This document shows positions 1-64,000 of a DNA stretch of 64,000 nt, one piece after another. Source of the DNA: an uncultured cyanobacterium. GTDB taxonomy: Bacteria > Cyanobacteriota > Cyanobacteriia > Pseudanabaenales > Pseudanabaenaceae. The position numbers and the translations under genes were made by a program. The DNA is taken from NCBI GenBank assembly GCA_963703315.1, contig OY969811.1, positions 972,728 through 1,036,727 of the forward strand, written 5' to 3'. Positions within the stretch are counted from its first letter, which is position 1. The number at the start of each line of letters is the position of its first letter. The notes beneath the pieces were generated by a model, which was given only the letters and a program-made list of their open reading frames with translations, searched no databases and was not told the DNA's origin.

Positions 1-1355
1 CCATCAAAACCTTAGATCGAGCCTATGGTATTTACCCAGATCGTGTGGATTTATTGGAGCCATTACTAAAGTTACTCACATCCAAGAAAATGGAAGTAGA
101 AGCTTCGATCGCATCCCGTCAGTTTGCGCTTAACTATCCAGAACATCCCGATGCTGCTAAGTATAAGAAGTTGGCTGATGATTACATGAATCAGTTCATC
201 AATGATTTTAAGAATGATTCGCTAGTTACGTCAATTCTTTCTGGCGATCGCAAAGTCATTGAGCAAATTTTTAAAGGAGAATCTGGATTTGGTGAGGAGA
301 ATGCAGCAGATTTAAAGAAAGGTCTATCTTTAGTCGATGATCCTAAACTTACCGAATATATTAATAGAATTGGACAGAAGTTAGCCAAGCTCTCAGGTCG
401 AGATGATTTTAAGTATGAGTTCTATATCGTACAGGATAACTCTCTCAATGCCTTTGCCTTACCTGGAGGGAAGATCTTCATTAATACAGGCACGATCGCT
501 GATATGGAATCTGAAGCAGAGTTAGCAGGTATCCTCAGCCATGAAATTGCTCATACAGTCTTTTCCCATAGTTATCTAAAAGTTATTACCGACACGAAGG
601 CGAGACTTCTCAAAAAAGTGGGACTGATTAACACAGTTCTCGAATATCTCAAGCCAGAATTTGGATTTAGCCGATCGCTGGAACAACAAGCCGATTTTCT
701 AGGAACTCGCATTCTCGCATCGGCTGGCTATTCTGCCGATGGCTTGTATCGTGTATTTGAAAGATGGCGTGGTTATGAGAAAGATCGCAAGACAGGCTGG
801 CTAGATACGCATCCTGCATCTTCAGAGCGTGTACGATATTTGCAAGAAGCTGTCCAGAATCGCAACTACAACCGCTATTCCATAGAGAATATCGAAGCTC
901 TAATTGCGGCGCGTGGAGCATTTTGCAAGTCAGAAGTCAAAAAAGATCAACCCGTTCCTACTTCCGCGATCGCTACGCCAAATCCCAGTGATAAGAAGCC
1001 AGTTTTAGGTCAAGTATCTGTGGTAGCAGGGCAAACTAACGATAATGTGAGCATTAACATCAATGGAGGTAAGGTTGAGTCGAGCGGTCGTTACATCCTG
1101 AATGTGGAAATTATCAACAATAGTAAAGAACCCTTTGGATTTGTGCCTATATTTGTGGAAGTAACCAATGCAGAAGGAAAGAAAGTGTCGGCACAGTTCA
1201 TCAGTGCGTCTGGCAAAAACCTAGTGAATGCAGGAGAAACAGCCAAAGCAACCCTTTCAATTTTCCGCCAACCTTGGCGAGATGGTGATCAAGGTTTAGT
1301 CTGGAAAATCACTGAAAACACTGGTGGAGGTCGAGTATTTCGGATTCCGTTCTAA
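1..1355 (+). CDS. M48 family zinc metalloprotease with a C-terminal beta-rich extension; 5' end lies outside the window
   Basis: HEIAH (HExxH), NAFALPGG, EQQAD and THP motifs. The frame is open from position 3 (IKTLDRAYGIYPDRVDLLEP), so the listed start at 45 is not the true start. Confidence 0.85.
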   Translation, partial: IKTLDRAYGIYPDRVDLLEPLLKLLTSKKMEVEASIASRQFALNYPEHPDAAKYKKLADDYMNQFINDFKNDSLVTSILSGDRKVIEQIFKGESGFGEENAADLKKGLSLVDDPKLTEYINRIGQKLAKLSGRDDFKYEFYIVQDNSLNAFALPGGKIFINTGTIADMESEAELAGILSHEIAHTVFSHSYLKVITDTKARLLKKVGLINTVLEYLKPEFGFSRSLEQQADFLGTRILASAGYSADGLYRVFERWRGYEKDRKTGWLDTHPASSERVRYLQEAVQNRNYNRYSIENIEALIAARGAFCKSEVKKDQPVPTSAIATPNPSDKKPVLGQVSVVAGQTNDNVSININGGKVESSGRYILNVEIINNSKEPFGFVPIFVEVTNAEGKKVSAQFISASGKNLVNAGETAKATLSIFRQPWRDGDQGLVWKITENTGGGRVFRIPF

Positions 1356-1360
1356 TTTGC

Positions 1361-1395
1361 TTTAAAAAAGCCTTGCAAAGCAAGGCTTTTTTAAA
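1361..1395. terminator. Bidirectional terminator-like hairpin TTTAAAAAAGCCTTGC-AAA-GCAAGGCTTTTTTAAA
   Basis: Perfect 16-bp stem with A/T tracts, 5 nt after the M48 stop. Same core stem as 24161-24188. Confidence 0.75.
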
Positions 1396-1416
1396 TTATT
1401 TACTTCGATTTAATAC

Positions 1417-1453
1417 TTGCGATCGGCTTGAGAAGATAGATTGTTAATGCGAT
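1417..1453 (+). repeat. 37-bp direct repeat, copy 1 (left of GmrSD)
   Basis: TTGCGATCGGCTTGAGAAGATAGATTGTTAATGCGAT is 36/37 identical to 3415-3451. Confidence 0.95.
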
Positions 1454-1603
1454 CAAGTTTGAATTAGAGTAAAATCTGCGGTAATTTGCCCTTAAATAAC
1501 GAAACTAAATCACAGTTGTGTTATAAATTTTATAATTGTGAAGCTTAAGAATGCGGTATCCAATTTTTCAAGCATCAATAAATTAAACTTTCAGGAATCT
1601 TAA

Positions 1604-3322
1604 ATGTCATTTCAAATCCCAATCACTATTTCTGCTGCAATTAAAAATATTGAAAATAACCAATATTTACTTCCTGCTATTCAACGTGAATTTGTGTGGA
1701 GCCACGAAAAAATAGAATGGTTGTTTGATTCAATAATGAGAAATTATCCCATAAGTTCATTTTTGTTTTGGCGGGTTGAAGGTGACACTAGGAGAGACTA
1801 TAAGTTTTATCAATTCCTTAAAAATTTTAAGCAACGGTACGCAACTCATAATAACGAGTTCTCAACCACTGGTCACAACGATTTTACAGCAGTGCTTGAC
1901 GGTCAGCAACGTTTGACATCTCTTTATATAGGACTTTGTGGAAGTTATGCATACCGAACACCAAGACTCCATGAAGAAAATAATGAGCGCGTCTATCCAA
2001 CTAGACACCTATATTTGAATATTGAGAATCCGTTAGAAAATGAGGAAGATGGAAGAGATTTTGAATTTAAGTTTTTGAAGAAAAAAGAATTTGAGTCAAA
2101 CAAAGCAAAGTGGTTTAAGGTTTCTGAAATTCTCGCTCTTGCGGATGATTTTGAGTTCAATAGATATCTTGATAATCACAGTCTAAAAACAAATGAATTT
2201 TCATATAGAACTCTGGCGACGTTAAAGAATGTAATTCACTCAAAGCCAACCATAAACTTCTTCCTCGAAACAGAGCAAAGTCTTGATAAAGCGCTGAACA
2301 TTTTCATAAGAATAAACAGTGGGGGTGAACCACTAAATTTTTCAGATTTGCTCATGTCCATTGCTGTGGCTAATTGGAAAAGCAAAGATGCACGAAAAGA
2401 AATTCATACACTGGTCGATAACGTCAGAGAAAAAGGATTTTCAATTTCAAAAGATTTCATCTTGAAGACTTTTTTGTATCTGTACAGCAAAGACATTAAA
2501 TTTAAGGTTACAAATTTCTCAAAAGAAAATGCCAAGGAGTTTGAAAACGAATGGGATAAAATTCGAGATGCAATCCTTTCGGTATTCGATCTTGTAAGAT
2601 CATTTGGATTTTCTGATTCGACATTAACATCAAAAAATGCGTTGATTCCAATAATTTACTACATTTACCATAAAAATATATACAAAGACTTTCACACCAA
2701 AATTGCATATGAAAGCGATAGAAATACCATTAAAAAATGGCTCCACGTGGCTTTGGTTAAGCGAATTTTTGGCGGGACATCGGATAGTGTTCTTAGTCAA
2801 ATTCGCAGGGCATTCACTAGCGATGTATCGATAGCAGCTATTGAATCCCATACTCTAGGATTTCCTGTAAGTAGCATCAATGAAAACACAAAAAAAGATA
2901 TGGGGATTACGGATGAATTCATCACAGACATCTTACTGACCCAAAAAGATGACATGTATGCCTTCTCTATATTGGCATTGTTATATCCGAATCTTGACTA
3001 TAAAAACAACGACTTCAATAAAGATCATATACATCCAGCGAATAAGTTCGGCGACCTTTCAGTTGCTGACAAAGAAAAATATGGATGGGCGACTTACAAC
3101 TCTATTTTGAATCTTCAAATGCTGGATGCTAATGAGAACAAGTCAAAACAGGATAAAGATCTGTTAACTTGGGTCAATTTACAATTAGAGAAACAAGATC
3201 GATTCATATTTCTGAACAGCCATTTGATTCCAGATGTTAGCTTTGAAATTAAGGATTTCGGATCATTTATTGAAGCTCGAAGATTCATCTTGATTGACAA
3301 GCTTAAACAGATTTTGAGTTAA
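1604..3322 (+). CDS. GmrSD-family (DUF262 + DUF1524/HNH-like) putative modification-dependent restriction protein
   Basis: LPAIQREFVW, DGQQRLTSL and FIRINSGG (DUF262 motifs); C-terminal DHIHP...LNLQMLDANENKSK (HNH-like). I found no GCGATCGC in the gene. Confidence 0.88.
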   Translation: MSFQIPITISAAIKNIENNQYLLPAIQREFVWSHEKIEWLFDSIMRNYPISSFLFWRVEGDTRRDYKFYQFLKNFKQRYATHNNEFSTTGHNDFTAVLDGQQRLTSLYIGLCGSYAYRTPRLHEENNERVYPTRHLYLNIENPLENEEDGRDFEFKFLKKKEFESNKAKWFKVSEILALADDFEFNRYLDNHSLKTNEFSYRTLATLKNVIHSKPTINFFLETEQSLDKALNIFIRINSGGEPLNFSDLLMSIAVANWKSKDARKEIHTLVDNVREKGFSISKDFILKTFLYLYSKDIKFKVTNFSKENAKEFENEWDKIRDAILSVFDLVRSFGFSDSTLTSKNALIPIIYYIYHKNIYKDFHTKIAYESDRNTIKKWLHVALVKRIFGGTSDSVLSQIRRAFTSDVSIAAIESHTLGFPVSSINENTKKDMGITDEFITDILLTQKDDMYAFSILALLYPNLDYKNNDFNKDHIHPANKFGDLSVADKEKYGWATYNSILNLQMLDANENKSKQDKDLLTWVNLQLEKQDRFIFLNSHLIPDVSFEIKDFGSFIEARRFILIDKLKQILS

Positions 3323-3445
3323 GCAGACATTCGCAATGCCCCTGTGATCACATTCTATACAAAACTTGGTGTGCGTGAAGATGAGCTTCATTTTGACATT
3401 GCTGTTGATAGTAATTGCGATCGCCTTGAGAAGATAGATTGTTAA
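3323..3445 (+). pseudogene. 3' remnant of an AAC(3)-I-like GNAT acetyltransferase
   Basis: In frame after the GmrSD TAA it reads ADIRNAPVITFYTKLGVREDELHFDIAVDSNCDRLEKIDC*. This resembles the AAC(3)-I C-terminus ([27 protein letters not shown]). No 5' part or start codon. Confidence 0.7.
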
Positions 3446-3451
3446 TGCGAT
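3415..3451 (+). repeat. 37-bp direct repeat, copy 2 (right of GmrSD), starting at a perfect HIP1
   Basis: TTGCGATCGCCTTGAGAAGATAGATTGTTAATGCGAT. Confidence 0.95.
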
Positions 3452-3640
3452 GACTTTTTGGCTGTTGAAATGGAGAATTAGGCGATTTTGTTTCGGGGAG
3501 ATCAGACAAGATAAACGGCTCAATGCTTTTAATGACAGGTGTTTCAGAGATCGAAGACCTCCGAGGCTAAAACTATTGCACATCAAGAATTTCAGCTATT
3601 TAAGCTAAAGCAACTTCCCGAAACACCTATTGAGCCAATA

Positions 3641-5410
3641 TTAAAATGGATTAGCCGATATAGAAAAATAAATCCCATTTTCTTGTAAAGTTTTTTTCTC
3701 CGCCGAAATACGACTCAGGGGAATCCCAAAATCGAGTCGGATAGTGAGGCGATCGCTTATCTGTAAGCGCAATCCTGTACCTAATGCGGTCAAAGTGCTT
3801 GGATCAGGGTTGGTATTAGCTTGATGATTCCATACTGTACCAAAATCAAAGAATGGTACAACCTGTAAAAGTCCGCTAATTTCAGGAATCCGCAATATAG
3901 GAATCCGCACCTCGGCAGATAAAAGCAATCCATTATCGCTCAGCAGAGCATCTTGTCGATATCCTCGCAGGTTGTCTTGACCACCAATACTAATTTGTTC
4001 CTGTGACAAAAGTGGGCGATCGCTCAGTTGCAGATCGGCACGCAAAAATAACAGAGTTTCGGGGGCCAGCAGACGCACATATTGAGTTTGCCCGCGCCAT
4101 GCCAAAAATTGACTATCGGGAGATACATTATTGATCGTCGCGCCGAGCGCATTAATCCCTAAACTTAGTTGCGATCGCATCGCCAATACTTCTTCAGCAC
4201 TGCGTTGCACATATTCTTGAAAAAAGCGCAGCGCTGTAACTTTGGTCTGACCATCAGCATCAGCACCAAGGGAAGGAAAAGCAATTGTGCCGCCTAGTAA
4301 TGAGGCTGTACTTTGACGATGGCTCAGGGTTAAGCCTAGTGCCACATCTTGAGCAATAGTTTGAAAAATGGGTTGGCGGATTGTCAGTTCGTAATTTCGA
4401 GAATTAGAGGCAATATCGAGAATATTAAAAGGAGTTTCAATCACATTACTAGCAGAAGTTCCAAAGTTAAAGCTGATAGTTCCATTATAAGGATTGAAGG
4501 GAATTGTATAACTCGCATCAAAAGCATTACTACCGTTAGTATTGCTATATGAGAGACTTAGGCGATCGCCTAATCCTGCTAGATTTGCCTCGACAAGTTG
4601 GATTTGGCGACGCTCAGAGCCGACACTGGGAGTCCGACTATTATCAAAAGTAATTGGTATGTTAAAGGTTGGAGCCTCAGTCACCTTGATTTCTAAGTTA
4701 TTTAATCCCGCTTGCAAACTGGGGGACAAATTTGCCGATATGCTCTCAATTAGGGGATTAATTTGTAATAGTTGTAATGCTTCGAGTAGACGAGTACGGT
4801 TTAGAGGTTTCCCAGTGGCGATCGCTATTCGTGATTGAATATAGCCTGAATTAAGCCTGTTCAATCCTGTGACCTTAATTTCATCCAATCCTCCCTCAAT
4901 AACCTGAATCTTGACTATTCCTGTTTGTAAGTCCTGTTCTGGCAAATACGCCCCAGAGGTAATATAACCTCGCTCTAAATAAAGCTCTGTAATTTTAGTT
5001 CTAACTTGAAATAGTTCAATAATAGAAATTGGTTTGTTGGTATAGGATTTAGTAATATTCTCTAGTTCCTGATTGCTAAAAACACTGCTACCAATCACTT
5101 CAAACTTTTTAACTACAATCAATTCAGAATTGCTGTTGCTCGGAATTTGTGGAGATTGGGAATTTTCTAGATTTGGAAGAGTAAATAGACTGTCAGGAGC
5201 AGGCAGTTTAGACGGTTCAGTTGGGGTTTTAGGCGTAACTTTGGGAGCGATATCATTAGGAATTACTAAATTGCGTGGGATCGAGTTAGTTTGAGCAGCG
5301 ATCGCTTGAGGATAAGCATTAAATGCGATCGCGCTCAGTAGCACAACAATAGTATTTTTTTTGTCTTTAAATGTACAGATATACGCATACCATACTTTCA
5401 CAATAACCAC
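3641..5410 (-). CDS. ShlB/FhaC/HecB-family (TpsB) outer-membrane secretion/activation protein
   Basis: Signal-like N-terminus, POTRA segment (FEVIGSSVFS...ITELYLERGYITSG), IGGQDNLRGY loop-6 motif, and terminal F of a beta-barrel (YFSISANPF). Confidence 0.9.
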   Translation of the reverse strand: MVIVKVWYAYICTFKDKKNTIVVLLSAIAFNAYPQAIAAQTNSIPRNLVIPNDIAPKVTPKTPTEPSKLPAPDSLFTLPNLENSQSPQIPSNSNSELIVVKKFEVIGSSVFSNQELENITKSYTNKPISIIELFQVRTKITELYLERGYITSGAYLPEQDLQTGIVKIQVIEGGLDEIKVTGLNRLNSGYIQSRIAIATGKPLNRTRLLEALQLLQINPLIESISANLSPSLQAGLNNLEIKVTEAPTFNIPITFDNSRTPSVGSERRQIQLVEANLAGLGDRLSLSYSNTNGSNAFDASYTIPFNPYNGTISFNFGTSASNVIETPFNILDIASNSRNYELTIRQPIFQTIAQDVALGLTLSHRQSTASLLGGTIAFPSLGADADGQTKVTALRFFQEYVQRSAEEVLAMRSQLSLGINALGATINNVSPDSQFLAWRGQTQYVRLLAPETLLFLRADLQLSDRPLLSQEQISIGGQDNLRGYRQDALLSDNGLLLSAEVRIPILRIPEISGLLQVVPFFDFGTVWNHQANTNPDPSTLTALGTGLRLQISDRLTIRLDFGIPLSRISAEKKTLQENGIYFSISANPF

Positions 5411-5848
5411 TTCCAGCTTTCGCTAAAAAACTAGTAGACTGACTTGTATTTTATTATCTATTTTTCTTTTATAACTATCTCAATGATGAGTGCAAAGTCA
5501 CTCCAAGCGTAATACTTGAAGTTCCTTGAATAGACAAGAGAACGATTCAGATTATCTTGTGACATATACTTTAAGATATAGGTAGAATAATTTATAATTC
5601 ATCCACAACATTAATATGTAAGTTGTTAGTAAAATACTGCAAAACTGTATGCCTTTTGAGTGAATGCTAAAATCGAGATTTTTAAATTTGTTCTGGTTGA
5701 TCTTATCTCTATTAGCCTCTTTTTTACATACCCAACTTCACAATTTATTACACTTTGCCCAAATGTTTAATGGCTAATTGATCATGTAGATATACTAATC
5801 ACTCTAGAATGTTATTTTATTGTTTGCTAAAATCAACCTAACTAAGCT

Positions 5849-6469
5849 GTGATCAGAAATATTATGCAAGCAACTGTAATTGATGCCGAAATACAACAAG
5901 AACTTGAGCCACAAATTCGGCTCTGGTCGATCGCTGATTATCACCAAATGATTGAAGCAGGAATTTTAGATGAAGATGATCGCGTAGAACTTTTGGAAGG
6001 AAAAATTGTTTGTAAAAATTTTCAAAGTCTATTTCGGGCATCTAGCATACAGCGCAGCAGTAATTTTCTGTTTAACTTACTAAGCGATCGCGCCGAAATT
6101 CGTGTGCAGTTACCCGTGATTTTAGGCAATGACTCCGAGCCAGAGCCAGATCTTGCCATCGTGAGATTTGACAACCATGAATATTCCTTTAGACATCCTG
6201 AAGTAGCTGATATTTATTTGTTAATTGAAGTTGCCGATTCAACTATTGCTAAAGATCGCAAGCAAAAAGCGCGTATCTATGCCAAAAATCAGATTTTAGA
6301 ATATTGGATTCTCGATTTGCAAAAGCGACAGGTTTATGTTTTTCGTCAGCCCGAAGAAAGTGTTTATCGCGAAGAATTGATTCTGAATAGCAGTGATAGT
6401 ATCGCCATGCAAGCATTTCCTGATGTGGCGATCGCTTTAGATGCTATGTTTCCTATTGCACAAAATTAA
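5849..6469 (+). CDS. Uma2 (DUF820) family endonuclease-fold protein; ATG 5864 is an alternative start
   Basis: RVELLEG, SEPEPDLAIV, LLIEVADS, KARIYA and EYWILDL motifs. Confidence 0.88.
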   Translation: MIRNIMQATVIDAEIQQELEPQIRLWSIADYHQMIEAGILDEDDRVELLEGKIVCKNFQSLFRASSIQRSSNFLFNLLSDRAEIRVQLPVILGNDSEPEPDLAIVRFDNHEYSFRHPEVADIYLLIEVADSTIAKDRKQKARIYAKNQILEYWILDLQKRQVYVFRQPEESVYREELILNSSDSIAMQAFPDVAIALDAMFPIAQN

Positions 6470-6481
6470 CTAAATATTCCT

Positions 6482-7306
6482 ATGGCTGCACCTTGGGCGG
6501 GAGAACTAGAATTAGAATTTATCAAGCGGAATCAACAAACCGTATTAACCCGTAATTACACCGTAGCACCTTGGAAAATTCAGCGATCGCTCTATCCAGA
6601 AGGTGATGAGGTTTGCCATTGCATCTTGCTTCATACCGCAGGTGGTCTAGTGGGCGGCGATCGCCTATCTGCAAAAATTCATTTACAACCCCATACTCAA
6701 GCCCTAATTACCACGGCAGCCGCCAGCAAGATCTATCGCAGCACAGGTGCAGAATCCCTACAAAATCTCCATATTCACATCGATGAAGGTGCAAGTTTAG
6801 AATGGTTTCCTCAAGAAACGATCGCCTTTGCTGAATCAAATTATCGCCAAACTACAAGAATTGACTTGGCGGCAAATGCAACCTGTACTCTATGGGAAAT
6901 CGTCAGGTTTGGGCGCACCGCAAGGGGCGAAAAATTTCTCGATGGCAATTGGCGATCGCATACAGAAGTATGGCGCGATCAAAGCCCTTTATGGATTGAT
7001 CGGCAATATCTCAATGGAAATTCGGAAATGTTAGGAAGTCCTAATGGATTAAATAACTATGCGATCGCTGCAAGCTTTATCTTTGTCGGCGCACAAGTTG
7101 AACCTGAATTAATTACACAGATTCGTTCTACTTGGGAACAGGGTAATTATCAGGGAGTCTCAGGAGTGACGCGATCGCTATGTGGTTTGGTTTGCCGCTA
7201 CTGCGGCAACTCGTCTAGCGATGCGCGTAAATGGTTTCAGCAAATTTGGCAGCTTTTGCGTGTATCCTATAGGGATAGAGCAATATGCGTACCCAGAGTT
7301 TGGTAA
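6482..7306 (+). CDS. ureD: Urease accessory protein UreD
   Basis: HTAGGLVGGD, TTAAASKIY and LEWFPQETI motifs; directly upstream of ureA. Confidence 0.93.
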   Translation: MAAPWAGELELEFIKRNQQTVLTRNYTVAPWKIQRSLYPEGDEVCHCILLHTAGGLVGGDRLSAKIHLQPHTQALITTAAASKIYRSTGAESLQNLHIHIDEGASLEWFPQETIAFAESNYRQTTRIDLAANATCTLWEIVRFGRTARGEKFLDGNWRSHTEVWRDQSPLWIDRQYLNGNSEMLGSPNGLNNYAIAASFIFVGAQVEPELITQIRSTWEQGNYQGVSGVTRSLCGLVCRYCGNSSSDARKWFQQIWQLLRVSYRDRAICVPRVW

Positions 7307-7312
7307 TTATCT

Positions 7313-7615
7313 ATGCAGCTTACGCCTCAAGAAAAAGATAAATTATTGATTTTCACGGCTGCCCTGTTAGCGGAACGACGCAAAGCCAAAGGACTTAAGT
7401 TAAATTATCCTGAAGCGATCGCTTTTATAACTGCCGAGATTATGGAAGGGGCAAGGGAAGGTCGCACGGTTGCGGAATTGATGTCTTACGGCGCAACTTT
7501 ACTCACCCGCGATGATGTAATGGAAGGTATCCCCGAAATGATCCATGATGTGCAAGTTGAGGCAAATTTTCCCGATGGAACCAAACTTGTCACAGTACAT
7601 AATCCAATTCGCTAG
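7313..7615 (+). CDS. ureA: Urease gamma subunit
   Basis: [11 protein letters not shown]...LNYPEA...[14 protein letters not shown]. Confidence 0.98.
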
Positions 7616-7636
7616 CCTGAGCTATGGAGGTCTGAG

Positions 7637-8281
7637 ATGATTGCGATCGCAATGCCCCAAAAACAACAAAAACAAACAGAGTTAGAACAGAAACTAACCT
7701 TTGAGCAGTTTCTAAAAATTTATCCTGAATATGGACATTATGAACTTATTGATGGTGAGCTAGTTGAGATTTTTGAAATGGCATTTACATGCAATCATGA
7801 CGATGTTGGAGAGTTTATCGATAGACGTTTTTATAGTGAAGTCGAACGATTAGCTCTTAACTATGTCATTAAGAGAGCAGTTCCCATAAGAAGCATCGAC
7901 CAAGACGGAAATGAGCGTGGGCGTGTACCTGACTTAAGTGTGATTGATGCGACATCTTGGCGCTCTAATCGTAGTGACTATAAAGGATTTCGCGACAAAA
8001 TTCAGTTAGCTGTTGAAGTAGTTTCTACAAACTGGGAAGATGATTATGTTGACAAGTTTGAAGAATATCAACGCTTGGGCATTTCTGAATATTGGATTGT
8101 AGATTATTTAGCGATCGCTAGTCGTGAGTTTCTTGGTAATCCTAAGATCCCCACTGTGTTTGTTAATTTACTAGATGAAAATGGTAAATATCAAACAACT
8201 AAATTTACAGGAGATGACAAAATTATTTCACAGACTTTTCCTGAACTAAATTTAACTGCGGCAGAAATCTTAAACATCTAA
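7637..8281 (+). CDS. Uma2 family protein inserted between ureA and ureB
   Basis: YELIDGELVE, RVPDLSV, LAVEVVS and KFEEYQRLGISEYWIVD motifs. Confidence 0.9.
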   Translation: MIAIAMPQKQQKQTELEQKLTFEQFLKIYPEYGHYELIDGELVEIFEMAFTCNHDDVGEFIDRRFYSEVERLALNYVIKRAVPIRSIDQDGNERGRVPDLSVIDATSWRSNRSDYKGFRDKIQLAVEVVSTNWEDDYVDKFEEYQRLGISEYWIVDYLAIASREFLGNPKIPTVFVNLLDENGKYQTTKFTGDDKIISQTFPELNLTAAEILNI

Positions 8282-8297
8282 GAATGGAGGCTAAATT

Positions 8298-8609
8298 ATG
8301 ATTGCTGGTGAAATCATTACCCAAGAAGGGGATATTGAATTAAATGCTGGGCGCGAAGTGATTACGCTCAAGGTTGCCAATTCAGGCGATCGCCCGATCC
8401 AAGTTGGCTCGCATTATCACTTTTATGAAACTAATCGAGCGCTGATATTCGATCGTGATCGCGCCAAAGGCACACACCTTGATATTCCTGCGGGGACTTC
8501 GATCCGCTTTGAACCAGGGGATGAGAAGGAAGTAAATCTAGTTCCCTATGTGGGTACTCGTGAGATTTATGGATTTAATGCTTTAGTAGAAGGCAAATTG
8601 GAGAATTAA
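8298..8609 (+). CDS. ureB: Urease beta subunit
   Basis: [13 protein letters not shown]...[13 protein letters not shown]. Confidence 0.98.
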
Positions 8610-8613
8610 ACAA

Positions 8614-10326
8614 ATGAGTTATAGAATGTCTCGTCGCGCTTATGCAGAAACCTATGGCGCAACCGTTGGTGATAAAGTTCGCTTAGCCGATACCGAATTA
8701 TTTATTGAAGTGGAACGCGACTACACCACCTATGGCGATGAAGTAAAATTTGGTGGTGGTAAGGTGATCCGTGATGGTATGGGGCAATCACCAATTACTA
8801 ATGTCAATGGAGCCGTTGATGTCGCGATTACCAATGCTTTAATTCTCGACTGGTGGGGCGTAGTGAAGGCAGATGTGGGGATTAAAGATGGCAAGATTGT
8901 AGCGATCGGGAAGGCGGGAAATCCTTACATTCAAGATAATGTCAATATCATTATCGGTGCGGGTACAGAAATCATCGCAGGAGAAGGAAGGATTCTCACC
9001 GCAGGCGGCATTGATACGCATATCCATTTTATCTGTCCACAACAAATTGAAGTAGCGATCGCCTCAGGCATTACGACAATGATCGGTGGCGGGACTGGCC
9101 CTGCCGTTGGCACAAATGCGACCACTTGCACCCCTGGTCCTTGGAATATGTACCGTATGTTGCAAGCCGCCGATGCTTTCCCGATGAATTTAGGATTTCT
9201 TGGTAAAGGTAATAGCAGCAAGCCTGAAGGCTTGGTTGAGCAGGTGGAAGCGGGTGCGATCGGGCTAAAACTTCATGAGGATTGGGGAACGACTCCCGCC
9301 ACGATTGATACTTGTTTAGGGGTTGCCGATGAGTACGATGTGCAGGTTGCTATTCACACCGACACGCTCAACGAAGCGGGATTTGTGGAAGATACGATCG
9401 CAGCTTTCAAAAATCGTGTGATCCATACCTATCACACCGAAGGTGCGGGTGGTGGTCACGCTCCCGACATTATCAAGATTTGCGGTGAAGCGAATGTTCT
9501 TCCCTCTTCCACAAATCCCACTCGTCCCTACACTTTAAATACTCTTGATGAACATCTGGATATGCTGATGGTCTGTCACCATCTCGATCCTAGCATTCCT
9601 GAAGATGTTTCCTTTGCAGAATCAAGAATCCGTCGCGAAACGATCGCTGCTGAAGATATTCTCCATGATATCGGCGCGTTTAGTATGATTTCTTCCGATT
9701 CGCAAGCAATGGGAAGAGTCGGTGAAGTAATCATTAGAACTTGGCAAACTGCCCACAAAATGAAAGTGCAGAGAGGGGTTCTCTCTAGTCCTGAAAGTAC
9801 TAGAGCCGACAATTTCCGCGCTCAGCGCTATGTGGCAAAATACACCATCAATCCCGCGATCGCGCATGGTATTTCTGAATATGTCGGTTCCATTGAAGTT
9901 GGTAAAATTGCTGATCTCGTTCTCTGGCATCCTGCCTTTTTTGGCGTAAAGCCTGAAATGGTTCTAAAGGGTGGATTTATTGCATGGTCACAGATGGGCG
10001 ATGCCAATGCCAGCATTCCCACACCGCAGCCTGTGTATATGCGTCCGATGTTTGGTAGCTATGGCGGTGCTATCGCGCCCACATCCTTTACTTTTATTTC
10101 TCAAGTTGCAATGGAGCGAGGTATTCCCAGTCAATTAGGACTCAAGAAACAAGTACTTACGGTTAAAGGAACTCGTAACATCAGCAAACGAGACTTAAAG
10201 CTCAATGATGCTTTACCAGTAATGGAAGTCGATCCAGAGACTTATGAAGTTAGAGCCGATGGTGAATTATTGACCTGTGAGCCAGCTTCTGTGTTGCCGA
10301 TGGCACAGCGATATTTCTTGTTTTAA
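8614..10326 (+). CDS. ureC: Urease alpha subunit
   Basis: [26 protein letters not shown] and [12 protein letters not shown] motifs. Confidence 0.99.
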
Positions 10327-10357
10327 GATAGCGGTGATCTCCTTAAGGTTTCAAAGA

Positions 10358-10398
10358 ACTGATTTTTTGAGGTGGCGAAGCCACCTCAAAAAATCAGT
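10358..10398. repeat. Intergenic hairpin, perfect 19-bp stem, GC-GAA-GC loop
   Basis: ACTGATTTTTTGAGGTGGC-GAA-GCCACCTCAAAAAATCAGT. Confidence 0.9.
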
Positions 10399-10463
10399 GA
10401 TGATTGATATAAGATGAAACTAGGCATACCGTGATTTTCCTATAGGCGATCGCACCTGCTTCC

Positions 10464-12422
10464 ATGTCATTCAAAATTCACGACGACACAATTAACCAAG
10501 TTAACCAACGCTCAGATATTGTCGATATCGTTTCTGAGCGAGTTGTGCTACGCAAAAGTGGGGCAAATTTTCGGGGAGCTTGTCCTTTTCACAATGGTAC
10601 AAATGCTACAGCGCTGACGGTGAATCCATCGCGGCAGATGTATCACTGCTTTAACTGTGGGGCAGCAGGTGGGGCAGTCAAATTTTTGATGGAGATCGAT
10701 AAGCGATCTTTTTCTGATGTAGTTTTGGATTTGGCGAAACGCTATAACGTTCCCATTCAAACTGTCGAACCAGAGAAAGCGAAAGAAATTCAGCGTCAAA
10801 TCTCCCATCGCGATCGCCTTTATGAAGTGATGGCATTGACGACAAGTTTTTATCAGCACGCACTCTATGCACCGCAGGGACGCGAGGCTCTGTCGTATCT
10901 CACCGAAAAGCGGCAAATGAGCAAAGAGACAATCCAGAAATTTCAACTGGGTTACGCGCCTGCGGGTTGGGAAACCCTGATGGGATATCTGGTGCAGCAA
11001 AAGCAGATTCCTGTAAGTTTGGTAGAAGAAGCAGGGCTAGTCGTTCCGCGTAAAACTGGGAATGGATTTTACGATCGCTTTCGCGATCGCCTCATGATTC
11101 CGATTCATGATACTCGTGGGCGGGTGATTGCCTTTGGTGGTCGCTCCCTTGGTGATGAGGAACCCAAATATTTAAACTCCCCTGAAACGGAACTCTTCAG
11201 CAAGGGGACAGTTCTCTTTGCGATGGATAAGGCGCGAGATGAAATTGCTAAGTCCGATCAAGCAATTGTTGTAGAGGGATATTTTGATGCGATCGCTTTG
11301 CATCAAGCAGGAATTAGCCAAGCGATCGCCACAATGGGAGTCGCGCTCAATGCTGACCAAATGAAGCAGTTATTGCGTTATACGGAATCGAAAAATGTAA
11401 TTTTAAATTTTGATGCCGATAAAGCAGGAATTACGGCGGCGGAAAAAGCGATCGCAGGTTTTAAAGAATTAGTTTTTAATGGAACTGTACAATTACGGGT
11501 TTTGACAATGCCCGATGGCAAAGATGCCGATGAATATCTCAAACAACATAGTGCGGATGCTTATCGCGATTTGCTCAAAAATGCACCACTATTTTTGGAT
11601 TGGCAAATCGATCAAATCCTCTCAGGTCAAGATCTTAATCAAGCCGATCGCTTTCAAAAGAGCAGTCAAGCGATCTCGCAATTGCTGAACAATCTACCCG
11701 TCGATTCCTTCTTTCGCACCCATTACATCCATACTTCTGCTCAAAAACTATCTCAAGGTAATTCCTATCTTGCATTGCGCCTAGAACAAGATCTTCGTCG
11801 TCAATTACGCAATACACGCTGGAATAGTAACAAGCCTGCTCCATCCCTGACTACAACCACAAATTCGCTGCATATTGCCGAAACTCAACTTCTGCAAATC
11901 TATCTGCATTTTCCCCAACATCGTGCATATTTATATCAAGAGATTGCTGAAGAAGAAAACATTGAATTTACACAATCCAATCACCGCTATCTCTGGCAAA
12001 CAATTCTCAATCTGCTCCAATCTAATAAAACTTCCCTTGCTGCCGAAGAACCCTACCCCGATCATCTAGTTCAACAATTACAGATTCTCTGTGCTGAGCA
12101 AGAAGAAGTGGCTCAGCAGTTACAGCATTTACTCTGGCTCGATGAAAACTCGCGCATTGGTTTATTACGTCCTCAAATTGTTGTCAGAACGGCGATCGCC
12201 AAAATCCAATACATCATGTGTGAGAAGCATGAAAAGGACTGGTTAAGCAAATATCAAAGTATTGATGTGATTGCTAATCCCGCCTTTGGTTATGAATGTC
12301 AAGCCAAAGTTAAAGAGGCAAGGCAACGTAAAGCTGAAATTCGTAAACAGATTGAAGTTAATTATCTTGATCTCTCTGGTACTGGTACTAATACGAATGA
12401 GAAGAACATTATCGAGTTTTAA
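10464..12422 (+). CDS. dnaG: DNA primase
   Basis: Zn finger CPFH...CFNC, PKYLNSPET, and TOPRIM VVEGYFD / FDAD motifs. Confidence 0.97.
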   Translation: MSFKIHDDTINQVNQRSDIVDIVSERVVLRKSGANFRGACPFHNGTNATALTVNPSRQMYHCFNCGAAGGAVKFLMEIDKRSFSDVVLDLAKRYNVPIQTVEPEKAKEIQRQISHRDRLYEVMALTTSFYQHALYAPQGREALSYLTEKRQMSKETIQKFQLGYAPAGWETLMGYLVQQKQIPVSLVEEAGLVVPRKTGNGFYDRFRDRLMIPIHDTRGRVIAFGGRSLGDEEPKYLNSPETELFSKGTVLFAMDKARDEIAKSDQAIVVEGYFDAIALHQAGISQAIATMGVALNADQMKQLLRYTESKNVILNFDADKAGITAAEKAIAGFKELVFNGTVQLRVLTMPDGKDADEYLKQHSADAYRDLLKNAPLFLDWQIDQILSGQDLNQADRFQKSSQAISQLLNNLPVDSFFRTHYIHTSAQKLSQGNSYLALRLEQDLRRQLRNTRWNSNKPAPSLTTTTNSLHIAETQLLQIYLHFPQHRAYLYQEIAEEENIEFTQSNHRYLWQTILNLLQSNKTSLAAEEPYPDHLVQQLQILCAEQEEVAQQLQHLLWLDENSRIGLLRPQIVVRTAIAKIQYIMCEKHEKDWLSKYQSIDVIANPAFGYECQAKVKEARQRKAEIRKQIEVNYLDLSGTGTNTNEKNIIEF

Positions 12423-12467
12423 AATGCTATAAGCTATAACAATCCCATTAGTTTAATTTTAAATCTA

Positions 12468-13052
12468 ATGAAACAAGCGATCGCCAATCTAGAATTAGCT
12501 AACCCCAAAGCTTTGACAGATCAAGAATTTATGTCACTGCCTGAAAATGACAATCTTTATGAATATGTGGATGGAGAGCTAATTGTTGGGGCAAATTCAG
12601 GTGTAGAGCATGGCTATTTAGCACTTACTCTCGGATATTTTTTGACTGGCTTTGTGCGTACTCATAAGCTCGGTGTGACTTGCGACTCCAGTACCGCGTT
12701 TAAAATGAAAACGGGCAATAAGCGATCGCCTGATCTTGCGTTTATTGCTAAAGAACGGTTGCAAGGATTAAAGCGCTTACCAAAAGGATTTTTTGATGGC
12801 GCTCCTGACTTAGCTGTAGAAATTATTTCTCCCAATAATACGTTTGAGGAAATCCATAACAAATTAGTAGAATATTTTGAAAATGGAACTCGCTTAGTAT
12901 GGGTAATCTTACCCGATAAAGAATGTGTATTGGTTTACCATAAACCTAAACCATCAAAGCTTTTGCAGTTAGAAGATAATCTTGATGGAGAAGATGTTAT
13001 TCCTAATTTTAGTCTTCCCTTATCAGAAATATTTCAAGAGTTATCTTTTTAA
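12468..13052 (+). CDS. Uma2 family protein
   Basis: YEYVDGEL, RSPDLAFI, APDLAVEIISP and YFENGTRLVWVI motifs. Confidence 0.92.
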   Translation: MKQAIANLELANPKALTDQEFMSLPENDNLYEYVDGELIVGANSGVEHGYLALTLGYFLTGFVRTHKLGVTCDSSTAFKMKTGNKRSPDLAFIAKERLQGLKRLPKGFFDGAPDLAVEIISPNNTFEEIHNKLVEYFENGTRLVWVILPDKECVLVYHKPKPSKLLQLEDNLDGEDVIPNFSLPLSEIFQELSF

Positions 13053-13056
13053 CTGT

Positions 13057-14250
13057 TTATTGATTAAATTTAAGTAACCAACCGATCGCCGCGCCAGCAA
13101 TTACTAACCAAGCAGAATTAACTTTAGGGAACTTGAGGAGAATGAGCAAACTCGCGATCGCCATAATAATTGTCCAAATATCAACTAAAGTTCCGCGACC
13201 TAATTCCCATGCTACGGCTGCCATCAAGCCAATGGAAGCGGCATTTACACCATCGAGAAATCCTGCTGTCCAAGTCGATTTGCGTAACTTTGAGACAAAG
13301 GGATTAATTAACGGAACCAAAATAAATGCTGGTAAAAAGATGCCAATTGTGCCAGCGATCGCCCCTAAATTTCCTGCCACCAGATAGCCGATAAATGTCG
13401 CGGTGGTAAACAAAGGACCTGGAGTAAACTGCCCGATCGCCACTGCATCTAATAGCTGTTGGGAAGTTAGCCAATGGGTGCGATCGACAAATTCTTGCTG
13501 CACAAAGGCTAACAATACATAACCGCCACCATAGAGAACGGAACCAATTTTGAGAAAACTGAGAAATACGGCTGTCCAAGTTTTGGGATGTGCTTCAGCA
13601 GCAATAGTAGCTAAAGGAAAAGGGAAAAAAGAAAAGGGGAAAAATATACTGGGTAGGAATTTATTGGATTTGTTGAACTTAAGATTGTGAACTAAAGATA
13701 CGACAAGTCCTGCGCCTAACATCAGGGCAATTTCGTTGATTCTGAGAAAATAGAGTGCTAATACTAAAATTCCTACGCTCCAAGTTGGAATATCTTTTAA
13801 GGCTGATCGCCCTAATTTCCATAATGCTTGGACGATAATCGCAATAATGACTGGCTTCACCCCATACAGCAGCCAACCCACAGCAGGGATAGTTTGATAC
13901 TCCACATAAACCACTGCTAATCCCCACACCAGCAGCATTGCAGGAATAATAAAACTTGCTCCTGCCACGATTGCGCCTAACACTCCTGCCTGTTCTAATC
14001 CCACATGAATCACTAACTCCGTTGAGTTAGGACCTGGAATCAAATTGCTAATACTGAGCAGATCCAGTAACTTCTCACGACTTAACCATTGACGTTGCTG
14101 CACTACCTCCCGTTCTATTTGAGCGATATGAGCAGCAGGACCACCAAAGGCGATCGCACCTAATTTACTAAAAACAACTGCTAAATCCCACAATTTGGCT
14201 TTGAGATGTAACGGCTCTAGTTCTAAATCTTTTTTTGTATACTCAGGCAT
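13057..14250 (-). CDS. chrA: Chromate efflux transporter (CHR family, long form)
   Basis: FGGPAAH, PGPNS, YGGGYVL and GQFTPGP repeats in two homologous halves. Confidence 0.93.
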   Translation of the reverse strand: MPEYTKKDLELEPLHLKAKLWDLAVVFSKLGAIAFGGPAAHIAQIEREVVQQRQWLSREKLLDLLSISNLIPGPNSTELVIHVGLEQAGVLGAIVAGASFIIPAMLLVWGLAVVYVEYQTIPAVGWLLYGVKPVIIAIIVQALWKLGRSALKDIPTWSVGILVLALYFLRINEIALMLGAGLVVSLVHNLKFNKSNKFLPSIFFPFSFFPFPLATIAAEAHPKTWTAVFLSFLKIGSVLYGGGYVLLAFVQQEFVDRTHWLTSQQLLDAVAIGQFTPGPLFTTATFIGYLVAGNLGAIAGTIGIFLPAFILVPLINPFVSKLRKSTWTAGFLDGVNAASIGLMAAVAWELGRGTLVDIWTIIMAIASLLILLKFPKVNSAWLVIAGAAIGWLLKFNQ

Positions 14251-14300
14251 ATTTTTTGAAAATTAGGTGCGACATACTGGGATTGCATCAATAGTCGATA

Positions 14301-14349
14301 GAGCTTTTGTAGCTGCCAATCGCTTTCTGGATTGGCAGCTATAAAACTC
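14301..14349. repeat. Imperfect intergenic inverted repeat (~20-bp arms, 8-nt loop)
   Basis: GAGCTTTTGTAGCTGCCAATC-N8-GATTGGCAGCTATAAAACTC, between divergent genes. Confidence 0.7.
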
Positions 14350-14451
14350 AAACAAATCATCTAATAGTTAATTGCAGATGAGCATACACAAAGACTTATA
14401 CTTTTTGCAGGTATCCCAGAATACTAAATAGCTTTTGCCTAAATTACAGAT

Positions 14452-15027
14452 ATGGTAGATTCGCTCAATTCACAGTCAGTACAGCATTTACAAACTTCAG
14501 CAAGTTCGGATTTGGAGCTATGTCGTCAGCCTGAGCCGATGTTTTATTACTTTGCTTATGGGTCTTGTATGTGTCCTGTGGATTTGAAGCGATCGCTTGG
14601 TGAGACAGCCCATCATTATGTGGTGGGGGTAGCACGTTTGAGTGGTTACAAACTTGGTTTCTATTACCGATCGCCCCATCGTGATTGCGGTTGTTTAGAT
14701 ATTGTCAGAGATCCAAATTCTTATGTAGAAGGGGTTTTGTATTGTCTACCGATGCGGCTAAGCGATCGCCTAGATATTCGTGAAGATGTATCGAGGGGCG
14801 GCTATCAACATGAACTGATCACGGTGACTGTTGGCAAAGATACTTATACAAATGTCAGAACTTATAGCGTGGTTAATAAGCTCTCACGCGAACTAGCTCC
14901 CAATGATTGGTATTCCAATGTAGTTTTGCGTGGTGCTTCTACCTGTGGATTAACGGAAAAATATTTCTGGCAGTTGTTCTATCACATTTATCGATTGCAG
15001 TCCTATCATCAACGTCAATATGGATAG
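14452..15027 (+). CDS. Gamma-glutamylcyclotransferase (AIG2/GGCT-like) family protein
   Basis: YYFAYGSCM, VEGVLY, LDIRE and PNDWY motifs. Confidence 0.85.
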   Translation: MVDSLNSQSVQHLQTSASSDLELCRQPEPMFYYFAYGSCMCPVDLKRSLGETAHHYVVGVARLSGYKLGFYYRSPHRDCGCLDIVRDPNSYVEGVLYCLPMRLSDRLDIREDVSRGGYQHELITVTVGKDTYTNVRTYSVVNKLSRELAPNDWYSNVVLRGASTCGLTEKYFWQLFYHIYRLQSYHQRQYG

Positions 15028-15028
15028 G

Positions 15029-15084
15029 AATAGTGCGGCGAAGCCGCACTATTATTTATAGTGGCGCAAAGCGCCGCTATAAAT
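15029..15084. repeat. Two tandem hairpins (GC-GAA-GC and GC-AAA-GC loops) between convergent genes
   Basis: AATAGTGCGGC-GAA-GCCGCACTATT followed by ATTTATAGTGGCGC-AAA-GCGCCGCTATAAAT. Confidence 0.85.
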
Positions 15085-15094
15085 GCTATAAATC

Positions 15095-16225
<1,131 letters not shown>

Positions 16226-16279
16226 TTACAATCCTTAATTTATCTACAGATGCAAACAGCCTCTAATTGTATCGCACAA

Positions 16280-17203
16280 TCATTGAGAAGATTTTAATCG
16301 ATTGCCTAAGCTGCGGTAATAGATTGTGCCAACGATCGCAAAAAATATGACGTAGGCGATCGCTTGTACTAGATAAAGCTTATCGGTATAACCGAATAGG
16401 GAACTAAGAATTACCCCCGGAAACTTTTCGGCGGGGAGGACTTTACTGGTATTCCAGACCATATTGCCAAGGATGCAGGAATGCTCACGGGCAAAATGCT
16501 CGTAATAGAAACAAATAGCTTCAGACTTGCGATCGCTTTGGGAGAGAATCCGTAAAGCCGTATCAAAATGTCCGAGGGCAGAAATTACTAGACCAGAGAC
16601 AATCGATAGCAGCATAAAGCCCATAATTTTGAAAAAGGCGCGGATATTGATTTGGATACCAAATTTAAATAGGGCGATCGCGATTAAAGTAGCTGCACCA
16701 ATGCCACTAATCGCTCCGAGGGCTGGCATAAATCCTTCTTGGAACTTGGCAGAAATAAATAAAACAACTTCAAAACCTTCGCGCAAAATCGCAAACAGAA
16801 TTAGTCCAAAAATTCCTAAGCCTGCTTTTTTACCTTTACCTAAAACGTTATTTAACGATCCTTCGATTTCCCCCTTCATAGCCCGACTCTGTTTGGTCAT
16901 CCAGATCAACATCCATGTCAGCATGGCGATCGCCGCAACACTAAATAGACCTTCGAGTAATGGCTCAAATACTGCCGATAGTTCGGGGTTGCTCGTACCA
17001 ACACTTTGCATGAACAAATTAAATAGAATACCGACGATCGCACTAATTACGAGTCCAATACCAATACCTGCAAATACCCATTTATTAAGATGCGATCGCT
17101 TAGCACGTTTGAGATATGCCATGACAATACCAATTACCAGCGCGGCTTCGACACCTTCACGCAAGGTAATCACAAAAGTAGGAAGAGTTAAACTAAAGTC
17201 CAT
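16280..17203 (-). CDS. FTR1/EfeU-family iron permease
   Basis: Two REGxE motifs (LREGVEA, LREGFEV) in a multi-TM protein. Confidence 0.93.
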   Translation of the reverse strand: MDFSLTLPTFVITLREGVEAALVIGIVMAYLKRAKRSHLNKWVFAGIGIGLVISAIVGILFNLFMQSVGTSNPELSAVFEPLLEGLFSVAAIAMLTWMLIWMTKQSRAMKGEIEGSLNNVLGKGKKAGLGIFGLILFAILREGFEVVLFISAKFQEGFMPALGAISGIGAATLIAIALFKFGIQINIRAFFKIMGFMLLSIVSGLVISALGHFDTALRILSQSDRKSEAICFYYEHFAREHSCILGNMVWNTSKVLPAEKFPGVILSSLFGYTDKLYLVQAIAYVIFFAIVGTIYYRSLGNRLKSSQ

Positions 17204-17232
17204 AAAGTTTTTAGATAAAAATTTTTTCTTAT

Positions 17233-17269
17233 CCCCCTCTCCCCTAGGGAGAGAGGCTAGGGGTGAGGG
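17233..17269. repeat. Cyanobacterial CCCCTCTCCC..GGGAGAGG..GGGGTGAGGG repeat; reverse-oriented relative at 37192-37222
   Basis: Sequence similarity between the two sites; internal hairpin. Confidence 0.7.
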
Positions 17270-17271
17270 TC

Positions 17272-18345
17272 TTAGGATTTTGCATAAACCTTAGCAGCAG
17301 CTTGTTCGTTGCCCTTAATCAGTTCCGACATATCCGCAACCGAAAGCACAGGTTTGTCTGGGGCGATCGCACTAGGATAGGCTGACTTGAGTTTTGCCAA
17401 ACTTGCCGTGAATTGTTTATGAGATTCAGGATGTTCCTTTTCCATTGTTGACGCAATGTTTTTATACAACTGCTCGACATAAATTGTGAAACCGCGTGAA
17501 TCTTGATATTCGATGATTTCTTTGATTTTGTCATTAGCGATCGCCGCCTGATATTCTGTACCCGCCGTATCGAGAATCGTATTAATCACTTGCAGTGCCA
17601 GCTTTGGTGATTGGCGTTGGGTTTCAGGAATTGCGGCGATCGCGGCATCAATACTAGCCATTGCTTCATTATATTTCGCAGCAATACTTGGATCGGTCGG
17701 CTTAGACTTAACCAACTGCTGCAAATCCATCAACACTTGCTTAAATTCTTTGACATTACGCTCCTTCAATTGACCTTCGACATCCGCATAAATTTCTTCC
17801 ACAGGATGCTCGATGTGAGGGAGCGCTTGGTCAGGTTTTTGAAGATCCAGCAATTCCTTTGCCACAATCATGTGACCTTTCATCAAACCCAACTTAGTTA
17901 AATAGTCAACATCCTTAGCTTCACCTGTTAGCACCACAGTTTCTGTGCCAACCATATCCTTGATTTGGTCAAACTGTGCCGCAGTTACCACCTTCTTTGT
18001 AACTAAATCTTCAGCCTTGGTATAGGGACGCGCCGCCTGAATCTTGTTAGATAAGCCCGCTATTCCTAACTTTGCTTCAACCTTATCTAGCTCCGATAGG
18101 ATCGCTTCATTGATATTGATCTTATTTTTGGTATGACCACTCATGCCATCTTTGTGAGACTTACTCTTAGGCTTAGATTCACTAATCGCAACAGGTGAAG
18201 TCGGACTAGTTGCAGTTGGAGTGTTAGTACAGGCAGAGATGGCGATCGCACCAACTAAAGAGAGTATGAATAACATCAAAAATGCTTTGGTCTTAAATAA
18301 AAACTGCACTAAAGATTTAAATAACTTGGTGATGATTGCGAGCAT
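17272..18345 (-). CDS. Putative lipoprotein with a helix-hairpin-helix domain and a His/Glu-rich helical domain (FTR1-associated)
   Basis: Lipobox-like ISAC, KININEA...RPY HhH-like segment, and MKGH, HIEHPVEE and EYQDSRGF motifs. Confidence 0.75.
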   Translation of the reverse strand: MLAIITKLFKSLVQFLFKTKAFLMLFILSLVGAIAISACTNTPTATSPTSPVAISESKPKSKSHKDGMSGHTKNKININEAILSELDKVEAKLGIAGLSNKIQAARPYTKAEDLVTKKVVTAAQFDQIKDMVGTETVVLTGEAKDVDYLTKLGLMKGHMIVAKELLDLQKPDQALPHIEHPVEEIYADVEGQLKERNVKEFKQVLMDLQQLVKSKPTDPSIAAKYNEAMASIDAAIAAIPETQRQSPKLALQVINTILDTAGTEYQAAIANDKIKEIIEYQDSRGFTIYVEQLYKNIASTMEKEHPESHKQFTASLAKLKSAYPSAIAPDKPVLSVADMSELIKGNEQAAAKVYAKS

Positions 18346-18385
18346 GAAGATAAATAAAAGATGAATAAATAGATAATTGCTAGGT

Positions 18386-18450
18386 AATGCAACTAATTTG
18401 CAATAACTAATTTAAATCTATTAGAACATAAACTTGCAAATAATTTGCAA
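18386..18450. promoter_or_regulatory. Candidate metal-regulator (Fur-like) operators upstream of the lipoprotein-FTR1 genes
   Basis: TTGCAAA-TAA-TTTGCAA at 18434-18450 (7-3-7), a related TGCAAC-TAA-TTTGCA near 18388, and the palindrome CTATTTGCAAATAG at 19513-19526 upstream of the MCO. Confidence 0.5.
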
Positions 18451-18451
18451 T

Positions 18452-18506
18452 AAAGAACCAAATTTTTGTAGCGCGGCTTTGCCGCGCTACAAAAATTTGG
18501 TTCTTT
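18452..18506. repeat. Hairpin, perfect 26-bp stem, GC-TTT-GC loop
   Basis: AAAGAACCAAATTTTTGTAGCGCGGC-TTT-GCCGCGCTACAAAAATTTGGTTCTTT. Confidence 0.9.
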
Positions 18507-19503
18507 ACCCCGCCACTACATCAAACAACCCCATACAGCCAGCCTCCGCGATCGCATCTTGGTGCGGATGAAACATATATTTGCCCGTAAACCGATAGGT
18601 CAACTCTAAAATATGACGCTCGGCTGTCCCCATTGTAATTACGTCGGTTTCTTCGCTAGGAGTCATGCTGCGTCCTGTGCGATAGACCTGAAACATATTG
18701 GCATGGACATGAAATGTCGCCACAGGGTCAAACTCAATCATATTAAGGACATATAGGCGCAATAACTGATTTTGCTGCACTGCGATCGGTTGTTGCATAT
18801 AGAAATGAGGCAAACCATTGAAGGCATACATCTCATTACGTCCATCCCCATCAATGTCATATCCCGCCATGATTAACACCATTTCATCGGCAGGAGGTCG
18901 CGGCGTAGGTGGATCGATAATGAACATCCCGTACAAGCCCTTACCAATATGCCGTGTTACTGGTTCCACATGACAATGATATAAATGCACACCATAAGGC
19001 ATTGCATCAAATTCATAAATAGTCGCCGCTCCATTGCGAATCGGCTTTACGCCATCCATCTCTGAGGGGTGTTCGCCATGAAAATGCAACGAGTGCGAAT
19101 GTCCTCCCTGATTAGCAAAAGCAATCCTAATGCGATCGCCTTCTGTCGCTCTTAACGTCGGACCTGGTACGCGATCATTTACATTCCAAGTAATAAAATC
19201 CGTAGAAGCATTTAACTTAACTGTTTTACTTCTAGCAGTTAGTTCAAACTCGCGCACCATGCGCCCATTTTCTTGAGTAACCTTGCCATAATCAAATTCT
19301 CGCAAAGCGGCGATCGGATTGAGTCCACTAGTTTTAATGCGTTCCTGTGAGGCAGCACTAAGATTCATCGGCGGAATCATTACCTTTTTAGGCGTATTGC
19401 TTGCAGATTTATTTGTAACTATGGGACTACAGGCGATCGCGCCTCCCAGCAGTCCCATACTACCAAGACCCCACTCTAATATTTTTCTACGCTGCCGATC
19501 CAT
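18505..19503 (-). CDS. Two-domain multicopper oxidase with a Tat-like signal
   Basis: QRRKIL signal; HSLHFH, LYHCH, TFHVH and MFHPH copper motifs. Confidence 0.92.
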   Translation of the reverse strand: MDRQRRKILEWGLGSMGLLGGAIACSPIVTNKSASNTPKKVMIPPMNLSAASQERIKTSGLNPIAALREFDYGKVTQENGRMVREFELTARSKTVKLNASTDFITWNVNDRVPGPTLRATEGDRIRIAFANQGGHSHSLHFHGEHPSEMDGVKPIRNGAATIYEFDAMPYGVHLYHCHVEPVTRHIGKGLYGMFIIDPPTPRPPADEMVLIMAGYDIDGDGRNEMYAFNGLPHFYMQQPIAVQQNQLLRLYVLNMIEFDPVATFHVHANMFQVYRTGRSMTPSEETDVITMGTAERHILELTYRFTGKYMFHPHQDAIAEAGCMGLFDVVAG

Positions 19504-19645
19504 TAACTCTAGCTATTTGCAAATAGTTCTTATTTAGGTTAACAGATTGCATAGGTATTTTAAGAATCTCAACGTTTTACAGCGATCACCCTGCAATTGA
19601 GCTTTACTCAAGATATAGAAAATTTTTAAATAAGGGTCTAACACT

Positions 19646-20479
19646 ATGGTTCAACAAATTTTATTAGCTGTCGATGGTTCAGGGCGATCGCGCGAAATGA
19701 TGAATATACTTCTAGCCCTGCCGAACTTTCAAAGTTCACAAATCAATATTCTGCACGTTATTCCCAACTCAACTACGTCGGAAAGCATCACTGAATATCG
19801 CCTTGCAGGTGAAAAGATTATCGACAGAGAAATCAAAAATTTGCGCTTGGCTTCGGGTAATACCACCGTATCCCTGCTCAAAGAAGGTGAGCCTAAAGAT
19901 GTTGTTAGCAAAGTTGCCGAAGAATTGAAAGCTGACCTGCTGATTATGGGATCGCGGGGGATGGGTCGTTTACAAGCAATTTTGGCAAACTCGGTCAGTC
20001 AATATGTTTTCCAACTGTCTGATGTGCCGATGCTCTTGATTAAAGACGACGTATATATCAAAACCATCCGTAGTGTCATGGTGTCGGTTGATGGCTCGGC
20101 TGCTTCTAAAGAAAGCCTCGATCTAGCAATTAAACTTGTTAGTGGTGCTAAGGATGTGGAAATTTTCTTAACAAGAGTTGTTAAACGCAAGGACGATGCA
20201 AATGCCACCACTGACCCTGTTCTCGCAGAAGCTAGCGCGAAACTTAAGCGTCTCAATATTCCAAGCCGATCCTTTATTGGTGCTGGGGATGTCGGTAAAG
20301 AACTTGTGAGACTTGCGGATGAATCTAATGCGAGTTTGCTACTGGTTGGTTCTGCCGATCGCCGTCCTTCGATCGCCCGTAACTTACCTGACCTCGATCG
20401 CTTATTGGGTGCATCAGTTTCTGACTATGTGCGGGTTAATGCCACTGTTCCCGTGTTGCTAACTCGCACGGTTGAATAA
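19646..20479 (+). CDS. Tandem-domain universal stress protein
   Basis: Two USP domains (LAVDGS...IMGSRGMG; VSVDGS...LVGS). Confidence 0.92.
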   Translation: MVQQILLAVDGSGRSREMMNILLALPNFQSSQINILHVIPNSTTSESITEYRLAGEKIIDREIKNLRLASGNTTVSLLKEGEPKDVVSKVAEELKADLLIMGSRGMGRLQAILANSVSQYVFQLSDVPMLLIKDDVYIKTIRSVMVSVDGSAASKESLDLAIKLVSGAKDVEIFLTRVVKRKDDANATTDPVLAEASAKLKRLNIPSRSFIGAGDVGKELVRLADESNASLLLVGSADRRPSIARNLPDLDRLLGASVSDYVRVNATVPVLLTRTVE

Positions 20480-20480
20480 A

Positions 20481-20515
20481 AAAATATGTGAGGCGCTTTG
20501 CGCCTCACATATTTT
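20481..20515. terminator. Bidirectional hairpin, 16-bp stem, GC-TTT-GC loop
   Basis: AAAATATGTGAGGCGC-TTT-GCGCCTCACATATTTT between convergent genes. Confidence 0.8.
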
Positions 20516-21257
20516 CATTAATGCCAAGCGATCGCAGTTTTGCTAACAATAACTCCACCTGTTTTTGTGATTCATCAGCCCTTTGACTTTCAGCATCAGC
20601 CCTGCGCCTCTCGATACTAGCCATTTGCCTCTCAATCTCGGTTTGTTCCTCAAGACTGAGATAGCGATCGCCGCGTTCATCAAACCAGCTTAAAACTTCA
20701 CGCCGCAAAGGATCGGTGGGTAATACACAGCGTCCAATTCCTAAGCCGATCTCTGGCATCCATAGGGGTTCGCCGATTTGTAATTGGTAAGCTCCATCAA
20801 CTAATTTATAAACCTCAAAGGGCAAATGTCCATCACGCCGCCAGAACTCAGGATTATAAATCACATAATATTTCACGCCCAACTTACGATAAATCTCTAG
20901 CTTTTCCTCGTACTCATCGTTATAGCTATGAGACACCATTTCCAAAGTCAAGATCGGTGCGGTAAAGTTCTCTTCCCACATCACATAACTCTTGCGAGAC
21001 TTTCCGCGCTTACGTCTTTCCACACCTAAGCTCAAGAATCCATCAGGAACTACAGGTACTCTAGGACTTACCCCTGTATTGTGATATATGCCCATATCCG
21101 CGCCAAAGTACCAATCATCGCGACTTTTCCAGATATATTCCAGTAGGAATAGTAGTAAATTGGGTACAAAATTCTGATCTTCGTTATCCACAGGAATATC
21201 ATCGGAATCGGGTAATTCGTCACTGGTGGGCAGATGTTGGCGATCTATTTGCAGCAT
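20505..21257 (-). CDS. Uma2 family protein (coiled-coil C-terminal type)
   Basis: LPTSDELPDSDD, VVPDGFLSLG, LEMVS and KLEIYRKLGVKYY motifs. Confidence 0.9.
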   Translation of the reverse strand: MLQIDRQHLPTSDELPDSDDIPVDNEDQNFVPNLLLFLLEYIWKSRDDWYFGADMGIYHNTGVSPRVPVVPDGFLSLGVERRKRGKSRKSYVMWEENFTAPILTLEMVSHSYNDEYEEKLEIYRKLGVKYYVIYNPEFWRRDGHLPFEVYKLVDGAYQLQIGEPLWMPEIGLGIGRCVLPTDPLRREVLSWFDERGDRYLSLEEQTEIERQMASIERRRADAESQRADESQKQVELLLAKLRSLGINENM

Positions 21258-21395
21258 CGGTTAACCCCAAAAGTATCCTAGCTATTTACTCGTATTATAT
21301 AGGTATGTATCGGCGGCGCGAAGCGCTGCTTATTTTAGTTAGCTTTGCAGGCATAATCGGAAACTGTGCTTTCAAAATTTACGTCCTAGCAATTT

Positions 21396-23660
21396 ATGAA
21401 ATCGCCACAACCCCCTTCCCCACCATCGCAGCCTAAGCCTCCTAAATCTAAGTTGATGACCCAGATTAATCAACTGACGCAGGTGGTTAATGGTGTTTTA
21501 AAAATTAATCCCAAAGAGCGTGTCCCTAAGTTAGAAGTTCGCCGATCGCAAAAGGATCAGCCCGAAATATATGACTTGGTAGGCGATCGCTACATATTAG
21601 GACGTAGTACCAGCAAATGCGATATAGTCGTGCAAACGCCCCTTGTCAGCCAAGTTCACGCCCAATTAGTTCGCGATCGCACCCAAAAGAAAGCCCAGTT
21701 TATTCTTCAAGATCAAGACTCAACTAATGGTATTTATCGCAGCAATAAGCAGCGTTTAAAATCCGTGCCATTAAAGCACAACATGAAAATTACGCTGGGC
21801 CCGCCCGAACTCGCGGAAGCTGCCACAATTCGCTATCTCAATCCGCCACCTTGGTATATTCGCACGGTGCAGTATACGGGGATTGGTATTGGCGCGATCG
21901 CAGGGATGATGATTTTAGCGATCGGTTATGAATTGGGGCGTGTCCCTGATCTCAAGCCTCTACCCGTTACCCAACAAGGACCTGTGGAAGTATTGGCTGG
22001 TGATGGCGTTAAGCGCCTCGATCCAACGGATATAGCAAATCATACGGAATATGGCAGTTTTGCGGAATTTGGGAAATTCATTCCCGCCGCCGTGATTGCC
22101 TCTGAAGATACTTCTTTTTATTGGAATATTGGGGTTGATCCTGTGGGGGTGGTGCGGGCGATCGTCACCAATGTTCGCAGTCGCGGTGAGCGCTTAGAAG
22201 GTGCTAGTACGATTACGCAGCAATTAGCACGGAATTTGCTAGGCAAAACCTATGTGGGAACCGATGACTCCGCAGGGCGCAAATGGCGTGAGGCGGCGGC
22301 GGCGATCAAACTCACATTTACCTACAACAAGGAAGAGATTCTCCGTTTATATCTCAATCGTGCCTATACAGGTAATGGGGTGTATGGCTTTAAGGATGCT
22401 GCCAAACTATATTTTGGGAAAGAAGCTTCAGAACTAAATCTCTCAGAAGCCGCTACCCTCGTGGGTTTATTACCTTCTCCTGAACTAATCAATCCCTTTA
22501 AAAATAAGAACTTAGCGATCGAATATCGCGATCGCATTCTCAATCGCATGGCAGAGTTGGGAATGATTACCGATAAGGATGCGGATCGAGCAAGGCGATC
22601 GGTACTCATTCTCAATGAAGCGGCGAAAACTAAGCTGCAAGGCTCCGTTGCCCCCTATTACTACAGTTATGTCTTTGAAGAACTGCAAGAGATTCTCGGT
22701 GATAACTTTGCCAAGGAAGGCAATGTGATTGTCGAGACTAATCTCGATCTTGCTATGCAAAAGGCTTCCGATGAGGCACTGCGGGATGCTGTTGCGCGTG
22801 ATGGTGACAGCTATGGATTTAGTCAAGGGGCGATCGTCACGGTGAATGCTAGCGATGGTTCACTGTTAGCCATGACGGGTGGAGTCAATTACCAAGCCAG
22901 TCAATTTAATCGCGCCTCCCAAGCCTTGCGCCAACCAGGGTCAACTTTCAAGTTATTTAGCTATGCTGCCGCCGTCGATCGCGGTATTTCGCCGAGTACT
23001 GCTTTTTCTTGTAGTGGCTTCTCTGGGGTTGTTGGCTGTCATAATGGCGGTAGTGGGGCGATCGATATGTATCGCGGCTTTGCTCTGTCGGAAAACGTGG
23101 TGGCGTTACGAGTAGCCGAGAGCGCAGGACTGGATAATGTTGTAAAAATGGCAAAAAACTTAGGGATCACTGCCAAGCTTGACGCTTCTAGCAATATGGT
23201 ACTGGGCGGTAATGAGGTGAAAATCTTAGAAATGGCAGGAGCCTACGCTACGGTGGTCAATGAGGGTAAATACATCAAGCCCCATGCGATCAAACGGATT
23301 CTCGATAGTGCCGATTGTCAAAATCCTAAAGATCGAAAAACCTGTCGCGTTATTTTTGATGCCAGTACTTTTATCAAGCCCCGTCAGGCGATCGATGCAG
23401 GGGTGGCAAGTACGATGGTCGATATGATGCGCGGTGTAGTGCAGTATGGTACGGGGCGATCGGCGGCAATTCCGCAGGGAACTGTGATTGGTAAAACGGG
23501 AACTACTGACGAAGGACGCGATCTCTGGTTTATCGGTGCTGTGCCTAGACGCAACCTTGTCACAGCAGTCTGGCTAGGCAATGATGAAGGGGTAACTAGA
23601 GGCTCAAGTGCAGTCGCTGCACAGGTTTGGGGTGATTATATGCGGCAAGCGGTACGCTAG
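21396..23660 (+). CDS. Class A penicillin-binding protein with an N-terminal FHA domain
   Basis: FHA (YILGRS..CDI...VSQVHA...STNG), transglycosylase (SED, GASTITQQL), and transpeptidase (RQPGSTFK, KTGT) motifs. Confidence 0.92.
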   Translation: MKSPQPPSPPSQPKPPKSKLMTQINQLTQVVNGVLKINPKERVPKLEVRRSQKDQPEIYDLVGDRYILGRSTSKCDIVVQTPLVSQVHAQLVRDRTQKKAQFILQDQDSTNGIYRSNKQRLKSVPLKHNMKITLGPPELAEAATIRYLNPPPWYIRTVQYTGIGIGAIAGMMILAIGYELGRVPDLKPLPVTQQGPVEVLAGDGVKRLDPTDIANHTEYGSFAEFGKFIPAAVIASEDTSFYWNIGVDPVGVVRAIVTNVRSRGERLEGASTITQQLARNLLGKTYVGTDDSAGRKWREAAAAIKLTFTYNKEEILRLYLNRAYTGNGVYGFKDAAKLYFGKEASELNLSEAATLVGLLPSPELINPFKNKNLAIEYRDRILNRMAELGMITDKDADRARRSVLILNEAAKTKLQGSVAPYYYSYVFEELQEILGDNFAKEGNVIVETNLDLAMQKASDEALRDAVARDGDSYGFSQGAIVTVNASDGSLLAMTGGVNYQASQFNRASQALRQPGSTFKLFSYAAAVDRGISPSTAFSCSGFSGVVGCHNGGSGAIDMYRGFALSENVVALRVAESAGLDNVVKMAKNLGITAKLDASSNMVLGGNEVKILEMAGAYATVVNEGKYIKPHAIKRILDSADCQNPKDRKTCRVIFDASTFIKPRQAIDAGVASTMVDMMRGVVQYGTGRSAAIPQGTVIGKTGTTDEGRDLWFIGAVPRRNLVTAVWLGNDEGVTRGSSAVAAQVWGDYMRQAVR

Positions 23661-23663
23661 TTA

Positions 23664-23694
23664 AAGAGAATGGGTGCGAAGCACCTATTCTCTT
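23664..23694. terminator. Hairpin with GC-GAA-GC loop after the PBP gene
   Basis: AAGAGAATGGGTGC-GAA-GCACCTATTCTCTT (one G-T pair). Confidence 0.7.
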
Positions 23695-23839
23695 AATGTA
23701 AAAAGTTTTGCCAAAAGCGCTTGACGACTGCCATAGGTGCTGTAGTATTGATTCCGTCTAATTGATTGAAACGGTGATTTACACCAATCCAATCCTGAAA
23801 AATTACGTCTTAATTTCAAGCGACATAGGAGCTACATTT

Positions 23840-24118
23840 GTGAATAAAGGTGAACTAGTAGATGCGATCGCCGAAAAGGTATCCGTATCCAAGAAGAATA
23901 TTGAAGTGATCGTTACTGCTGCCCTCGAATCAATTGTTGATGCTGTGGCTGATGGCGATCGCGTTACTTTAGTTGGCTTTGGTTCGTTCGAGCCTCGCGA
24001 ACGTCAAGAGCGTGAAGGACGCAACCCTCGCACTGGCGAAAAAATGATCATCGCTGCTACTCGCGTTCCTGCTTTCTCTGCTGGTAAGCAATTCAAAGAA
24101 AAAGTAGTGGAAGAATAG
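23840..24118 (+). CDS. hup: DNA-binding protein HU (GTG start at 23840)
   Basis: MNKGELVDAIA...GFGSFEPRER..REGRNPRTGE...PAFSAGK; AGGAG RBS upstream of the GTG. Confidence 0.96.
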   Translation: MNKGELVDAIAEKVSVSKKNIEVIVTAALESIVDAVADGDRVTLVGFGSFEPRERQEREGRNPRTGEKMIIAATRVPAFSAGKQFKEKVVEE

Positions 24119-24160
24119 ACAAATTTATTAAAGTTGCATAAATTGCAATTTCTAAGCATG

Positions 24161-24188
24161 AAAAAGCCTTGCGATCGCAAGGCTTTTT
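24161..24188. terminator. Palindromic terminator with HIP1 at its centre
   Basis: AAAAAGCCTTGCGATCGCAAGGCTTTTT is a perfect 28-bp palindrome. Confidence 0.8.
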
Positions 24189-24248
24189 TACTTTATCTAG
24201 ATTTTTCTAAGTGTTTATAGTTTCGATCAATATTTGAATATGTTGCTA

Positions 24249-24962
24249 TTAGTCAAATAGTTTTAAAAATTCTTTGAGTTCACCTAAAGCAGGATGTTCA
24301 AAATCCCAAATATGTAGTTTATTTGTCATTACATAATCAAAACCTGACATACTGCATTTTCTCCCAGCCTGCTCATTCTCCTCACCAATGCAAGTATCAA
24401 ACCGCAAATAGTTACTAACCCAAAATTTATCGAAATCTTTTTGACTAATTGATTCACTACTAAGTTTTTCTACACAGGTTTTCCATGCTTCAAGACAGTC
24501 GGCTTTTGGTGATGGTTGTGATTTAATTGATTTTAGTAATGTTTCTAATTCACCTTTACCGTTGATATTAACAAAATAGCAAGCTATCTGAAGAGAAAAT
24601 AGTTTTTGGTCAGATGCAACAAAAGAAATATTTATAAAACTGTTGATTCTTTCAATCTTATCTTGCTGTAATTGAGGAAAGATGCTTTTAATTGCATTAT
24701 TTATAAGATCAAACTTTTCTTCTTGAGAATTATCTGCATCTAAAATTATGCCAACCTTAGAGATATCGTTGTTTTCAGCAGCAGCCTTTATATCTCCTAA
24801 TTCACCTTTTAGAGAGGATAAACTTAACCCTCCCAAAGTCATATAATCATTATCAGATAGATTTATTTCGAGAATCTCTATGTTATGAATATTGAGATAA
24901 TTTACAAGAGATTGAATAAAGATTTTATCGTTTTTACTTTCAACAATTATACGGTTACTCAC
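24249..24962 (-). CDS. DUF3226-like TOPRIM-fold protein; probable GTG start at 24962 overlapping the ATPase stop
   Basis: IIVESKND (TOPRIM Glu), GIILDAD (DxD), GELETLL and WDFEHP motifs. Confidence 0.75.
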   Translation of the reverse strand: MSNRIIVESKNDKIFIQSLVNYLNIHNIEILEINLSDNDYMTLGGLSLSSLKGELGDIKAAAENNDISKVGIILDADNSQEEKFDLINNAIKSIFPQLQQDKIERINSFINISFVASDQKLFSLQIACYFVNINGKGELETLLKSIKSQPSPKADCLEAWKTCVEKLSSESISQKDFDKFWVSNYLRFDTCIGEENEQAGRKCSMSGFDYVMTNKLHIWDFEHPALGELKEFLKLFD

Positions 24963-26031
24963 CTCTAACTCTCCTATCATGAGACAAGCTATATTCAAGC
25001 GTTTCTATGTCACGTTTAATACCAATGATCTGCCCAGTTTTAATACTTCGAGCCATCTCAAAATGTGCAGCTAAATCACTAAATTCACTTTCTAATCCAA
25101 CTTTAGTAAATGCTGTAAGCATTTCCAAACTATGAGTAGTAGCAAATATTTGTACATTAAATTCTTGGGCTAAGTGAAATAATACTCTCCATAAACTAGT
25201 TTGATTAGTATAGTGAATCCCATTTTCTATTTCGTCTATGAGCAATATATTGCTATTGTTATTAACTATCGAAAGAATAATAATGGCAATCCTATTAATA
25301 GCATCTCCAAATAAAGGCAAAGGTAATCTTTTTTCATTATTGCGCGTTAAATAAAGCATAGGACTTCCTATGCCAAAATACTCAATTAAATCTATAGATG
25401 AATCAACAATCCTCAATCCATTCAACACTTCTTTTTCTCTATAATTAAGCCTAGCTTTATCATATTCATCTGCGATTTGCTGTTGAGAAAATACAAAACT
25501 AGATGGTATGAATGGGATATCATCTTTTCCTAAAGGCTTAAATCCATTTCCTAGAATACCTTGTTTATTAGCTATCAACTTACCTTTGAATGTTGTATCT
25601 TTGTTGATAACAGATTCTATTTGTATAGCAGATGATCTAGCAGACAAAGAATTTATATGTCTGGTAGTATCAATTAAGTTGTTTGATTCTATTAAGTTAT
25701 CATCATCAATTTCGACAAAAAAACTATTAGTCTGAGCGCTAATAGTTTTAGTATTAGTCTGAATAGAAATTGTCTTTGATTTATCTTGACTAAAAAACAA
25801 ATAATCCCAAGCTCTTTCAGGTAAGGTTTTGTCCAACTCTTCAGATTCATGACGATAACCCTTAAGAGATGCTAGTGTCTCTGGGTACGGAGAGCCGCCT
25901 AAAAGTAAAGCTTCTAGAAGTGCTGTTTTGCCTGCGTTATTTTTGCCAGTGATGAGATTGACGGTTTTAAAACCAGAGATTGAGGTGTTTTCAAAGCATC
26001 TAAAGTTTTGGATTGAGATATCTCTGATCAT
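24955..26031 (-). CDS. ABC-type AAA ATPase (AAA_15/AAA_21 family)
   Basis: Walker A GKNNAGKT, Walker B LLIDEIENGIH, H-loop ATTHS; no TM segments. Confidence 0.9.
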   Translation of the reverse strand: MIRDISIQNFRCFENTSISGFKTVNLITGKNNAGKTALLEALLLGGSPYPETLASLKGYRHESEELDKTLPERAWDYLFFSQDKSKTISIQTNTKTISAQTNSFFVEIDDDNLIESNNLIDTTRHINSLSARSSAIQIESVINKDTTFKGKLIANKQGILGNGFKPLGKDDIPFIPSSFVFSQQQIADEYDKARLNYREKEVLNGLRIVDSSIDLIEYFGIGSPMLYLTRNNEKRLPLPLFGDAINRIAIIILSIVNNNSNILLIDEIENGIHYTNQTSLWRVLFHLAQEFNVQIFATTHSLEMLTAFTKVGLESEFSDLAAHFEMARSIKTGQIIGIKRDIETLEYSLSHDRRVRGE

Positions 26032-26131
26032 GGATTTTATTGCCTAGACATTACAAAATATTTTAATCTGAAAACAAGAAAGGGCAGCGCATGGCACTAC
26101 CCTTTTAATTGCTGGAAATAGCGATCGCAAT

Positions 26132-26572
26132 CTATAGGAAAACCCACATGAGCAATATACCTAAGAGCGAACCAGCAACAACTTGGGCGGGTGTATGACC
26201 TAACAACTCTTTGAGGGGATCATGCTCTTCCTCAAATACTTCCACCATGATTTGATTGAGAACCTTAGCTTGCTTACCTGCGGCGCGGCGAATACCTGCG
26301 GCATCGTACATGACGATAAACGCGAAAACTGTGGCGATCGCAAACTGTGGTGTGTCCCATCCTTGAGTGCGACCAATTCCTGTCGCCAATGCCGAAACTA
26401 AAGCCGAATGCGAACTAGGCATTCCCCCTGTTTCAAAGATCACCTTCGGTCTGATTTTGCCGAACTGAGCTAACTCAATAAATAATTTGAGGATTTGGGC
26501 AGTCAGGCTAGAACATAGAGCAATTAGCAGAACTTGGTTATCGAGGATTTCGCCAACAGGATGGATGTTCAT
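26132..26572 (-). CDS. Divergent PAP2 family protein (DUF212)
   Basis: GGMPSSHSA, VMYDAAGIRRAAG and LGHTP motifs. Confidence 0.92.
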   Translation of the reverse strand: MNIHPVGEILDNQVLLIALCSSLTAQILKLFIELAQFGKIRPKVIFETGGMPSSHSALVSALATGIGRTQGWDTPQFAIATVFAFIVMYDAAGIRRAAGKQAKVLNQIMVEVFEEEHDPLKELLGHTPAQVVAGSLLGILLMWVFL

Positions 26573-26631
26573 ATCAATTGCAACAGTTATTAGGGTAAGA
26601 ATTAAGGTAAAAAATAGTTGGAGAATACAGT

Positions 26632-27534
26632 CTAGTTTTTCCGAGCAGTGATGTAATCAGCAAGAGCCATAAGAGGTAAAGCTGCATCACCATAACTTAC
26701 CAGTTGAGCTTTTGCCTGTTCTACCAAGTCTTGAGCTTTTTGCTGCGAAACCTCGATTCCCCATAGGCTAGGATAAGTAACCTTTTGGGCAGCAAGATCT
26801 TTACCAGCAGTTTTGCCAAGCTCTTCAGTAGTAGCAGTGATATCGAGAATGTCATCAATGATTTGAAAAGCTAAACCGATATTATTAGAATAAGTGGATA
26901 AACGCTGAATGTCGGTATCATTTGCACCTGCTAGCAATGCTCCACAGATGACACAGGACTCTAGCAAAGCGGCTGTTTTATGAAGGTGAATGAAGGTGAG
27001 TGTATCCGCAGTCACATCGGGCTTACCCTCACATTCTAAGTCAACTACCTGTCCTCCCACCAAACCCGTCGCCGCTACTGCATGACCAAGATGGGCGATC
27101 GCTTTCAAAACTCTTTCCGCAGGTACACCTTTAGTTTGAGCAGCAATAAATTCAAAGGCATAGGCAAGTAAGGCATCCCCCGCCAAAATTGCAATATCAT
27201 CACCATAAACCTTGTGATTAGTCGGCTTGCCGCGTCGAAAATCGTCATTGTCCATCGATGGCAAATCGTCATGGATTAAGGACATGGTATGTACCATTTC
27301 CATCGCACAGGCAGTGGGCATTGCCCAAGAACGATCGCCACCGAGCAGTTCACAGGCGGCAAGACAGAGGATTGGACGTAAACGCTTGCCACCAGCCATC
27401 AGCGAGTAGCGCATGGATTCATAAATTTTTTCGGGATAGGTAACAGCGATCGAAGCATCAAGGGCTGCCTCAACCTCCTGCTTGAGATCGCGTAAATACT
27501 TATCTAAATTGAATGCGACGGTTGGTGATGGCAT
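26632..27534 (-). CDS. crtE: Geranylgeranyl diphosphate synthase
   Basis: [15 protein letters not shown] (FARM), QIIDDILD (SARM); the usual cyanobacterial crtE-DUF212 pairing. Confidence 0.95.
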
Positions 27535-27633
27535 GGCTTAGCAATAATTTCGACAATAATTTAATGTCAGAACTTAGGGCAAAATTTCTGACTACATCCA
27601 GAATGTATATTATGCAATGACTTGCGATCTATA

Positions 27634-27690
27634 CCCTAAGATTTTATTGATTTCACCGCCTACGGCGGTGAAATCAATAAAATCTTAGGG
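27634..27690. repeat. Hairpin, perfect 27-bp stem, TAC/GTA loop
   Basis: CCCTAAGATTTTATTGATTTCACCGCC-TAC-GGCGGTGAAATCAATAAAATCTTAGGG. Confidence 0.9.
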
Positions 27691-28554
27691 GGTAAAAAAC
27701 TTTTGCTTGTAGCTCAAAAGGGTGTTGTGTAGAAGCATGGTTACGGTCATAGGACCAACTCCTCCCGGCACAGGGGTAATGTGGGAGGCAACTTCGCTGA
27801 CACTGGCATAGTCTACATCGCCTACTAAGCGCGATTTACCTTCATTGTCGGTGATACGGTTAATTCCCACATCGATAACTACAGCATTAGGCTTGAGCAT
27901 CTCGGCAGTCACAAATTCAGGTCTACCGATCGCTGCAATTAAAATATCAGCTTTGCGGGTAATTTCGGCAAGATTTTTGGTGCAGGAATGGGCGATGGTG
28001 ACAGTGGCATTTTCTTCGAGTAGCATTAGGGCGACGGGCTTACCCACTAGAATGCTGCGACCGATCACCACGGCATTTTTGCCAGCAATATCAATTTCGG
28101 CTTCGGCTAATAACTCCATCACTCCCGCAGGTGTGCAACTCCGTAAGCCTGATTCACCTCGCGCCAGTTTACCTAAGTTATTGGGATGCAAACCATCGGC
28201 ATCTTTGTCAGGATCAAGGCGATTTAAGAGGGCGATCGCATCAAATTTGTCGGGCAAAGGCAACTGAATCAAAATGCCATCAACGCGATCATCGGCATTT
28301 AATTCATCAATAACTTGCTCTAGTTCAGTTTGCGTAACGCTTGCAGGAAAATGTTTGCCAAAGGAGGCAATCCCCGCTTTATGACAGGCTGTTTCTTTGT
28401 TTTTGACATAGGCGGCACTAGCAGGATTGTCCCCCACCATCAGCACGGCTAGCCCCGGAGGACGACCATACTTCGGTTGCAATTGCGCGACTTCTTCGGC
28501 GATCGCCTTTTGCATTTTTTTTGCAAGGGCTTTGCCATCAATAATTATTGCCAT
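27685..28554 (-). CDS. folD: Methylenetetrahydrofolate dehydrogenase/cyclohydrolase
   Basis: [23 protein letters not shown] and [11 protein letters not shown] motifs. Confidence 0.97.
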
Positions 28555-28643
28555 AGACTGCTATAAAGTTTTACTTTGCGATCGTTACCTACTATCTAAA
28601 CGATTGTATCCCTTGATGTGAAATGATGGCGATTGCTTAGGAT

Positions 28644-28682
28644 TTAGGTTGATTAATTAGGTTGATTAATTAGGTTGATAAA
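28644..28682 (+). repeat. 13-bp tandem repeat x3 (TTAGGTTGATTAA)
   Basis: Two perfect units and one degenerate unit overlapping the start region of the lipid kinase. Confidence 0.85.
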
Positions 28683-28683
28683 C

Positions 28684-29652
28684 ATGAAACCAGAATCTAT
28701 GTGTTTGATTTTTAATCCTGTCGCTGGTCAAGGCAATCCTGAACAAGACTTGGCATTAATTAAGTCAATTCTCGAACCTGCGATCGCCTTAGATGTGCAG
28801 ATGACCACCCCTGATATCAGCGCTGCCGAACTTGCCAAAAAAGCAGTGGAACTTGGGGCGACTGCCCTGATTGCTTCGGGCGGTGATGGCACGCTCTCCG
28901 CCGTAGCCGATGCTTTAATTGGTAAAAATATTCCCTTGGGGATTATCTCGCGAGGAACAGCAAATGGTTTTGCCAATGCGTTAGGACTACCAACGGCGAT
29001 CGCTCCTGCCTGTGAAAGCATCTTGGCAGGACATACTCGCATCGTTGATGCGGCGCTCTGTAATGGTTTGCCGATGCTGCTACTAGCAGGTATTGGCTTT
29101 GAAGCGGAAACAGTGAAAAATGCAGGTCGAGAAGTTAAAAATTGGTTAGGCATATTAGCTTATGTCGCGGCTGGGATCGAGCAGTTGGGGAAGATGGAAC
29201 AGTTTGATGCCGAAATCGAAACTGAAGATAAAATAATTACAGTTACCGCCGCTGCCTTGACGATCGCTAATGCGGCTCCACCCACATCGATTTTGGCTCA
29301 GGGTGTTGCTGGTGTGATTTTTGATGATGGACTTTTAGATTTGACGATTGTAGCGACCAAATCTAAAGCTACAGCGATCGCCGCTTCCTTTGAGTTACTA
29401 ACTTCGGCTTTGAGTGGCGAAGCGGTTAATCATCCTGATATTGGCTATCTGCGTGCCAAGAGCTTTAAAGTTAAAACAAATCCTCCCCAACGTGTAGTTT
29501 TGGATGGAGAAATTATTGGTCATACTCCCATTGAAGTAAAATGCATTCCCAATGGATTAGTCATATTTGCGCCTCAAACTGAACCAACACAGCTTGAGGA
29601 AAAGCTTGAAGGTTTGCCAAATCTAACGGTTACGCTCAAAGAGAATATGTAG
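28684..29652 (+). CDS. YegS/BmrU-family lipid (diacylglycerol) kinase; TTG 28675 is an alternative start
   Basis: FNPVAG, GGDGT, GTANGFA and LDGE motifs. Confidence 0.9.
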   Translation: MKPESMCLIFNPVAGQGNPEQDLALIKSILEPAIALDVQMTTPDISAAELAKKAVELGATALIASGGDGTLSAVADALIGKNIPLGIISRGTANGFANALGLPTAIAPACESILAGHTRIVDAALCNGLPMLLLAGIGFEAETVKNAGREVKNWLGILAYVAAGIEQLGKMEQFDAEIETEDKIITVTAAALTIANAAPPTSILAQGVAGVIFDDGLLDLTIVATKSKATAIAASFELLTSALSGEAVNHPDIGYLRAKSFKVKTNPPQRVVLDGEIIGHTPIEVKCIPNGLVIFAPQTEPTQLEEKLEGLPNLTVTLKENM

Positions 29653-29653
29653 G

Positions 29654-29807
29654 TAGGACTTACGCAAACTAACCAAGAACTCAAGTTCTTGGCTTAAAGC
29701 TAAAGTCAGCTAAAGCAGACTAAAAAGGTTACTCTGATCAACCCGTTTCAACGGGTTTAAGCTTTCAGCCCGCAATTTATTGCAGGGCTACTGCTGCGTA
29801 AGTCGTA
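29654..29807. mobile_element. MITE-like element with AGGACTTACGCA terminal inverted repeats; supplies the last codons of hypD
   Basis: TAGGACTTACGCA ... TGCGTAAGTCGTA (12/13 IR) with internal hairpins. A lone right-hand end occurs at 50677-50688. Confidence 0.7.
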
Positions 29808-30897
29808 AGGCGAGATGGCTGTGGTGATAATAGGCAGCACAAGCACCTTCAGACGAAACCATTGGTGCGCCGAGGGGACGTTCTGGGTTACAGGCTTTGC
29901 CAAAGCTAGGACATTCATGAGGTTTGCGAGTTCCTTGCAAGATTAAACCGCTAATACAGAGGTCAGATTCATGGGTATCTGGAGAACTCTCATCACAGTT
30001 AAAGCGTTTCTGAGCATCAAAACTGGCATATTTCTCTCTTAATTTCAGTCCACTTTGAGGAATTTCGGTGAGTCCGCGCCATTGTCGAGAGGTGGGTGCA
30101 AATACCTCCTGTATCATAGCGATCGCCTGTTGATTCCCCTCTCTTTTGACCGAACGCGCATATTGATTTTCTACTTCTGCTTTGCCTGACTCTAATTGCT
30201 TAATGCATAGATAAATCCCTTGCAAAATATCTATTGGTTCAAAACCTGTAACGACGATCGGTATTTGATATTGCTGAGCGATCGCCTCATATTCGCTATA
30301 TCCCATCACCGTGCATACGTGACCAGCCGCGAGAAATCCCTGCATGGTATGGTCAGGATTACTGAGAATTGCTTCCATTGCGGGTGGAACAAGGACATGG
30401 GCGCAAAGAATTGAAAAGTTATCTAAGCCTAATTGGGATGCTTGGGCGATCGCGAGGGCAGTAGTCGGCGCAGTGGTTTCAAAGCCAACTGCGAAAAATA
30501 CGACTTGGCGATCGCGATGTTGTTGAGCTAACTTGACCGCATCCAGAGGCGAATAAACTATGCGAATGTCGGCTCCTGAAGCTTTGGCGCTTAACAGGTC
30601 ATTGGTACTGCTAGGAACGCGCAACATATCCCCAAAGGAGCAGAAAATAACGTTGGGTTGGGCGGCGATTTTGATTGCTTGATCGATTAAATGAATGGGA
30701 GTAACACAGACAGGGCAACCCGGTCCGTGAATGAGAGTGATTTCTGAAGGAATCAAACGATCAATGCCATGTTTGACAATGGAGTGGGTTTGTCCACCAC
30801 AGATTTCCATTAATGTCCAAGCACGGGTCGTAATCGCGGCGATCGCCTCTGCATATTTGTTAGCCAGTTGGCGATCACGGTATTCGTCAATATATTT
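29788..30897 (-). CDS. hypD: Hydrogenase maturation protein HypD (probable start ATG 30897)
   Basis: [21 protein letters not shown] and PMVSSEGAC motifs. Confidence 0.97.
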
Positions 30898-30956
30898 CAT
30901 CGCAGTTATTCCATCATGAACTTTAGGTGGCTTGGCAACACGAAGTGTTGCCAAGC

Positions 30957-31178
30957 CTAATTGATGCGTTGCAAATCTAGTAAGGTTTGGGCTGTTTCTT
31001 CAGGGTCAACAATGGAGATGGCGACACCTGCGTGAATAATTGCATAATCACCGATCTCGGCTTCGGGAAGATAAGCAAGATTTACTTCTTTGACAACACC
31101 ACTAAAACTAACTTTGCCCGATCGCATCAAGTCTTCTCCTTGAATGGAAAGAATTTTGCCAGGGACTGCTAAACACAT
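30957..31178 (-). CDS. hypC: Hydrogenase chaperone HypC
   Basis: MCLAVP...HAG. Confidence 0.96.
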
Positions 31179-31234
31179 AGATTTGACCTCTTTAATTGAC
31201 TTTTAGATGATGGGCAGCACTTTGCGCCGCCATC

Positions 31235-33586
31235 CTACATTAATTCGCGTAATGCTGCCATAATCTGTCCTGCGGTAATACCTCCATCATTGGGTGGTAT
31301 CTGTTGATGGGTATAGGGTTGAAAGCCTAATTGACGTAATTTAGACATTGCTCTTTCCGTTAAATATCGATTTTGGAAACAGCCACCTGTGAGGACAATT
31401 TGAGCAATACCAGCTTGTTGGGCTACAGTCACCATCATTTCCACTAAAGAGTTATGAAATTTAGTAGCAATTATAGAAGTTGCGATTTGTTTTTGCCTAT
31501 CTTCTAAGATAGATTGAATTAGGTTTGACCAGTCAATTTCGCCGTCATTCTTAACTATTGGATATAGCATTTCACAGTCTAGTGAAGTATGGGATTGTTT
31601 CCCCGTCGAAGGCGGGAAAGCATGACATATTTGTTCTAAGACGATCGCCGCTTGACCTTCAAAGCTGGCAATTTGACAGATACCCAAGAGTGAAGCCACC
31701 GCATCAAATAGTCTACCGATACTTGAAGTTTGGGGGATATGTTTCTGATTGGTTAATAAAGTTTTCCAGATTACTAATTCGGAACTTGTGAAGGATTGCA
31801 AAGGTGGTAAATCTAAATCCCAGAGACGATCGCCAAATATTTCCCAGAGCATACCTAAAGCCACACGACGCGGTTCTTTAGCCGCTTTGTCTCCACCTAG
31901 TAAGGGAAATTTGCGTAAATGCGCTACTCGTTCAAAACTGCGATCAGTGATTTTCAAAAATTCTCCCCCCCAGATTGTGCCATCAGTGCCGTAGCCAGTA
32001 CCATCCCAAGCAATTCCTAACACAGGTGGTTGCAGTTGATGGTCAGCCATACCAGCGAGAACATGGGCGTAATGATGCTGCACAGGTATTAAGGGAACTT
32101 GTAAAGATTGCGATAATTGCTGGGCATATTGGCTAGAGAGATAATCGGGATGAGTATCACAGGCGATCGCTTCAGGTTGAAATTCGTAAGCTTCACTCAA
32201 ATGCTGAATAATCCGTTGAAAATGCTCGAAAGCTTTCGTTGTTTCTAGATCACCAATATGTTGACTCAGAATTATCGAATTATTGATAGAAATAGCGATC
32301 GCATTTTTGAGATGTCCTCCCAATGCCAAAATATTTTTCATTGGAGTTGATTCACAAAGTGAATCAACTCCAATCCTAATTGGTAAAGGCGCATACCCCC
32401 TTGCCCTCCGCAAAATCACGGGGTGATCGCCGATCACCCTCACCACTGAATCATCCACAGGTTGAGCGATATCGCGATTATGCACCAGAAACAAATCAGC
32501 GATATTTCCTAAACTAGCGATCGCCTCTTGATTATCAATACAAATCGGCTCATCGGAAAGATTGCCACTTGTCGCCACAATGGGCGCTTGTAATTCTGCC
32601 ATTAACAAGTGGTGAAGCGGTGTATAGGGCAGCATGACACCGATATAGGCATTATCATCAGAGATAAGGGGCTTAAGACTCTTGTTTAACTTCTGTAAAA
32701 GCACAATCGGCGCTTCAGGAGATTGTAATAACTTTGCTTCTAAAGCTGAAACTTGGCAATCTTGTTGAATGCTTTCTAAATTGGGATACATCAGCGCAAA
32801 AGGCTTGTGGGGGCGATGTTTGCGTTGGCGGAGTTGGGCGATCGCCTCTAGACTATTTGCATCTACTACCAACTGAAAACCGCCTAAACCTTTAATTGCG
32901 AAGATTTTTCCAGTTCTAATTCCTTCAACTGTAGCTAATAGAGCCTGATTGCCTGTAGCTAAGATTTTGCTTTGAGCATCCCAAAGTTCGAGACTAGGGC
33001 CACAGAGAGAACAAGCATTTGGTTGGGCATGAAAGCGCCGAGCTAGGGGATTGTCATATTCGGCTTGGCAATCAGCACACATTTGGAACTTCTGCATCGT
33101 CGTATTGTGGCGATCGTAGGGCAGAGCTTTGATGATGCTATAGCGCGTTCCACAGTTAGTACAGTTGGTAAATGGATAGCGATCGCGCCGATTATGAGGG
33201 TCAAAAATATCATGCAGACAATCTGCACAGGTTGCTAAATCAGGAAGAATTACCGCCGTTTTGAGATGGGATTTATTGGAAGATTCTAGATCGGATTCTA
33301 CAATCTCAAAGCTTTGATAATGAACAGGTTCGCGCCATTGCCTGACGATGCTATGAATTTGCGATCGCGCAGGTTTCTCCTTTGGCAACCGTTCTAGAAA
33401 TAAATCTAAGGTTTGCTGATTTCCCTCGACGGCGATCGCCACTCCTTGAGCATTATTATTCACCCAGCCCCTGAGATGTAATTCCGTTGCCAGACGATAG
33501 ACAAAGGGACGAAAACCCACTCCTTGTACTGCCCCAGAAATATCTAGATGTAGACATTTGATCTGCTGGCTTGGCTCAAGTTCCAT
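31235..33586 (-). CDS. hypF: Carbamoyltransferase HypF
   Basis: Acylphosphatase domain (GAVQGVGFRP), two CxxC-x18-CxxC Zn fingers, KGLGG, HHYAH and PPNDGG. Confidence 0.97.
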   Translation of the reverse strand: MELEPSQQIKCLHLDISGAVQGVGFRPFVYRLATELHLRGWVNNNAQGVAIAVEGNQQTLDLFLERLPKEKPARSQIHSIVRQWREPVHYQSFEIVESDLESSNKSHLKTAVILPDLATCADCLHDIFDPHNRRDRYPFTNCTNCGTRYSIIKALPYDRHNTTMQKFQMCADCQAEYDNPLARRFHAQPNACSLCGPSLELWDAQSKILATGNQALLATVEGIRTGKIFAIKGLGGFQLVVDANSLEAIAQLRQRKHRPHKPFALMYPNLESIQQDCQVSALEAKLLQSPEAPIVLLQKLNKSLKPLISDDNAYIGVMLPYTPLHHLLMAELQAPIVATSGNLSDEPICIDNQEAIASLGNIADLFLVHNRDIAQPVDDSVVRVIGDHPVILRRARGYAPLPIRIGVDSLCESTPMKNILALGGHLKNAIAISINNSIILSQHIGDLETTKAFEHFQRIIQHLSEAYEFQPEAIACDTHPDYLSSQYAQQLSQSLQVPLIPVQHHYAHVLAGMADHQLQPPVLGIAWDGTGYGTDGTIWGGEFLKITDRSFERVAHLRKFPLLGGDKAAKEPRRVALGMLWEIFGDRLWDLDLPPLQSFTSSELVIWKTLLTNQKHIPQTSSIGRLFDAVASLLGICQIASFEGQAAIVLEQICHAFPPSTGKQSHTSLDCEMLYPIVKNDGEIDWSNLIQSILEDRQKQIATSIIATKFHNSLVEMMVTVAQQAGIAQIVLTGGCFQNRYLTERAMSKLRQLGFQPYTHQQIPPNDGGITAGQIMAALRELM

Positions 33587-33590
33587 ACTC

Positions 33591-33689
33591 AGTAGTTGTC
33601 CAAAATAAATTATCCAAACCCGTAAAGTTGCGCCCCGCAGGGGCGCAACTTTACGGGTTTGGGTTTGTAATTAATTACGTCCATCTACT
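33591..33689. mobile_element. ~100-bp MITE-like element (AGTAG...CTACT ends) with a perfect 21-bp internal hairpin
   Basis: Hairpin 33616-33660 with GCA loop; ends resemble 40317-40421 and 42887-42988. Confidence 0.7.
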
Positions 33690-34427
33690 TTACTCGCTGA
33701 CCTTTTCTGCTAAGGCTTTGCGAGCAACCTGAGTGACATAGACGGTAACAGCAACAGTGGCGAACAACCCAATAATCCGAACTGCCCATTTAATATTGCT
33801 GTCAGTGGGTTGACCATCACTCCCAATTCTGGCGAGATCTCCTGCGAGGGAGCCAATGTAAACATACATTACCGTCCCCGGAAGCATACCGATAGAAGCT
33901 AAGGCATAGTCTTTAAGGGTGACTCCTGCTATACCAAAGGCATAGTTGAGTAAGTTAAAAGGAAATACAGGAGAGAGGCGAGTTAATAAAACGATTTTGA
34001 AGCCTTCATCGGCTACAGCCTTGTCGATCGCCGCAAACTTTTGATTGTCAGCAATTTTTTGGCTGATCCAGTCGCGTGCCAAATAGCGTCCGACCAGAAA
34101 AGCAGCGATCGCGCCTAAAGTTGCACCGATAAATACATAAATCGAACCAAGAACTACGCCAAATAGGACACCCGCCCCTAAAGTGATCACTGAACCTGGT
34201 AAAAAAGCAACAGTGGCGACGATGTAAATGACGATAAAAGCTAGACCACCTGCATAGCCCAAACTCTCAACCCATTGCAAAGCCACACGCAATAGATCTT
34301 GCGGGTTGAAGCTTAAGGTGGGCGTTTCGGCAAAGGCAGGAGACGCTATGAATATCCAAGCGATCGCCACTAATGTTAGGCAAATTAGGGATCTCCCTAA
34401 AATAACTGCGATTTTATTGATCAGCAT
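33690..34427 (-). CDS. TVP38/TMEM64 (VTT/SNARE-associated) membrane protein
   Basis: FLPGS, AFLVGRYL, RLSPVFPFN and GMLPGT motifs. Confidence 0.92.
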   Translation of the reverse strand: MLINKIAVILGRSLICLTLVAIAWIFIASPAFAETPTLSFNPQDLLRVALQWVESLGYAGGLAFIVIYIVATVAFLPGSVITLGAGVLFGVVLGSIYVFIGATLGAIAAFLVGRYLARDWISQKIADNQKFAAIDKAVADEGFKIVLLTRLSPVFPFNLLNYAFGIAGVTLKDYALASIGMLPGTVMYVYIGSLAGDLARIGSDGQPTDSNIKWAVRIIGLFATVAVTVYVTQVARKALAEKVSE

Positions 34428-34439
34428 AGTTCTTTGCCT

Positions 34440-34461
34440 TCTATTTGCTTTCTATTTGCTT
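34440..34461 (+). repeat. 11-bp tandem repeat x2 (TCTATTTGCTT) in the arsM-TVP38 spacer
   Basis: Seen directly in the sequence. Confidence 0.8.
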
Positions 34462-34467
34462 TCTAAA

Positions 34468-35436
34468 TTAGCAACAGCCGCCGCCGTTATAGTGCCAAGT
34501 GGAATCGGTAATTATCACTTCGTTAGGAAATTTCGTTGCCAGATTAAGGGCTGTTTTATCACAGACAGCGATCGGGTTACCTCGAATCAAACTATGACCT
34601 GCGCGATCGTCAAAAATTTCTTCCTGACCATTATAAATAGCAGTCTTGCCCGTAAAAATGCAAGCACCATCCTCAGGAATGGGAACTTTAAAAGATACGG
34701 AATCCAAGCTCTCTAATAACAAGGGAGTATCTAATTGGAATGTTTGGGTATCGAGTAAGCGATAGGGGCGACGAGCGCGAATTTCTACCTGTCCAAAACC
34801 TGCATCCACGAGATGTTGTGTATATTCTGTATAGGTCATGGCTCCAGAGAGACACATGGCTCTTAGACGTTCATCGGCTTGTAAATGACTAGGGATGGGA
34901 CGAGTAGCGATCGGATCGCTCATGATTAATCTACCCTTAGGTTTTAACACTCGATAGACTTCTTTTAAAGCCCGTTTTAAATCATCAGGTTCAAAAATAT
35001 TAAATAGACAATTTTGGGCAACCACATCAACCGAAGCATCGGCAACAGGCAGGTTAAAAGCATCACCATCAAGAATTTTTACAAAATCAGGATTAAACCA
35101 TTCATTTTCTTGGGCAGCTAATTCTAAATTGCGAGTGGCGGCTTCTCTCATCGCAGCGACTGGCTCGATCGCAATTACGCCAGCAGGACGACGACAGAAG
35201 TAAGCAAATTGCAATGCCTCTAACCCACCACCGACACCAATATAAAGCACGGTTGGTGAACCAGTTAATTCGGTTGGATGAATGGTTGTACCGCAGCCAT
35301 AGTTCATTTGCTGAATAATTGCAGGGATCTTGAGATTCGGAAACTGTAAAGGTGGCGTACTAATACAGCACAAACCAACTTGAGGCGTAGTGGCAGCAGC
35401 AGCATAAAATTCGGCTGTAGTTTCGAGATAGCTCAT
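34468..35436 (-). CDS. arsM: Arsenite S-adenosylmethionine methyltransferase (arsenosugar-type ArsM); probable start ATG 35436
   Basis: GLCC, NYGCG, SAM motif YIGVGGG, QNCLFN, MCLSGA, and C-terminal GGGCC. Confidence 0.85.
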   Translation of the reverse strand: MSYLETTAEFYAAAATTPQVGLCCISTPPLQFPNLKIPAIIQQMNYGCGTTIHPTELTGSPTVLYIGVGGGLEALQFAYFCRRPAGVIAIEPVAAMREAATRNLELAAQENEWFNPDFVKILDGDAFNLPVADASVDVVAQNCLFNIFEPDDLKRALKEVYRVLKPKGRLIMSDPIATRPIPSHLQADERLRAMCLSGAMTYTEYTQHLVDAGFGQVEIRARRPYRLLDTQTFQLDTPLLLESLDSVSFKVPIPEDGACIFTGKTAIYNGQEEIFDDRAGHSLIRGNPIAVCDKTALNLATKFPNEVIITDSTWHYNGGGCC

Positions 35437-35583
35437 GTTTCCTAATCGGTAGTTGTACAATGGAGACGCATTATATCTGTCTTTGTTTTGGTTATATCAC
35501 TATATAGTAGTATAGCTATGCCTAAGTACAATTAAGATATAATATACGCAAATGATTAAAGTTTTGCCTCTAATACTATTACT

Positions 35584-35940
35584 ATGTCTCTACCTCCTGC
35601 CGCCTTAACTCAAGTTGCTGATTACTTCAAAGTGCTATCAGAACTCAGCCGATTGCAGGTCTTGTGTTCTCTCAAGGCTGGTTCCAAAAATGTCACAGAA
35701 ATTATGGAAGAAACGGGATTGGGGCAAGCTAATGTATCTAAGCATTTGAAGATACTTTCACAAGCGGGAATCGTTTCGCGGACACCTCAAGGGGTAAGCG
35801 TGTATTACGAAATTGTGCAACCATTTATTTTTGATTTGTGTGAATTAGTAAGCGATCGCCTCTCCATTCGCTTGCAAGAACAATCGCAACAGTTAAAACA
35901 GTTAGAAGGCTTACGGCATTCTACAACCAGCAACAATTAG
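35584..35940 (+). CDS. ArsR/SmtB family transcriptional regulator
   Basis: FKVLSELSRLQVL...ANVSKHLKIL...GIV winged helix; divergent from arsM. Confidence 0.92.
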   Translation: MSLPPAALTQVADYFKVLSELSRLQVLCSLKAGSKNVTEIMEETGLGQANVSKHLKILSQAGIVSRTPQGVSVYYEIVQPFIFDLCELVSDRLSIRLQEQSQQLKQLEGLRHSTTSNN

Positions 35941-35964
35941 TAAAGCAAATAGTAAAGCAAATTT

Positions 35965-37170
35965 ATGAATCATGTACTAATTGGCATATCTGGAGGAATT
36001 GCTGCTTATAAGGTTTGTGAAGTTGTTTCCAGTTTGGCAAAGCGCGGTATTGAAGTGCGAGTCATCCTCACGCGATCAGCCTCAGAATTCGTGACTCCAC
36101 TCACTTTCGCCACCCTTTCCCGTCAACCTGCCTATACTGATGCTGATTTTTGGCAACCGAGCAATGGTAGACCTTTGCATATTGAACTTGCAGAATGGGC
36201 AGATGTGATCCTATTAGCGCCAATGACCGCTAATACCTTAGCGAAGGTAGCACATGGATTTGCCGATAACTTACTCACCAATACTTTACTGGCGGCTAAT
36301 TGTCCGATTCTCTTTGCACCAGCGATGAATACGACCATGTGGCTACAGCCCACTGTCCAAGAGAACTGGCGCAAAGTTTTGACTTTCTCTAACTATAAAG
36401 CGATCGCCCCGACTGATGGTATTCTTGCCTGCGATGCTGTCGGTACTGGACGGATGGCAGAACCAGAAATAATTTTGGAATATATTGAATCTTTTCTCTT
36501 TACTAAAGGCAAACAAGATTTAAAGGGAAAACAAGTTTTAGTTAGTGCAGGGGGAACTCGCGAATTTATCGATCCCGTGCGCTTTATTGGCAATCCCTCA
36601 ACGGGAAAACAGGGGGTAGCGATCGCTAAAGCGGCAATACATCGCGGTGCAAAGGTGGTACTGGTAAAGGCTGGAGATTTAGCAATTAATCCTGAAATGG
36701 AACTGCAAACCATTAATGTCAGATCTGCTCAGGAAATGCAGGAAGTAATGCAAATGGCTTTTCCGATAGCAGACATGACGATCGCTGCCGCCGCCGTTGG
36801 TGATGTGCGATCGCAATTACAAAGCGATCGCAAGTTACCAAAATCGGAACTTCCCTTAAATCTAGAACTGGAATATATTCCTGATATTATTGCCGATCTG
36901 GCAACTCGTAAGCGTGCAGATCAGATATTGGTAGGCTTTGCGGCTCAAACTGGAACCGAGTCAGAGATTGTCGCCGCCGCAAAGGATAAGTTAGTCCGCA
37001 AAGGTTTGGATGCGATCGCGGCTAATGCGGTGAATAGTTCTCAAACTGGATTTGGGACAGATACTAATCAAGCAACATTCATTAACAAACATGGAAATAT
37101 TGTATCAACGCCTCTCTGCTCTAAGTTAGAGATTGCTCATCGCCTATTCGATACCTTATTATACGAGTAG
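35965..37170 (+). CDS. coaBC: Bifunctional PPC decarboxylase / PPC synthetase
   Basis: GGIAAYK, APMTAN, PAMN, GTGRM and DPVRFIGNPSTGKQG motifs. Confidence 0.96.
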   Translation: MNHVLIGISGGIAAYKVCEVVSSLAKRGIEVRVILTRSASEFVTPLTFATLSRQPAYTDADFWQPSNGRPLHIELAEWADVILLAPMTANTLAKVAHGFADNLLTNTLLAANCPILFAPAMNTTMWLQPTVQENWRKVLTFSNYKAIAPTDGILACDAVGTGRMAEPEIILEYIESFLFTKGKQDLKGKQVLVSAGGTREFIDPVRFIGNPSTGKQGVAIAKAAIHRGAKVVLVKAGDLAINPEMELQTINVRSAQEMQEVMQMAFPIADMTIAAAAVGDVRSQLQSDRKLPKSELPLNLELEYIPDIIADLATRKRADQILVGFAAQTGTESEIVAAAKDKLVRKGLDAIAANAVNSSQTGFGTDTNQATFINKHGNIVSTPLCSKLEIAHRLFDTLLYE

Positions 37171-37264
37171 GCAAAGCTCTACTACTATCTGCCCTCACCC
37201 CCCAGCCCCCTCTCCCGCAAGGCTAGAAGTGAGGGTATTAGCCCAAATCAGGAATCAAAACTAT

Positions 37265-37489
37265 ATGCAAGAAGATGAAAGTAAACAACGCCTAAATCTG
37301 GAAATGGAGACCATGAGTATTAATAGACTCACTGACTTAGGCAACCTTGCTGTATCCGCAGGCTTAATTGCTGGGCATGGATTTCATGGCGGCAAGTATG
37401 AGATTTTAAGACAAGGAAAAGTGATCTTGTTACCAGTTAATGAAGCAGAAGTCTATCTAGAGCAACTCCTCCAAACTCTACAATCATGA
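37265..37489 (+). CDS. Small hypothetical protein overlapping (ATGA) the ATPase start; start uncertain (37265 or later)
   Basis: LTDLGNLAVSAGLIAGHGFHGGKYEIL core looks protein-like; 4-nt overlap with the next gene. Confidence 0.6.
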   Translation: MQEDESKQRLNLEMETMSINRLTDLGNLAVSAGLIAGHGFHGGKYEILRQGKVILLPVNEAEVYLEQLLQTLQS

Positions 37490-39522
37490 CTCTATCGCCT
37501 GAGCGGTCTATCAATAGCCCTGATTGGTTAACTATCAGTCAAACCGATCTATTTGCGGCGATCGCTAAAATTCGCCATGCCTTAGAACAGAAGTTAGATG
37601 ATCGCAAGGATGAAGTTTTAGTTGATCAAGGTATCTCTCTAGCTCAAAATCCATATCAAAATAAACAGCAAACAAATCAATTTGATAGCCATCTCAATCA
37701 ATTGTGTGCAAGCTTGAGTCTTTCTAATTTTGAAAGAGGGGTTTTACTGTTATGTGCAGGAATGGAGTTTGACCCGAGTTGGGGATTGCTTTGTGCGGAG
37801 GTGGCGAATGACTCCAAACAGAACTATCCCACTTTTAGTCTAGCGATGACAGTACTAGAGCATTCTGATTGGACAGCATTATCCCCCGCTTCTCCCCTGC
37901 GTCGATGGAATTTAGTGGAAATTGGTGCAGGGAATGCACTGACTTCTAGTCCCTTAAGGATTAACGAGAGAATCCTGCATTATCTCATGGGCGATCAACA
38001 TCTTGATGAACGTCTGCTCAATCTTTTGGAACCGATAGATGCGAAATCAGTACAGATTGCATCCCATCATGAAATCACAAATCAGGCGATCGCCACTTGG
38101 GTAAATAGTGCAGAGTCCCAAATCGAAAGCTTACCGATCCTGCAACTATGTGGTGAAGATATCTCTAGCAAAATGGCGATCGCATCGGCTATTTGTGTTG
38201 ATGTAGGCTTAACACTATATAAAGTCCCTGCCAATCTGCTTCCCCATGATTTAACTAATCTTCAGTTAATTGCTCAGCTATGCGATCGCGAATATATGCT
38301 CAATGATATTGCGCTATTACTGGACTGCGATCGTGATGAAGCCCCAAATCAACAGCAGGATATGGCGATCAGTCATCTGAGTGAGATTCTCAAATGTCCG
38401 ATGATAATTAGTAGTCAAACTCGCCGCCGTCAACACCAACGCACCATCATTACCTTTGATGTGCGATCGCCTTCTGTAAATGAACAACAGATATTATGGC
38501 AAGAAGCTTTAAAGGATCTGGATAGCGACATTCAAGCTTCGCTCAATGGCTCCATTAATGAACTTGTCTCTTATTTCAATCTCTCACCCACCCATATCTA
38601 TAACGCCTCCCTCAAAGCCAAAAGCTCACACCAAAAATCTGACTCGTCCTTGCCAAACCATAGCTTCCATCAATCCCTCTGGAATGCCTGTCGCGCTCAG
38701 TCCCGTCCTCGTCTTGATGAGCTTGCCCAAAGCGTCGAAACCACCGCAACTTGGGAAGATTTGATTTTGCCGTCTAAGGAAAAATTTGTCCTCCATGACA
38801 TTGCCGCCCATGTCCGTCAACGCTTAACTGTCTATGAGAAATGGGGATTTGCAGGTAGGAGTAGGCGTGGCTTAGGCATTAGCGCTCTGTTTGCAGGCAC
38901 AAGTGGCACTGGGAAGACAATGGCAGCAGAAGTATTAGGTAATGAGTTACAGCTTGATGTCTACCGCATTGATCTTAGTTCTGTAATTGATAAATATATT
39001 GGTGAAACCGAAAAGAATCTCAAACGTATTTTTGATGCGGCGGAAGGTGGTGGTGTGATTCTGCTATTTGATGAAGCTGATGCTCTATTTGGAAAGCGCA
39101 CTGAAGTTAAGGATAGTCACGATCGCCATGCTAATGTCGGTGTGAGTTACTTGTTACAAAGAATGGAAGCCTATCGAGGTTTAGCCGTATTAACGACAAA
39201 TCTCAAAAATTCTCTCGATCAAGCCTTCTTACGGCGCTTACGGTTTGTAATTCAGTTTCCCTTTCCTGATGCTGAGCAACGCGCCGAAATTTGGCGTAGG
39301 GCTTTTCCTAAGCAAACACCAACATTGGATCTAGACTATCTAAAACTTGGTAAGCTCAGTGTTGCTGGTGGAAATATTAAGAATATTGCCCTAAATTCTG
39401 CTTTTATTGCGGCGGATCACAATGAACCTGTGCAGATGAAGCATATTTTGCAAGCTGCCAAGATTGAATATACTAAGCTCGAAAAACCGATGATGGATAC
39501 AGAAATCAAAGGATGGGTTTAG
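37486..39522 (+). CDS. AAA+ ATPase of the Afp15/Pvc15-like (contractile injection system-associated) type
   Basis: N-terminal LSNFERGVLLLCAG...PTFSLA...SPLRINERILHYL; Walker A GTSGTGKT, Walker B LLFDEADALFGKR, and FLRRLRF SRH. Confidence 0.8.
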   Translation: MTLSPERSINSPDWLTISQTDLFAAIAKIRHALEQKLDDRKDEVLVDQGISLAQNPYQNKQQTNQFDSHLNQLCASLSLSNFERGVLLLCAGMEFDPSWGLLCAEVANDSKQNYPTFSLAMTVLEHSDWTALSPASPLRRWNLVEIGAGNALTSSPLRINERILHYLMGDQHLDERLLNLLEPIDAKSVQIASHHEITNQAIATWVNSAESQIESLPILQLCGEDISSKMAIASAICVDVGLTLYKVPANLLPHDLTNLQLIAQLCDREYMLNDIALLLDCDRDEAPNQQQDMAISHLSEILKCPMIISSQTRRRQHQRTIITFDVRSPSVNEQQILWQEALKDLDSDIQASLNGSINELVSYFNLSPTHIYNASLKAKSSHQKSDSSLPNHSFHQSLWNACRAQSRPRLDELAQSVETTATWEDLILPSKEKFVLHDIAAHVRQRLTVYEKWGFAGRSRRGLGISALFAGTSGTGKTMAAEVLGNELQLDVYRIDLSSVIDKYIGETEKNLKRIFDAAEGGGVILLFDEADALFGKRTEVKDSHDRHANVGVSYLLQRMEAYRGLAVLTTNLKNSLDQAFLRRLRFVIQFPFPDAEQRAEIWRRAFPKQTPTLDLDYLKLGKLSVAGGNIKNIALNSAFIAADHNEPVQMKHILQAAKIEYTKLEKPMMDTEIKGWV

Positions 39523-39550
39523 AACTTCTCGCGCTACGTGCGATAAGTTT

Positions 39551-39934
39551 TCACTTATCCTGTTCTAAATACTTTTTACCCCAAAGATGCATGGCATCAA
39601 GGACAGGTTGTAAGGTTCTGCCCAAAGCTGTGAGGGAATATTCCACTTTGGGCGGTACTTGCATATAAACTTCACGATGAACTAAACCATCCCGTTCCAT
39701 TTCCCGCAATTGTTGAGTCAGCATTTTTTGGGTGATGCCGTGCAAATTACGATGCAATTCACCAAAGCGCTTTGTACCACTAAATAATTCATGCAAAATC
39801 AAAACTTTCCAGCGACCACCGATCGCCTCTAGGGTTGCTTCGACAGGACAACTAGGGCGATCGCTCTGGTACGCAGCGCTACAGTCTACTTCAGTCAGAG
39901 GTTCGAGAATAAAAGTATCCAGATATTTTTCCAT
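39551..39934 (-). CDS. HxlR-family winged-helix regulator
   Basis: CPVEATL..IGGRWK...RFGEL...ITQKMLTQQLREME...PPKVEYSLT. Confidence 0.94.
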   Translation of the reverse strand: MEKYLDTFILEPLTEVDCSAAYQSDRPSCPVEATLEAIGGRWKVLILHELFSGTKRFGELHRNLHGITQKMLTQQLREMERDGLVHREVYMQVPPKVEYSLTALGRTLQPVLDAMHLWGKKYLEQDK

Positions 39935-39945
39935 AGTATCTTTTT

Positions 39946-39976
39946 GGTATGTACCTTACAAAAAAGTGCATACTTT
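39946..39976. promoter_or_regulatory. Candidate HxlR operator between hxlR and the CDGSH gene
   Basis: Paired imperfect palindromes GGTATGTACC and AAAGT-GCAT-ACTTT in the divergent promoter. Confidence 0.45.
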
Positions 39977-40050
39977 ACTTAAAGAGTGTAAGTCAATTAT
40001 AGTGATTTGCATACCTGATTTGTTAACAACCAACGCATTTGGACAAAATA

Positions 40051-40299
40051 ATGAGTGAATCCCCAAGTAATCCGAAGATCGTTGACAAAAAGCCTGTTGT
40101 TTTGGAACTTGAGCCAAAAACTTACTACTGGTGTACCTGTGGTGAATCAACCAATCAACCCTATTGTAACGGCGCACATAAAGGCACAGGATTTACTCCT
40201 CTTGCTTTTGAAGTAACAGAAACGAAGAAGGTTGCTCTTTGCCTATGCAAGCATACAGAGAGAGCACCATTCTGTGACGGTACACACACTAAGCTGTAA
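40051..40299 (+). CDS. CDGSH iron-sulfur domain protein (two motifs)
   Basis: WCTCGES.NQPYCNGAH and LCLCKHT..APFCDGTH. Confidence 0.92.
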   Translation: MSESPSNPKIVDKKPVVLELEPKTYYWCTCGESTNQPYCNGAHKGTGFTPLAFEVTETKKVALCLCKHTERAPFCDGTHTKL

Positions 40300-40316
40300 A
40301 AGACATTGTTTCAGTT

Positions 40317-40421
40317 AAGTACCTCGGCTTAATAAAACCAAGAACCCAAATAAGCGGAATCGCCCGCTTCGCGGGCGATTCCGCTTATTTGGGTTTTATA
40401 TTTAATTATGCCTACCTACTT
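40317..40421. mobile_element. MITE-like element (AAGTA...TACTT ends) with a perfect 25-bp hairpin, GC-TTC-GC loop
   Basis: Hairpin 40343-40395; right flank GGGTTTTATATTTAATTATGCCTACCTACTT. Confidence 0.72.
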
Positions 40422-40498
40422 AGCTGTGGTGAGGGCGAAGACCTTGCCACAACTAGATCCTAAAAATTTCTATAAAGTTAATTCTCAGGAGAATCATT

Positions 40499-41197
40499 AT
40501 GCTTACTATTCGCAAATCAGAAGAAAGAGGTCATGCAAATCATGGTTGGCTTGATAGTTACCATACCTTCTCTTTTGCTAGTTATTACGATCCACAGCAT
40601 ATTGCTTTTCGCTCACTGCGGGTAATTAATCAAGACCAAATAGCTGGTGGGAAAGGATTTGGAACCCATCCCCATCGTGATATGGAAATTATTACCTATA
40701 TGCTCGATGGTGCTTTAGAACATAAAGACAGCATGGGCAATGGTTCTGTTATTCGGGTTGGTGATGTCCAAAGAATGAGCGCAGGTACTGGGATTACCCA
40801 TAGCGAGTTTAATCCTTCGGCAACTGAAACTGCTCATTTATTGCAGATCTGGATTTTGCCAAATCAAGAAGGTGTGAAGCCTAGTTATGAGCAAATCTCT
40901 TTTACAAGAGAAGAGAAGCTTAACCAATTGCGACTAATTGCTTCGCCCGATGGACGCGATCGCTCGGTTACGATTTACCAAGATGCCTATATCTATGCTT
41001 CGATTCTCGAAGATGGGGCAGAAGTGACGCATCTAGTCAATCAAAATCGCTATGCTTGGATACAGGTAGCTAGAGGTAGTGTATTAATAGGCGATCGCCT
41101 ATTAACTGGTGGTGATGCGATCGCTAGCGATCAGGCTGGTGATTTAAAATTGATTGCTCAAGGTAGTGCTGAAGTTCTAGTATTTGATCTAGCTTAA
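40499..41197 (+). CDS. Pirin family protein (YhhW-like)
   Basis: SYHTFSF, GFGTHPHRDMEI, MSAGTGITHSE and LQIW motifs. Confidence 0.94.
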   Translation: MLTIRKSEERGHANHGWLDSYHTFSFASYYDPQHIAFRSLRVINQDQIAGGKGFGTHPHRDMEIITYMLDGALEHKDSMGNGSVIRVGDVQRMSAGTGITHSEFNPSATETAHLLQIWILPNQEGVKPSYEQISFTREEKLNQLRLIASPDGRDRSVTIYQDAYIYASILEDGAEVTHLVNQNRYAWIQVARGSVLIGDRLLTGGDAIASDQAGDLKLIAQGSAEVLVFDLA

Positions 41198-41243
41198 TTT
41201 ATTTTAAAGAAGTGCGGCTAAGCCGCACTTCTTTAAAATAAAT
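41197..41243. terminator. Hairpin, perfect 22-bp stem, GC-TAA-GC loop
   Basis: ATTTATTTTAAAGAAGTGCGGC-TAA-GCCGCACTTCTTTAAAATAAAT. Confidence 0.8.
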
Positions 41244-41271
41244 CGTAAAACATTTAGAGACTGAATAACCT

Positions 41272-42372
41272 GTGGGCGCAAGTAATCAAACTAATAGCAA
41301 CAAACCAAAGATTGTGTTAACAGGTGGCGGCACGGGTGGTCATGTTAGCCCTAACCTTGCTTTAATCCCATCACTTGAAGCTGATGGCTGGACAATTGAA
41401 TATATTGGCTCTCAGGAAGGGATTGAGAAACAATTAGTCGCAGAGGTGGGGATTCCCTATCACGGTATTTCGTCAGGAAAGTTACGGCGTTATTTTTCTT
41501 GGCAGAATTTCATCGATCCTTTTAAAGTGATTAAAGGGATATTCGATGCTTATTTTGCGATCGCCAAAATCAAGCCTCAAGTAGTATTTTCTAAAGGTGG
41601 TTTTGTCACGGTTCCTGTGATTTTTGCGAGTTGGTTGCAACGGATTCCTGTAGTTATCCATGAGTCTGACTTCTCTTCGGGCTTAGCCAACCGCTTATCG
41701 ATTCCCTTCGCCAAAAAAGTATGTGTGACATTTCCCGAAACGGTTAAGCATTTAGCGAAATATGCCAACAAGGTCAAGCATACAGGCTTACCCATCCGAT
41801 CCGACATTCTCAAAGGTAATGCGGAAAAAGGTCGAGAATTTTGTGATTTTAATCAAGATTTACCAATTATATTTGTAGTTGGTGGTAGTACTGGTTCCGC
41901 TAAAATCAATCAAGCAGTACGTTCTATTTTAGATGTGCTTACGCAAAGCTATCAAGTAGTTCATGCCTGCGGTAAAGGAAATCTTGATATTAATCTAAAA
42001 GATTATCCAAACTATCAACAATTTGAATATTTGGGGAAAGAATTAGCCGATGTTTTAGCATCTGCTGATTTGGTTGTGTCGCGATCGGGGGCTAATGCTG
42101 TGTTTGAGTTTCTGACTTTACGCAAACCTAATTTATTGATTCCTCTATCCAAATTGTCTAGTCGCGGTGATCAGATTCTCAATGCGAAGTCTTTTCAATC
42201 TCGTGGTTATAGTGCCGTTCTCTTTGAAGAGGATCTGACTAGTGAGAGTTTATTAAAAGCGATCGCCGATCTCGATAGTCGGCGTGATGAGTACATTCAG
42301 AATATGCATCAAAGTGAAGATGCGAATGCGATCGCCCAAATTGTTACTTTACTCAAAGAATTTAAGCATTAG
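41272..42372 (+). CDS. murG: Lipid II N-acetylglucosaminyltransferase MurG
   Basis: GGGTGGH, SGKLRRY, IHESD, GGSTGS and RSGA motifs. Confidence 0.9.
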   Translation: MGASNQTNSNKPKIVLTGGGTGGHVSPNLALIPSLEADGWTIEYIGSQEGIEKQLVAEVGIPYHGISSGKLRRYFSWQNFIDPFKVIKGIFDAYFAIAKIKPQVVFSKGGFVTVPVIFASWLQRIPVVIHESDFSSGLANRLSIPFAKKVCVTFPETVKHLAKYANKVKHTGLPIRSDILKGNAEKGREFCDFNQDLPIIFVVGGSTGSAKINQAVRSILDVLTQSYQVVHACGKGNLDINLKDYPNYQQFEYLGKELADVLASADLVVSRSGANAVFEFLTLRKPNLLIPLSKLSSRGDQILNAKSFQSRGYSAVLFEEDLTSESLLKAIADLDSRRDEYIQNMHQSEDANAIAQIVTLLKEFKH

Positions 42373-42392
42373 AGGGATGCACAGTAAAAGAT

Positions 42393-42423
42393 TTTAGTGG
42401 CGCGGCGAAGCCGCGCCACTAAA
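42393..42423. repeat. Hairpin, 14-bp stem, GC-GAA-GC loop
   Basis: TTTAGTGGCGCGGC-GAA-GCCGCGCCACTAAA between convergent genes. Confidence 0.85.
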
Positions 42424-42441
42424 TATCTGGTTCTTTATAGT

Positions 42442-42780
42442 TCAAGAAATCCTTTCTATTTCCATTAAAATTCGATCAAAGATACTTCTTAAAGTTATTT
42501 TTTCAATAGGAACTATATTTGGCATTGCGTCTGGCTCACCCAAAGAATTACTGTCTAAGAAAAGGCAAGTCTCATTATCGTCCATTAGCCATTCAACTTG
42601 TAATGATTCCTCGCGATCGCCTAATTCGCTTTGATGTCCCTCACGAAATTCCAGAACCACGTCTGACTTGTAGCCTTCAACAGGGATAAACGCAGTTAAC
42701 TTAGCGTGATAGCGGAGGTCAAAATCAACAGGGTATCCAAGATTTATTAAAGCTTGCTCTACGAGAGCAAAGGTAGCCAT
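42442..42780 (-). CDS. Hypothetical acidic protein (112 aa)
   Basis: Sole ORF filling the gap; no motif recognised. Confidence 0.6.
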   Translation of the reverse strand: MATFALVEQALINLGYPVDFDLRYHAKLTAFIPVEGYKSDVVLEFREGHQSELGDREESLQVEWLMDDNETCLFLDSNSLGEPDAMPNIVPIEKITLRSIFDRILMEIERIS

Positions 42781-42886
42781 ATTTCACTAAACCTATGTAA
42801 ATACATACTAAAAGCTTAACATCGTGTGAGAGTATTTTTTCTTGTCAAAAATTCGTCTATAATTCTGTTGATAGCCTAACAAAACT

Positions 42887-42988
42887 AAGTAGCTAAGCAT
42901 AATTAAAAATCAAAACTAAAACCTGTGGCGCACGCTGTCCGTGCGCCACAGGTTGTGGGGTTTTATATTTAATAGCGCCCAGCTACTT
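42887..42988. mobile_element. MITE-like element with AAGTAGCT...AGCTACTT termini and a 15-bp internal hairpin
   Basis: 8-bp perfect terminal IR; hairpin 42920-42954; flank shared with 40317-40421. Confidence 0.75.
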
Positions 42989-43045
42989 ATCAGTCAAAAT
43001 TATCAGTTGTTAATTCAGCGCAAAGCTTTATAAATTATCCCTTAA

Positions 43046-43762
43046 GTGACTATGGAAGTCTTGATTTTTTTTGCCACTCTTTGGGTGCTTTGGCTAATCA
43101 GTTCGCGTTGGTGGAAACGTCAGATTATTTTACCTTTGGCGATTATTGGACTAATTTATGTAATTATCACCTCTCCCGTCGGACTTACCCTAGTCAATCA
43201 AGGATTAACGTTTACAATTCCTCAAGACTCTGGTGAGAAAGTTGATGCAATCGTTGTTTTGGGAAGAGGTGCTTCACTGCGTCCTGAGCGGGTAGAATTA
43301 GCTGCTGAACTTTGGAAACAGGAACGCGCACCGATAATTTTTATTAGTGGGATGCTAGATGCAGAAGAAATAATTGCAGACTTGCAAGGGTATGGAATTT
43401 CTAAATTGAAACTAAGTGGTGAACGTTGCTCTCAGAATACTGAAGAGAATGCTCAATATACGACAGCAGTGCTTTATCCTCAAGGCATTAAAAAAATCTT
43501 ACTTATAACAGATTCGCCTCATATGCTGCGATCGCGAACCCTATTCCAAAATTATGGGTTTCAGGTTGTTTCTTACCAACTTCCTTTGACTGAACAATGG
43601 AGTGCTAATCAACAACTCATAGCTATGCTAAGAGAATATGCAGGTTTGATGAGTTATCATTGGCAAGGTCGTTTTCGCCAACGTACCCCAGACGAGATTA
43701 CAAATCCATCGGAACAAGTTAAATATCGCCTAAAGGAATGGAATTGTTACCTAAAGTCCTAA
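43046..43762 (+). CDS. YdcF/DUF218 family protein
   Basis: DAIVVLG, FISG, SQNTEENA, LITDSPHMLRS and REY motifs. Confidence 0.9.
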   Translation: MTMEVLIFFATLWVLWLISSRWWKRQIILPLAIIGLIYVIITSPVGLTLVNQGLTFTIPQDSGEKVDAIVVLGRGASLRPERVELAAELWKQERAPIIFISGMLDAEEIIADLQGYGISKLKLSGERCSQNTEENAQYTTAVLYPQGIKKILLITDSPHMLRSRTLFQNYGFQVVSYQLPLTEQWSANQQLIAMLREYAGLMSYHWQGRFRQRTPDEITNPSEQVKYRLKEWNCYLKS

Positions 43763-43809
43763 TTAAAAACCTATGGCGCACGCTGCGCGTGCGCCAGATA
43801 CTAACTATC

Positions 43810-43837
43810 AAAACAAGGGGCTTAAGCCCCTTGTTTT
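43810..43837. repeat. Perfect 28-bp palindrome AAAACAAGGGGCTTAAGCCCCTTGTTTT; degenerate copy near 46457-46478
   Basis: Seen directly; the two copies flank the radical SAM gene. Confidence 0.8.
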
Positions 43838-43842
43838 AAGAA

Positions 43843-46410
43843 TTACCGCATTGATTCGCGATGGACTTTGACTAATTTAATTTCATCCTCTTCTATTAAA
43901 TACTTATTCATCATGTAGACCACATACTCAGGCTTGAGATTGCTGTCGGGTTTACAACTACCCATAAAATGGATGGTGGGCAGTTCAGGATCAGGATTGA
44001 TCACGTTAATCGTAAAAATGCGATCGCGTAATTCAATCATTTGATCACGACCTGATTTGGACTTCTTCGGCATTTGGATCGAAGTTGCCGCTAAGACGCA
44101 GTAACTGGCTCCCTCTAGTAAATCCATAATGTCCGCCGCATTGCGCTCTTTAGGCGTGATGAAAGCACAGGTAAGCGTATACTCAGCAACCTCTAGCATT
44201 GCATCTAAAGAAGGCGCATTTACAGGTACTTCCTCGATCGCATAGATCGGCAAGTCAGCATCTAGTTCTTCTTGGAAACGCTGTTGAAAATCCTCGACAG
44301 GAATTACCTTAGTTAGCTCAAAATCCACAAACTCAGCACTGCTAGTTTGACCAAGAGGCAAAGCCTTCGCGATGGAAATGCGGGGTAATGGATTAAAGCC
44401 TTCCGTATGGGCAACGGGTAACGCCGCCCGCCTAGCCGCCCGTTGGAAGAATCGATAGAGATCCAAATGGGAAATTAAACTCATGTCGCCAAGCTTGCCA
44501 AACTTGAGGCGAATACGCTGCACTCTTGGCGGCACGATCGGTTTCTCTAGGGAAATGGGTGGTACTTCGGGCGGTGGGATGACTTCATTATGTCCAAATT
44601 CAGGTCCACAGACACCACACTCTGAGCAACCACCAAAGGAACAATCGGGAATTACTTGCGCCGCGATCGCCCTTTCCCAATCTTCGATCAGCCATTGCTT
44701 ATCAATCCCTGTATCAATGTGATCCCAAGGCAGAGGCTCGGACATTTTTAGTGATGGCGTATCCCAGACTAAACCTGCTTCAGCGATCGCCTGCGTCCAT
44801 GCCCCAAAAGCTTTCTCCGTATTCTCAAACCATGAGTCAAATCCTGCCCCCAGTTGCCATGCGCGATACAGCACCTTACCAAGACGGCGATCGCCACGCC
44901 CGACAAAATCCTCCATCGCACTGATGCGAACCTCGGTATAGTTGACCTTCACGCCACTCAAGCGGCGAAACTCTTGACGTAATAATTTCTGCTTCCGCAC
45001 AAATTCGCCACTAGAAACAGTATGCCACTGGAAAGGAGTATGGGGCTTGGGCGTGAAGTTAGAAATAGTCAAGTTAAAGGAAATCTTCTTCCGTCCCTTT
45101 TGCGAACATTCCTGTTGCAACCATTCCACTGTATTCACAATACCAATTACATCTTCATCGGTTTCTGTGGGTAAACCAATCATGAAATAGAGTTTGACCT
45201 TATCCCAACCTTCTGTATATGCAGTTTTAATCCCTTGCAATAGCTCATCATCAGTCAAGCCCTTATTAATCACATCCCGCAAGCGCTGTGTACCTGCCTC
45301 TGGTGCAAAGGTTAAGCCCTGTTGCCGACCATCACCACTACGCAGCATATGCGCTATGTTCTCATCAAAGCGATCGACTCTTTGACTCGGCAATGAGAGG
45401 GTAACGTGTTCATCTTTAAAGCGATTCTTAATCTGGACTCCCACCGATGGCAAAGCAAGATAATCAGAACAAGAGAGGGAAAGTAAAGAGAACTCATTAT
45501 AACCAGTTTCTCTGATTGCTTTCTCAATCGTATCGACCACTTTCTCTGGATCAACATCACGGGCAGGACGGGTCAGCATCCCCGGTTGGCAGAATCGACA
45601 GCCTCGCGTACAGCCGCGCCTGATTTCGATGGTTAAGCGATCGTGTACAGTTTCCACTAAAGGAACTAAGCCGATACTATGCTCAGGCATGGGAGTGGCG
45701 ACACGACGCAGGGCGCGAGGGGAAACATTACTACGATTGGGAGTGATTGCGCCTGTTTTCTCATCCATGTCGTAGAATTCGGGTACATAAACTCCATTTA
45801 CCTCATTGGCAAGATCAAGAAGAGTTTCGCGGCGAGGTTTCCCTGCGAGTTTGGCAGCTTTAATGACTTCCCCAATTTCAGGCAATAACTCTTCACCATC
45901 ACCAAGGGCAAAGAAATCGAAAAAGTCCGCATAGGGTTCGGGATTAGAAGTCGCCGTCTGTCCTCCTGCAAAGATTAATGGACATTCTTCAATGCTTAAT
46001 TCACTACGTTCTTGCCATGTCATCGGAATATTGGCAAGATCAAACATTTCGAGAACATTGGTTGCGCCTAGCTCATAGCTGAGACTAAAGCCTAAAATGT
46101 CAAATTCCCGCAGCGATCGCTTGGACTCCACGGCAAACAAATCCGTTTTAGTTTCGCGTAACTTTGTTGAGAGATCAGATGCTGGTAAATAGGCGCGATC
46201 GCATAGCTGACCATCTTTAGAATTAATAATGCTGTAAAGGATGATATGCCCCAAGTTGGACGCACCTACCTCATAGATTTCGGGATAGGTAAGCGACCAA
46301 CGCACGATCGCCTGATCCCAAGGTTTATGCACTGCGCCAAACTCGTTGCCTAAATAACGAGCAGGTTTGAGGATTTCGGAGTTAAGTAACTGTTCTACGG
46401 GTACAGGCAT
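43843..46410 (-). CDS. B12-binding radical SAM protein fused to a DUF2344-like domain (TIGR03960/TIGR03936-type)
   Basis: KPARYLGNE, RRGCTRGCRFC (CxxxCxxC), KLYFMIGLP, and C-terminal RIRLKFGK...ISHLDL..F.RA.RRA. Confidence 0.9.
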   Translation of the reverse strand: MPVPVEQLLNSEILKPARYLGNEFGAVHKPWDQAIVRWSLTYPEIYEVGASNLGHIILYSIINSKDGQLCDRAYLPASDLSTKLRETKTDLFAVESKRSLREFDILGFSLSYELGATNVLEMFDLANIPMTWQERSELSIEECPLIFAGGQTATSNPEPYADFFDFFALGDGEELLPEIGEVIKAAKLAGKPRRETLLDLANEVNGVYVPEFYDMDEKTGAITPNRSNVSPRALRRVATPMPEHSIGLVPLVETVHDRLTIEIRRGCTRGCRFCQPGMLTRPARDVDPEKVVDTIEKAIRETGYNEFSLLSLSCSDYLALPSVGVQIKNRFKDEHVTLSLPSQRVDRFDENIAHMLRSGDGRQQGLTFAPEAGTQRLRDVINKGLTDDELLQGIKTAYTEGWDKVKLYFMIGLPTETDEDVIGIVNTVEWLQQECSQKGRKKISFNLTISNFTPKPHTPFQWHTVSSGEFVRKQKLLRQEFRRLSGVKVNYTEVRISAMEDFVGRGDRRLGKVLYRAWQLGAGFDSWFENTEKAFGAWTQAIAEAGLVWDTPSLKMSEPLPWDHIDTGIDKQWLIEDWERAIAAQVIPDCSFGGCSECGVCGPEFGHNEVIPPPEVPPISLEKPIVPPRVQRIRLKFGKLGDMSLISHLDLYRFFQRAARRAALPVAHTEGFNPLPRISIAKALPLGQTSSAEFVDFELTKVIPVEDFQQRFQEELDADLPIYAIEEVPVNAPSLDAMLEVAEYTLTCAFITPKERNAADIMDLLEGASYCVLAATSIQMPKKSKSGRDQMIELRDRIFTINVINPDPELPTIHFMGSCKPDSNLKPEYVVYMMNKYLIEEDEIKLVKVHRESMR

Positions 46411-46413
46411 AGA
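46305..46413 (-). repeat. 109-bp direct repeat, copy 1 (functional 5' end of the radical SAM gene)
   Basis: 102/109 identical to 50486-50594 by hand alignment. Confidence 0.95.
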
Positions 46414-46518
46414 TGTTTTTCAAAATTTGATCTAGCTTTATTTTACATTGGCATAGACAAGAGGCTTAAGACCCTCGTTAATCAAAGGTTCACTAAGCTG
46501 TAATTGTATTCATTTCTC

Positions 46519-47085
46519 TTAAAATGTCACATCTTCATAAAGATCGGCAAATTTCCCTTCAAAGTTGATGCTCGACAATTGGAAACTGTCTTGCTCTCCA
46601 GAGTATGACTTCAAGAACCAAACACCTTCTTCGTTGCGGCGAAAACAATCAAGGCGTTGACGTTTGGTGTTGACTAGAACATATTCTTCTAGAGTTTCTA
46701 TTTGTTGATAATCAGCAAATTTGTCACCGCGATCAAATGCTTCTGTAGACTTTGATAGAACTTCGATAATTAGTTTAGGATATCTCTTTTGATTTTGTGA
46801 TTGGATATCTCTAGGATCGCAAGTCACCATCACATCTGGATAATAAAAGCGGTTTAATGAATCGATTCTCGCTTTCATGTCAGAAATATAAACACGACAG
46901 CCTGATCCTCGTAAATGATTACGAATCATCATAAAAGCATTACTTGCGATCGTGACATGAGTATCGTTTGCGCCAGCCATTGCATAAACATATCCATCGA
47001 TATATTCGTGTTTAATTGCGCTTTGTTCTTCCATTTCGAGATATTCGTCTGGAGTTATGTAATCAAATTTTGGTGTGGCAATCAT
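46519..47085 (-). CDS. Uma2 family protein
   Basis: KHEYIDG, YYPDVMVTCD, LIIEVLS and DRGDKFADY motifs. Confidence 0.93.
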   Translation of the reverse strand: MIATPKFDYITPDEYLEMEEQSAIKHEYIDGYVYAMAGANDTHVTIASNAFMMIRNHLRGSGCRVYISDMKARIDSLNRFYYPDVMVTCDPRDIQSQNQKRYPKLIIEVLSKSTEAFDRGDKFADYQQIETLEEYVLVNTKRQRLDCFRRNEEGVWFLKSYSGEQDSFQLSSINFEGKFADLYEDVTF

Positions 47086-47113
47086 ATTTAGTTACTTATA
47101 GTTTTTGATTAGT

Positions 47114-47173
47114 TATAGCTGTCGCCAGTCTTGTTAGAACATAAAACCAAAAAAGCAAGTGACTACAGCTATA
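47114..47173. mobile_element. Short MITE-like element (TATAGCTGT...ACAGCTATA) lacking the internal hairpin
   Basis: 9-bp terminal IR; left end matches TATAGCTGTCGCCA at 56939. Confidence 0.65.
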
Positions 47174-47202
47174 TCTAAGAATAATGAAATCAGGGGCATA
47201 GC

Positions 47203-47256
47203 GCGATCGCCATATAGCGCTTTTAGCTCTCGATTGAGTTCGTTAAGTACTAGCAT
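47203..47256 (-). pseudogene. Remnant of a second MNT gene 5' end, similarity ending at HIP1
   Basis: 47203-47249 is 42/47 identical to 47887-47933; it reads LNELNRELKALYGDR versus LNELKRELQALYGDR. Confidence 0.8.
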
Positions 47257-47260
47257 AGTT

Positions 47261-47638
47261 TTATTGCTCATTCAAAATTTTCTCTACTTCGCCAATAAAA
47301 TCTTTTGCTTTCTCTAAAAGCACTTCTGCTTCAGCTAATGTTCCCGTAAAGTCTGCATCATAGTCACTCAATTGTCTTAGCTCGTAAGCATCGCTTAATA
47401 TTTTTGCCCATTCGGGAGAGAATTTTCCTGTCTTCACAAAATGCTGTCCAAATAGGCGAATTGTACCTTTATGTGTGGAAGTATCTAGGTTTTGGGATAG
47501 CAATAAAGCTTTGGTTGCGTAATATATGGAATAATAGGAACGCGAGAGGTAAGTGCGATAACGCTCACGCTCTAATAAAAGTTCTGCTATTTCTAGTTCT
47601 TCTAGAGATAAAGAAAATAGTTTTTTATGTTCGTTCAT
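47261..47638 (-). CDS. HEPN domain protein (MNT-HEPN pair)
   Basis: SRSYYSIYYATKALL, THKG and RQLSDY (Rx4-6Y/H-type) motifs. Confidence 0.9.
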   Translation of the reverse strand: MNEHKKLFSLSLEELEIAELLLERERYRTYLSRSYYSIYYATKALLLSQNLDTSTHKGTIRLFGQHFVKTGKFSPEWAKILSDAYELRQLSDYDADFTGTLAEAEVLLEKAKDFIGEVEKILNEQ

Positions 47639-47964
47639 AATTCAATTCCTTCTTTTCTAATATTTCTTAAAAACTCAACATCTCTTTTGCTGAAGTCTTC
47701 TTCGGTGACAGGGATAATAGAGACAAGTTCATCACGTTCTAGTAATATTTTGACACGCAGGTTGGACATATAGGAGATCTCTTGTACTTGAGATACGGGG
47801 CTTTTGAGTACGGCTAGTAAGTCAATATCTGAGTCTGGAGTGGCTTCGCCTCTGGCGTGGGAACCAAATAGAATTAATTTAACAAGGCGATCGCCATATA
47901 GTGCTTGCAACTCTCGCTTGAGTTCGTTAAGTATTGGAGTAATGCTCGTTAAAGTGGTAGTCAT
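47635..47964 (-). CDS. Minimal nucleotidyltransferase (MNT)
   Basis: LFGSHARG...SDIDL; ATGA overlap with the HEPN gene. Confidence 0.92.
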   Translation of the reverse strand: MTTTLTSITPILNELKRELQALYGDRLVKLILFGSHARGEATPDSDIDLLAVLKSPVSQVQEISYMSNLRVKILLERDELVSIIPVTEEDFSKRDVEFLRNIRKEGIEL

Positions 47965-48141
47965 TTTCTAAGGAAAGTAACGATAAAATTCTTTGCGGTG
48001 TAATGTGCGGATGACTTCTACTGTGTTACCCGAAATTTCTATGCCAATGCGATAGTCACCTACTCGAATACGATAACGGGTTGAATATCCTTGCATGGCT
48101 TTAATATTCGGTAGTTCCTGCAAGTTCTGAGCTTCAGGCAA

Positions 48142-49434
48142 TAGGGCAACCGCACACGTTTCTTAACAAACTAGCGAACATTTCTTAACGAGGAAAAAAG
48201 GGAGAAACGGGAGAATTGAGGATATTTAGAAAGATAAGTCCAAAATGCTAGCAACAGTCAGTCCCGTCGGATTAATCGAAACCCACTTTGGGAACTTGCA
48301 AGATCCCAGAGCAGCACACAGTATCCTGCATAAGCTACTCGACATATTGATAATCACGATTTGTGCAGTGATCTGTGGAGCCGATAACTTCGTAGCAATC
48401 GCCGAATATGGCAAAGAGAAAGAAGAATGGTTAAAGACATTTTTGGAATTAGCAAACGGCATACCGTCAGTAGATACATTCGAGAGATTATTTGCGAGAC
48501 TGAAGCCAGAAGCATTGCAAAAAAGCTTTATTAGCTGGATGGAAGCAGTCCATGAATCCACCGACGGAGAATTGATAAACATAGATGGCAAAACCCTGAG
48601 AGGAGCAAAGGAAGCAGGAAATTCGCGTAGTCTGATTCATATGGTGAGTGTGTGGTCAGCATCACAACATTTGGTATTGGGACAGCAAAAAGTGGACGAG
48701 AAATCCAATGAAATAACAGCGATTCCATCATTGCTAAAAATGTTAGCGATACGAGGTTGTGTGGTGAGCATAGATGCAATGGGATGTCAGACCGAAATCG
48801 CGAAAACAATCATCGAAGAGGGAGCAGATTATGTGTTAGCACTGAAAGGCAATCAAGGTAATCTCCATAAAGATGTGCGTGAACTATTTACCTCTGCACG
48901 AGAACAGAACTTCAAAAATATTGAACATCAGTTCTATGAAACGGTTGAGAAAGGACATGGGCGCATTGAAACTCGTCGCTATTGGACAATGGGTAATACC
49001 GAATACTTAATCGGTGCAGAGAAATGGATAGGTTTGAAAAGTATTGGTATGGTTGAATCAGAGCGCATTATAAATGGAATTATTTCTACTGAGCAGCGAT
49101 ACTATCTGCTTAGTCTTGAGAGTGATGTCCACAGATTTTCCCAATCTGTCAGAAATCACTGGAGTATTGAAAATCAACTACATTGGATTCTTGATGTTGG
49201 TTTTGGTGAAGATGCTTCGCAATCCTGCCGAGGCTATATTGCCGAAAACTTGGCTGTTATACGTCATATCAGTTTAAATTTGTTGTCAAGAGATAAAAAC
49301 AGTAAGGTCGGTGTCAAGACAAAACGTCTTAAAGCTGGCTGGAACAACAACTATCTTAAGGATATCCTGAGTACCTTAAACATAGTCGCTGTCTAAATCT
49401 CGTTAATTGTTAAGAAACGTGTGCGGTTGCCCTA
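48142..49434 (+). mobile_element. ISAs1-family insertion sequence (1293 bp)
   Basis: Perfect 28-bp TIR (TAGGGCAACCGCACACGTTTCTTAACAA) and 10-bp TSD CTTCAGGCAA at 48132-48141 and 49435-49444. Confidence 0.97.
48245..49396 (+). CDS. ISAs1 family DDE transposase (intact ORF)
   Basis: DPR...H.L, IDGK, KSNEITAIP, IDAMGCQ, LKGNQ, GHGRIE and HWSIEN.LHW.LD motifs. Confidence 0.97.
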   Translation: MLATVSPVGLIETHFGNLQDPRAAHSILHKLLDILIITICAVICGADNFVAIAEYGKEKEEWLKTFLELANGIPSVDTFERLFARLKPEALQKSFISWMEAVHESTDGELINIDGKTLRGAKEAGNSRSLIHMVSVWSASQHLVLGQQKVDEKSNEITAIPSLLKMLAIRGCVVSIDAMGCQTEIAKTIIEEGADYVLALKGNQGNLHKDVRELFTSAREQNFKNIEHQFYETVEKGHGRIETRRYWTMGNTEYLIGAEKWIGLKSIGMVESERIINGIISTEQRYYLLSLESDVHRFSQSVRNHWSIENQLHWILDVGFGEDASQSCRGYIAENLAVIRHISLNLLSRDKNSKVGVKTKRLKAGWNNNYLKDILSTLNIVAV

Positions 49435-49541
49435 CTTCAGGCAAGGTTGTAAAGGCAATTTCAGAGATGCGTTGATATACTGATGTGCCTTTCAGATTTT
49501 TGAGATCTTTCAAAAATGACTGACGATAATTCACTTCCATT

Positions 49542-49757
49542 TTAATCCTCTAAAAAAGCTAGAGCTTCTGCATGGGAGTAAAGAGGAGTTTTTTTACCTT
49601 CATCCATTGCTTTATTGAGACAATAATCTTCTATAGCTTCGCTAAGGTCTTCTAGGGAGGCGTTATCAATGGGTAGGAGTTGTCTCCAAATTGCGATGGG
49701 GATGACAACGGCGGTTGTTTGTCCTTCTTTGTTAGTTAGATATTCAAGGTCTAGCAT
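49542..49757 (-). CDS. Putative antitoxin upstream of relE
   Basis: 71-aa acidic protein (EGQTTAVVIPI...IEDYCLNKAMDE) whose stop is 1 nt before the relE ATG. Confidence 0.8.
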   Translation of the reverse strand: MLDLEYLTNKEGQTTAVVIPIAIWRQLLPIDNASLEDLSEAIEDYCLNKAMDEGKKTPLYSHAEALAFLED

Positions 49758-49847
49758 GATTGACTCTCTTGTTGATGTTTTTGTGTAAACTTTCTTTTAT
49801 TTTATAACTTTAGCTAAGGGCGATCGCTTAGTCATGTATTTACAAAA

Positions 49848-50330
49848 TTACGGGAATGGAAAGCCTCCATGTTTGGTAATAATTTGATCGATGTCGCTCA
49901 TGATCTCGATGGTTTCTCCCAAGATGGAAATGATGTTTTGATAATGAAAGAGGTCGTCAAAGCTGAGTTCGCGTCCTCCCACATACCAGCGAAATTCTAA
50001 ATGATCCGTTAAAATCAAATTCCCTAAAGCATTAAAATAACGCTGCATTTGGTTCTTCTTTTCCAAACTTTTTAGCGAAATTCCAATATCCTTAGCCTCA
50101 AGATGTCCAACCTCTAACGCCCCCTGTCCAATCCAAAAATCTGGCGCACCGCAAGCAATCTGCTTCGGCTCATTCACCGCCAAAATATCATTACCAAAAG
50201 ACTCAAGCAATCTCTTCAACGCAGGACGATAGGTATGCTCCGTTGCATTCCCCTTTTGATAAATCTGCGTCACATCTTGCAAATAAGCTTGAATTTGATT
50301 AGTCATTATGTTAGTTGTAGAACCACTCAT
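49848..50330 (-). pseudogene. Internally deleted type ISP/IIG-like restriction-modification gene (N- and C-termini fused in frame)
   Basis: N-terminal ATEHTYRP..GAPDF..LEAK..TDHLEFRWY is joined to the C-terminal-type GRELSFDDLFHYQNII..LGETIEIM. No MTase motifs. Confidence 0.75.
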
Positions 50331-50474
50331 ATCAAAACCCTGCTTATCTTTAGCTCATATTCTAAAGCGGTGTCATTTATACTATGACCTAAACTCGAAA
50401 TATATCATTCAAATCTAGTTTAGCCTTTCTACCTGACTATTTGCTGAATATAGCGATCGCTAATCTATTCATCA

Positions 50475-50594
50475 TCAATACCAAGCGATCGCCTGATCCC
50501 AAGGCTTATGTACTGCGCCAAACTCGTTACCCAGATAACGGGCAGGTTTGAGGATTTCGGAGTTAAGTAACTGTTCTACGGGTACGGGCATAGA
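50475..50594 (-). pseudogene. Truncated duplicate 5' end of the radical SAM gene (35 identical codons, then AWY*); direct repeat copy 2
   Basis: ATG 50591; homology ends at GCGATCGC 50485-50492; all 7 differences are synonymous. Confidence 0.95.
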
Positions 50595-50654
50595 GTTTCA
50601 TCAATTTTTGAGCTATGTGTATTTTACATTTAGCGCGATCGCGATTAGTTATAA

Positions 50655-50799
50655 TCATCCCAATGCCAGATGTTTTTGCGTAAGTCCTGAATTTAATAAC
50701 GGTAGCGTAAACGAAAAAGTACTACCTTTCCCAAGAGTACTCTCGACCCAAATTTTACCTTCATGTTGTTCAACGATTTTACGACAGATGGTGAGCAAT
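50655..50799 (-). pseudogene. C-terminal HATPase_c fragment of a sensor histidine kinase
   Basis: [32 protein letters not shown], preceded by an in-frame TGA. Confidence 0.8.
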
Positions 50800-50966
50800 C
50801 AGAAATCCCCATAACTGGTTGGATGAACTGGCTTCATTTTGTTGATGGGAATTCAGATTTTGCAGAATTGGCACAATCATTTTGGGCTGATTTTTTTGCG
50901 CGATTTGGAACTCTTACGTTTAGACATGAATTGATTCTACGCTTACATCGCTTTGCGCTCAAATCC

Positions 50967-51003
50967 AAAACCGAAAGGGTTGCTTTGCAACCCTTTCGGT
51001 TTT
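50967..51003. terminator. Hairpin, 17-bp stem, GC-TTT-GC loop, after pcyA
   Basis: AAAACCGAAAGGGTTGC-TTT-GCAACCCTTTCGGTTTT. Confidence 0.8.
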
Positions 51004-51004
51004 C

Positions 51005-51733
51005 TTATGCTATTGAGTCAAATAACATTGAAGTCATATAACGATCAGCCCATTCTTCACCAAAGGACTTTTCGAGAACTCGCCGAGTTTTATCGTTTTG
51101 TTGTTGCTTAGCGCAATAATATTGCTGACCTGCGATCGCATTGGCAACATCCGTTTCAGAAGTTAATGGCTCGATGTTGTTAGCAATCTGACAATGAATA
51201 GTCAAAAAATCTTGAACTCTTTGCAAAAATGCTGCTTCTTCCTCGGCTCCTATAGGGCGAACAAATAAACAAAACTCAGAAAAAATATCTGCCCATTCAG
51301 GTAGAGCGCGAGGATTTGTAAATTCTATATTTTTTAAGTTGGCTAAGCTCTGTTGGTAATTAGGAGGTAAAGATTTTTCTCGATTACTAGGTGATAGATC
51401 GGCGATCGCAGCGCTAATTCCTCCACGTCCTCCTACAATATCTGCCCCAAAAATTGGTAAGGCATACTCAGGATTGGGGAACATGACACAATGCAAAATA
51501 TCTAAGCCATTACCCACCTGAGCTAGCTCTAGATGCAGCTTGCGAAATTGCTTGGTTTGATAACAACAATTTTCAATTACTAACTTCTCTCCCTCTAAAT
51601 GCCCTTCAATGTAGCCTAAGCCTTCTGGGATAATATATGGCTCAAGACTTAGATGATTTTTCCAAATTTCTTCAATGGAGTTAGCTAGTTTCTGAATTAA
51701 ATGATGTTGGCGAGTTCGCAATGATGATGACAT
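51005..51733 (-). CDS. pcyA: Phycocyanobilin:ferredoxin oxidoreductase
   Basis: [26 protein letters not shown] and [16 protein letters not shown] motifs. Confidence 0.97.
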
Positions 51734-52328
51734 AAAACTTTTTATCTAAAATCAACTAAATAAACTAATAAATTAAAGGGAGAAACAATATATTTGCTTT
51801 GTTAGTAAGTATTCCTAGTTTTGAATATCGTCTAAAAAAGCTTCAATGCTTCAATTAGACAATCAAAATAAGGTACTAATGCAGTTTGCTGCTCTAGCTG
51901 TAGTCGCTTGAGACTGTCGATTTTGATGCTTGTTAAACCAAGAATCATAGCATCAAGAGGTACTTGTAGCTCTTGGTAAAGTTGCTGCATCAGCGATTCT
52001 AATCATTGCATCTTTAGTTTTTCATGCCTAGACCCTTAGCTGAGATTCATGAAATGTAATGGTAAATGGCACTGGTCAGTTAATTATGGTTCTCGCCAAC
52101 GCGAGTATAGACTTCATCTCGATGGTCATATCTGAACCTGCGGGGGCAGTGAGATTCCATTGCTGAGTCTTTGCATAAATTGACCAATGCCCTATTTGAA
52201 AAAATTAGGCAAAAAACGGCTTGATATAGCACATCTCTATATTGTTAATCTGTCACTATTCTTTTGAGGTATGAAAAGCTGTATATTGGCTAAAGTGACA
52301 CATTTATAGATAAAAAACTTAAAAAGCC

Positions 52329-53396
52329 TTGATAGCAACTCCCGTTAAACCAACGACAAGACGACCTGTATTTCCTTTCACCGCCGTGATCGGACAGGAA
52401 GAGATGAAGCTCGCCCTGTTGCTCAACGTCATCGATCCGAAAATCGGTGGAGTAATGGTCATGGGCGATCGCGGTACAGGCAAATCCACCACTGTTCGCG
52501 CCCTAGCCGACCTCCTACCCGAAATTGAAGTTGTCGCTGATGATCCCTTTAGCAGCCATCCCACTGACGGAGACCTGCAAAGTGAAGAAGTTCGCCAACG
52601 CATTGCCAATGGCGAAAAGCTACCAGTTACCACCAAACAAGTAATCATGGTGGACTTGCCCCTCGGTGCAACCGAAGACCGTGTGTGCGGCACAATTGAC
52701 ATCGAAAAAGCACTATCCGAAGGGGTGAAAGCTTTTGAAGTCGGACTACTTGCCAAGGCAAATCGAGGCATTCTCTACATTGATGAAGTCAATCTCCTTG
52801 ACGACCATCTCGTCGATGTGTTGTTAGACTCCGCCGCATCTGGTTGGAATACCGTTGAACGTGAAGGGATTTCCATCCGTCACCCTGCTCGCTTCGTCCT
52901 AGTTGGTTCAGGCAACCCTGAAGAAGGCGAGTTACGTCCACAATTGCTCGATCGCTTCGGTATGTATGCCGAAATTAAGACTGCGCGAGATCCTGAATTG
53001 CGTTTACAAATAGTCGAAAATCGCACCACCTTTGATAACAATCCCCACGGGTTTCTATCTGAAAAGTCTGAGCAACAATCCGAAAAGCAAAATCAAATCG
53101 TGAGAGCGCAGACTATTCTCAATGATGTCAATATCGATCGCGATCTACGTCTCAAAATCTCCACAGTTTGCGCTGACTTGAATATTGATGGTTTGCGTGG
53201 TGATATTGTGACCACCCGTGCAGCTAAGGCTTATGCAGCTTCGGAAGGTCGGAAAGAAGTCGAAGTAGATGATATCAAAGCCGTAATTGGTCTCTGCCTA
53301 CGTCACCGTCTTCGCAAAGATCCTCTTGAATCCATTGATTCTGGCTACAAAGTTCTCAAAACCTTCAATCAAGTATTTGGTATTGAGGAAGAATAG
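52329..53396 (+). CDS. chlI: Magnesium chelatase ATPase subunit I
   Basis: GDRGTGKST, LPLGATEDRVCG, YIDEVNLL and DGLRGD motifs. Confidence 0.97.
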   Translation: MIATPVKPTTRRPVFPFTAVIGQEEMKLALLLNVIDPKIGGVMVMGDRGTGKSTTVRALADLLPEIEVVADDPFSSHPTDGDLQSEEVRQRIANGEKLPVTTKQVIMVDLPLGATEDRVCGTIDIEKALSEGVKAFEVGLLAKANRGILYIDEVNLLDDHLVDVLLDSAASGWNTVEREGISIRHPARFVLVGSGNPEEGELRPQLLDRFGMYAEIKTARDPELRLQIVENRTTFDNNPHGFLSEKSEQQSEKQNQIVRAQTILNDVNIDRDLRLKISTVCADLNIDGLRGDIVTTRAAKAYAASEGRKEVEVDDIKAVIGLCLRHRLRKDPLESIDSGYKVLKTFNQVFGIEEE

Positions 53397-53404
53397 AAGT
53401 TATT

Positions 53405-53430
53405 GGGGGGCAATTTATGAATTGTCCCTA
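53405..53430. repeat. Degenerate GGGGCAATT(C/T)ATGAATTGCCCCTAC REP-like palindrome; half copy near 63092
   Basis: Seen directly after chlI and after pnp. Confidence 0.6.
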
Positions 53431-53518
53431 CTTCTTAAAACGCCTGAAGCAAGTTGTGGCAAGAATCGCCATAACTTGCTTCTGTTTTTTGTCATCACAA
53501 GACTAGCGACAGCTATAT

Positions 53519-53803
53519 ATGGAAGAATATAGATGGAATGATGAGAAAAATAGGTATTTACGGCAAACAAGAAATATTTCTTTTGAGGATATAGTCGAAG
53601 CCATTGAAAATGGTCAGATACTTGGAATAGTTGGAACATCAAGTCTAGAAAAGTATCCAAATCAGTCTGTTATAATTGTTAGAATTAAAGACTACGTTTA
53701 TTGTGTTCCTTTTATCAAAGATGGCTCTGTAACTTTTTTAAAGACTATTTTTCCTAGTCGAAAAATGAAAAAAAGATTTCTAGGAGATCAAGAGGATGAA
53801 TAA
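53519..53803 (+). CDS. BrnT-like toxin
   Basis: YRWNDEKN...RNISFEDIV...YVYCVPF...FLKTIFPSRK. Confidence 0.85.
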   Translation: MEEYRWNDEKNRYLRQTRNISFEDIVEAIENGQILGIVGTSSLEKYPNQSVIIVRIKDYVYCVPFIKDGSVTFLKTIFPSRKMKKRFLGDQEDE

Positions 53804-54113
53804 CTTGAACTTTGACAATATGAATATTGATGAACTTACTATCTCTCTCCAGTTAGATCAAGAAGAACGGGATTTACTAGAAAGTATAGAAAATAATGAA
53901 TGGGTCAGTATTCTTGATGAAAAAGAAGAAATAAAACGTTTACAGGAAATGGCTATAAGTCAGATGGCTAGACAAAAGATCGAAGTTCAGATGTCAATAC
54001 AGGATACTGATAAGATCAATGGTTTGGCTAATCAACTTGGTAAATCTGTATCTAGTTTTGCTCAAGATATTCTTCATAAATATTTGAAAGGTGAACTAGT
54101 CGAGAAAACGTAG
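53796..54113 (+). CDS. Cognate antitoxin (C-terminal RHH/CopG-like)
   Basis: 8-nt overlap with the toxin; LDQEERDLLESIE...ILHKYLKGEL. Confidence 0.8.
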   Translation: MNNLNFDNMNIDELTISLQLDQEERDLLESIENNEWVSILDEKEEIKRLQEMAISQMARQKIEVQMSIQDTDKINGLANQLGKSVSSFAQDILHKYLKGELVEKT

Positions 54114-54115
54114 TT

Positions 54116-54230
54116 TATAGCAAAGCAAGAGTTGGTTAGTCCAAACTAAAACCCAAGAAGCGAGTTGCGGCGCGGAGCGCCGCAACTCGCCTTCTGGTTT
54201 TGTGTCCTAAGCAAAACTTTTTTTGCTATA
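54116..54230. mobile_element. MITE-like element (TATAGCAAA...TTTGCTATA) with an internal GC-GGA-GC hairpin
   Basis: 9-bp terminal IR; hairpin 54148-54201 is related to 56973-57023. Confidence 0.72.
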
Positions 54231-54253
54231 CAAAATACTTGTGTTTAGTCTTG

Positions 54254-55264
54254 TCAAGAAAAATGCTGAAAAGCCGATCGCATTTCTAATCCATCAATTT
54301 GATCGCCTTCGATAATTTCACCAATAATTGCGGCATTAGGCAATTGATGAACAAAGGCTTCTGCTAATTTCAAGGGCATACATAAAACCAATTCAAAGTC
54401 TTCACCACCATATAAGACCCAATCTAAGGCGCGATCGCCTGCTAAAGTTCTGACGGCTTGATGAATTGGTAGCGATCGCCAAAATATTTTGGCTCCAACT
54501 TTACTGGCTCGACAAATTTGGATGATCGCATCGGCGAGTCCATCACTACTATCCATTCCTGCGATGGGAAAAGCACCTAGGTGATTATGTTGTTTGAGAA
54601 GTTGATGCAAAAGGGCGATCGCATCAAAACGGGGAATTGGTCGCTGATGACAACGACAAATTGCTTTTACTAATTCTTCACCAGCGACAATACGGTTACC
54701 AATTCTTAATGGAGCTAATAGCTTCTCTTTTAAGTTTTGATTAAATAGAATTTCTAAACCTGCTCTGGAAAGTCCATGTTTTCCTGTTATCACAATCACA
54801 TCACCAACTCGCGCCGTATGTCTTTGCATGACTTGATTTTGATGAACTTGTCCAAATGCTGTCACCGAGAAAGTGCGAATTGGCGATCGCACCGTATCAC
54901 CACCAACTAATTCTGTACCGTAGGTTTGTAAACATTCACTAAAGCCCCGATATACACCTTCAATCCAGCTAATTTCTGTATCAGGTGGCAATCCTACCGA
55001 CATGACTAAACCCCAAGGCTTTGCCCCCATTGCTGCCAAATCTGATAAGTTTACAGCCGCTGCTCGCCAACCGACATCTTCAGGACTAGTAGTGCGATCG
55101 CTAAAATGCACACCATCGATCAACATATCGGTAGTCACGACTATCTGATGCTCGGACAAAGTTGCCCCCATCACCGCCGCATCATCACCGACCACCTCAC
55201 TACAATATTGCCGAAATATTTTCAGCAATCCTTGCTCACCTAAATTTTTGATCGTTTTTGTCAT
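54254..55264 (-). CDS. thiL: Thiamine-monophosphate kinase
   Basis: GDDAA, TTDMLIDGVHF, NLSDLAAMG, DSSDGL and GGEDFEL motifs. Confidence 0.96.
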   Translation of the reverse strand: MTKTIKNLGEQGLLKIFRQYCSEVVGDDAAVMGATLSEHQIVVTTDMLIDGVHFSDRTTSPEDVGWRAAAVNLSDLAAMGAKPWGLVMSVGLPPDTEISWIEGVYRGFSECLQTYGTELVGGDTVRSPIRTFSVTAFGQVHQNQVMQRHTARVGDVIVITGKHGLSRAGLEILFNQNLKEKLLAPLRIGNRIVAGEELVKAICRCHQRPIPRFDAIALLHQLLKQHNHLGAFPIAGMDSSDGLADAIIQICRASKVGAKIFWRSLPIHQAVRTLAGDRALDWVLYGGEDFELVLCMPLKLAEAFVHQLPNAAIIGEIIEGDQIDGLEMRSAFQHFS

Positions 55265-55303
55265 CTGTAGAGACTGATAGCACTGAGTATCCTCTTAAGA
55301 AAA

Positions 55304-55510
55304 TTAAGAAGACTGCTCCAGTTTTTGTTTAATTAAACTTTCAATTTCTGGAAGATCAGCTATTGACTGAGGCATAGCAAAGGTTGCTGGTGATGCACTC
55401 ACTGTAAAGCGATCAACAAATATCCGAAATGCGTCTTTGTCACTGGGATGAGCAATGACATAAGCGCGTAACTCTTTCTTAGTCATTGTGTTGAAATCGA
55501 GCTTAATCAC
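55304..55510 (-). CDS. DUF6887-like small protein (GTG start overlapping the upstream stop)
   Basis: FNTMTKKELRAYVIAHPSD.DAF. Confidence 0.7.
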   Translation of the reverse strand: MIKLDFNTMTKKELRAYVIAHPSDKDAFRIFVDRFTVSASPATFAMPQSIADLPEIESLIKQKLEQSS

Positions 55511-55680
55511 AAAAACCTCCAAAGACCATTCCGATAAATTTCTATTTCTATATTATCGCCAGCCAGTATGAATATATTGCCTGTCCGTTCATCTAGACGT
55601 AATAGGAAAATGGGAGTAAAAGTGTTTGTCAAAGATTGGCATAATATGACACATATAATGCTTTGTTCGGAAGTGGGCAA
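55507..55680 (-). CDS. DUF6888-like small protein, 57 aa, absent from the ORF track
   Basis: TTG start; MPTSEQ...LCQSLTNTFTPIFLLRLDERTGNIFILAGDNIEIEIYRNGLWRFL*; GTGA overlap with the next gene. Confidence 0.72.
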   Translation of the reverse strand: MPTSEQSIICVILCQSLTNTFTPIFLLRLDERTGNIFILAGDNIEIEIYRNGLWRFL

Positions 55681-55753
55681 AATTGATAAACCTCATGAGA
55701 TTTAAATGTAGAAAGTGACCTAAGCTCACTTTCTACATTTGGTAATTAATACT

Positions 55754-56812
55754 TTAAGGATAGAAAGTGAGCTTAGGTAAAGCTAATGACTCTTCCCAAC
55801 CCATCATGATGTTCATACATTGCACCGCTTGGGCGGCTTGACCTTTCATCAGGTTATCGATCGCTGAAACTACGATTACACGTCCTGTCCGCTCATCAAC
55901 CTCCACACCCAGATAACAGAGATTTGTGCCTAGCGCCCATTTCGTCTGCGGGAAGATATTTTTTGGTAAAACCTGCACCCATTCGGAATTGCGATAAAAA
56001 GATTTGTAAATAGTTAACACATCTTCCTTAACCAGTCCGGGGTCACGCAATTTGGCATATACCGTTGAAAGAATGCCACGAATCATCGGGATCAGATGTG
56101 GTGTGAATTGCACTAATACCTCTTGTCCAGCCAGATCACTGCAAATTTGTTCAATCTCAGGGGTATGTCGATGACTAGCAATACCATAAGCTGCGAGAGA
56201 GCCATCAGCTTCGGCGAGTAATAGGTTAGTTTTGGGTTGACGACCACCACCCGATGTACCTGATTTTGCATCAATGATAATCGTACTAGGCTCAACTAAG
56301 CCCTGTTTGAGCAATGGCTGTAACGCTAGCAAACTTGCCGTAGGATAGCAACCTGCACAACCTACAAGATCAGCAGTGGCAATGCGATCGCGATAAATTT
56401 CTGGTAAGCCATATACAGCTTTGGCATTAACCTCAGCATCAGTACGCGCCTCCTTATACCAAGATTCATAAACTTGCAGATCGGTGAATCGATAATCGGC
56501 GGAAAGATCAAGCACTTTACATCCCTTAGCGAGTAACCGTGGTGCAATTTTGCTAGCAAGACCATTAGGCAGGGATAAAAAGACGATTTTGGCGCGATCG
56601 GCGATCGCTTCAGGCTCCAGATTTTCGATTGGTAAATTCACTGCATGGGCGATATGCGGATAGAGATCAGCAAAATTTTGCCCGACAGAACCACTCCCAC
56701 CCATATAGGTAATATCCACCAATGGATGCTCTAGTAGCAATCGCACCAACTGGATACCACCATAACCCGATGCACCAATAATACCTACGGGGACGCGATT
56801 CTGTGCGCTCAT
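55754..56812 (-). CDS. argC: N-acetyl-gamma-glutamyl-phosphate reductase
   Basis: GASGYGG, DLSADYR, AGCYPT, SGTSGGG and DNLMKGQA motifs. Confidence 0.97.
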
Positions 56813-56938
56813 AAACTTACTCCACCAAAATATTGAAAATACTCATGGAAAATGCTTTCCGAGTTTGCGAAAACAACTTAGCATAAGCTAGGTGTCTAAA
56901 CTCAATTCGTGCCTTAAAGCACTATGTTTTTATAGCAA

Positions 56939-57044
56939 TATAGCTGTCGCCATTTGTATTAAAACAAATCAAAACCCAAGAAGTGAGTTGCGCCGCGAAG
57001 CGGCGCAACTCACTTCTTGGGTTCTGACTGGTGACAGCGATCGC
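56939..57044. mobile_element. MITE-like element with a perfect 24-bp GC-GAA-GC hairpin; right end replaced at a HIP1 site
   Basis: Left end TATAGCTGTCGCCA; hairpin 56973-57023; right end TGGTGACAGC runs into GCGATCGC 57037-57044. Confidence 0.7.
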
Positions 57045-57681
57045 AAAAAATTTGTGGCAGAGAACTAGAATCAATTTTTGTGGCGCGACAAAGCTGCACC
57101 ACAAAAAATTAGTTTTTTCAAGATATTATTCTCAAACCAAAAAATAATGATGTAATAAGTCTCCCTATATCTATTTTGAGTTTAAGAAATCACCTATGTG
57201 GGTGAAGAAGTATATCTTTAATTAGTGTGACATTTAGATAAAATGAACATTCAAAAATAATGTCTTACCATGCATATCCTCACGATATACAGTATTTTTG
57301 TAATTAAAAAATTAGCCTGCCATCAATTTGCAGACTTCGTGGAATAACTAAATAACTTTGAGCGAAAGCCAACCTAAAACAACTGACTAACTTTAATTTC
57401 AGTAGAATCCTTATAGATAAGTCAGATATTAGAATCATTCCTTTCATATTTCCATGTATTTACTATATGACTATCAATCTATATCGATAGACTTTTGCAA
57501 ATTGCGATGAAGTTTTTAAAGATATTTTTTTAATTTTGTTGAATATTTTGTTCAATATGTTTAAAAATGTACGAGAATAAGAAAGTAATTCTATGCGAGT
57601 TAAAATCCATAGTTTTGCAGATCTTCTTCTGCTTTTGCAGAGAAGTCTTAGTTTTGAAATATTGAAATTCCTGATAATCCT

Positions 57682-58074
57682 ATGACAGACACTGTAACTT
57701 CTCCTTTAACAGGAAAGGCGCTTCTTCAAAAAGCGAAAGAGCTAAATAACTTGCCTAAGCGTGAGCAAGCTAAAAAATGTGGGTATTTCACTCGCGGTAA
57801 AGATGGGGTAGACCGCGTTAATTTGACTGAATTTTATGAAGCAGTACTTGCGGCTAGAGGATTTGCGATTAACCCTGAACAGAATAAAGATGGGCGCGGT
57901 CGTGAACCTACGTTTCGGGTTAGCGTTCATAAAAATGGACAAATTGTCATTGGTTCTACCTATACAAAATCAATGGGTTTAAATGAAGGTGATGAGTTTG
58001 AAATCAAGCTAGGATACAAGCATATTCACCTGATTCAGTTGAATAATGATCAGGCATCGGAAAGCGAAGAGTAA
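57682..58074 (+). CDS. Cyanobacterial AbrB-like regulator (cyAbrB, CalA-like)
   Basis: PLTGKALL..AKKCGY..NLTEFYEA..GRGREPTFRVSVHKNGQIVIG..GDEFEIKLG. Confidence 0.93.
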   Translation: MTDTVTSPLTGKALLQKAKELNNLPKREQAKKCGYFTRGKDGVDRVNLTEFYEAVLAARGFAINPEQNKDGRGREPTFRVSVHKNGQIVIGSTYTKSMGLNEGDEFEIKLGYKHIHLIQLNNDQASESEE

Positions 58075-58291
58075 GTAAATATCTAGATTAAATCTCTATT
58101 GGATAAGGTCGAAGGTAATATCCTATAGAGTAAAATTTTCGATCTTAAAATCTTAAATTTTCATTATTCAGAGATGATTTAATCAGAAATTTTTAGCGAG
58201 AAAACTTATACTGATCGTTGGGGGGATAGTTTAGTTTTCTCGCTGTTTTTATTTTGATGTTTTGATGTGTTTGGATTTCTAGGTTTTTTCT

Positions 58292-59086
58292 ATGCAACTA
58301 GTCGATACCCATGTGCATATTAATTTTAAGGACTTTCAGTCTGATCTTGAAGCAGTGCGCGATCGCTGGTTACATAATGGTGTGACTAGACTTGTCCATT
58401 CCTGTGTCAGTCCTGATGAGTTTGAGCAAATTCAGGCGATCGCTGATCGATTTCCTGAAGTAAGTTTTGCGGTTGGTTTGCATCCCTTAGATAAGAATTT
58501 GAATACGGCGGGTTGGCATCCTGAAATTGGCGATCGCATCAAGTCTTTGGCGATTAGTGATCAGAGGGTGGTAGCGATTGGGGAAACGGGTTTAGATTTT
58601 TTTAAATCAGATAGTAAAACCGCTCAAATCGAGGCTTTTAAGTCGCAATTAAGAACGGCGCGATCGCTAAACTTGCCCGTGATTATCCACTCCCGTGAAG
58701 CTGCTGTGGCAACTCGTGAAGTTTTGCAAGAAATTAATGCGGAATCACCTGAGCAGTCTATTCGGGGCGTGATGCATTGTTGGGCGGGAAATCCTGAAGA
58801 AACACAATGGTTTGTGGATTTAGGAATGTATATCAGTTTTAGTGGCGTGGTCACTTTTAAGAATGCCCATGATTTGCATGAATCAGCAAAAATTGTACCA
58901 AGCGATCGCCTTTTAGTCGAAACAGATTGTCCATTTCTCGCGCCTATCCCCAAGCGCGGCAAGCGTAACGAGCCAGCTTATGTGCTGCACGTAGCCGAGA
59001 GCGTGGCAAAGTTGCGGAATGTGGAGCTAGAAACTTTGGCAACCCAAACAACTAATAATGCTTTTACGTTGTTTGCGCTTTCTTAA
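58292..59086 (+). CDS. tatD: TatD family hydrolase
   Basis: DTHVH, GLHP, IGETGLD, IHSRE, HCW and ETDCP motifs. Confidence 0.94.
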
Positions 59087-59098
59087 TTTTTGTTCACC

Positions 59099-59149
59099 CA
59101 AACCTAAAGAAGAAAGGAGCGCAAAGCGCTCCTTTCTTCTTTAGGTTTG
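59099..59149. terminator. Hairpin, perfect 24-bp stem, GC-AAA-GC loop
   Basis: CAAACCTAAAGAAGAAAGGAGCGC-AAA-GCGCTCCTTTCTTCTTTAGGTTTG. Confidence 0.8.
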
Positions 59150-59164
59150 TTATAAAATTAGCTT

Positions 59165-60301
59165 ATGCAAATATACCTCGACCATAGTGCGACTACTCCA
59201 GTGCGTCCAGAAGTCATCGACTTGATGGCGGAAGTTATGCGATCGCAGTGGGGCAATCCCTCCAGTCTCCATTGGTGGGGCGAACGATCAACTATGGTGA
59301 TTGAGCGATCGCGCTTACAAGTAGCAAGTCTGATTAATGCTGATCCTGAGGGAATTATCTTCACTTCAGGCGGCACAGAGTCCGACAATATGGTGCTGAT
59401 GGGAATTGCGCGACAATACCGCACACCACAGCATATAGTCATTTCCTCAGTTGAGCATTCCGCCGTACGCTTGCCCGCCCAGTATTTAGAACAATATGGT
59501 TGGGAAATTACTCGTCTGCCCGTAGATCGACAAGGCAGGGTTTCTCCGCAAGATCTAGCGCGATCGCTCCGTCCCAATACTGTACTTGTATCGATCATCA
59601 CGGCTCAAAATGAAGTGGGTACGATTCAGCCCGTTGAAAAACTAGGGCAAATTTGCCGTAATGCCGATGTCCTATTTCACACTGATGCTGTACAAGCGAT
59701 CGCCAAAATGCCCATTGATGTGCAAGCGATGCCGATTGACTTGCTCTCTCTGTCAGCCCATAAGTTTTATGGCACACAGGGCATCGGAGCGCTGTACATC
59801 AATCCTGTAACTACCAAAAAGCGATCGCTGATCCCTTTTCTGCAAGGTGGTGGACAAGAGCGTGGTTATCGGTCAGGTACACAGGCAGTAGCCGCGATCG
59901 CAGGTTTAGGTCTAGCGGCAGAATTTGCCGAAAAAGAATTAGTTTCAGAATCTACACGACTCACTAAATTGCGCGATCGCTTATACACATTACTCGCCGA
60001 TATTCCCGATCTCATACCCACAGGCATAATGGGCAACGCGAGATTACCTAACCATCTCAGCTTTTATCACAAATCTATCGATGGTCGTCGCCTCGTGCGT
60101 GAAATGAATTACGCAGGGATCGCCATTAGTTCTGGTTCTGCTTGTAGTAGTGGTGCGATCGAGCCAAGTCAAATTTTATTAGCAATGGGATATTCCCAAG
60201 CAGAAGCAAGAAATAGTATCCGCCTTACGCTTGGCAAATCTAACAATGAAGCCGATATTGAATGGACATCCTTAGCCATCCACCAAATTCTTGGTCGCTA
60301 G
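59165..60301 (+). CDS. IscS/NifS-like cysteine desulfurase
   Basis: YLDHSATT, HTDAVQ, SAHKFYG (PLP Lys) and SSGSACSS motifs. Confidence 0.93.
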   Translation: MQIYLDHSATTPVRPEVIDLMAEVMRSQWGNPSSLHWWGERSTMVIERSRLQVASLINADPEGIIFTSGGTESDNMVLMGIARQYRTPQHIVISSVEHSAVRLPAQYLEQYGWEITRLPVDRQGRVSPQDLARSLRPNTVLVSIITAQNEVGTIQPVEKLGQICRNADVLFHTDAVQAIAKMPIDVQAMPIDLLSLSAHKFYGTQGIGALYINPVTTKKRSLIPFLQGGGQERGYRSGTQAVAAIAGLGLAAEFAEKELVSESTRLTKLRDRLYTLLADIPDLIPTGIMGNARLPNHLSFYHKSIDGRRLVREMNYAGIAISSGSACSSGAIEPSQILLAMGYSQAEARNSIRLTLGKSNNEADIEWTSLAIHQILGR

Positions 60302-60340
60302 CCATAAAAAAGTCGGCGCAACGCGCCGACTTTTTTATGG
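60302..60340. terminator. Bidirectional hairpin, 18-bp stem, GC-AAC-GC loop
   Basis: CCATAAAAAAGTCGGCGC-AAC-GCGCCGACTTTTTTATGG. Confidence 0.8.
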
Positions 60341-60724
60341 AACCACCAATACAGGACAAGGTGATAGATTAATCACTTTTTGACTAACACTACTACCATC
60401 AGGATGCTCGTCAGTCAGGCTCATTCCCCGCGAACCCATCACAATTAAGTCTGCATTAATCTCATCAGCAAAGTCACAAATCACAAAGGCAGCTTTACCG
60501 TCAGTAACTTTGGTTTTTACAGAAATGCCCACCTCAGAGAAGTAGGACTCTATTTCCTTGATCAAATTTTGAGATGACGCGCGATCGCTTTCGGAAGCAT
60601 CAGCACTATTCACCGATAGCACATACAACTGCGCCTGATATTTTTGGATGAGATCGATCGCTACAGCTACAGCTTGGCGGGTTTCTTGGCTTCTGTTTAA
60701 AGGAAATAAAACAGTTTTAAACAT
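60335..60724 (-). CDS. Universal stress protein
   Basis: FKTVLFP...ADLIVMGSRG...SVSQKVINLSPCPVLVV. Confidence 0.93.
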   Translation of the reverse strand: MFKTVLFPLNRSQETRQAVAVAIDLIQKYQAQLYVLSVNSADASESDRASSQNLIKEIESYFSEVGISVKTKVTDGKAAFVICDFADEINADLIVMGSRGMSLTDEHPDGSSVSQKVINLSPCPVLVVP

Positions 60725-60942
60725 AATTCCTACCTAACACTGCAATTCGGATATTAGATTTTGTATCTGAGAAAGGGTGATTTTCTGAGATACATTTTAA
60801 TTTTAATAATCTAGAGGCGATAAAGATTGAAATTTCTTAATTTTTAACATGGCATCACACAGCAAAGCAACAGACCTTACTACATCAGTGCTAACATTGC
60901 GAGATATATAAAGAAAAAAGTCAAAACGGAAGAAGATTATAG

Positions 60943-63087
60943 ATGGATGCCGTAACAAAAATCATCCCTTTTTATGGCAGGGAAATTAAATTAAGAATTG
61001 GCACGTTTGCCCCTCAAGCTGGTGGCTCAGTATTAGTCCAGTGTGGGGAAACTGCAATCTTAGTGACAGCGACCAGAGGTCCTGCTCGTGACGGTGTAGA
61101 TTTTGTACCACTGCTTGTTGATTACGAAGAACGGTTATATGCAGCAGGACGTATCCCCGGTGGGTTCTTGCGTCGTGAAGGTCGTCCGCCCGAAAAGGCA
61201 ACTCTCACTTGCCGTCTGATCGATCGCCCCATGCGTCCTTTGTTCCCCAATTGGTTGCGTGACGATGTGCAAATTGTCGCGACCACGATGGCGATCGACG
61301 AAAAAGCCCCACCCGACGTTTTAGCGGTAACAGGGGCATCGATCGCTGCCTTAATTGCAGGGCTACCCTTTATGGGACCAATGGCTGGCGTACGTGTCGG
61401 TTTAGTTGGTGATGAATTTATCATCAATCCCACTTACGCAGAAGTAGAAGCAGGTGATCTTGATCTAGTAGTTGCTGGTACTGCCGAGGGGATCATCATG
61501 GTAGAAGCTGGGGCTAATCAATTGCCAGAATCCGACATGATCGAAGCGATCGACTTTGGTTATGAAGCAGTACTAGAACTGATCAAAGCCCAACATGATT
61601 TACTGCAAGAGATGGGTCTCGCATTACCTGAAATTATTGCTCCTGAAGCCGACCTCACTTTAGAAAACTTTATTACTGACACAGTCAAAGATAAAGTTGC
61701 TCAAGTGGTTGCTAGTTGCGAGAAAGATCGCAATGTCCGCGATGCTGCCCTTGATGCGATCAAAGCTGAGCTTGTAGAGGCGATCGCGGCTTTACCTGAT
61801 GAAGATCCTGTGAAGTTGGTAGCTGACAAAAAAGTGGTCAGCGCTACTTACAAAGAACTCACCAAAAAGCTGATGCGCTTGCAGGTAATCGAGCAGAATG
61901 TGCGGATCGACGGACGCAAGCTCGACGAAGTGCGCCCGATCTGGACAGAAGTTGGTGTCTTACCGCGTGTGCATGGTAGTGGCTTATTCAATCGGGGCTT
62001 GACTCAAGTATTGTCGATCGCTACCCTTGGTACTCCGGGGGATGCTCAAGAAATGGACGATCTGCATCCTGATGCTAAGAAGCGCTATATGCACCACTAC
62101 AACTTCCCACCCTATTCTGTGGGTGAAGCCAGACCAATGCGATCGCCTGGTCGCCGCGAAATTGGTCATGGAGCTTTAGCCGAACGCGCCCTTTTACCTG
62201 TACTACCTTCTAAAGCTGAATTTCCTTACATCCTGCGAGTTGTGTCAGAAGTTTTATCTTCTAATGGCTCGACCTCAATGGGTTCTGTTTGCGGTTCAAC
62301 CCTTGCGCTGATGGATGCAGGTGTGCCGATTACCAAGCCCGTAAGCGGTGTGGCGATGGGTCTGATCAAAGAAGGCGATGAAGTTCGCATTCTTACCGAT
62401 ATTCAAGGTATTGAAGACTTCCTTGGCGACATGGACTTTAAGGTGGCAGGTACAGACACAGGCATTACCGCTTTGCAAATGGACATGAAGATCACCAGTA
62501 TCTCTATGGACACAGTGCGATCGGCAGTCACCCAAGCCAAAACTGGTCGCTCCCACATTATGGAAAAAATGTTGGAATTGCTCCCTGCACCAAGACCACA
62601 GCTTTCGCCCTATGCACCACGCTTGCTAACGATTCGGATCGATCCTGAACAAATCGGCATGATCATTGGACCTGGTGGTAAAAACATCAAGGGCATCACT
62701 GAAGAGACAGGAGCCAAGATCGACATCGAAGACGATGGCACGGTCATGATTTCGTCGATGAGTGGTGAAGGTGCGCTCAAAGCCAAGCGCATCATCGAAA
62801 ACATGACTCGTCGTGTCGGTTCTGGTGATGTTTATCTCGGTAAGGTCACCCGCATTATTCCGATTGGTGCATTTGTCGAGTTCCTACCTGGTAAGGAAGG
62901 AATGGTACATATTTCTCAGTTGGCAGAAGGTCGTGTCGGCAAGGTCGAAGATGAAGTTGCTGTTGGCGATGAAGTCTTAGTGAAAATTCGTGAAGTTGAC
63001 AATCGCGGACGCTTTAACCTGACTCGTCTCGGTATTCACCCCGATGAAGCTACTGCGGCTCGTGCGGCGGCGGCGGCTAACGTCTAA
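60943..63087 (+). CDS. pnp: Polyribonucleotide nucleotidyltransferase
   Basis: [22 protein letters not shown] and DFKVAGT motifs, plus KH and S1 domains. Confidence 0.98.
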
Positions 63088-63119
63088 AAAAGTAGGGGCA
63101 ATTTAAGATCGCTAGATGT

Positions 63120-63169
63120 AAAAAAGCGATCGCCTATTCATCAAAAGATGAATAGGCGATCGCTTTTTT
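63120..63169. terminator. Bidirectional terminator with a HIP1 in each arm
   Basis: AAAAAAGCGATCGCCTATTCATC-AAAA-GATGAATAGGCGATCGCTTTTTT between convergent pnp and ndhF. Confidence 0.85.
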
Positions 63170-63195
63170 TGGTTATTCAAAAGTTAAGTCAGAGA

Positions 63196-64000
63196 CTAAA
63201 TCGAACTCACGATTACAAAACCGAGAACACCAATAAAAATGACGAGAGCATAGAATTGCGCTTTGCCATTTTCAAAGTACTTTAAGCCTTCGCCACTAAC
63301 AACAGTCACAAAACCAGCAAGGTTAACTACGCCATCGACGATTTTGGCATCAACTTCTAACACTTGACGGGCTAGGCGGCGGGAACCAATTACAAAGATC
63401 GCTTCGTAAATTTCGTCAATGTACCATTTGTTCTTCGATAGCTTGTAGAGAGGTTGAATGGATTTGGCGATCGCACTGGGATCGATTTTCTTTTGCATAT
63501 ACATCAAAATTGCTAGAGAAATCCCAATCAAACCAATACCAATCGAACTTCCACCCATTAATAGAAACTCAGGAGTGAAGCCTTCAACAGGTACTTCGGT
63601 AATTTTCTCCGAAGGGGCATGGATAAAGTACTCGAAGTAATTACCCAAGGGCGTACCAACCAGACCAACTAGCATCGAAGGAATCGCCAATGCCATTAAC
63701 GGGAAGGTCATTGTAATAGGCGACTCATGGGGCTTGCTAGCATGATGATGTCCATGACCATCATCTTTTGCTTGTTCCTTACCAACAGAGTTTTCTGCCT
63801 TGACTGCGGCAACTAGCTTCTTGTCCGTACCGCGAAAATCACCTTCAAAAGTGGTGAAGTACATACGGAACATATAGAAAGCCGTGATCCCCGCCGTCGC
63901 AAAGCCGATCGCCCAAAGTGCAGGATTAGCTTTGAAAGTAGAAGCGAGAATTTCATCCTTTGACCAGAAACCAGCAAAGGGAGGAATCCCACTAATTGCA
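63196..64000 (-). CDS. ndhF: NAD(P)H-quinone oxidoreductase subunit 5 (NdhF1), 3' part; runs off the window
   Basis: GIPPFAGFWSKDEIL, YMFRMYFTTFEG, PHES and KWYID motifs; frame open to 64000. Confidence 0.95.
   Translation of the reverse strand, partial: AISGIPPFAGFWSKDEILASTFKANPALWAIGFATAGITAFYMFRMYFTTFEGDFRGTDKKLVAAVKAENSVGKEQAKDDGHGHHHASKPHESPITMTFPLMALAIPSMLVGLVGTPLGNYFEYFIHAPSEKITEVPVEGFTPEFLLMGGSSIGIGLIGISLAILMYMQKKIDPSAIAKSIQPLYKLSKNKWYIDEIYEAIFVIGSRRLARQVLEVDAKIVDGVVNLAGFVTVVSGEGLKYFENGKAQFYALVIFIGVLGFVIVSSI

What the first reader, a model, noticed from the sequence alone, without database searches (positions are those of the whole stretch)
24249..26031. HIP1-free ABC-ATPase + DUF3226/TOPRIM two-gene cassette (PARIS-like architecture)
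Seen: a translationally coupled pair (8-nt overlap) between hup and the DUF212-crtE core genes, AT-rich and lacking HIP1. Established: ABC-ATPase sensor plus TOPRIM nuclease effector is the architecture of PARIS (AriA/AriB) and related OLD/AbiE-like defences. Inference: a candidate abortive-infection or TA system. I do not know of a characterised member with this DUF3226-type effector, which also carries several Cys residues (ACYF, DCLEAWKTC, DTC, RKC).
Basis: partly seen in the sequence, partly recalled or inferred. Interest (0 to 1): 0.66.

Follow-up and report, generated by a model that had tools for sequence, protein, structure and literature searches.

The report
ABC ATPase plus DUF3226 Toprim pair
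Two overlapping, horizontally acquired genes in a Pseudanabaena chromosome encode a small ABC-type ATPase and a small Toprim nuclease. The pair belongs to a catalogued but never tested candidate anti-phage family (PADLOC PDC-M38), so it resembles PARIS and AbiL without being a member of either.

Summary
At 24249-26031 (minus strand) a 358-aa ABC ATPase gene overlaps a 237-aa DUF3226 gene by 8 nt. The stretch has the lowest GC in the window (32% against 42%) and no HIP1 site for 1,950 bp.

DUF3226 is a real Toprim nuclease. E8, D12, D75 and D77 are invariant across the family, and K179 and a GELE motif are nearly so. The model has Toprim strand and helix order. A profile comparison with AriB-type DUF4435 gives 91% probability over the core only. 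The best solved-structure match is the Toprim RNase of retron Eco2.

The ATPase has a Rad50/SMC/PtuA-like head with no coiled coil and a hypervariable beta-rich insert. That insert has been swapped between near-identical strains.

The pair is accessory. It occurs in 12 of 25 Pseudanabaena species, and the ATPase lies directly upstream in all 80 loci checked.

It matches PADLOC PDC-M38 A and B. It is not PARIS (no AriB family match, only a weak AriA match), not AbiL (no AbiLii match) and not a fused OLD nuclease.

The most likely function is an abortive-infection or toxin-antitoxin-like defence in which the ATPase senses and restrains the nuclease. Nothing has been tested experimentally. I class it as a new member of a known, uncharacterised kind, of moderate interest.

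The parts
24955..26031 (-). ABC-type (Rad50/SMC/PtuA-like) ATPase, 358 aa. Motifs: Walker A GKNNAGKT (res 29-36), Walker B LLIDE (263-267), H-loop TTHS (298-301).
   Evidence: Pfam AAA_15 1e-22 and AAA_21 8e-16. PADLOC AbiLi PDLC02336 1.8e-56 and PDC-M38A 9.2e-55, both full length; AriA only 2.7e-23. AF2 model pLDDT 85.9. Foldseek top hits are PtuA, the retron I-A ATPase, Rad50 and SMC heads. Invariant motif residues come from alignment A3.
25350..25950 (-). Hypervariable central segment of the ATPase (about aa 28-227, core of variability aa 86-180): a beta-rich insert that I take to be the sensor surface.
   Evidence: Column conservation is 0.26-0.5 here against 0.7-0.95 in the flanks. Identity to the G022 and G007 orthologues is 31-34% in aa 86-180 against 73-78% elsewhere. 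DNA identity to strain BL-A-41 falls to 65-74% here, while the rest of the locus is mostly 91-97%. AF2 gives strands at 88-162 with a disordered loop at 113-130 and no coiled coil.
24249..24962 (-). DUF3226 protein, 237 aa from GTG: an N-terminal Toprim nuclease core (res 1-131) and a C-terminal helical domain carrying two Cys pairs.
   Evidence: Pfam DUF3226 8.6e-23. PADLOC PDC-M38B 9.1e-11. Invariant E8, D12, D75, D77; K179 in 54/55; G137 in 53/55; E140 as E or D in 52/55. AF2 pLDDT 91.3 with b1-a1-b2-a2-b3-a3-b4 order. Foldseek top hit 9i2f_C, retron Eco2 RT-Toprim. hhalign against DUF4435 gives 91% over the core.
24955..24962 (-). 8-nt gene overlap GTGAGTAA (start of DUF3226 inside the stop region of the ATPase), implying translational coupling.
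   Evidence: Sequence. The same overlap is modal (50 of 80) in related loci.
26079..26105 (-). Hairpin (terminator-like) between the DUF212 stop and the ATPase start. It marks the left boundary of the inserted cassette.
   Evidence: Terminator scan. In cassette-free G002, similarity ends inside the left arm of the hairpin. In G022 a second copy of the hairpin plus about 20 nt flanks the other end of the cassette.
24159..24190 (.). Palindromic, HIP1-containing bidirectional terminator between the convergent hup and DUF3226 genes. Homology with the BL-A-41 locus ends at 24247, just inside it.

Best explanation
This is a horizontally acquired two-gene anti-phage (or anti-mobile-element) module of the PDC-M38 type.

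The upstream gene makes a small Rad50/SMC-like ABC ATPase. In place of a coiled coil it carries a hypervariable beta-rich insert, which I take to be the surface that recognises an invader-derived trigger. The downstream gene is translationally coupled and makes a DUF3226 protein. That protein is a stand-alone OLD/Eco2-type Toprim nuclease with a complete two-metal active site. I assign E8, D75 and D77 to metal A, D12 and E138/E140 to metal B, and K179 as the catalytic lysine.

By analogy with PARIS and retron Eco2, the ATPase would hold the nuclease inactive. Trigger binding and ATP turnover would release or activate it. The nuclease would then cut nucleic acid, stopping growth or phage replication. 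RNA, especially tRNA, seems somewhat more likely as the substrate than DNA.

Shown here: gene structure, domain identity, catalytic-residue conservation, strict pairing, accessory and mobile distribution, and sensor-region swapping. Inferred: complex formation, the trigger, the substrate and the abortive outcome.
For: - PADLOC PDC-M38A and PDC-M38B both match on adjacent genes.
- In 80 of 80 related loci the ATPase is directly upstream on the same strand, usually with an 8-nt overlap. The pairing also holds in Microcoleus, Desulfococcaceae and Acinetobacter.
- The Toprim signature is invariant across 55 representatives taken from a search of clusters at 50% identity. Eco2 residues E374/D460/D462, D378/S513/E515 and K562 (PMC12405507) have counterparts with matching order and spacing.
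- The motif IV form E[GS]xxD plus DxD is the one described for retron I-C Toprim domains (PMC7736814).
- The Foldseek top hit is Eco2. hhalign to AriB-type DUF4435 gives 91% probability. Eight of 44 members weakly hit Pfam OLD-like_TOPRIM.
- Distribution is patchy: 12 of 25 congeners, with decayed copies in some.
- Cassette GC is below flank GC in 65 of 65 loci.
- The ATPase centre has been swapped between strains whose surrounding DNA is mostly 91-97% identical, as expected for an immune sensor under diversifying selection.
- Some homologues lie next to toxin-antitoxin pairs, an MmeI-type restriction-modification gene and transposases.
Against: - No member of the family has been tested. A full-text search of about 8.4 million papers finds neither 'DUF3226' nor 'PDC-M38'.
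- The only ATPase-plus-Toprim candidate assayed in the PADLOC preprint (HEC-01, a different HMM family) gave no protection.
- This copy sits among housekeeping genes, not in a defence island.
- Structural similarity to solved Toprim nucleases is modest: Eco2 TM 0.44, E 1.3e-3. AriB, OLD and GajA are not among the top 50 hits.
- No own promoter was detected; the cassette may depend on read-through past a hairpin.
Confidence: 0.68

Rival explanations
1. It is a Gabija/OLD-like DNase system. The ATPase-nuclease complex would nick or cut invading or replicating DNA directly, without sequestration and release and without abortive RNA cleavage.
For: The catalytic set is the one defined in class 2 OLD DNases. 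Members weakly hit Pfam OLD-like_TOPRIM. The ATPase also matches GajA and OLD models weakly.
Against: In OLD and GajA the two domains are fused, whereas here they are split in 80 of 80 loci. The best structural neighbour is an RNase (Eco2), and the nearest split system by profile is AriB, a tRNA nuclease.
Confidence: 0.17
2. It is a selfish toxin-antitoxin (addiction) module. It would stabilise itself or adjacent DNA and have no role in phage defence.
For: It is a two-gene overlapping operon with a potentially toxic nuclease. It is patchy and horizontally spread. PARIS itself behaves as a toxin-antitoxin pair.
Against: It is almost absent from plasmids and phages: the single 'plasmid' hit among 72,556 records is a 4-Mb Acinetobacter chromosome record, and the two phage-collection hits lie on 240-kb contigs carrying glyQ and glyS. 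A hypervariable, recombining sensor region is hard to explain without an external, evolving ligand.
Confidence: 0.1
3. It is a housekeeping DNA-repair or RNA-processing pair (a RecF/Rad50-like ATPase with a Toprim enzyme).
For: The ATPase N-terminus resembles RecF and Rad50. The module lies beside hup and core biosynthetic genes.
Against: It is absent from half of the genus and from 15 of the 16 other cyanobacterial genomes (each a different genus) in the relatives search. It is pseudogenised in some genomes. Its composition is foreign. It occupies different sites in different species.
Confidence: 0.03

Closest known systems
PADLOC phage-defence candidate PDC-M38 (Payne et al. 2024 preprint, doi 10.1101/2024.01.29.577857)
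   Same: Both proteins match its HMMs (M38A 9.2e-55 full length; M38B 9.1e-11, four models) and are adjacent. This is the family the window's pair belongs to.
   Different: Nothing structural differs. PDC systems were predicted by 'guilt-by-embedding' in BREX, DISARM or type I RM loci and are explicitly untested. This copy is not embedded in any defence locus.
PARIS (AriA/AriB)
   Same: A split ABC ATPase plus a stand-alone Toprim nuclease in a two-gene operon. The Toprim cores are homologous: hhalign 91% with E...D and DxD aligned.
   Different: The ATPase is 358 aa with no coiled-coil legs (AriA is about 55 kDa). The AriA HMM gives only a weak hit, and AriA is absent from the Foldseek top 50. 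The effector is DUF3226, not DUF4435, and its C-terminal 150 aa cannot be aligned. The trigger and substrate are unknown.
AbiL (AbiLi/AbiLii) of Lactococcus
   Same: The ATPase gives its best PADLOC score to an AbiLi model (1.8e-56, full length). AbiLii is also predicted to be a Toprim/OLD-like protein (PMC13064643).
   Different: No AbiLii model matches the second protein at E<0.1. The lactococcal AbiLi is 453 aa, larger than this ATPase.
Retron Eco2 (Ec67) RT-Toprim effector domain
   Same: It is the best solved-structure match (9i2f_C, probability 0.99, E 1.3e-3). It has the same E[GS]xxD + DxD motif form and the same full set of metal-A, metal-B and lysine catalytic residues. Eco2 Toprim is an RNase that nicks tRNA acceptor stems (PMC12916289).
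   Different: There is no reverse transcriptase and no msDNA, so control would come from an ATPase instead of an msDNA cage. HMMER detects no sequence similarity. TM is only 0.44.
OLD-family nucleases and Gabija GajA
   Same: An ABC ATPase combined with a two-metal Toprim nuclease, with the same catalytic logic.
   Different: OLD and GajA are single fused polypeptides, and Gabija adds a GajB helicase. Here the two domains are always separate genes (80/80), and all 150 listed family representatives are 312 aa or shorter.
PH0156 of Pyrococcus horikoshii (PDB 2p62), the structural-genomics member behind Pfam DUF3226
   Same: It is the only PDB sequence that the family profile touches (E 0.077, N-terminal 'IIVEGKTDE ... 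VVRDVDE').
   Different: It is a very distant archaeal protein of unknown function, and it is not among the Foldseek top 50 for this model.

Membership tests
Pfam DUF3226 (PF11536) | Match to the family HMM above the gathering score | tested here: met
   81.6 bits against a cut-off of 27, covering 2-204 of 208 profile positions. All 44 aligned homologues also match.
Toprim superfamily | Conserved Glu after strand 1 and DxD after strand 3 of a b-a-b-a-b-a-b fold | tested here: met
   E8, D75 and D77 are invariant in 55 of 55 diverse representatives. AF2 gives strands at 2-7, 40-42, 67-75 and 110-115 with intervening helices. hhalign to DUF4435 aligns both motifs.
OLD/Eco2-type two-metal Toprim nucleases | Second-metal ligands (Asp four residues after the Glu, plus an S/ExE motif) and a catalytic Lys | tested here: met
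   D12 in 55/55; E140 as E or D in 52/55; E138 as E or D in 42/55; K179 in 54/55. They were matched by order and spacing to Eco2 D378/S513/E515/K562. The assignment is by sequence pattern, not by superposition.
PADLOC PDC-M38 | Adjacent genes matching the PDC-M38A and PDC-M38B models | tested here: met
   M38A 9.2e-55 (1-350 on 1-377 of 383 positions). M38B 9.1e-11, plus three weaker M38B models. The genes overlap.
PARIS | AriA-family ATPase with a coiled-coil trigger-binding insertion | tested here: not met
   AriA HMMs give 2.7e-23 and 3.3e-23, far below AbiLi and M38A. The AF2 insert is beta-rich with no coiled coil. AriA is not in the Foldseek top 50.
PARIS | AriB effector of the DUF4435 family | tested here: not met
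   No DUF4435 or AriB hit in Pfam or PADLOC. Profile-profile similarity covers only 73 core columns.
PARIS | Activation by anti-restriction proteins (Ocr) and cleavage of tRNA-Lys | not testable with these tools
   This needs phage infection and RNA cleavage assays.
AbiL | AbiLi-type ATPase | tested here: met
   PDLC02336 AbiLi 1.8e-56, 1-354 on 1-338 of 340 positions.
AbiL | AbiLii-type partner | tested here: not met
   No AbiLii model matches the second protein at E<0.1.
OLD family (classes 1-2) / Gabija GajA | ATPase and Toprim fused in one polypeptide | tested here: not met
   They are two genes here and in 80 of 80 related loci. All 150 listed family representatives are 97-312 aa.
Retron type I-C (Eco2) | Reverse transcriptase fused to the Toprim domain, with an msr/msd ncRNA | tested here: not met
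   The protein is 237 aa with no RT domain. The upstream gene is an ABC ATPase.

The most novel reading that the evidence does not exclude
ABC-ATPase/DUF3226 pairs may be a distinct, always-split class of OLD-like immune systems with three features.

(i) The effector would be a free-standing relative of the retron-Eco2 Toprim RNase and would arrest translation by cutting tRNA or RNA.

(ii) Specificity would reside in a short beta-sheet insert of a coiled-coil-less ATPase, an insert that is exchanged by recombination between strains like an allelic cassette.

(iii) In the largely cyanobacterial subclade, the effector has gained a second Cys pair (C191/C203). Together with the family-wide pair C156/C163 it could form a metal (Zn or Fe-S) site.
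Probability: 0.3. Interest if true: 0.6.

Novelty: new member of a known kind. Interest (0 to 1): 0.4.

Why it matters
If the module is a working defence system, it would be one of the smallest ATPase-plus-Toprim immune pairs. It is common in bloom-forming and mat-forming cyanobacteria (Microcystis, Dolichospermum, Planktothrix, Microcoleus, Nostoc), whose phage defences are poorly characterised.

The natural sensor swap between two Pseudanabaena strains offers a ready-made experiment on how specificity is encoded. The nucleases are 95% identical and the ATPase ends are conserved, but the ATPase centres are only about 65-74% identical in DNA.

Knowing whether the nuclease cuts tRNA, as AriB and Eco2 do, or DNA, as OLD and GajA do, would help map how Toprim effectors diversified.

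As a sequence finding it is not new. The family is already listed in PADLOC, and earlier notes from this scan report the same module in many other genomes.

Tried and rejected
- Sequence searches of the PDB with the protein and with profile A1 found nothing meaningful. The wider profile A2 touched only PH0156 (2p62), at E 0.077.
- Foldseek against the viral library gave only weak hits: an RloB-like protein at E 0.011 and a DnaG Toprim at 0.13.
- Literature searches for 'DUF3226' and 'PDC-M38' returned no papers. Makarova et al. 2011 (PMC3194920) is cited for an 'unnamed two-gene system in Nostoc', but it is not held. I could not check whether that system is this family.
- I considered HIP1 absence as stand-alone proof of foreign origin and rejected it. 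Gaps this long occur about as often as chance allows. The composition and distribution data carry the argument.
- I asked whether the boundary hairpin is a genome-wide repeat or mobile-element end. It is not: one copy in G000 and none in G002.
- I considered a single four-Cys metal site as a family feature and rejected it. Only C156 and C163 are family-wide. C191 and C203 come and go together.
- My first synteny script failed because several loci are stored in one file. It was redone.
- I could not obtain Eco2-family sequences for a profile-profile test. The link to Eco2 therefore rests on Foldseek and on published motifs.
Full report
**1. The observation**

On the minus strand of the window lie two overlapping ORFs. 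The first is 24955-26031 (358 aa, ATG start). The second ends at 24249.

The second gene most likely starts at GTG 24962. That start is preceded by AGGAGA 9-14 nt upstream and gives the overlap GTGAGTAA with the ATPase stop. Three further observations support it:
- The Pfam match begins at that residue.
- The consensus N-terminus of 44 homologues is MSNxLIVESKND.
- An 8-nt overlap is the modal arrangement in 80 related loci.

The public annotation uses ATG 24980, giving 243 aa.

HU lies on the other strand. DUF212, a polyprenyl synthase and FolD lie upstream on the same strand. An FHA-fused class A PBP, a Uma2 protein, a Usp protein, a DAGK/YegS-like kinase and HypD lie further out.

The cassette has GC 0.32 and GC3 0.21-0.24, against GC3 0.38-0.46 in its neighbours. 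It is the lowest-GC 1.9-kb stretch of the window.

HIP1 (GCGATCGC) occurs 144 times in the window, against 0.84 expected, and not once between 24178 and 26121. On its own that void is weak evidence. Three other gaps are as long, and about 1.8 are expected by chance. Two of the other three voids also hold accessory genes: a GmrSD-like gene at 1604-3322 and an IS transposase at 48245-49396. In this window, then, HIP1 voids do tend to mark acquired DNA.

**2. The nuclease partner**

Pfam places the 237-aa protein in DUF3226 at 81.6 bits. No solved structure is detectable by sequence, apart from a marginal hit of the wide family profile to PH0156 (2p62).

A scan of 1.84 billion representative proteins (one per cluster at 50% identity) found 419 relatives. 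All of the 150 listed are stand-alone proteins of about 100-310 aa.

In an alignment of 55 diverse representatives (27-50% identical to the query), E8, D12, D75 and D77 are invariant. K179 is present in 54 of 55, G137 in 53 of 55, and E140 is E or D in 52 of 55.

The AlphaFold2 model is confident (pLDDT 91.3). It shows strand 2-7, helix, strand 40-42, helix, strand 67-75, helix, strand 110-115. The Glu follows strand 1 and the DxD closes strand 3, which is the Toprim topology. A helical C-terminal half follows.

Independent support for Toprim homology:
- Eight of 44 members weakly match Pfam OLD-like_TOPRIM.
- A profile-profile comparison with eight cyanobacterial DUF4435 (AriB-type) domains gives 91% probability (E 1e-6). 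It covers 73 columns that align both motifs, and nothing beyond them.
- The best Foldseek hit in the PDB is chain C of retron Eco2, an RT-Toprim fusion (probability 0.99, E 1.3e-3, TM 0.44).

The published catalytic set of Eco2 is E374/D460/D462, D378/S513/E515 and K562 (PMC12405507). The retron I-C motif form is 'EGxxD ... DxD' (PMC7736814). Both map by order and spacing onto E8/D75/D77, D12/E138/E140 and K179. I therefore regard DUF3226 as an intact two-metal Toprim nuclease. This residue assignment is by pattern, not by superposition.

**3. The cysteines**

Across the family, C156 and C163 (the ADCLxxWxxC motif) are present together in 53 of 55 sequences. C191 and C203 co-occur in 22-23 sequences and are both absent in 27-28. 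C128 is present in 43 of 55.

So there is a family-wide pair and a second pair gained as a unit in the mainly cyanobacterial subclade. A four-Cys metal site is possible in that subclade but is not a family feature. I could not measure distances in the model, so this remains unexplained.

**4. The ATPase**

Pfam gives AAA_15, AAA_21 and AAA_23. Walker A (GKNNAGKT), Walker B (LLIDE) and the H-loop (TTHS) are invariant in 42 homologues.

PADLOC's best full-length matches are AbiLi (PDLC02336, 1.8e-56) and PDC-M38A (9.2e-55). AriA scores only 2.7e-23, and PtuA and GajA score lower still.

The AlphaFold2 model (pLDDT 85.9) is an ABC head. The insert between the N- and C-terminal halves is beta-rich (strands at 88-162, disordered loop at 113-130) and not a coiled coil. 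The nearest solved structures are PtuA, the retron I-A ATPase, Rad50 and SMC heads. AriA is not in the top 50.

**5. The pairing is obligate and the module is mobile**

- In 80 of 80 loci from species-representative genomes, the ATPase lies immediately upstream on the same strand. Direct inspection of Pseudanabaena, Microcoleus, Desulfococcaceae and Acinetobacter loci agrees.
- The hosts are mostly cyanobacteria. They also include Desulfobacterales, Thiotrichales, Runella, Caldilinea and a Saccharibacteria MAG.
- Cassette GC is below flank GC in 65 of 65 loci, 33% against 43%.
- Within Pseudanabaena, 12 of 25 species genomes carry a copy, with protein identities from 92% down to 40% and some decayed copies. 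Only 1 of the 16 other cyanobacterial genomes sampled (each a different genus) does.
- folD-crtE-DUF212 is conserved in all 14 congeners examined. The cassette follows DUF212 only in G006 and G022 and in strain BL-A-41.
- The gene beyond the cassette differs each time: hup here, SulP in G006, recG in G022. Other species carry the cassette at unrelated sites.
- In cassette-free G002, similarity to the window stops inside the left arm of the hairpin that follows DUF212.
- The module is almost absent from plasmid and phage collections.

**6. Sensor swapping**

Against strain BL-A-41, window DNA is mostly 91-97% identical (dipping to 86-87% in two bins) from crtE through DUF212 and the first about 80 nt of the ATPase gene. 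Identity returns to 90-97% through DUF3226. It falls to 65-74% between 25950 and 25350, recovers only gradually (81-87%) through the rest of the ATPase gene, and homology stops at 24247, the end of the cassette.

At the protein level DUF3226 is 95% identical and the ATPase 64%. Against G022 and G007, ATPase residues 86-180 are 31-34% identical while the flanks are 73-78%. Family-wide conservation shows the same trough.

A recombining, hypervariable insert in an otherwise conserved ATPase is what one expects of a surface that recognises rapidly evolving ligands.

**7. Mechanism**

The best-supported reading is a defence module. In it the ATPase senses a trigger and controls a potentially toxic Toprim nuclease, as in PARIS. 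There, AriA sequesters AriB and releases it on binding Ocr, and AriB then cuts tRNA (PMC10802264 and PMC11464382).

RNA is slightly favoured as substrate, because the closest structural and profile relatives, Eco2 Toprim and AriB, are RNA nucleases. A DNase of OLD or Gabija type cannot be excluded.

Complex formation, trigger, substrate and outcome are all inferences. No promoter-like site was found between the hairpin and the ATPase start. Transcription may therefore come from read-through of the folD-crtE-DUF212 unit or from a non-consensus promoter.

**8. Comparison with known systems**

The pair meets the definition of PADLOC's PDC-M38. That is one of 145 candidates predicted by embedding in BREX, DISARM or type I RM loci and explicitly left untested. 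The one ATPase-plus-Toprim candidate tested in that study (HEC-01, a different HMM family) showed no protection.

- It is not PARIS: there is no DUF4435 effector, AriA similarity is weak, and there is no coiled coil.
- It is not AbiL: there is no AbiLii match.
- It is not an OLD or GajA nuclease: the domains are never fused.
- It is not a retron: there is no reverse transcriptase.

Authors of the PARIS structure mention an 'unnamed two-gene system in Nostoc' from Makarova et al. 2011 among the ATPase-plus-Toprim systems. That paper is not held, so I cannot say whether it is this family.

**9. Earlier notes of this scan**

Other agents reported the same module in many genomes. They reached the same assignment (PDC-M38) and also noted a swappable ATPase centre. 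I treated these notes as leads and re-derived both points from this window's own data.

**10. Verdict**

This is a clean, intact example of a catalogued but uncharacterised candidate defence family.

What this analysis adds:
- the structural and motif link to the Eco2-type Toprim RNase;
- the full active-site assignment;
- the paired behaviour of the cysteines;
- a well-resolved natural sensor swap at a defined chromosomal site.

Interest is moderate (0.4). Novelty class: a new member of a known kind.

Noticed in passing
window 1604-3322 (+): A 572-aa GmrSD_N (DUF262) protein, 6.6e-33, probably a type IV restriction enzyme. It sits in the window's largest HIP1-free gap (966-3417) and in its second low-GC region, so it is another likely acquired defence gene.
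   Followed up: partly
window 48245-49396 (+): An IS-type transposase (DDE_Tnp_1_assoc + DDE_Tnp_1) lies inside another 1.9-kb HIP1-free gap (47887-49820). Three of the four long HIP1 voids in the window cover accessory genes.
   Followed up: partly
L038 (G022:C7) 7400-7720 and 9440-9600: In Pseudanabaena sp. UBA1465 the cassette is flanked by about 45-nt direct repeats (hairpin AAGGGTAGTGCnnnGCGCTACCCTTT plus 'ctcattttcagattaaaatat'). A degenerate DUF212 fragment (about residues 39-81, 65% identity, one stop codon) lies between the DUF3226 stop and the downstream repeat. This suggests arrival by recombination together with a foreign DUF212 segment.
   Followed up: partly
G000:C1:4256992-4257603 and 762632-763003 (outside the window): The same genome carries two DUF4435 (AriB-type Toprim) matches elsewhere, so it may also hold PARIS-like systems in addition to this pair.
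   Followed up: no
G009:C178:33226-33931, G017:C13:35624-35812, G003:C14:136950-137702: Some congeners carry DUF3226 genes that are interrupted by stop codons or split into pieces. These are decaying copies of the module.
   Followed up: no
window 21396-23660 (+): The class A penicillin-binding protein (Transgly + Transpeptidase) has an N-terminal FHA domain (2e-14), an unusual fusion that suggests phospho-threonine-dependent regulation.
   Followed up: no
window 24159-24190: The bidirectional terminator between hup and the DUF3226 gene is a perfect palindrome built around a HIP1 site (AAAAAGCCTTGCGATCGCAAGGCTTTTT).
   Followed up: no
L046 (CAKLQH020000003.1) 4886-6702: A record labelled 'Acinetobacter phage MD-2021a' (240-kb contig) carries the ATPase-DUF3226 pair directly after glyQ-glyS. 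The context looks chromosomal, so the phage label is doubtful.
   Followed up: partly

Follow-up and report, generated by a model that had tools for sequence, protein, structure and literature searches.

The window, as we call the whole 64,000-nt stretch of Pseudanabaena chromosome analysed here, contains the start of one radical SAM (rSAM) gene twice, with an island of toxin-antitoxin (TA) and other genes between the two copies. How could such an arrangement arise where no integrase is at hand? There is no tyrosine recombinase within about 700 kb of the island (the nearest lies ~730 kb away) and no tRNA or tmRNA gene in 40000-56000, in agreement with the sequence-only reading of the locus, which had called it integrase-free.

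A repeat search of the window delimited a direct repeat of 145 nt in two copies with 88% identity (46305-46449 and 50486-50630), and this pair is its only occurrence in the 4.57-Mb genome. The coding part corresponds to codons 1-35 of the rSAM gene. The features concerned are:

43843-46410, minus strand: full-length rSAM gene (855 aa; Pfam Radical_SAM_N2, Radical_SAM and DUF2344)
46305-46449, minus strand: repeat copy 1, rSAM codons 1-35 plus 39 nt upstream
50486-50672, minus strand: stub module, 'promoter 2' (about 75-80 nt) plus rSAM codons 1-35

Over the coding part the copies differ at exactly seven sites, every one a synonymous transition (codon pairs CCT/CCC, GCT/GCC, TTA/CTG with two changes, GGC/GGT, GTG/GTA and AAA/AAG); under neutrality, seven out of seven would be synonymous with a probability of 3e-5 to 1.5e-4. 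Both this duplication and a similarity extending into the two promoters had been noticed from the sequence alone. The repeat search and the codon comparison confirm the former, and TATTTTACATT, common to the upstream regions of both copies, bears out the latter. The truncated copy (stub) starts with an ATG at 50589-50591 and forms an open reading frame of 38 codons, whose stop is located in the tail of another gene, X (see below); its promoter 2 holds a further HIP1 octamer at 50635-50642. It had also been seen correctly that the stub is cut at HIP1, an 8-base palindrome abundant in cyanobacteria: it ends in GCGATCGC at 50485-50492, and at the equivalent position of the full gene copy 1 carries GCGATCGT (46304-46311, plus strand). 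rSAM orthologues with 88-98% amino acid identity were found in all 24 genomes of the genus searched, and the full-length gene is the homologous anchor of the rearrangements described here.

The two copies had been proposed to be alleles from different lineages, with the prediction that they would separate in a tree, and our comparisons agree with this. The stub is a single nucleotide away, over 106 nt, from the rSAM allele at work in the sister species G003, while the haplotype of copy 1 is common to G020, G002 and G018 and is not that of G003. In a tree of the gene body G000 and G003 are sisters (100/99); in a tree of the 106 nt the stub groups with this G000/G003 gene-body clade and copy 1 falls outside it, with weak support (90/76). 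Within the initial 600 nt of the full gene, 9 of 16 informative sites carry other-clade alleles vs. 7 of 51 (Fisher p=0.0013), a 'foreign' tract without a sharp boundary. The view that the repeat copies are alleles which diverged under purifying selection in different lineages is thus supported.

The far side of the joint was traced to the following elements:

50485-50492: HIP1 octamer GCGATCGC, crossover point of rSAM codons 33-35 with the HIP1 of the X tail
50317-50484, minus strand: DNA natively 3' of gene X (match to G041:C167, tail also in G050)
20505-21257, minus strand: the genome's own copy of gene X, a 250-aa Uma2-family paralogue, now 23 kb from rSAM
46411-46518, minus strand: Uma2-rSAM spacer, of which 46411-46488 is the 'promoter 1' allele as in G006 and G007

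The 20 nt beyond the HIP1 of the stub are the final codons of X, an origin that is new relative to the sequence-only reading. Segment 50317-50484 consists of this X tail (TTGGTATTGATGATGAATAG, 50465-50484), ATTA, a second HIP1 (50453-50460) and a promoter/5'UTR region. The same X tail is found in G050. Because the relative G041 (C167) has an intact X directly followed by the same 176 nt (92% identical), the joint is one of an X HIP1 with the HIP1-like octamer of rSAM:

rSAM: ...GATCAG GCGATCG T GCG
X of G041: ...AAAGTT GCGATCGC TTGGTATTGATGATGAATAG ATTA GCGATCGC TATATTCAG
stub: ...GATCAG GCGATCGC TTGGTATTGATGATGAATAG ATTA GCGATCGC TATATTCAG

The tail of the genome's own X bears the same HIP1 (CTGCGATCGCTTGGCATTAATGA...). 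The earlier proposal of an illegitimate end at HIP1 therefore stands, with the second parent identified. The order Uma2-X-promoter-rSAM, present in G019, G002, G001, G006 and G007, is ancestral in the genus, which makes X the ancestral upstream neighbour of rSAM. Upstream of the working rSAM gene X has been deleted, since promoter 1 still includes the last two X codons of G006 and G007 (CTTTGA) and the X terminator hairpin. An X-less Uma2-rSAM arrangement also occurs in G041:C173.

The joint is neither unique nor fresh. The same connection of stub, HIP1 and X tail is present in Pseudanabaena cinerea (G005), and in decayed versions in G009 and G020; the stub module has the same right end in these three genomes. 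The joint shared by four species may go back to a single origin or may have recurred. In two other relatives, joints of the same topology coincide exactly with the two remaining HIP1 sites in the 5' end of rSAM: in G046 rSAM codon ~100 is connected to X codon ~181 at HIP1, and in G059 codon ~71 is connected to a HIP1 five nt past the stop of Uma2. Both are independent of the joint in the window. The right-hand unit of G046 (X' tail, DUF559-like gene, BrnTA, rSAM) is 91.7% identical over 2.3 kb to the arrangement of G050, which is a donor-like state; stub and full copy of G046 differ by 17 synonymous and 5 non-synonymous codons. The 5' stub of G003, the 9-codon stub of G041:C173 and both types of 3' stub have joints outside HIP1. 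Three of five 5'-stub joints lie inside HIP1 on both parents, with an estimated chance probability of <1e-5 at a HIP1 density of one per 555 bp. Genome-wide, HIP1 is found at 7.9% vs 4.3% of low-copy repeat ends, an enrichment of only about 1.8-fold (P=0.018). Because relatives show two more independent joints, HIP1 sites here would be natural break-and-join points for slotting in TA and defence genes. The role of HIP1 may be just that of the most frequent 8-nt microhomology, or an activity specific to HIP1 may be involved.

The island and its left flank are composed as follows:

46519-47085, minus strand: Uma2-family gene (188 aa; PF05685)
47203-47249, minus strand: second stub, codons about 9-24 of another MNT allele, in ORF 47134-47271
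47261-47964, minus strand: TA pair of MNT (47635-47964; Pfam NTP_transf_2) and HEPN (47261-47638; Pfam HEPN)
47968-48141, minus strand: C-terminal part of a ParE/RelE toxin gene (Pfam ParE_toxin; N-terminal part at 49435-49540)
48142-49434, plus strand: ISAs1-family insertion sequence (IS; 1293 bp, transposase 48245-49396)
49542-49757, minus strand: RelB-like antitoxin gene (Pfam PF18506)
49848-50330, minus strand: collapsed restriction-modification (RM) gene
50655-50883, minus strand: histidine-kinase gene remnant that flanks the stub on the left
51005-51733, minus strand: pcyA-like ferredoxin-dependent bilin reductase gene (Pfam Fe_bilin_red)

The gene content between the copies, an RM remnant, RelB, ParE/RelE, MNT, HEPN and Uma2 according to Pfam and open reading frames, is as had been described; the IS, which makes up one third of the island's '4.1 kb', had been omitted. 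Its inverted repeats of 28 nt are perfect, and its target duplication measures 10 bp (CTTCAGGCAA, 48132-48141 and 49435-49444). It exists in seven identical copies in the genome and splits the ParE gene, which is uninterrupted in G044, G045, G003, G042 and G053. The IS sits inside the island and has no relation to the island's borders. The RM gene has no Pfam match; compared with G044, G060 and G053 it shows an in-frame internal deletion of 2.4 kb (joint about 49975-49977), and its first five codons are borrowed from the gene after X in G041 (joint about 50306-50317). The MNT stub is 89% identical to the intact MNT gene over 47 nt (47887-47933), the homology ending at GCGATCGC in both. In the kinase remnant ~1.15 kb has been lost internally (joint 50788-50792) relative to G009, G020 and G022. 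The present island is a later patchwork, formed by RM collapse, X deletion and IS insertion into ParE, with several further joints without HIP1.

Uma2 had been regarded as donor cargo, which does not hold. Orthologues of it (83-93% aa identity) are located upstream of rSAM in G019, G020, G002, G005, G050 and G041 and downstream of the TA block in G044, G045 and G042, where RM-RelB-ParE-MNT-HEPN-Uma2 is a conserved block; the MNT-HEPN block is conserved across many genomes of the genus. Uma2 and the TA block represent synteny that is old and genus-wide, and not exotic cargo. Nor did the expectation of strains with pcyA adjoining rSAM come true in any relative among the 28 loci examined. The pcyA-like gene is a patchily distributed paralogue beside the deleted kinase gene, with 90% nucleotide identity to G009, 79% to G020 and G022 and only 73% to G003. 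Neither a genome with an empty site between these flanks nor a donor turned up among the relatives; individual pieces have best matches of only 84-93% identity. As none of the relatives shows the order X tail - TA block - Uma2 - (deleted X) - rSAM, a single event does not suffice.

Probably, if by no means certainly, the locus is a hotspot where cassettes are repeatedly swapped, and its structure the product of one-armed (homology-facilitated) illegitimate recombination in which HIP1 microhomology guided the joining. The stub would be the resident rSAM 5' end, displaced when diverged DNA of another Pseudanabaena lineage replaced the gene start. Incoming DNA with X tail, cargo, promoter and rSAM may have paired via the conserved rSAM body for one homologous crossover, and its non-homologous end may have been joined at an identical HIP1 microhomology of 7-8 nt; the outcome would be an 'insertion with long target duplication'. 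The finished structure would possess homology on both sides, with the stub and promoter to the left and the gene body to the right. Ordinary homologous recombination could consequently carry it from one species to another, and the allele remaining in the stub would each time be that of the recipient. Such spread would explain the same joint in four species, the intact stubs with synonymous-only differences, the different cargo behind the joint and the decayed older copies. The position upstream of rSAM serves as a slot where TA and small nuclease genes are exchanged.

An unlikely alternative is intragenomic unequal crossover between two chromosome copies of a polyploid cell. HIP1 in X would have recombined with the HIP1-like octamer of rSAM, some 210 nt away, giving a tandem duplication of X tail, promoter and rSAM 1-35; cargo would have been inserted later between the units and the working 5' end overwritten by a foreign allele through homologous recombination. 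All three HIP1 joints have the head-to-tail topology of a tandem duplication, the two sites are near each other in the ancestral arrangement, the mosaicism of rSAM along its length makes a later allele replacement plausible, and excision between short HIP1 repeats functions even in E. coli according to work cited in PMC4390886. However, a bare tandem duplication without cargo was seen in no genome, and in G046 the second X piece is far from the resident X allele (52% vs 79% aa identity to the query), with the cargo confined to the second unit, matching G050. Moreover, the upstream flank of the window's stub is not X, and more steps are needed than for a single one-armed integration. Less likely still is a Campbell-type event, in which X tail, cargo, promoter and rSAM 1-35 were excised or circularised by HIP1 x HIP1 recombination and inserted by one homologous crossover within the segment from promoter to codon 35. 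The connection rSAM35-HIP1-X tail is the exact circle junction expected, the repeat stops at defined positions (50484-50665 in four genomes), and a single crossover naturally duplicates the homology segment. But the stub is not chimeric, being 1 nt from G003 across its entire 106 nt, the excess of other-clade alleles runs to about nt 600, past the duplicated segment, and 145-180 nt of homology at 88% identity is a poor substrate.

We give as little credence to the idea that a PvuI-type enzyme cut the CGATCG core of HIP1 in incoming DNA and chromosome (e.g. at unmethylated sites), with ligation of the compatible ends and homologous recombination at the other end. In each of the three HIP1 joints the crossover falls inside the octamer, cyanobacteria often possess CGATCG methylases and cognate endonuclease-like genes, and HIP1 methylation alters transformation (PMC4390886; bioRxiv 10.1101/2024.09.10.611283), but GCGATCGT at rSAM codon 35 retains CGATCG and so does not discriminate, and several other joints at the locus lack it. 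A degraded island that targeted the rSAM 5' end with a replacement gene start, like phage 21 or e14 at icd, and has since lost its integrase is very improbable, and we disfavour it. Such elements classically leave a duplicated gene end with synonymous divergence, and several species use the same site; on the other hand, the tail of the ancestral neighbour gene and no element arm lies beyond the joint, joint positions differ (three), integrase is absent from all cargoes examined (G005, G046 and G050 lack any recombinase), and the tRNA and tyrosine recombinase searches given above offer no target or enzyme nearby.

Gene-end replacement by integrases is known from phage 21 and e14 at icd and from tRNA-targeting islands. 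There, as here, displaced and working gene ends differ mainly synonymously; at our locus, however, integrase, fixed att core and element arm are missing and the flank is the neighbouring gene's own tail. Further parallels are offered by insertions with long target duplication (Nobusato et al. 2000; Furuta, Abe & Kobayashi 2010, PMC2853133), reported without mobility genes mostly from naturally competent bacteria, and also from Microcystis. Shared features are an insert that measures a few kb and brings no mobility gene, a flanking direct repeat far exceeding transposon target duplications (145-182 nt here) that is single-copy in other genomes, and a cargo of defence and addiction genes. The present locus differs in having TA pairs and an RM remnant but no intact R-M pair, in that both parents of the illegitimate joint were identified, both being HIP1 sites, and in that the repeat copies are different alleles and several species share the joint.

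Homology-facilitated illegitimate recombination is known from Acinetobacter, Streptococcus and Pseudomonas stutzeri. In natural transformation it was reportedly described by de Vries and Wackernagel in 2002. It likewise combines one homologous anchor (here the rSAM body) with a single illegitimate joint, formed at a short stretch of GC-rich microhomology (7-8 nt), placing foreign DNA beside the anchor. Our case was deduced from genomes and not seen to happen; its joint is internal to the anchor gene, so that a stub is left, and the microhomology is a genome-wide iterated palindrome instead of a chance match.

As for HIP1 itself, a HIP1-linked deletion at the smt locus of Synechococcus is said to have been found by Gupta in 1993. 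HIP1-linked deletion or recombination was also described by Robinson et al. 1997 and Akiyama et al. 1998 (as cited in PMC4390886), and HIP1-linked excision and recombination as well as HIP1-enhanced transformation have been reported (PMC4390886; bioRxiv 10.1101/2024.09.10.611283). In these events breakpoints lie in two HIP1 copies and one hybrid octamer remains, as in the window. Those were laboratory deletions or plasmid events, whereas the outcome here is duplication and gene capture in natural chromosomes, recurring in the genus.

The radical SAM gene of this Pseudanabaena (rSAM, 855 aa) is accompanied by a truncated second copy of its own 5' end, which lies beyond an insert of 4.0 kb and is joined, at the abundant cyanobacterial octamer HIP1, to the tail of another gene. 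That gene, designated X, belongs to the Uma2 family (250 aa) and ancestrally stood between Uma2 and rSAM. The relevant features of the window are listed below; G000 denotes the genome studied here and G001 to G060 those of genus relatives.

46305-46449 and 50486-50630, both minus strand: direct repeat in two copies (copy 1 and copy 2), 145 nt, 88% identical
43843-46410, minus strand: working rSAM, 855 aa, with Radical_SAM_N2, Radical_SAM and DUF2344; copy 1 is its start
47203-47249, compared with 47887-47933: codons about 9-24 of a further MNT allele, present as a 5' stub and forming a 47-nt repeat downstream of HEPN
48142-49434: ISAs1-family insertion sequence, 1293 bp, splitting the ParE/RelE toxin gene; perfect 28-nt inverted repeats, 10-bp target duplication CTTCAGGCAA
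49848-50330: 160-aa RM remnant, a large RM gene less 2.4 kb through an in-frame internal deletion, with a 3-nt overlap at 49975-49977
50655-50883: histidine-kinase remnant between the pcyA-like gene and the stub, about 1.15 kb lost internally relative to G009, G020 and G022; joint at 50788-50792
20505-21257: X of this genome, 23 kb from rSAM, adjoining a universal-stress-protein gene and with its own terminator hairpin

Copy 2 is a stub of rSAM codons 1-35 preceded by about 40-80 nt of upstream sequence. The 4.57-Mb genome holds no third copy of the 145-nt repeat, and in most of 48 genus genomes the segment from promoter to codon 35 is present once. Copy 1 and the stub differ at 7 of 105 coding nucleotides, every difference being a synonymous transition; the probability that all seven changes would be synonymous in a stub drifting neutrally is 3e-5 to 1.5e-4. 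In the stub, homology breaks off within GCGATCGC (50485-50492); in the working gene, within GCGATCGT. The sequence-only reading of this locus, which had described a synonymously diverged duplication of the rSAM 5' end in direct orientation, with the upstream copy cut off at HIP1, was thus correct on both points.

The two copies have different affinities. In a tree of the rSAM gene body, G000 and the sister species G003 group together (support 100/99). Of 106 nt in the stub, 1 departs from the working G003 allele, and the stub falls into a clade with G003, G012, G019, G005 and G022 (support 90/76). Copy 1 is 6 nt from G003 and 7 from the stub, and lies outside that clade with G020, G002, G006 and G018. 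These affinities fit the earlier proposal that the stub represents the recipient's allele and that the copies are alleles of different lineages, copy 1 carrying a foreign haplotype. This haplotype, together with the exclusively synonymous changes, rules out a duplication followed by plain drift. The stub of G005 (Pseudanabaena cinerea) is likewise nearest to its own lineage. The working rSAM is enriched in alleles of the other clade over its first 600 nt, where they account for 9 of 16 informative sites, compared with 7 of 51 in the remainder (p=0.0013); sliding windows and the informative sites alike gave nothing beyond this statistical excess, and no sharp recombination boundary.

The stub HIP1 is followed on its 3' side by 20 nt, TTGGTATTGATGATGAATAG, then by ATTA and a second HIP1. 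TTGGTATTGATGATGAATAG represents the last codons and the stop of an X-type gene. An intact X on contig G041:C167 reads ...AAAGTT GCGATCGC TTGGTATTGATGATGAATAG ATTA GCGATCGC TATATTCAG..., its tail and onward sequence being 92% identical to window positions 50317-50492 over 176 nt, and in G050 an X remnant is followed by the identical tail. Native X tails immediately 5' of rSAM (G002, G001 and G019) read GCGATCGC TTGGTATTTCTGA.... Hence the joint unites the HIP1-like site of rSAM codons 33-35 with the HIP1 of an X tail, two sites about 210 nt apart in the ancestral arrangement, and the crossover lies within their common GCGATCG.

The joint is not confined to this genome. The stub module (promoter 2, that is the region upstream of the stub, with codons 1-35 and HIP1; window 50484-50665) is present in three other species, G005, G009 and G020, and a scan of database contigs for the exact joint gave Pseudanabaena cinerea FACHB-1277 as its sole match. 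G005 has kept the X tail, but its cargo differs from that of G000 and encodes a PLD-like protein of 615 aa together with PIN and XisI-like proteins. In G009 and G020 the modules have decayed and contain stop codons, the X tail is gone and one HIP1 is kept. The X tail in G000 lies between two HIP1 copies, and a single HIP1 without the tail is the expected remainder of a deletion between them. Two further, independent joints were found in G046 and G059; the joint is no unique event. A pattern-search match to the joint in G060 proved to be the tail of an X-type gene rather than an rSAM stub.

G046 shows the order X, promoter, rSAM codons 1-101, X' residues 184-248, a DUF559-like gene, BrnTA and full rSAM. 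Its stub reads ...GAGTCAAA GCGATCGC TTCGGGCGTGAAGTT, the rSAM parent ...GAGTCAAA GCGATCGC TACGGG and the X parent ...TTGCCCA GCGATCGC TTTAGTCGTGAAGTT. Between stub and full rSAM, 17 codons differ synonymously and 5 non-synonymously. Over 2.3 kb the right-hand unit shares 91.7% identity with the arrangement of G050, a donor-like state. In G059, rSAM codons 1-72 stop at the HIP1 of codons 70-72 and are followed by CTATAATACCAACTAGATAGC..., the sequence 3' of a HIP1 situated five nt past the Uma2 stop. The microhomology GCGATCG(C/T) is common to the rSAM and X parents of the stub module and is found likewise in G046 and G059; at all three independent joints the octamer is present in both parents and as a single hybrid copy in the product. 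Within its first 300 nt rSAM has three HIP1 or HIP1-like sites, and together these joints have used all of them, each with a HIP1 of the upstream Uma2-X region.

HIP1 occurs 8231 times in the genome, or once per 555 bp, while composition predicts 34 copies. By our own estimate the chance that 3 of 5 5'-stub joints would fall within the octamer on both parents is well below 1e-5. No HIP1 marks the 5' stubs of G003 and of contig G041:C173, the collapse of the RM gene or the joint at its head, and the joints of both kinds of rSAM 3' stub (G003; G019 and G020) likewise lack it. The latter imply that stubs can form without HIP1. These 3' stubs are duplications of the rSAM 3' end (about codons 803-855) downstream of the gene (L033 2755-3000, L034 9213-9356 and L037 15993-16148 in the loci of G003, G019 and G020), with small genes between the copies, MNT in the case of G003. 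At the other end of the gene, G003 shows nested 5' replacements (L033 5986-8232): BrnT/BrnA stand immediately before a decayed rSAM stub, from which precisely the octamer GCGATCGT is missing; next come a TA pair of ParE-like type and then the working gene, preceded by a new promoter. BrnT/BrnA also immediately precede the working rSAM in G012 and G009.

In a genome-wide self-BLAST, ends of low-copy repeats carried HIP1 in 7.9% vs 4.3% of cases (only about 1.8-fold, P=0.018), and among 26 local repeat pairs inspected by hand about six further boundaries abut HIP1. This enrichment at repeat boundaries is suggestive, not decisive. Local direct repeats on contig G000:C1 with one boundary at or in HIP1 (2107179-2107288 / 2109179-2109288, 1869924 / 1870988, 3914108 / 3914819, 4014425 / 4015543 and 1633899 / 1634348) are candidates for further examples of the stub-forming process; at least in the 2107179 / 2109179 repeat, the end of a longer ORF recurs as a short stub in one copy.

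Uma2 (188 aa), X, a short promoter region and rSAM recur in this order in G019, G002, G001, G006 and G007. In G000 the spacer 5' of the working rSAM (46411-46488) retains two final codons of a G006/G007-type X along with its terminator, which means that X was deleted at that place; G041:C173 represents the same X-deleted state. The block RM-RelB-ParE-MNT-HEPN-Uma2 is syntenic in G044, G045 and G042, distant from rSAM. Both arrangements indicate that the Uma2 and TA genes have long belonged to the genus and are not exotic cargo supplied by a donor, as had been suggested. The strains predicted to have pcyA directly beside rSAM and no island did not appear either. A pcyA-like gene was found near rSAM in none of 28 loci from genus relatives, and an empty site, i.e. 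pcyA-rSAM adjacency with both original flanks, was absent from these 20 + 8 loci and from the surroundings of pcyA in 8 genomes. The pcyA-like gene is a paralogue of patchy occurrence, its nucleotide identity being 90% with G009 and 73% with the sister species G003, and the final 12 codons of the kinase remnant's ORF are supplied by the promoter-2 module. In G019 (L034 2700-2800 and 4190-4260) and G050 (L071 9300-9400) two promoter-core copies (ATC GCGATCGC GCTAA.TGTAAAATAGG...) bracket the Uma2-X pair, which therefore looks like an older insertion within a duplicated HIP1-containing segment.

Between the copies lie the RM remnant, RelB, the ParE/RelE toxin, MNT, HEPN and Uma2, as listed in the sequence-only reading, which had left out the ISAs1-family element. 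This element occurs in seven copies in the genome, all 100% identical, and has thus been active recently; its insertion has left the antitoxin without its toxin. The RM gene is intact in G044, G060 and G053, and the first five codons of the remnant (MSGST) derive from a gene 3' of X in G041. Both copies of the 47-nt MNT repeat start exactly with GCGATCGC, so that the MNT stub, too, is bounded by HIP1.

We regard homology-facilitated illegitimate recombination at HIP1, yielding an insertion with long target duplication, as the best and a reasonably probable explanation of this structure. Incoming diverged DNA, composed of X tail, cargo, promoter and rSAM, would have been anchored through homology somewhere in the rSAM body, while its opposite end was joined at a HIP1. 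Being homologous on either side, the finished structure could then pass among species via ordinary recombination, with the recipient's allele staying in the stub. Such passage would explain the common joint, the intact stubs with synonymous changes only, the differing cargoes and the decayed older copies; the module itself may have originated once or repeatedly. The sequences show both parents of the joint, its recurrence, the affinities of the alleles and the lack of recombinases, whereas the uptake of foreign DNA and the place of the homologous crossover are inferred. Of the mechanism first proposed, the homologous crossover combined with an illegitimate HIP1 joint survives, without its empty site, its origin of the cargo and its uniqueness.

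Other routes to the same structure can be envisaged. An unequal crossover within one genome, with the allele replaced afterwards, is an unlikely alternative. Restriction-assisted joining at CGATCG, the core of HIP1, seems improbable to us, and we give equally little credence to a circle closed at HIP1 and integrated in Campbell fashion. A degraded integrase island with gene-end replacement is scarcely credible. The island contains no site-specific recombinase, and the nearest tyrosine recombinase match (PF00589) is about 730 kb away, so that its description as integrase-free holds over about 700 kb; the only transposase in the insert is that of the nested element, which has its own 10-bp target duplication. 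Moreover, there is no tRNA gene nearby, and the joints occupy three different positions within the genus.

If recombination at HIP1 is the correct explanation, three independent joints within the octamer on both parents at one locus lead to a concrete, testable prediction: DNA with one homology arm and a distal HIP1 is expected to insert close to its anchor, at a HIP1 of the chromosome, with a gene stub as the residue. Toxin-antitoxin and defence cassettes might then move among cyanobacterial species without a mobility gene. A bolder proposal, which we consider doubtful, is that HIP1 is more than a handy microhomology and serves as a dedicated docking signal, so that in natural transformation a HIP1 close by on the chromosome would take up DNA with a single homologous arm, and that this amounts to phylum-wide integrase-free gene capture. 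Variable slots beside conserved genes would then be filled with toxin-antitoxin and defence cassettes, with gene-end stubs as the footprint.

Among the closest known processes is homology-facilitated illegitimate recombination, which the locus resembles in that the illegitimate joint lies at a short microhomology common to both parents. Natural joints with both parents identified are rare, and the question of what HIP1 does has remained open for about thirty years. HIP1-linked excision and plasmid recombination are known (cited in PMC4390886). HIP1 also raises transformation, a Chi-like or uptake role having been proposed, and recent bench work suggests that it promotes transformation and recombination by a route that is unknown (bioRxiv 10.1101/2024.09.10.611283; PMC13756078). 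Insertions with long target duplication, which involve neither a mobility gene nor a known mechanism, were defined on intact R-M pairs (PMC2853133); Furuta et al. (2010) required a direct repeat >30 bp that is single-copy in an insert-free genome, an insert <20 kb, and R and M homologues. The present structure agrees with these in its 145-nt repeat, its 4.0-kb insert and the lack of any other responsible mobile element, but differs in carrying TA pairs and a collapsed 160-aa RM remnant instead of R and M homologues. The mechanism class therefore fits, although the RM-specific part of the definition does not. What is new is that both parents of a joint map to HIP1, and do so at three independent joints of one locus. 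New as well is a route along which homologous recombination alone could pass such an insertion on; the result also offers a mechanism for the unexplained insertions with long target duplication.
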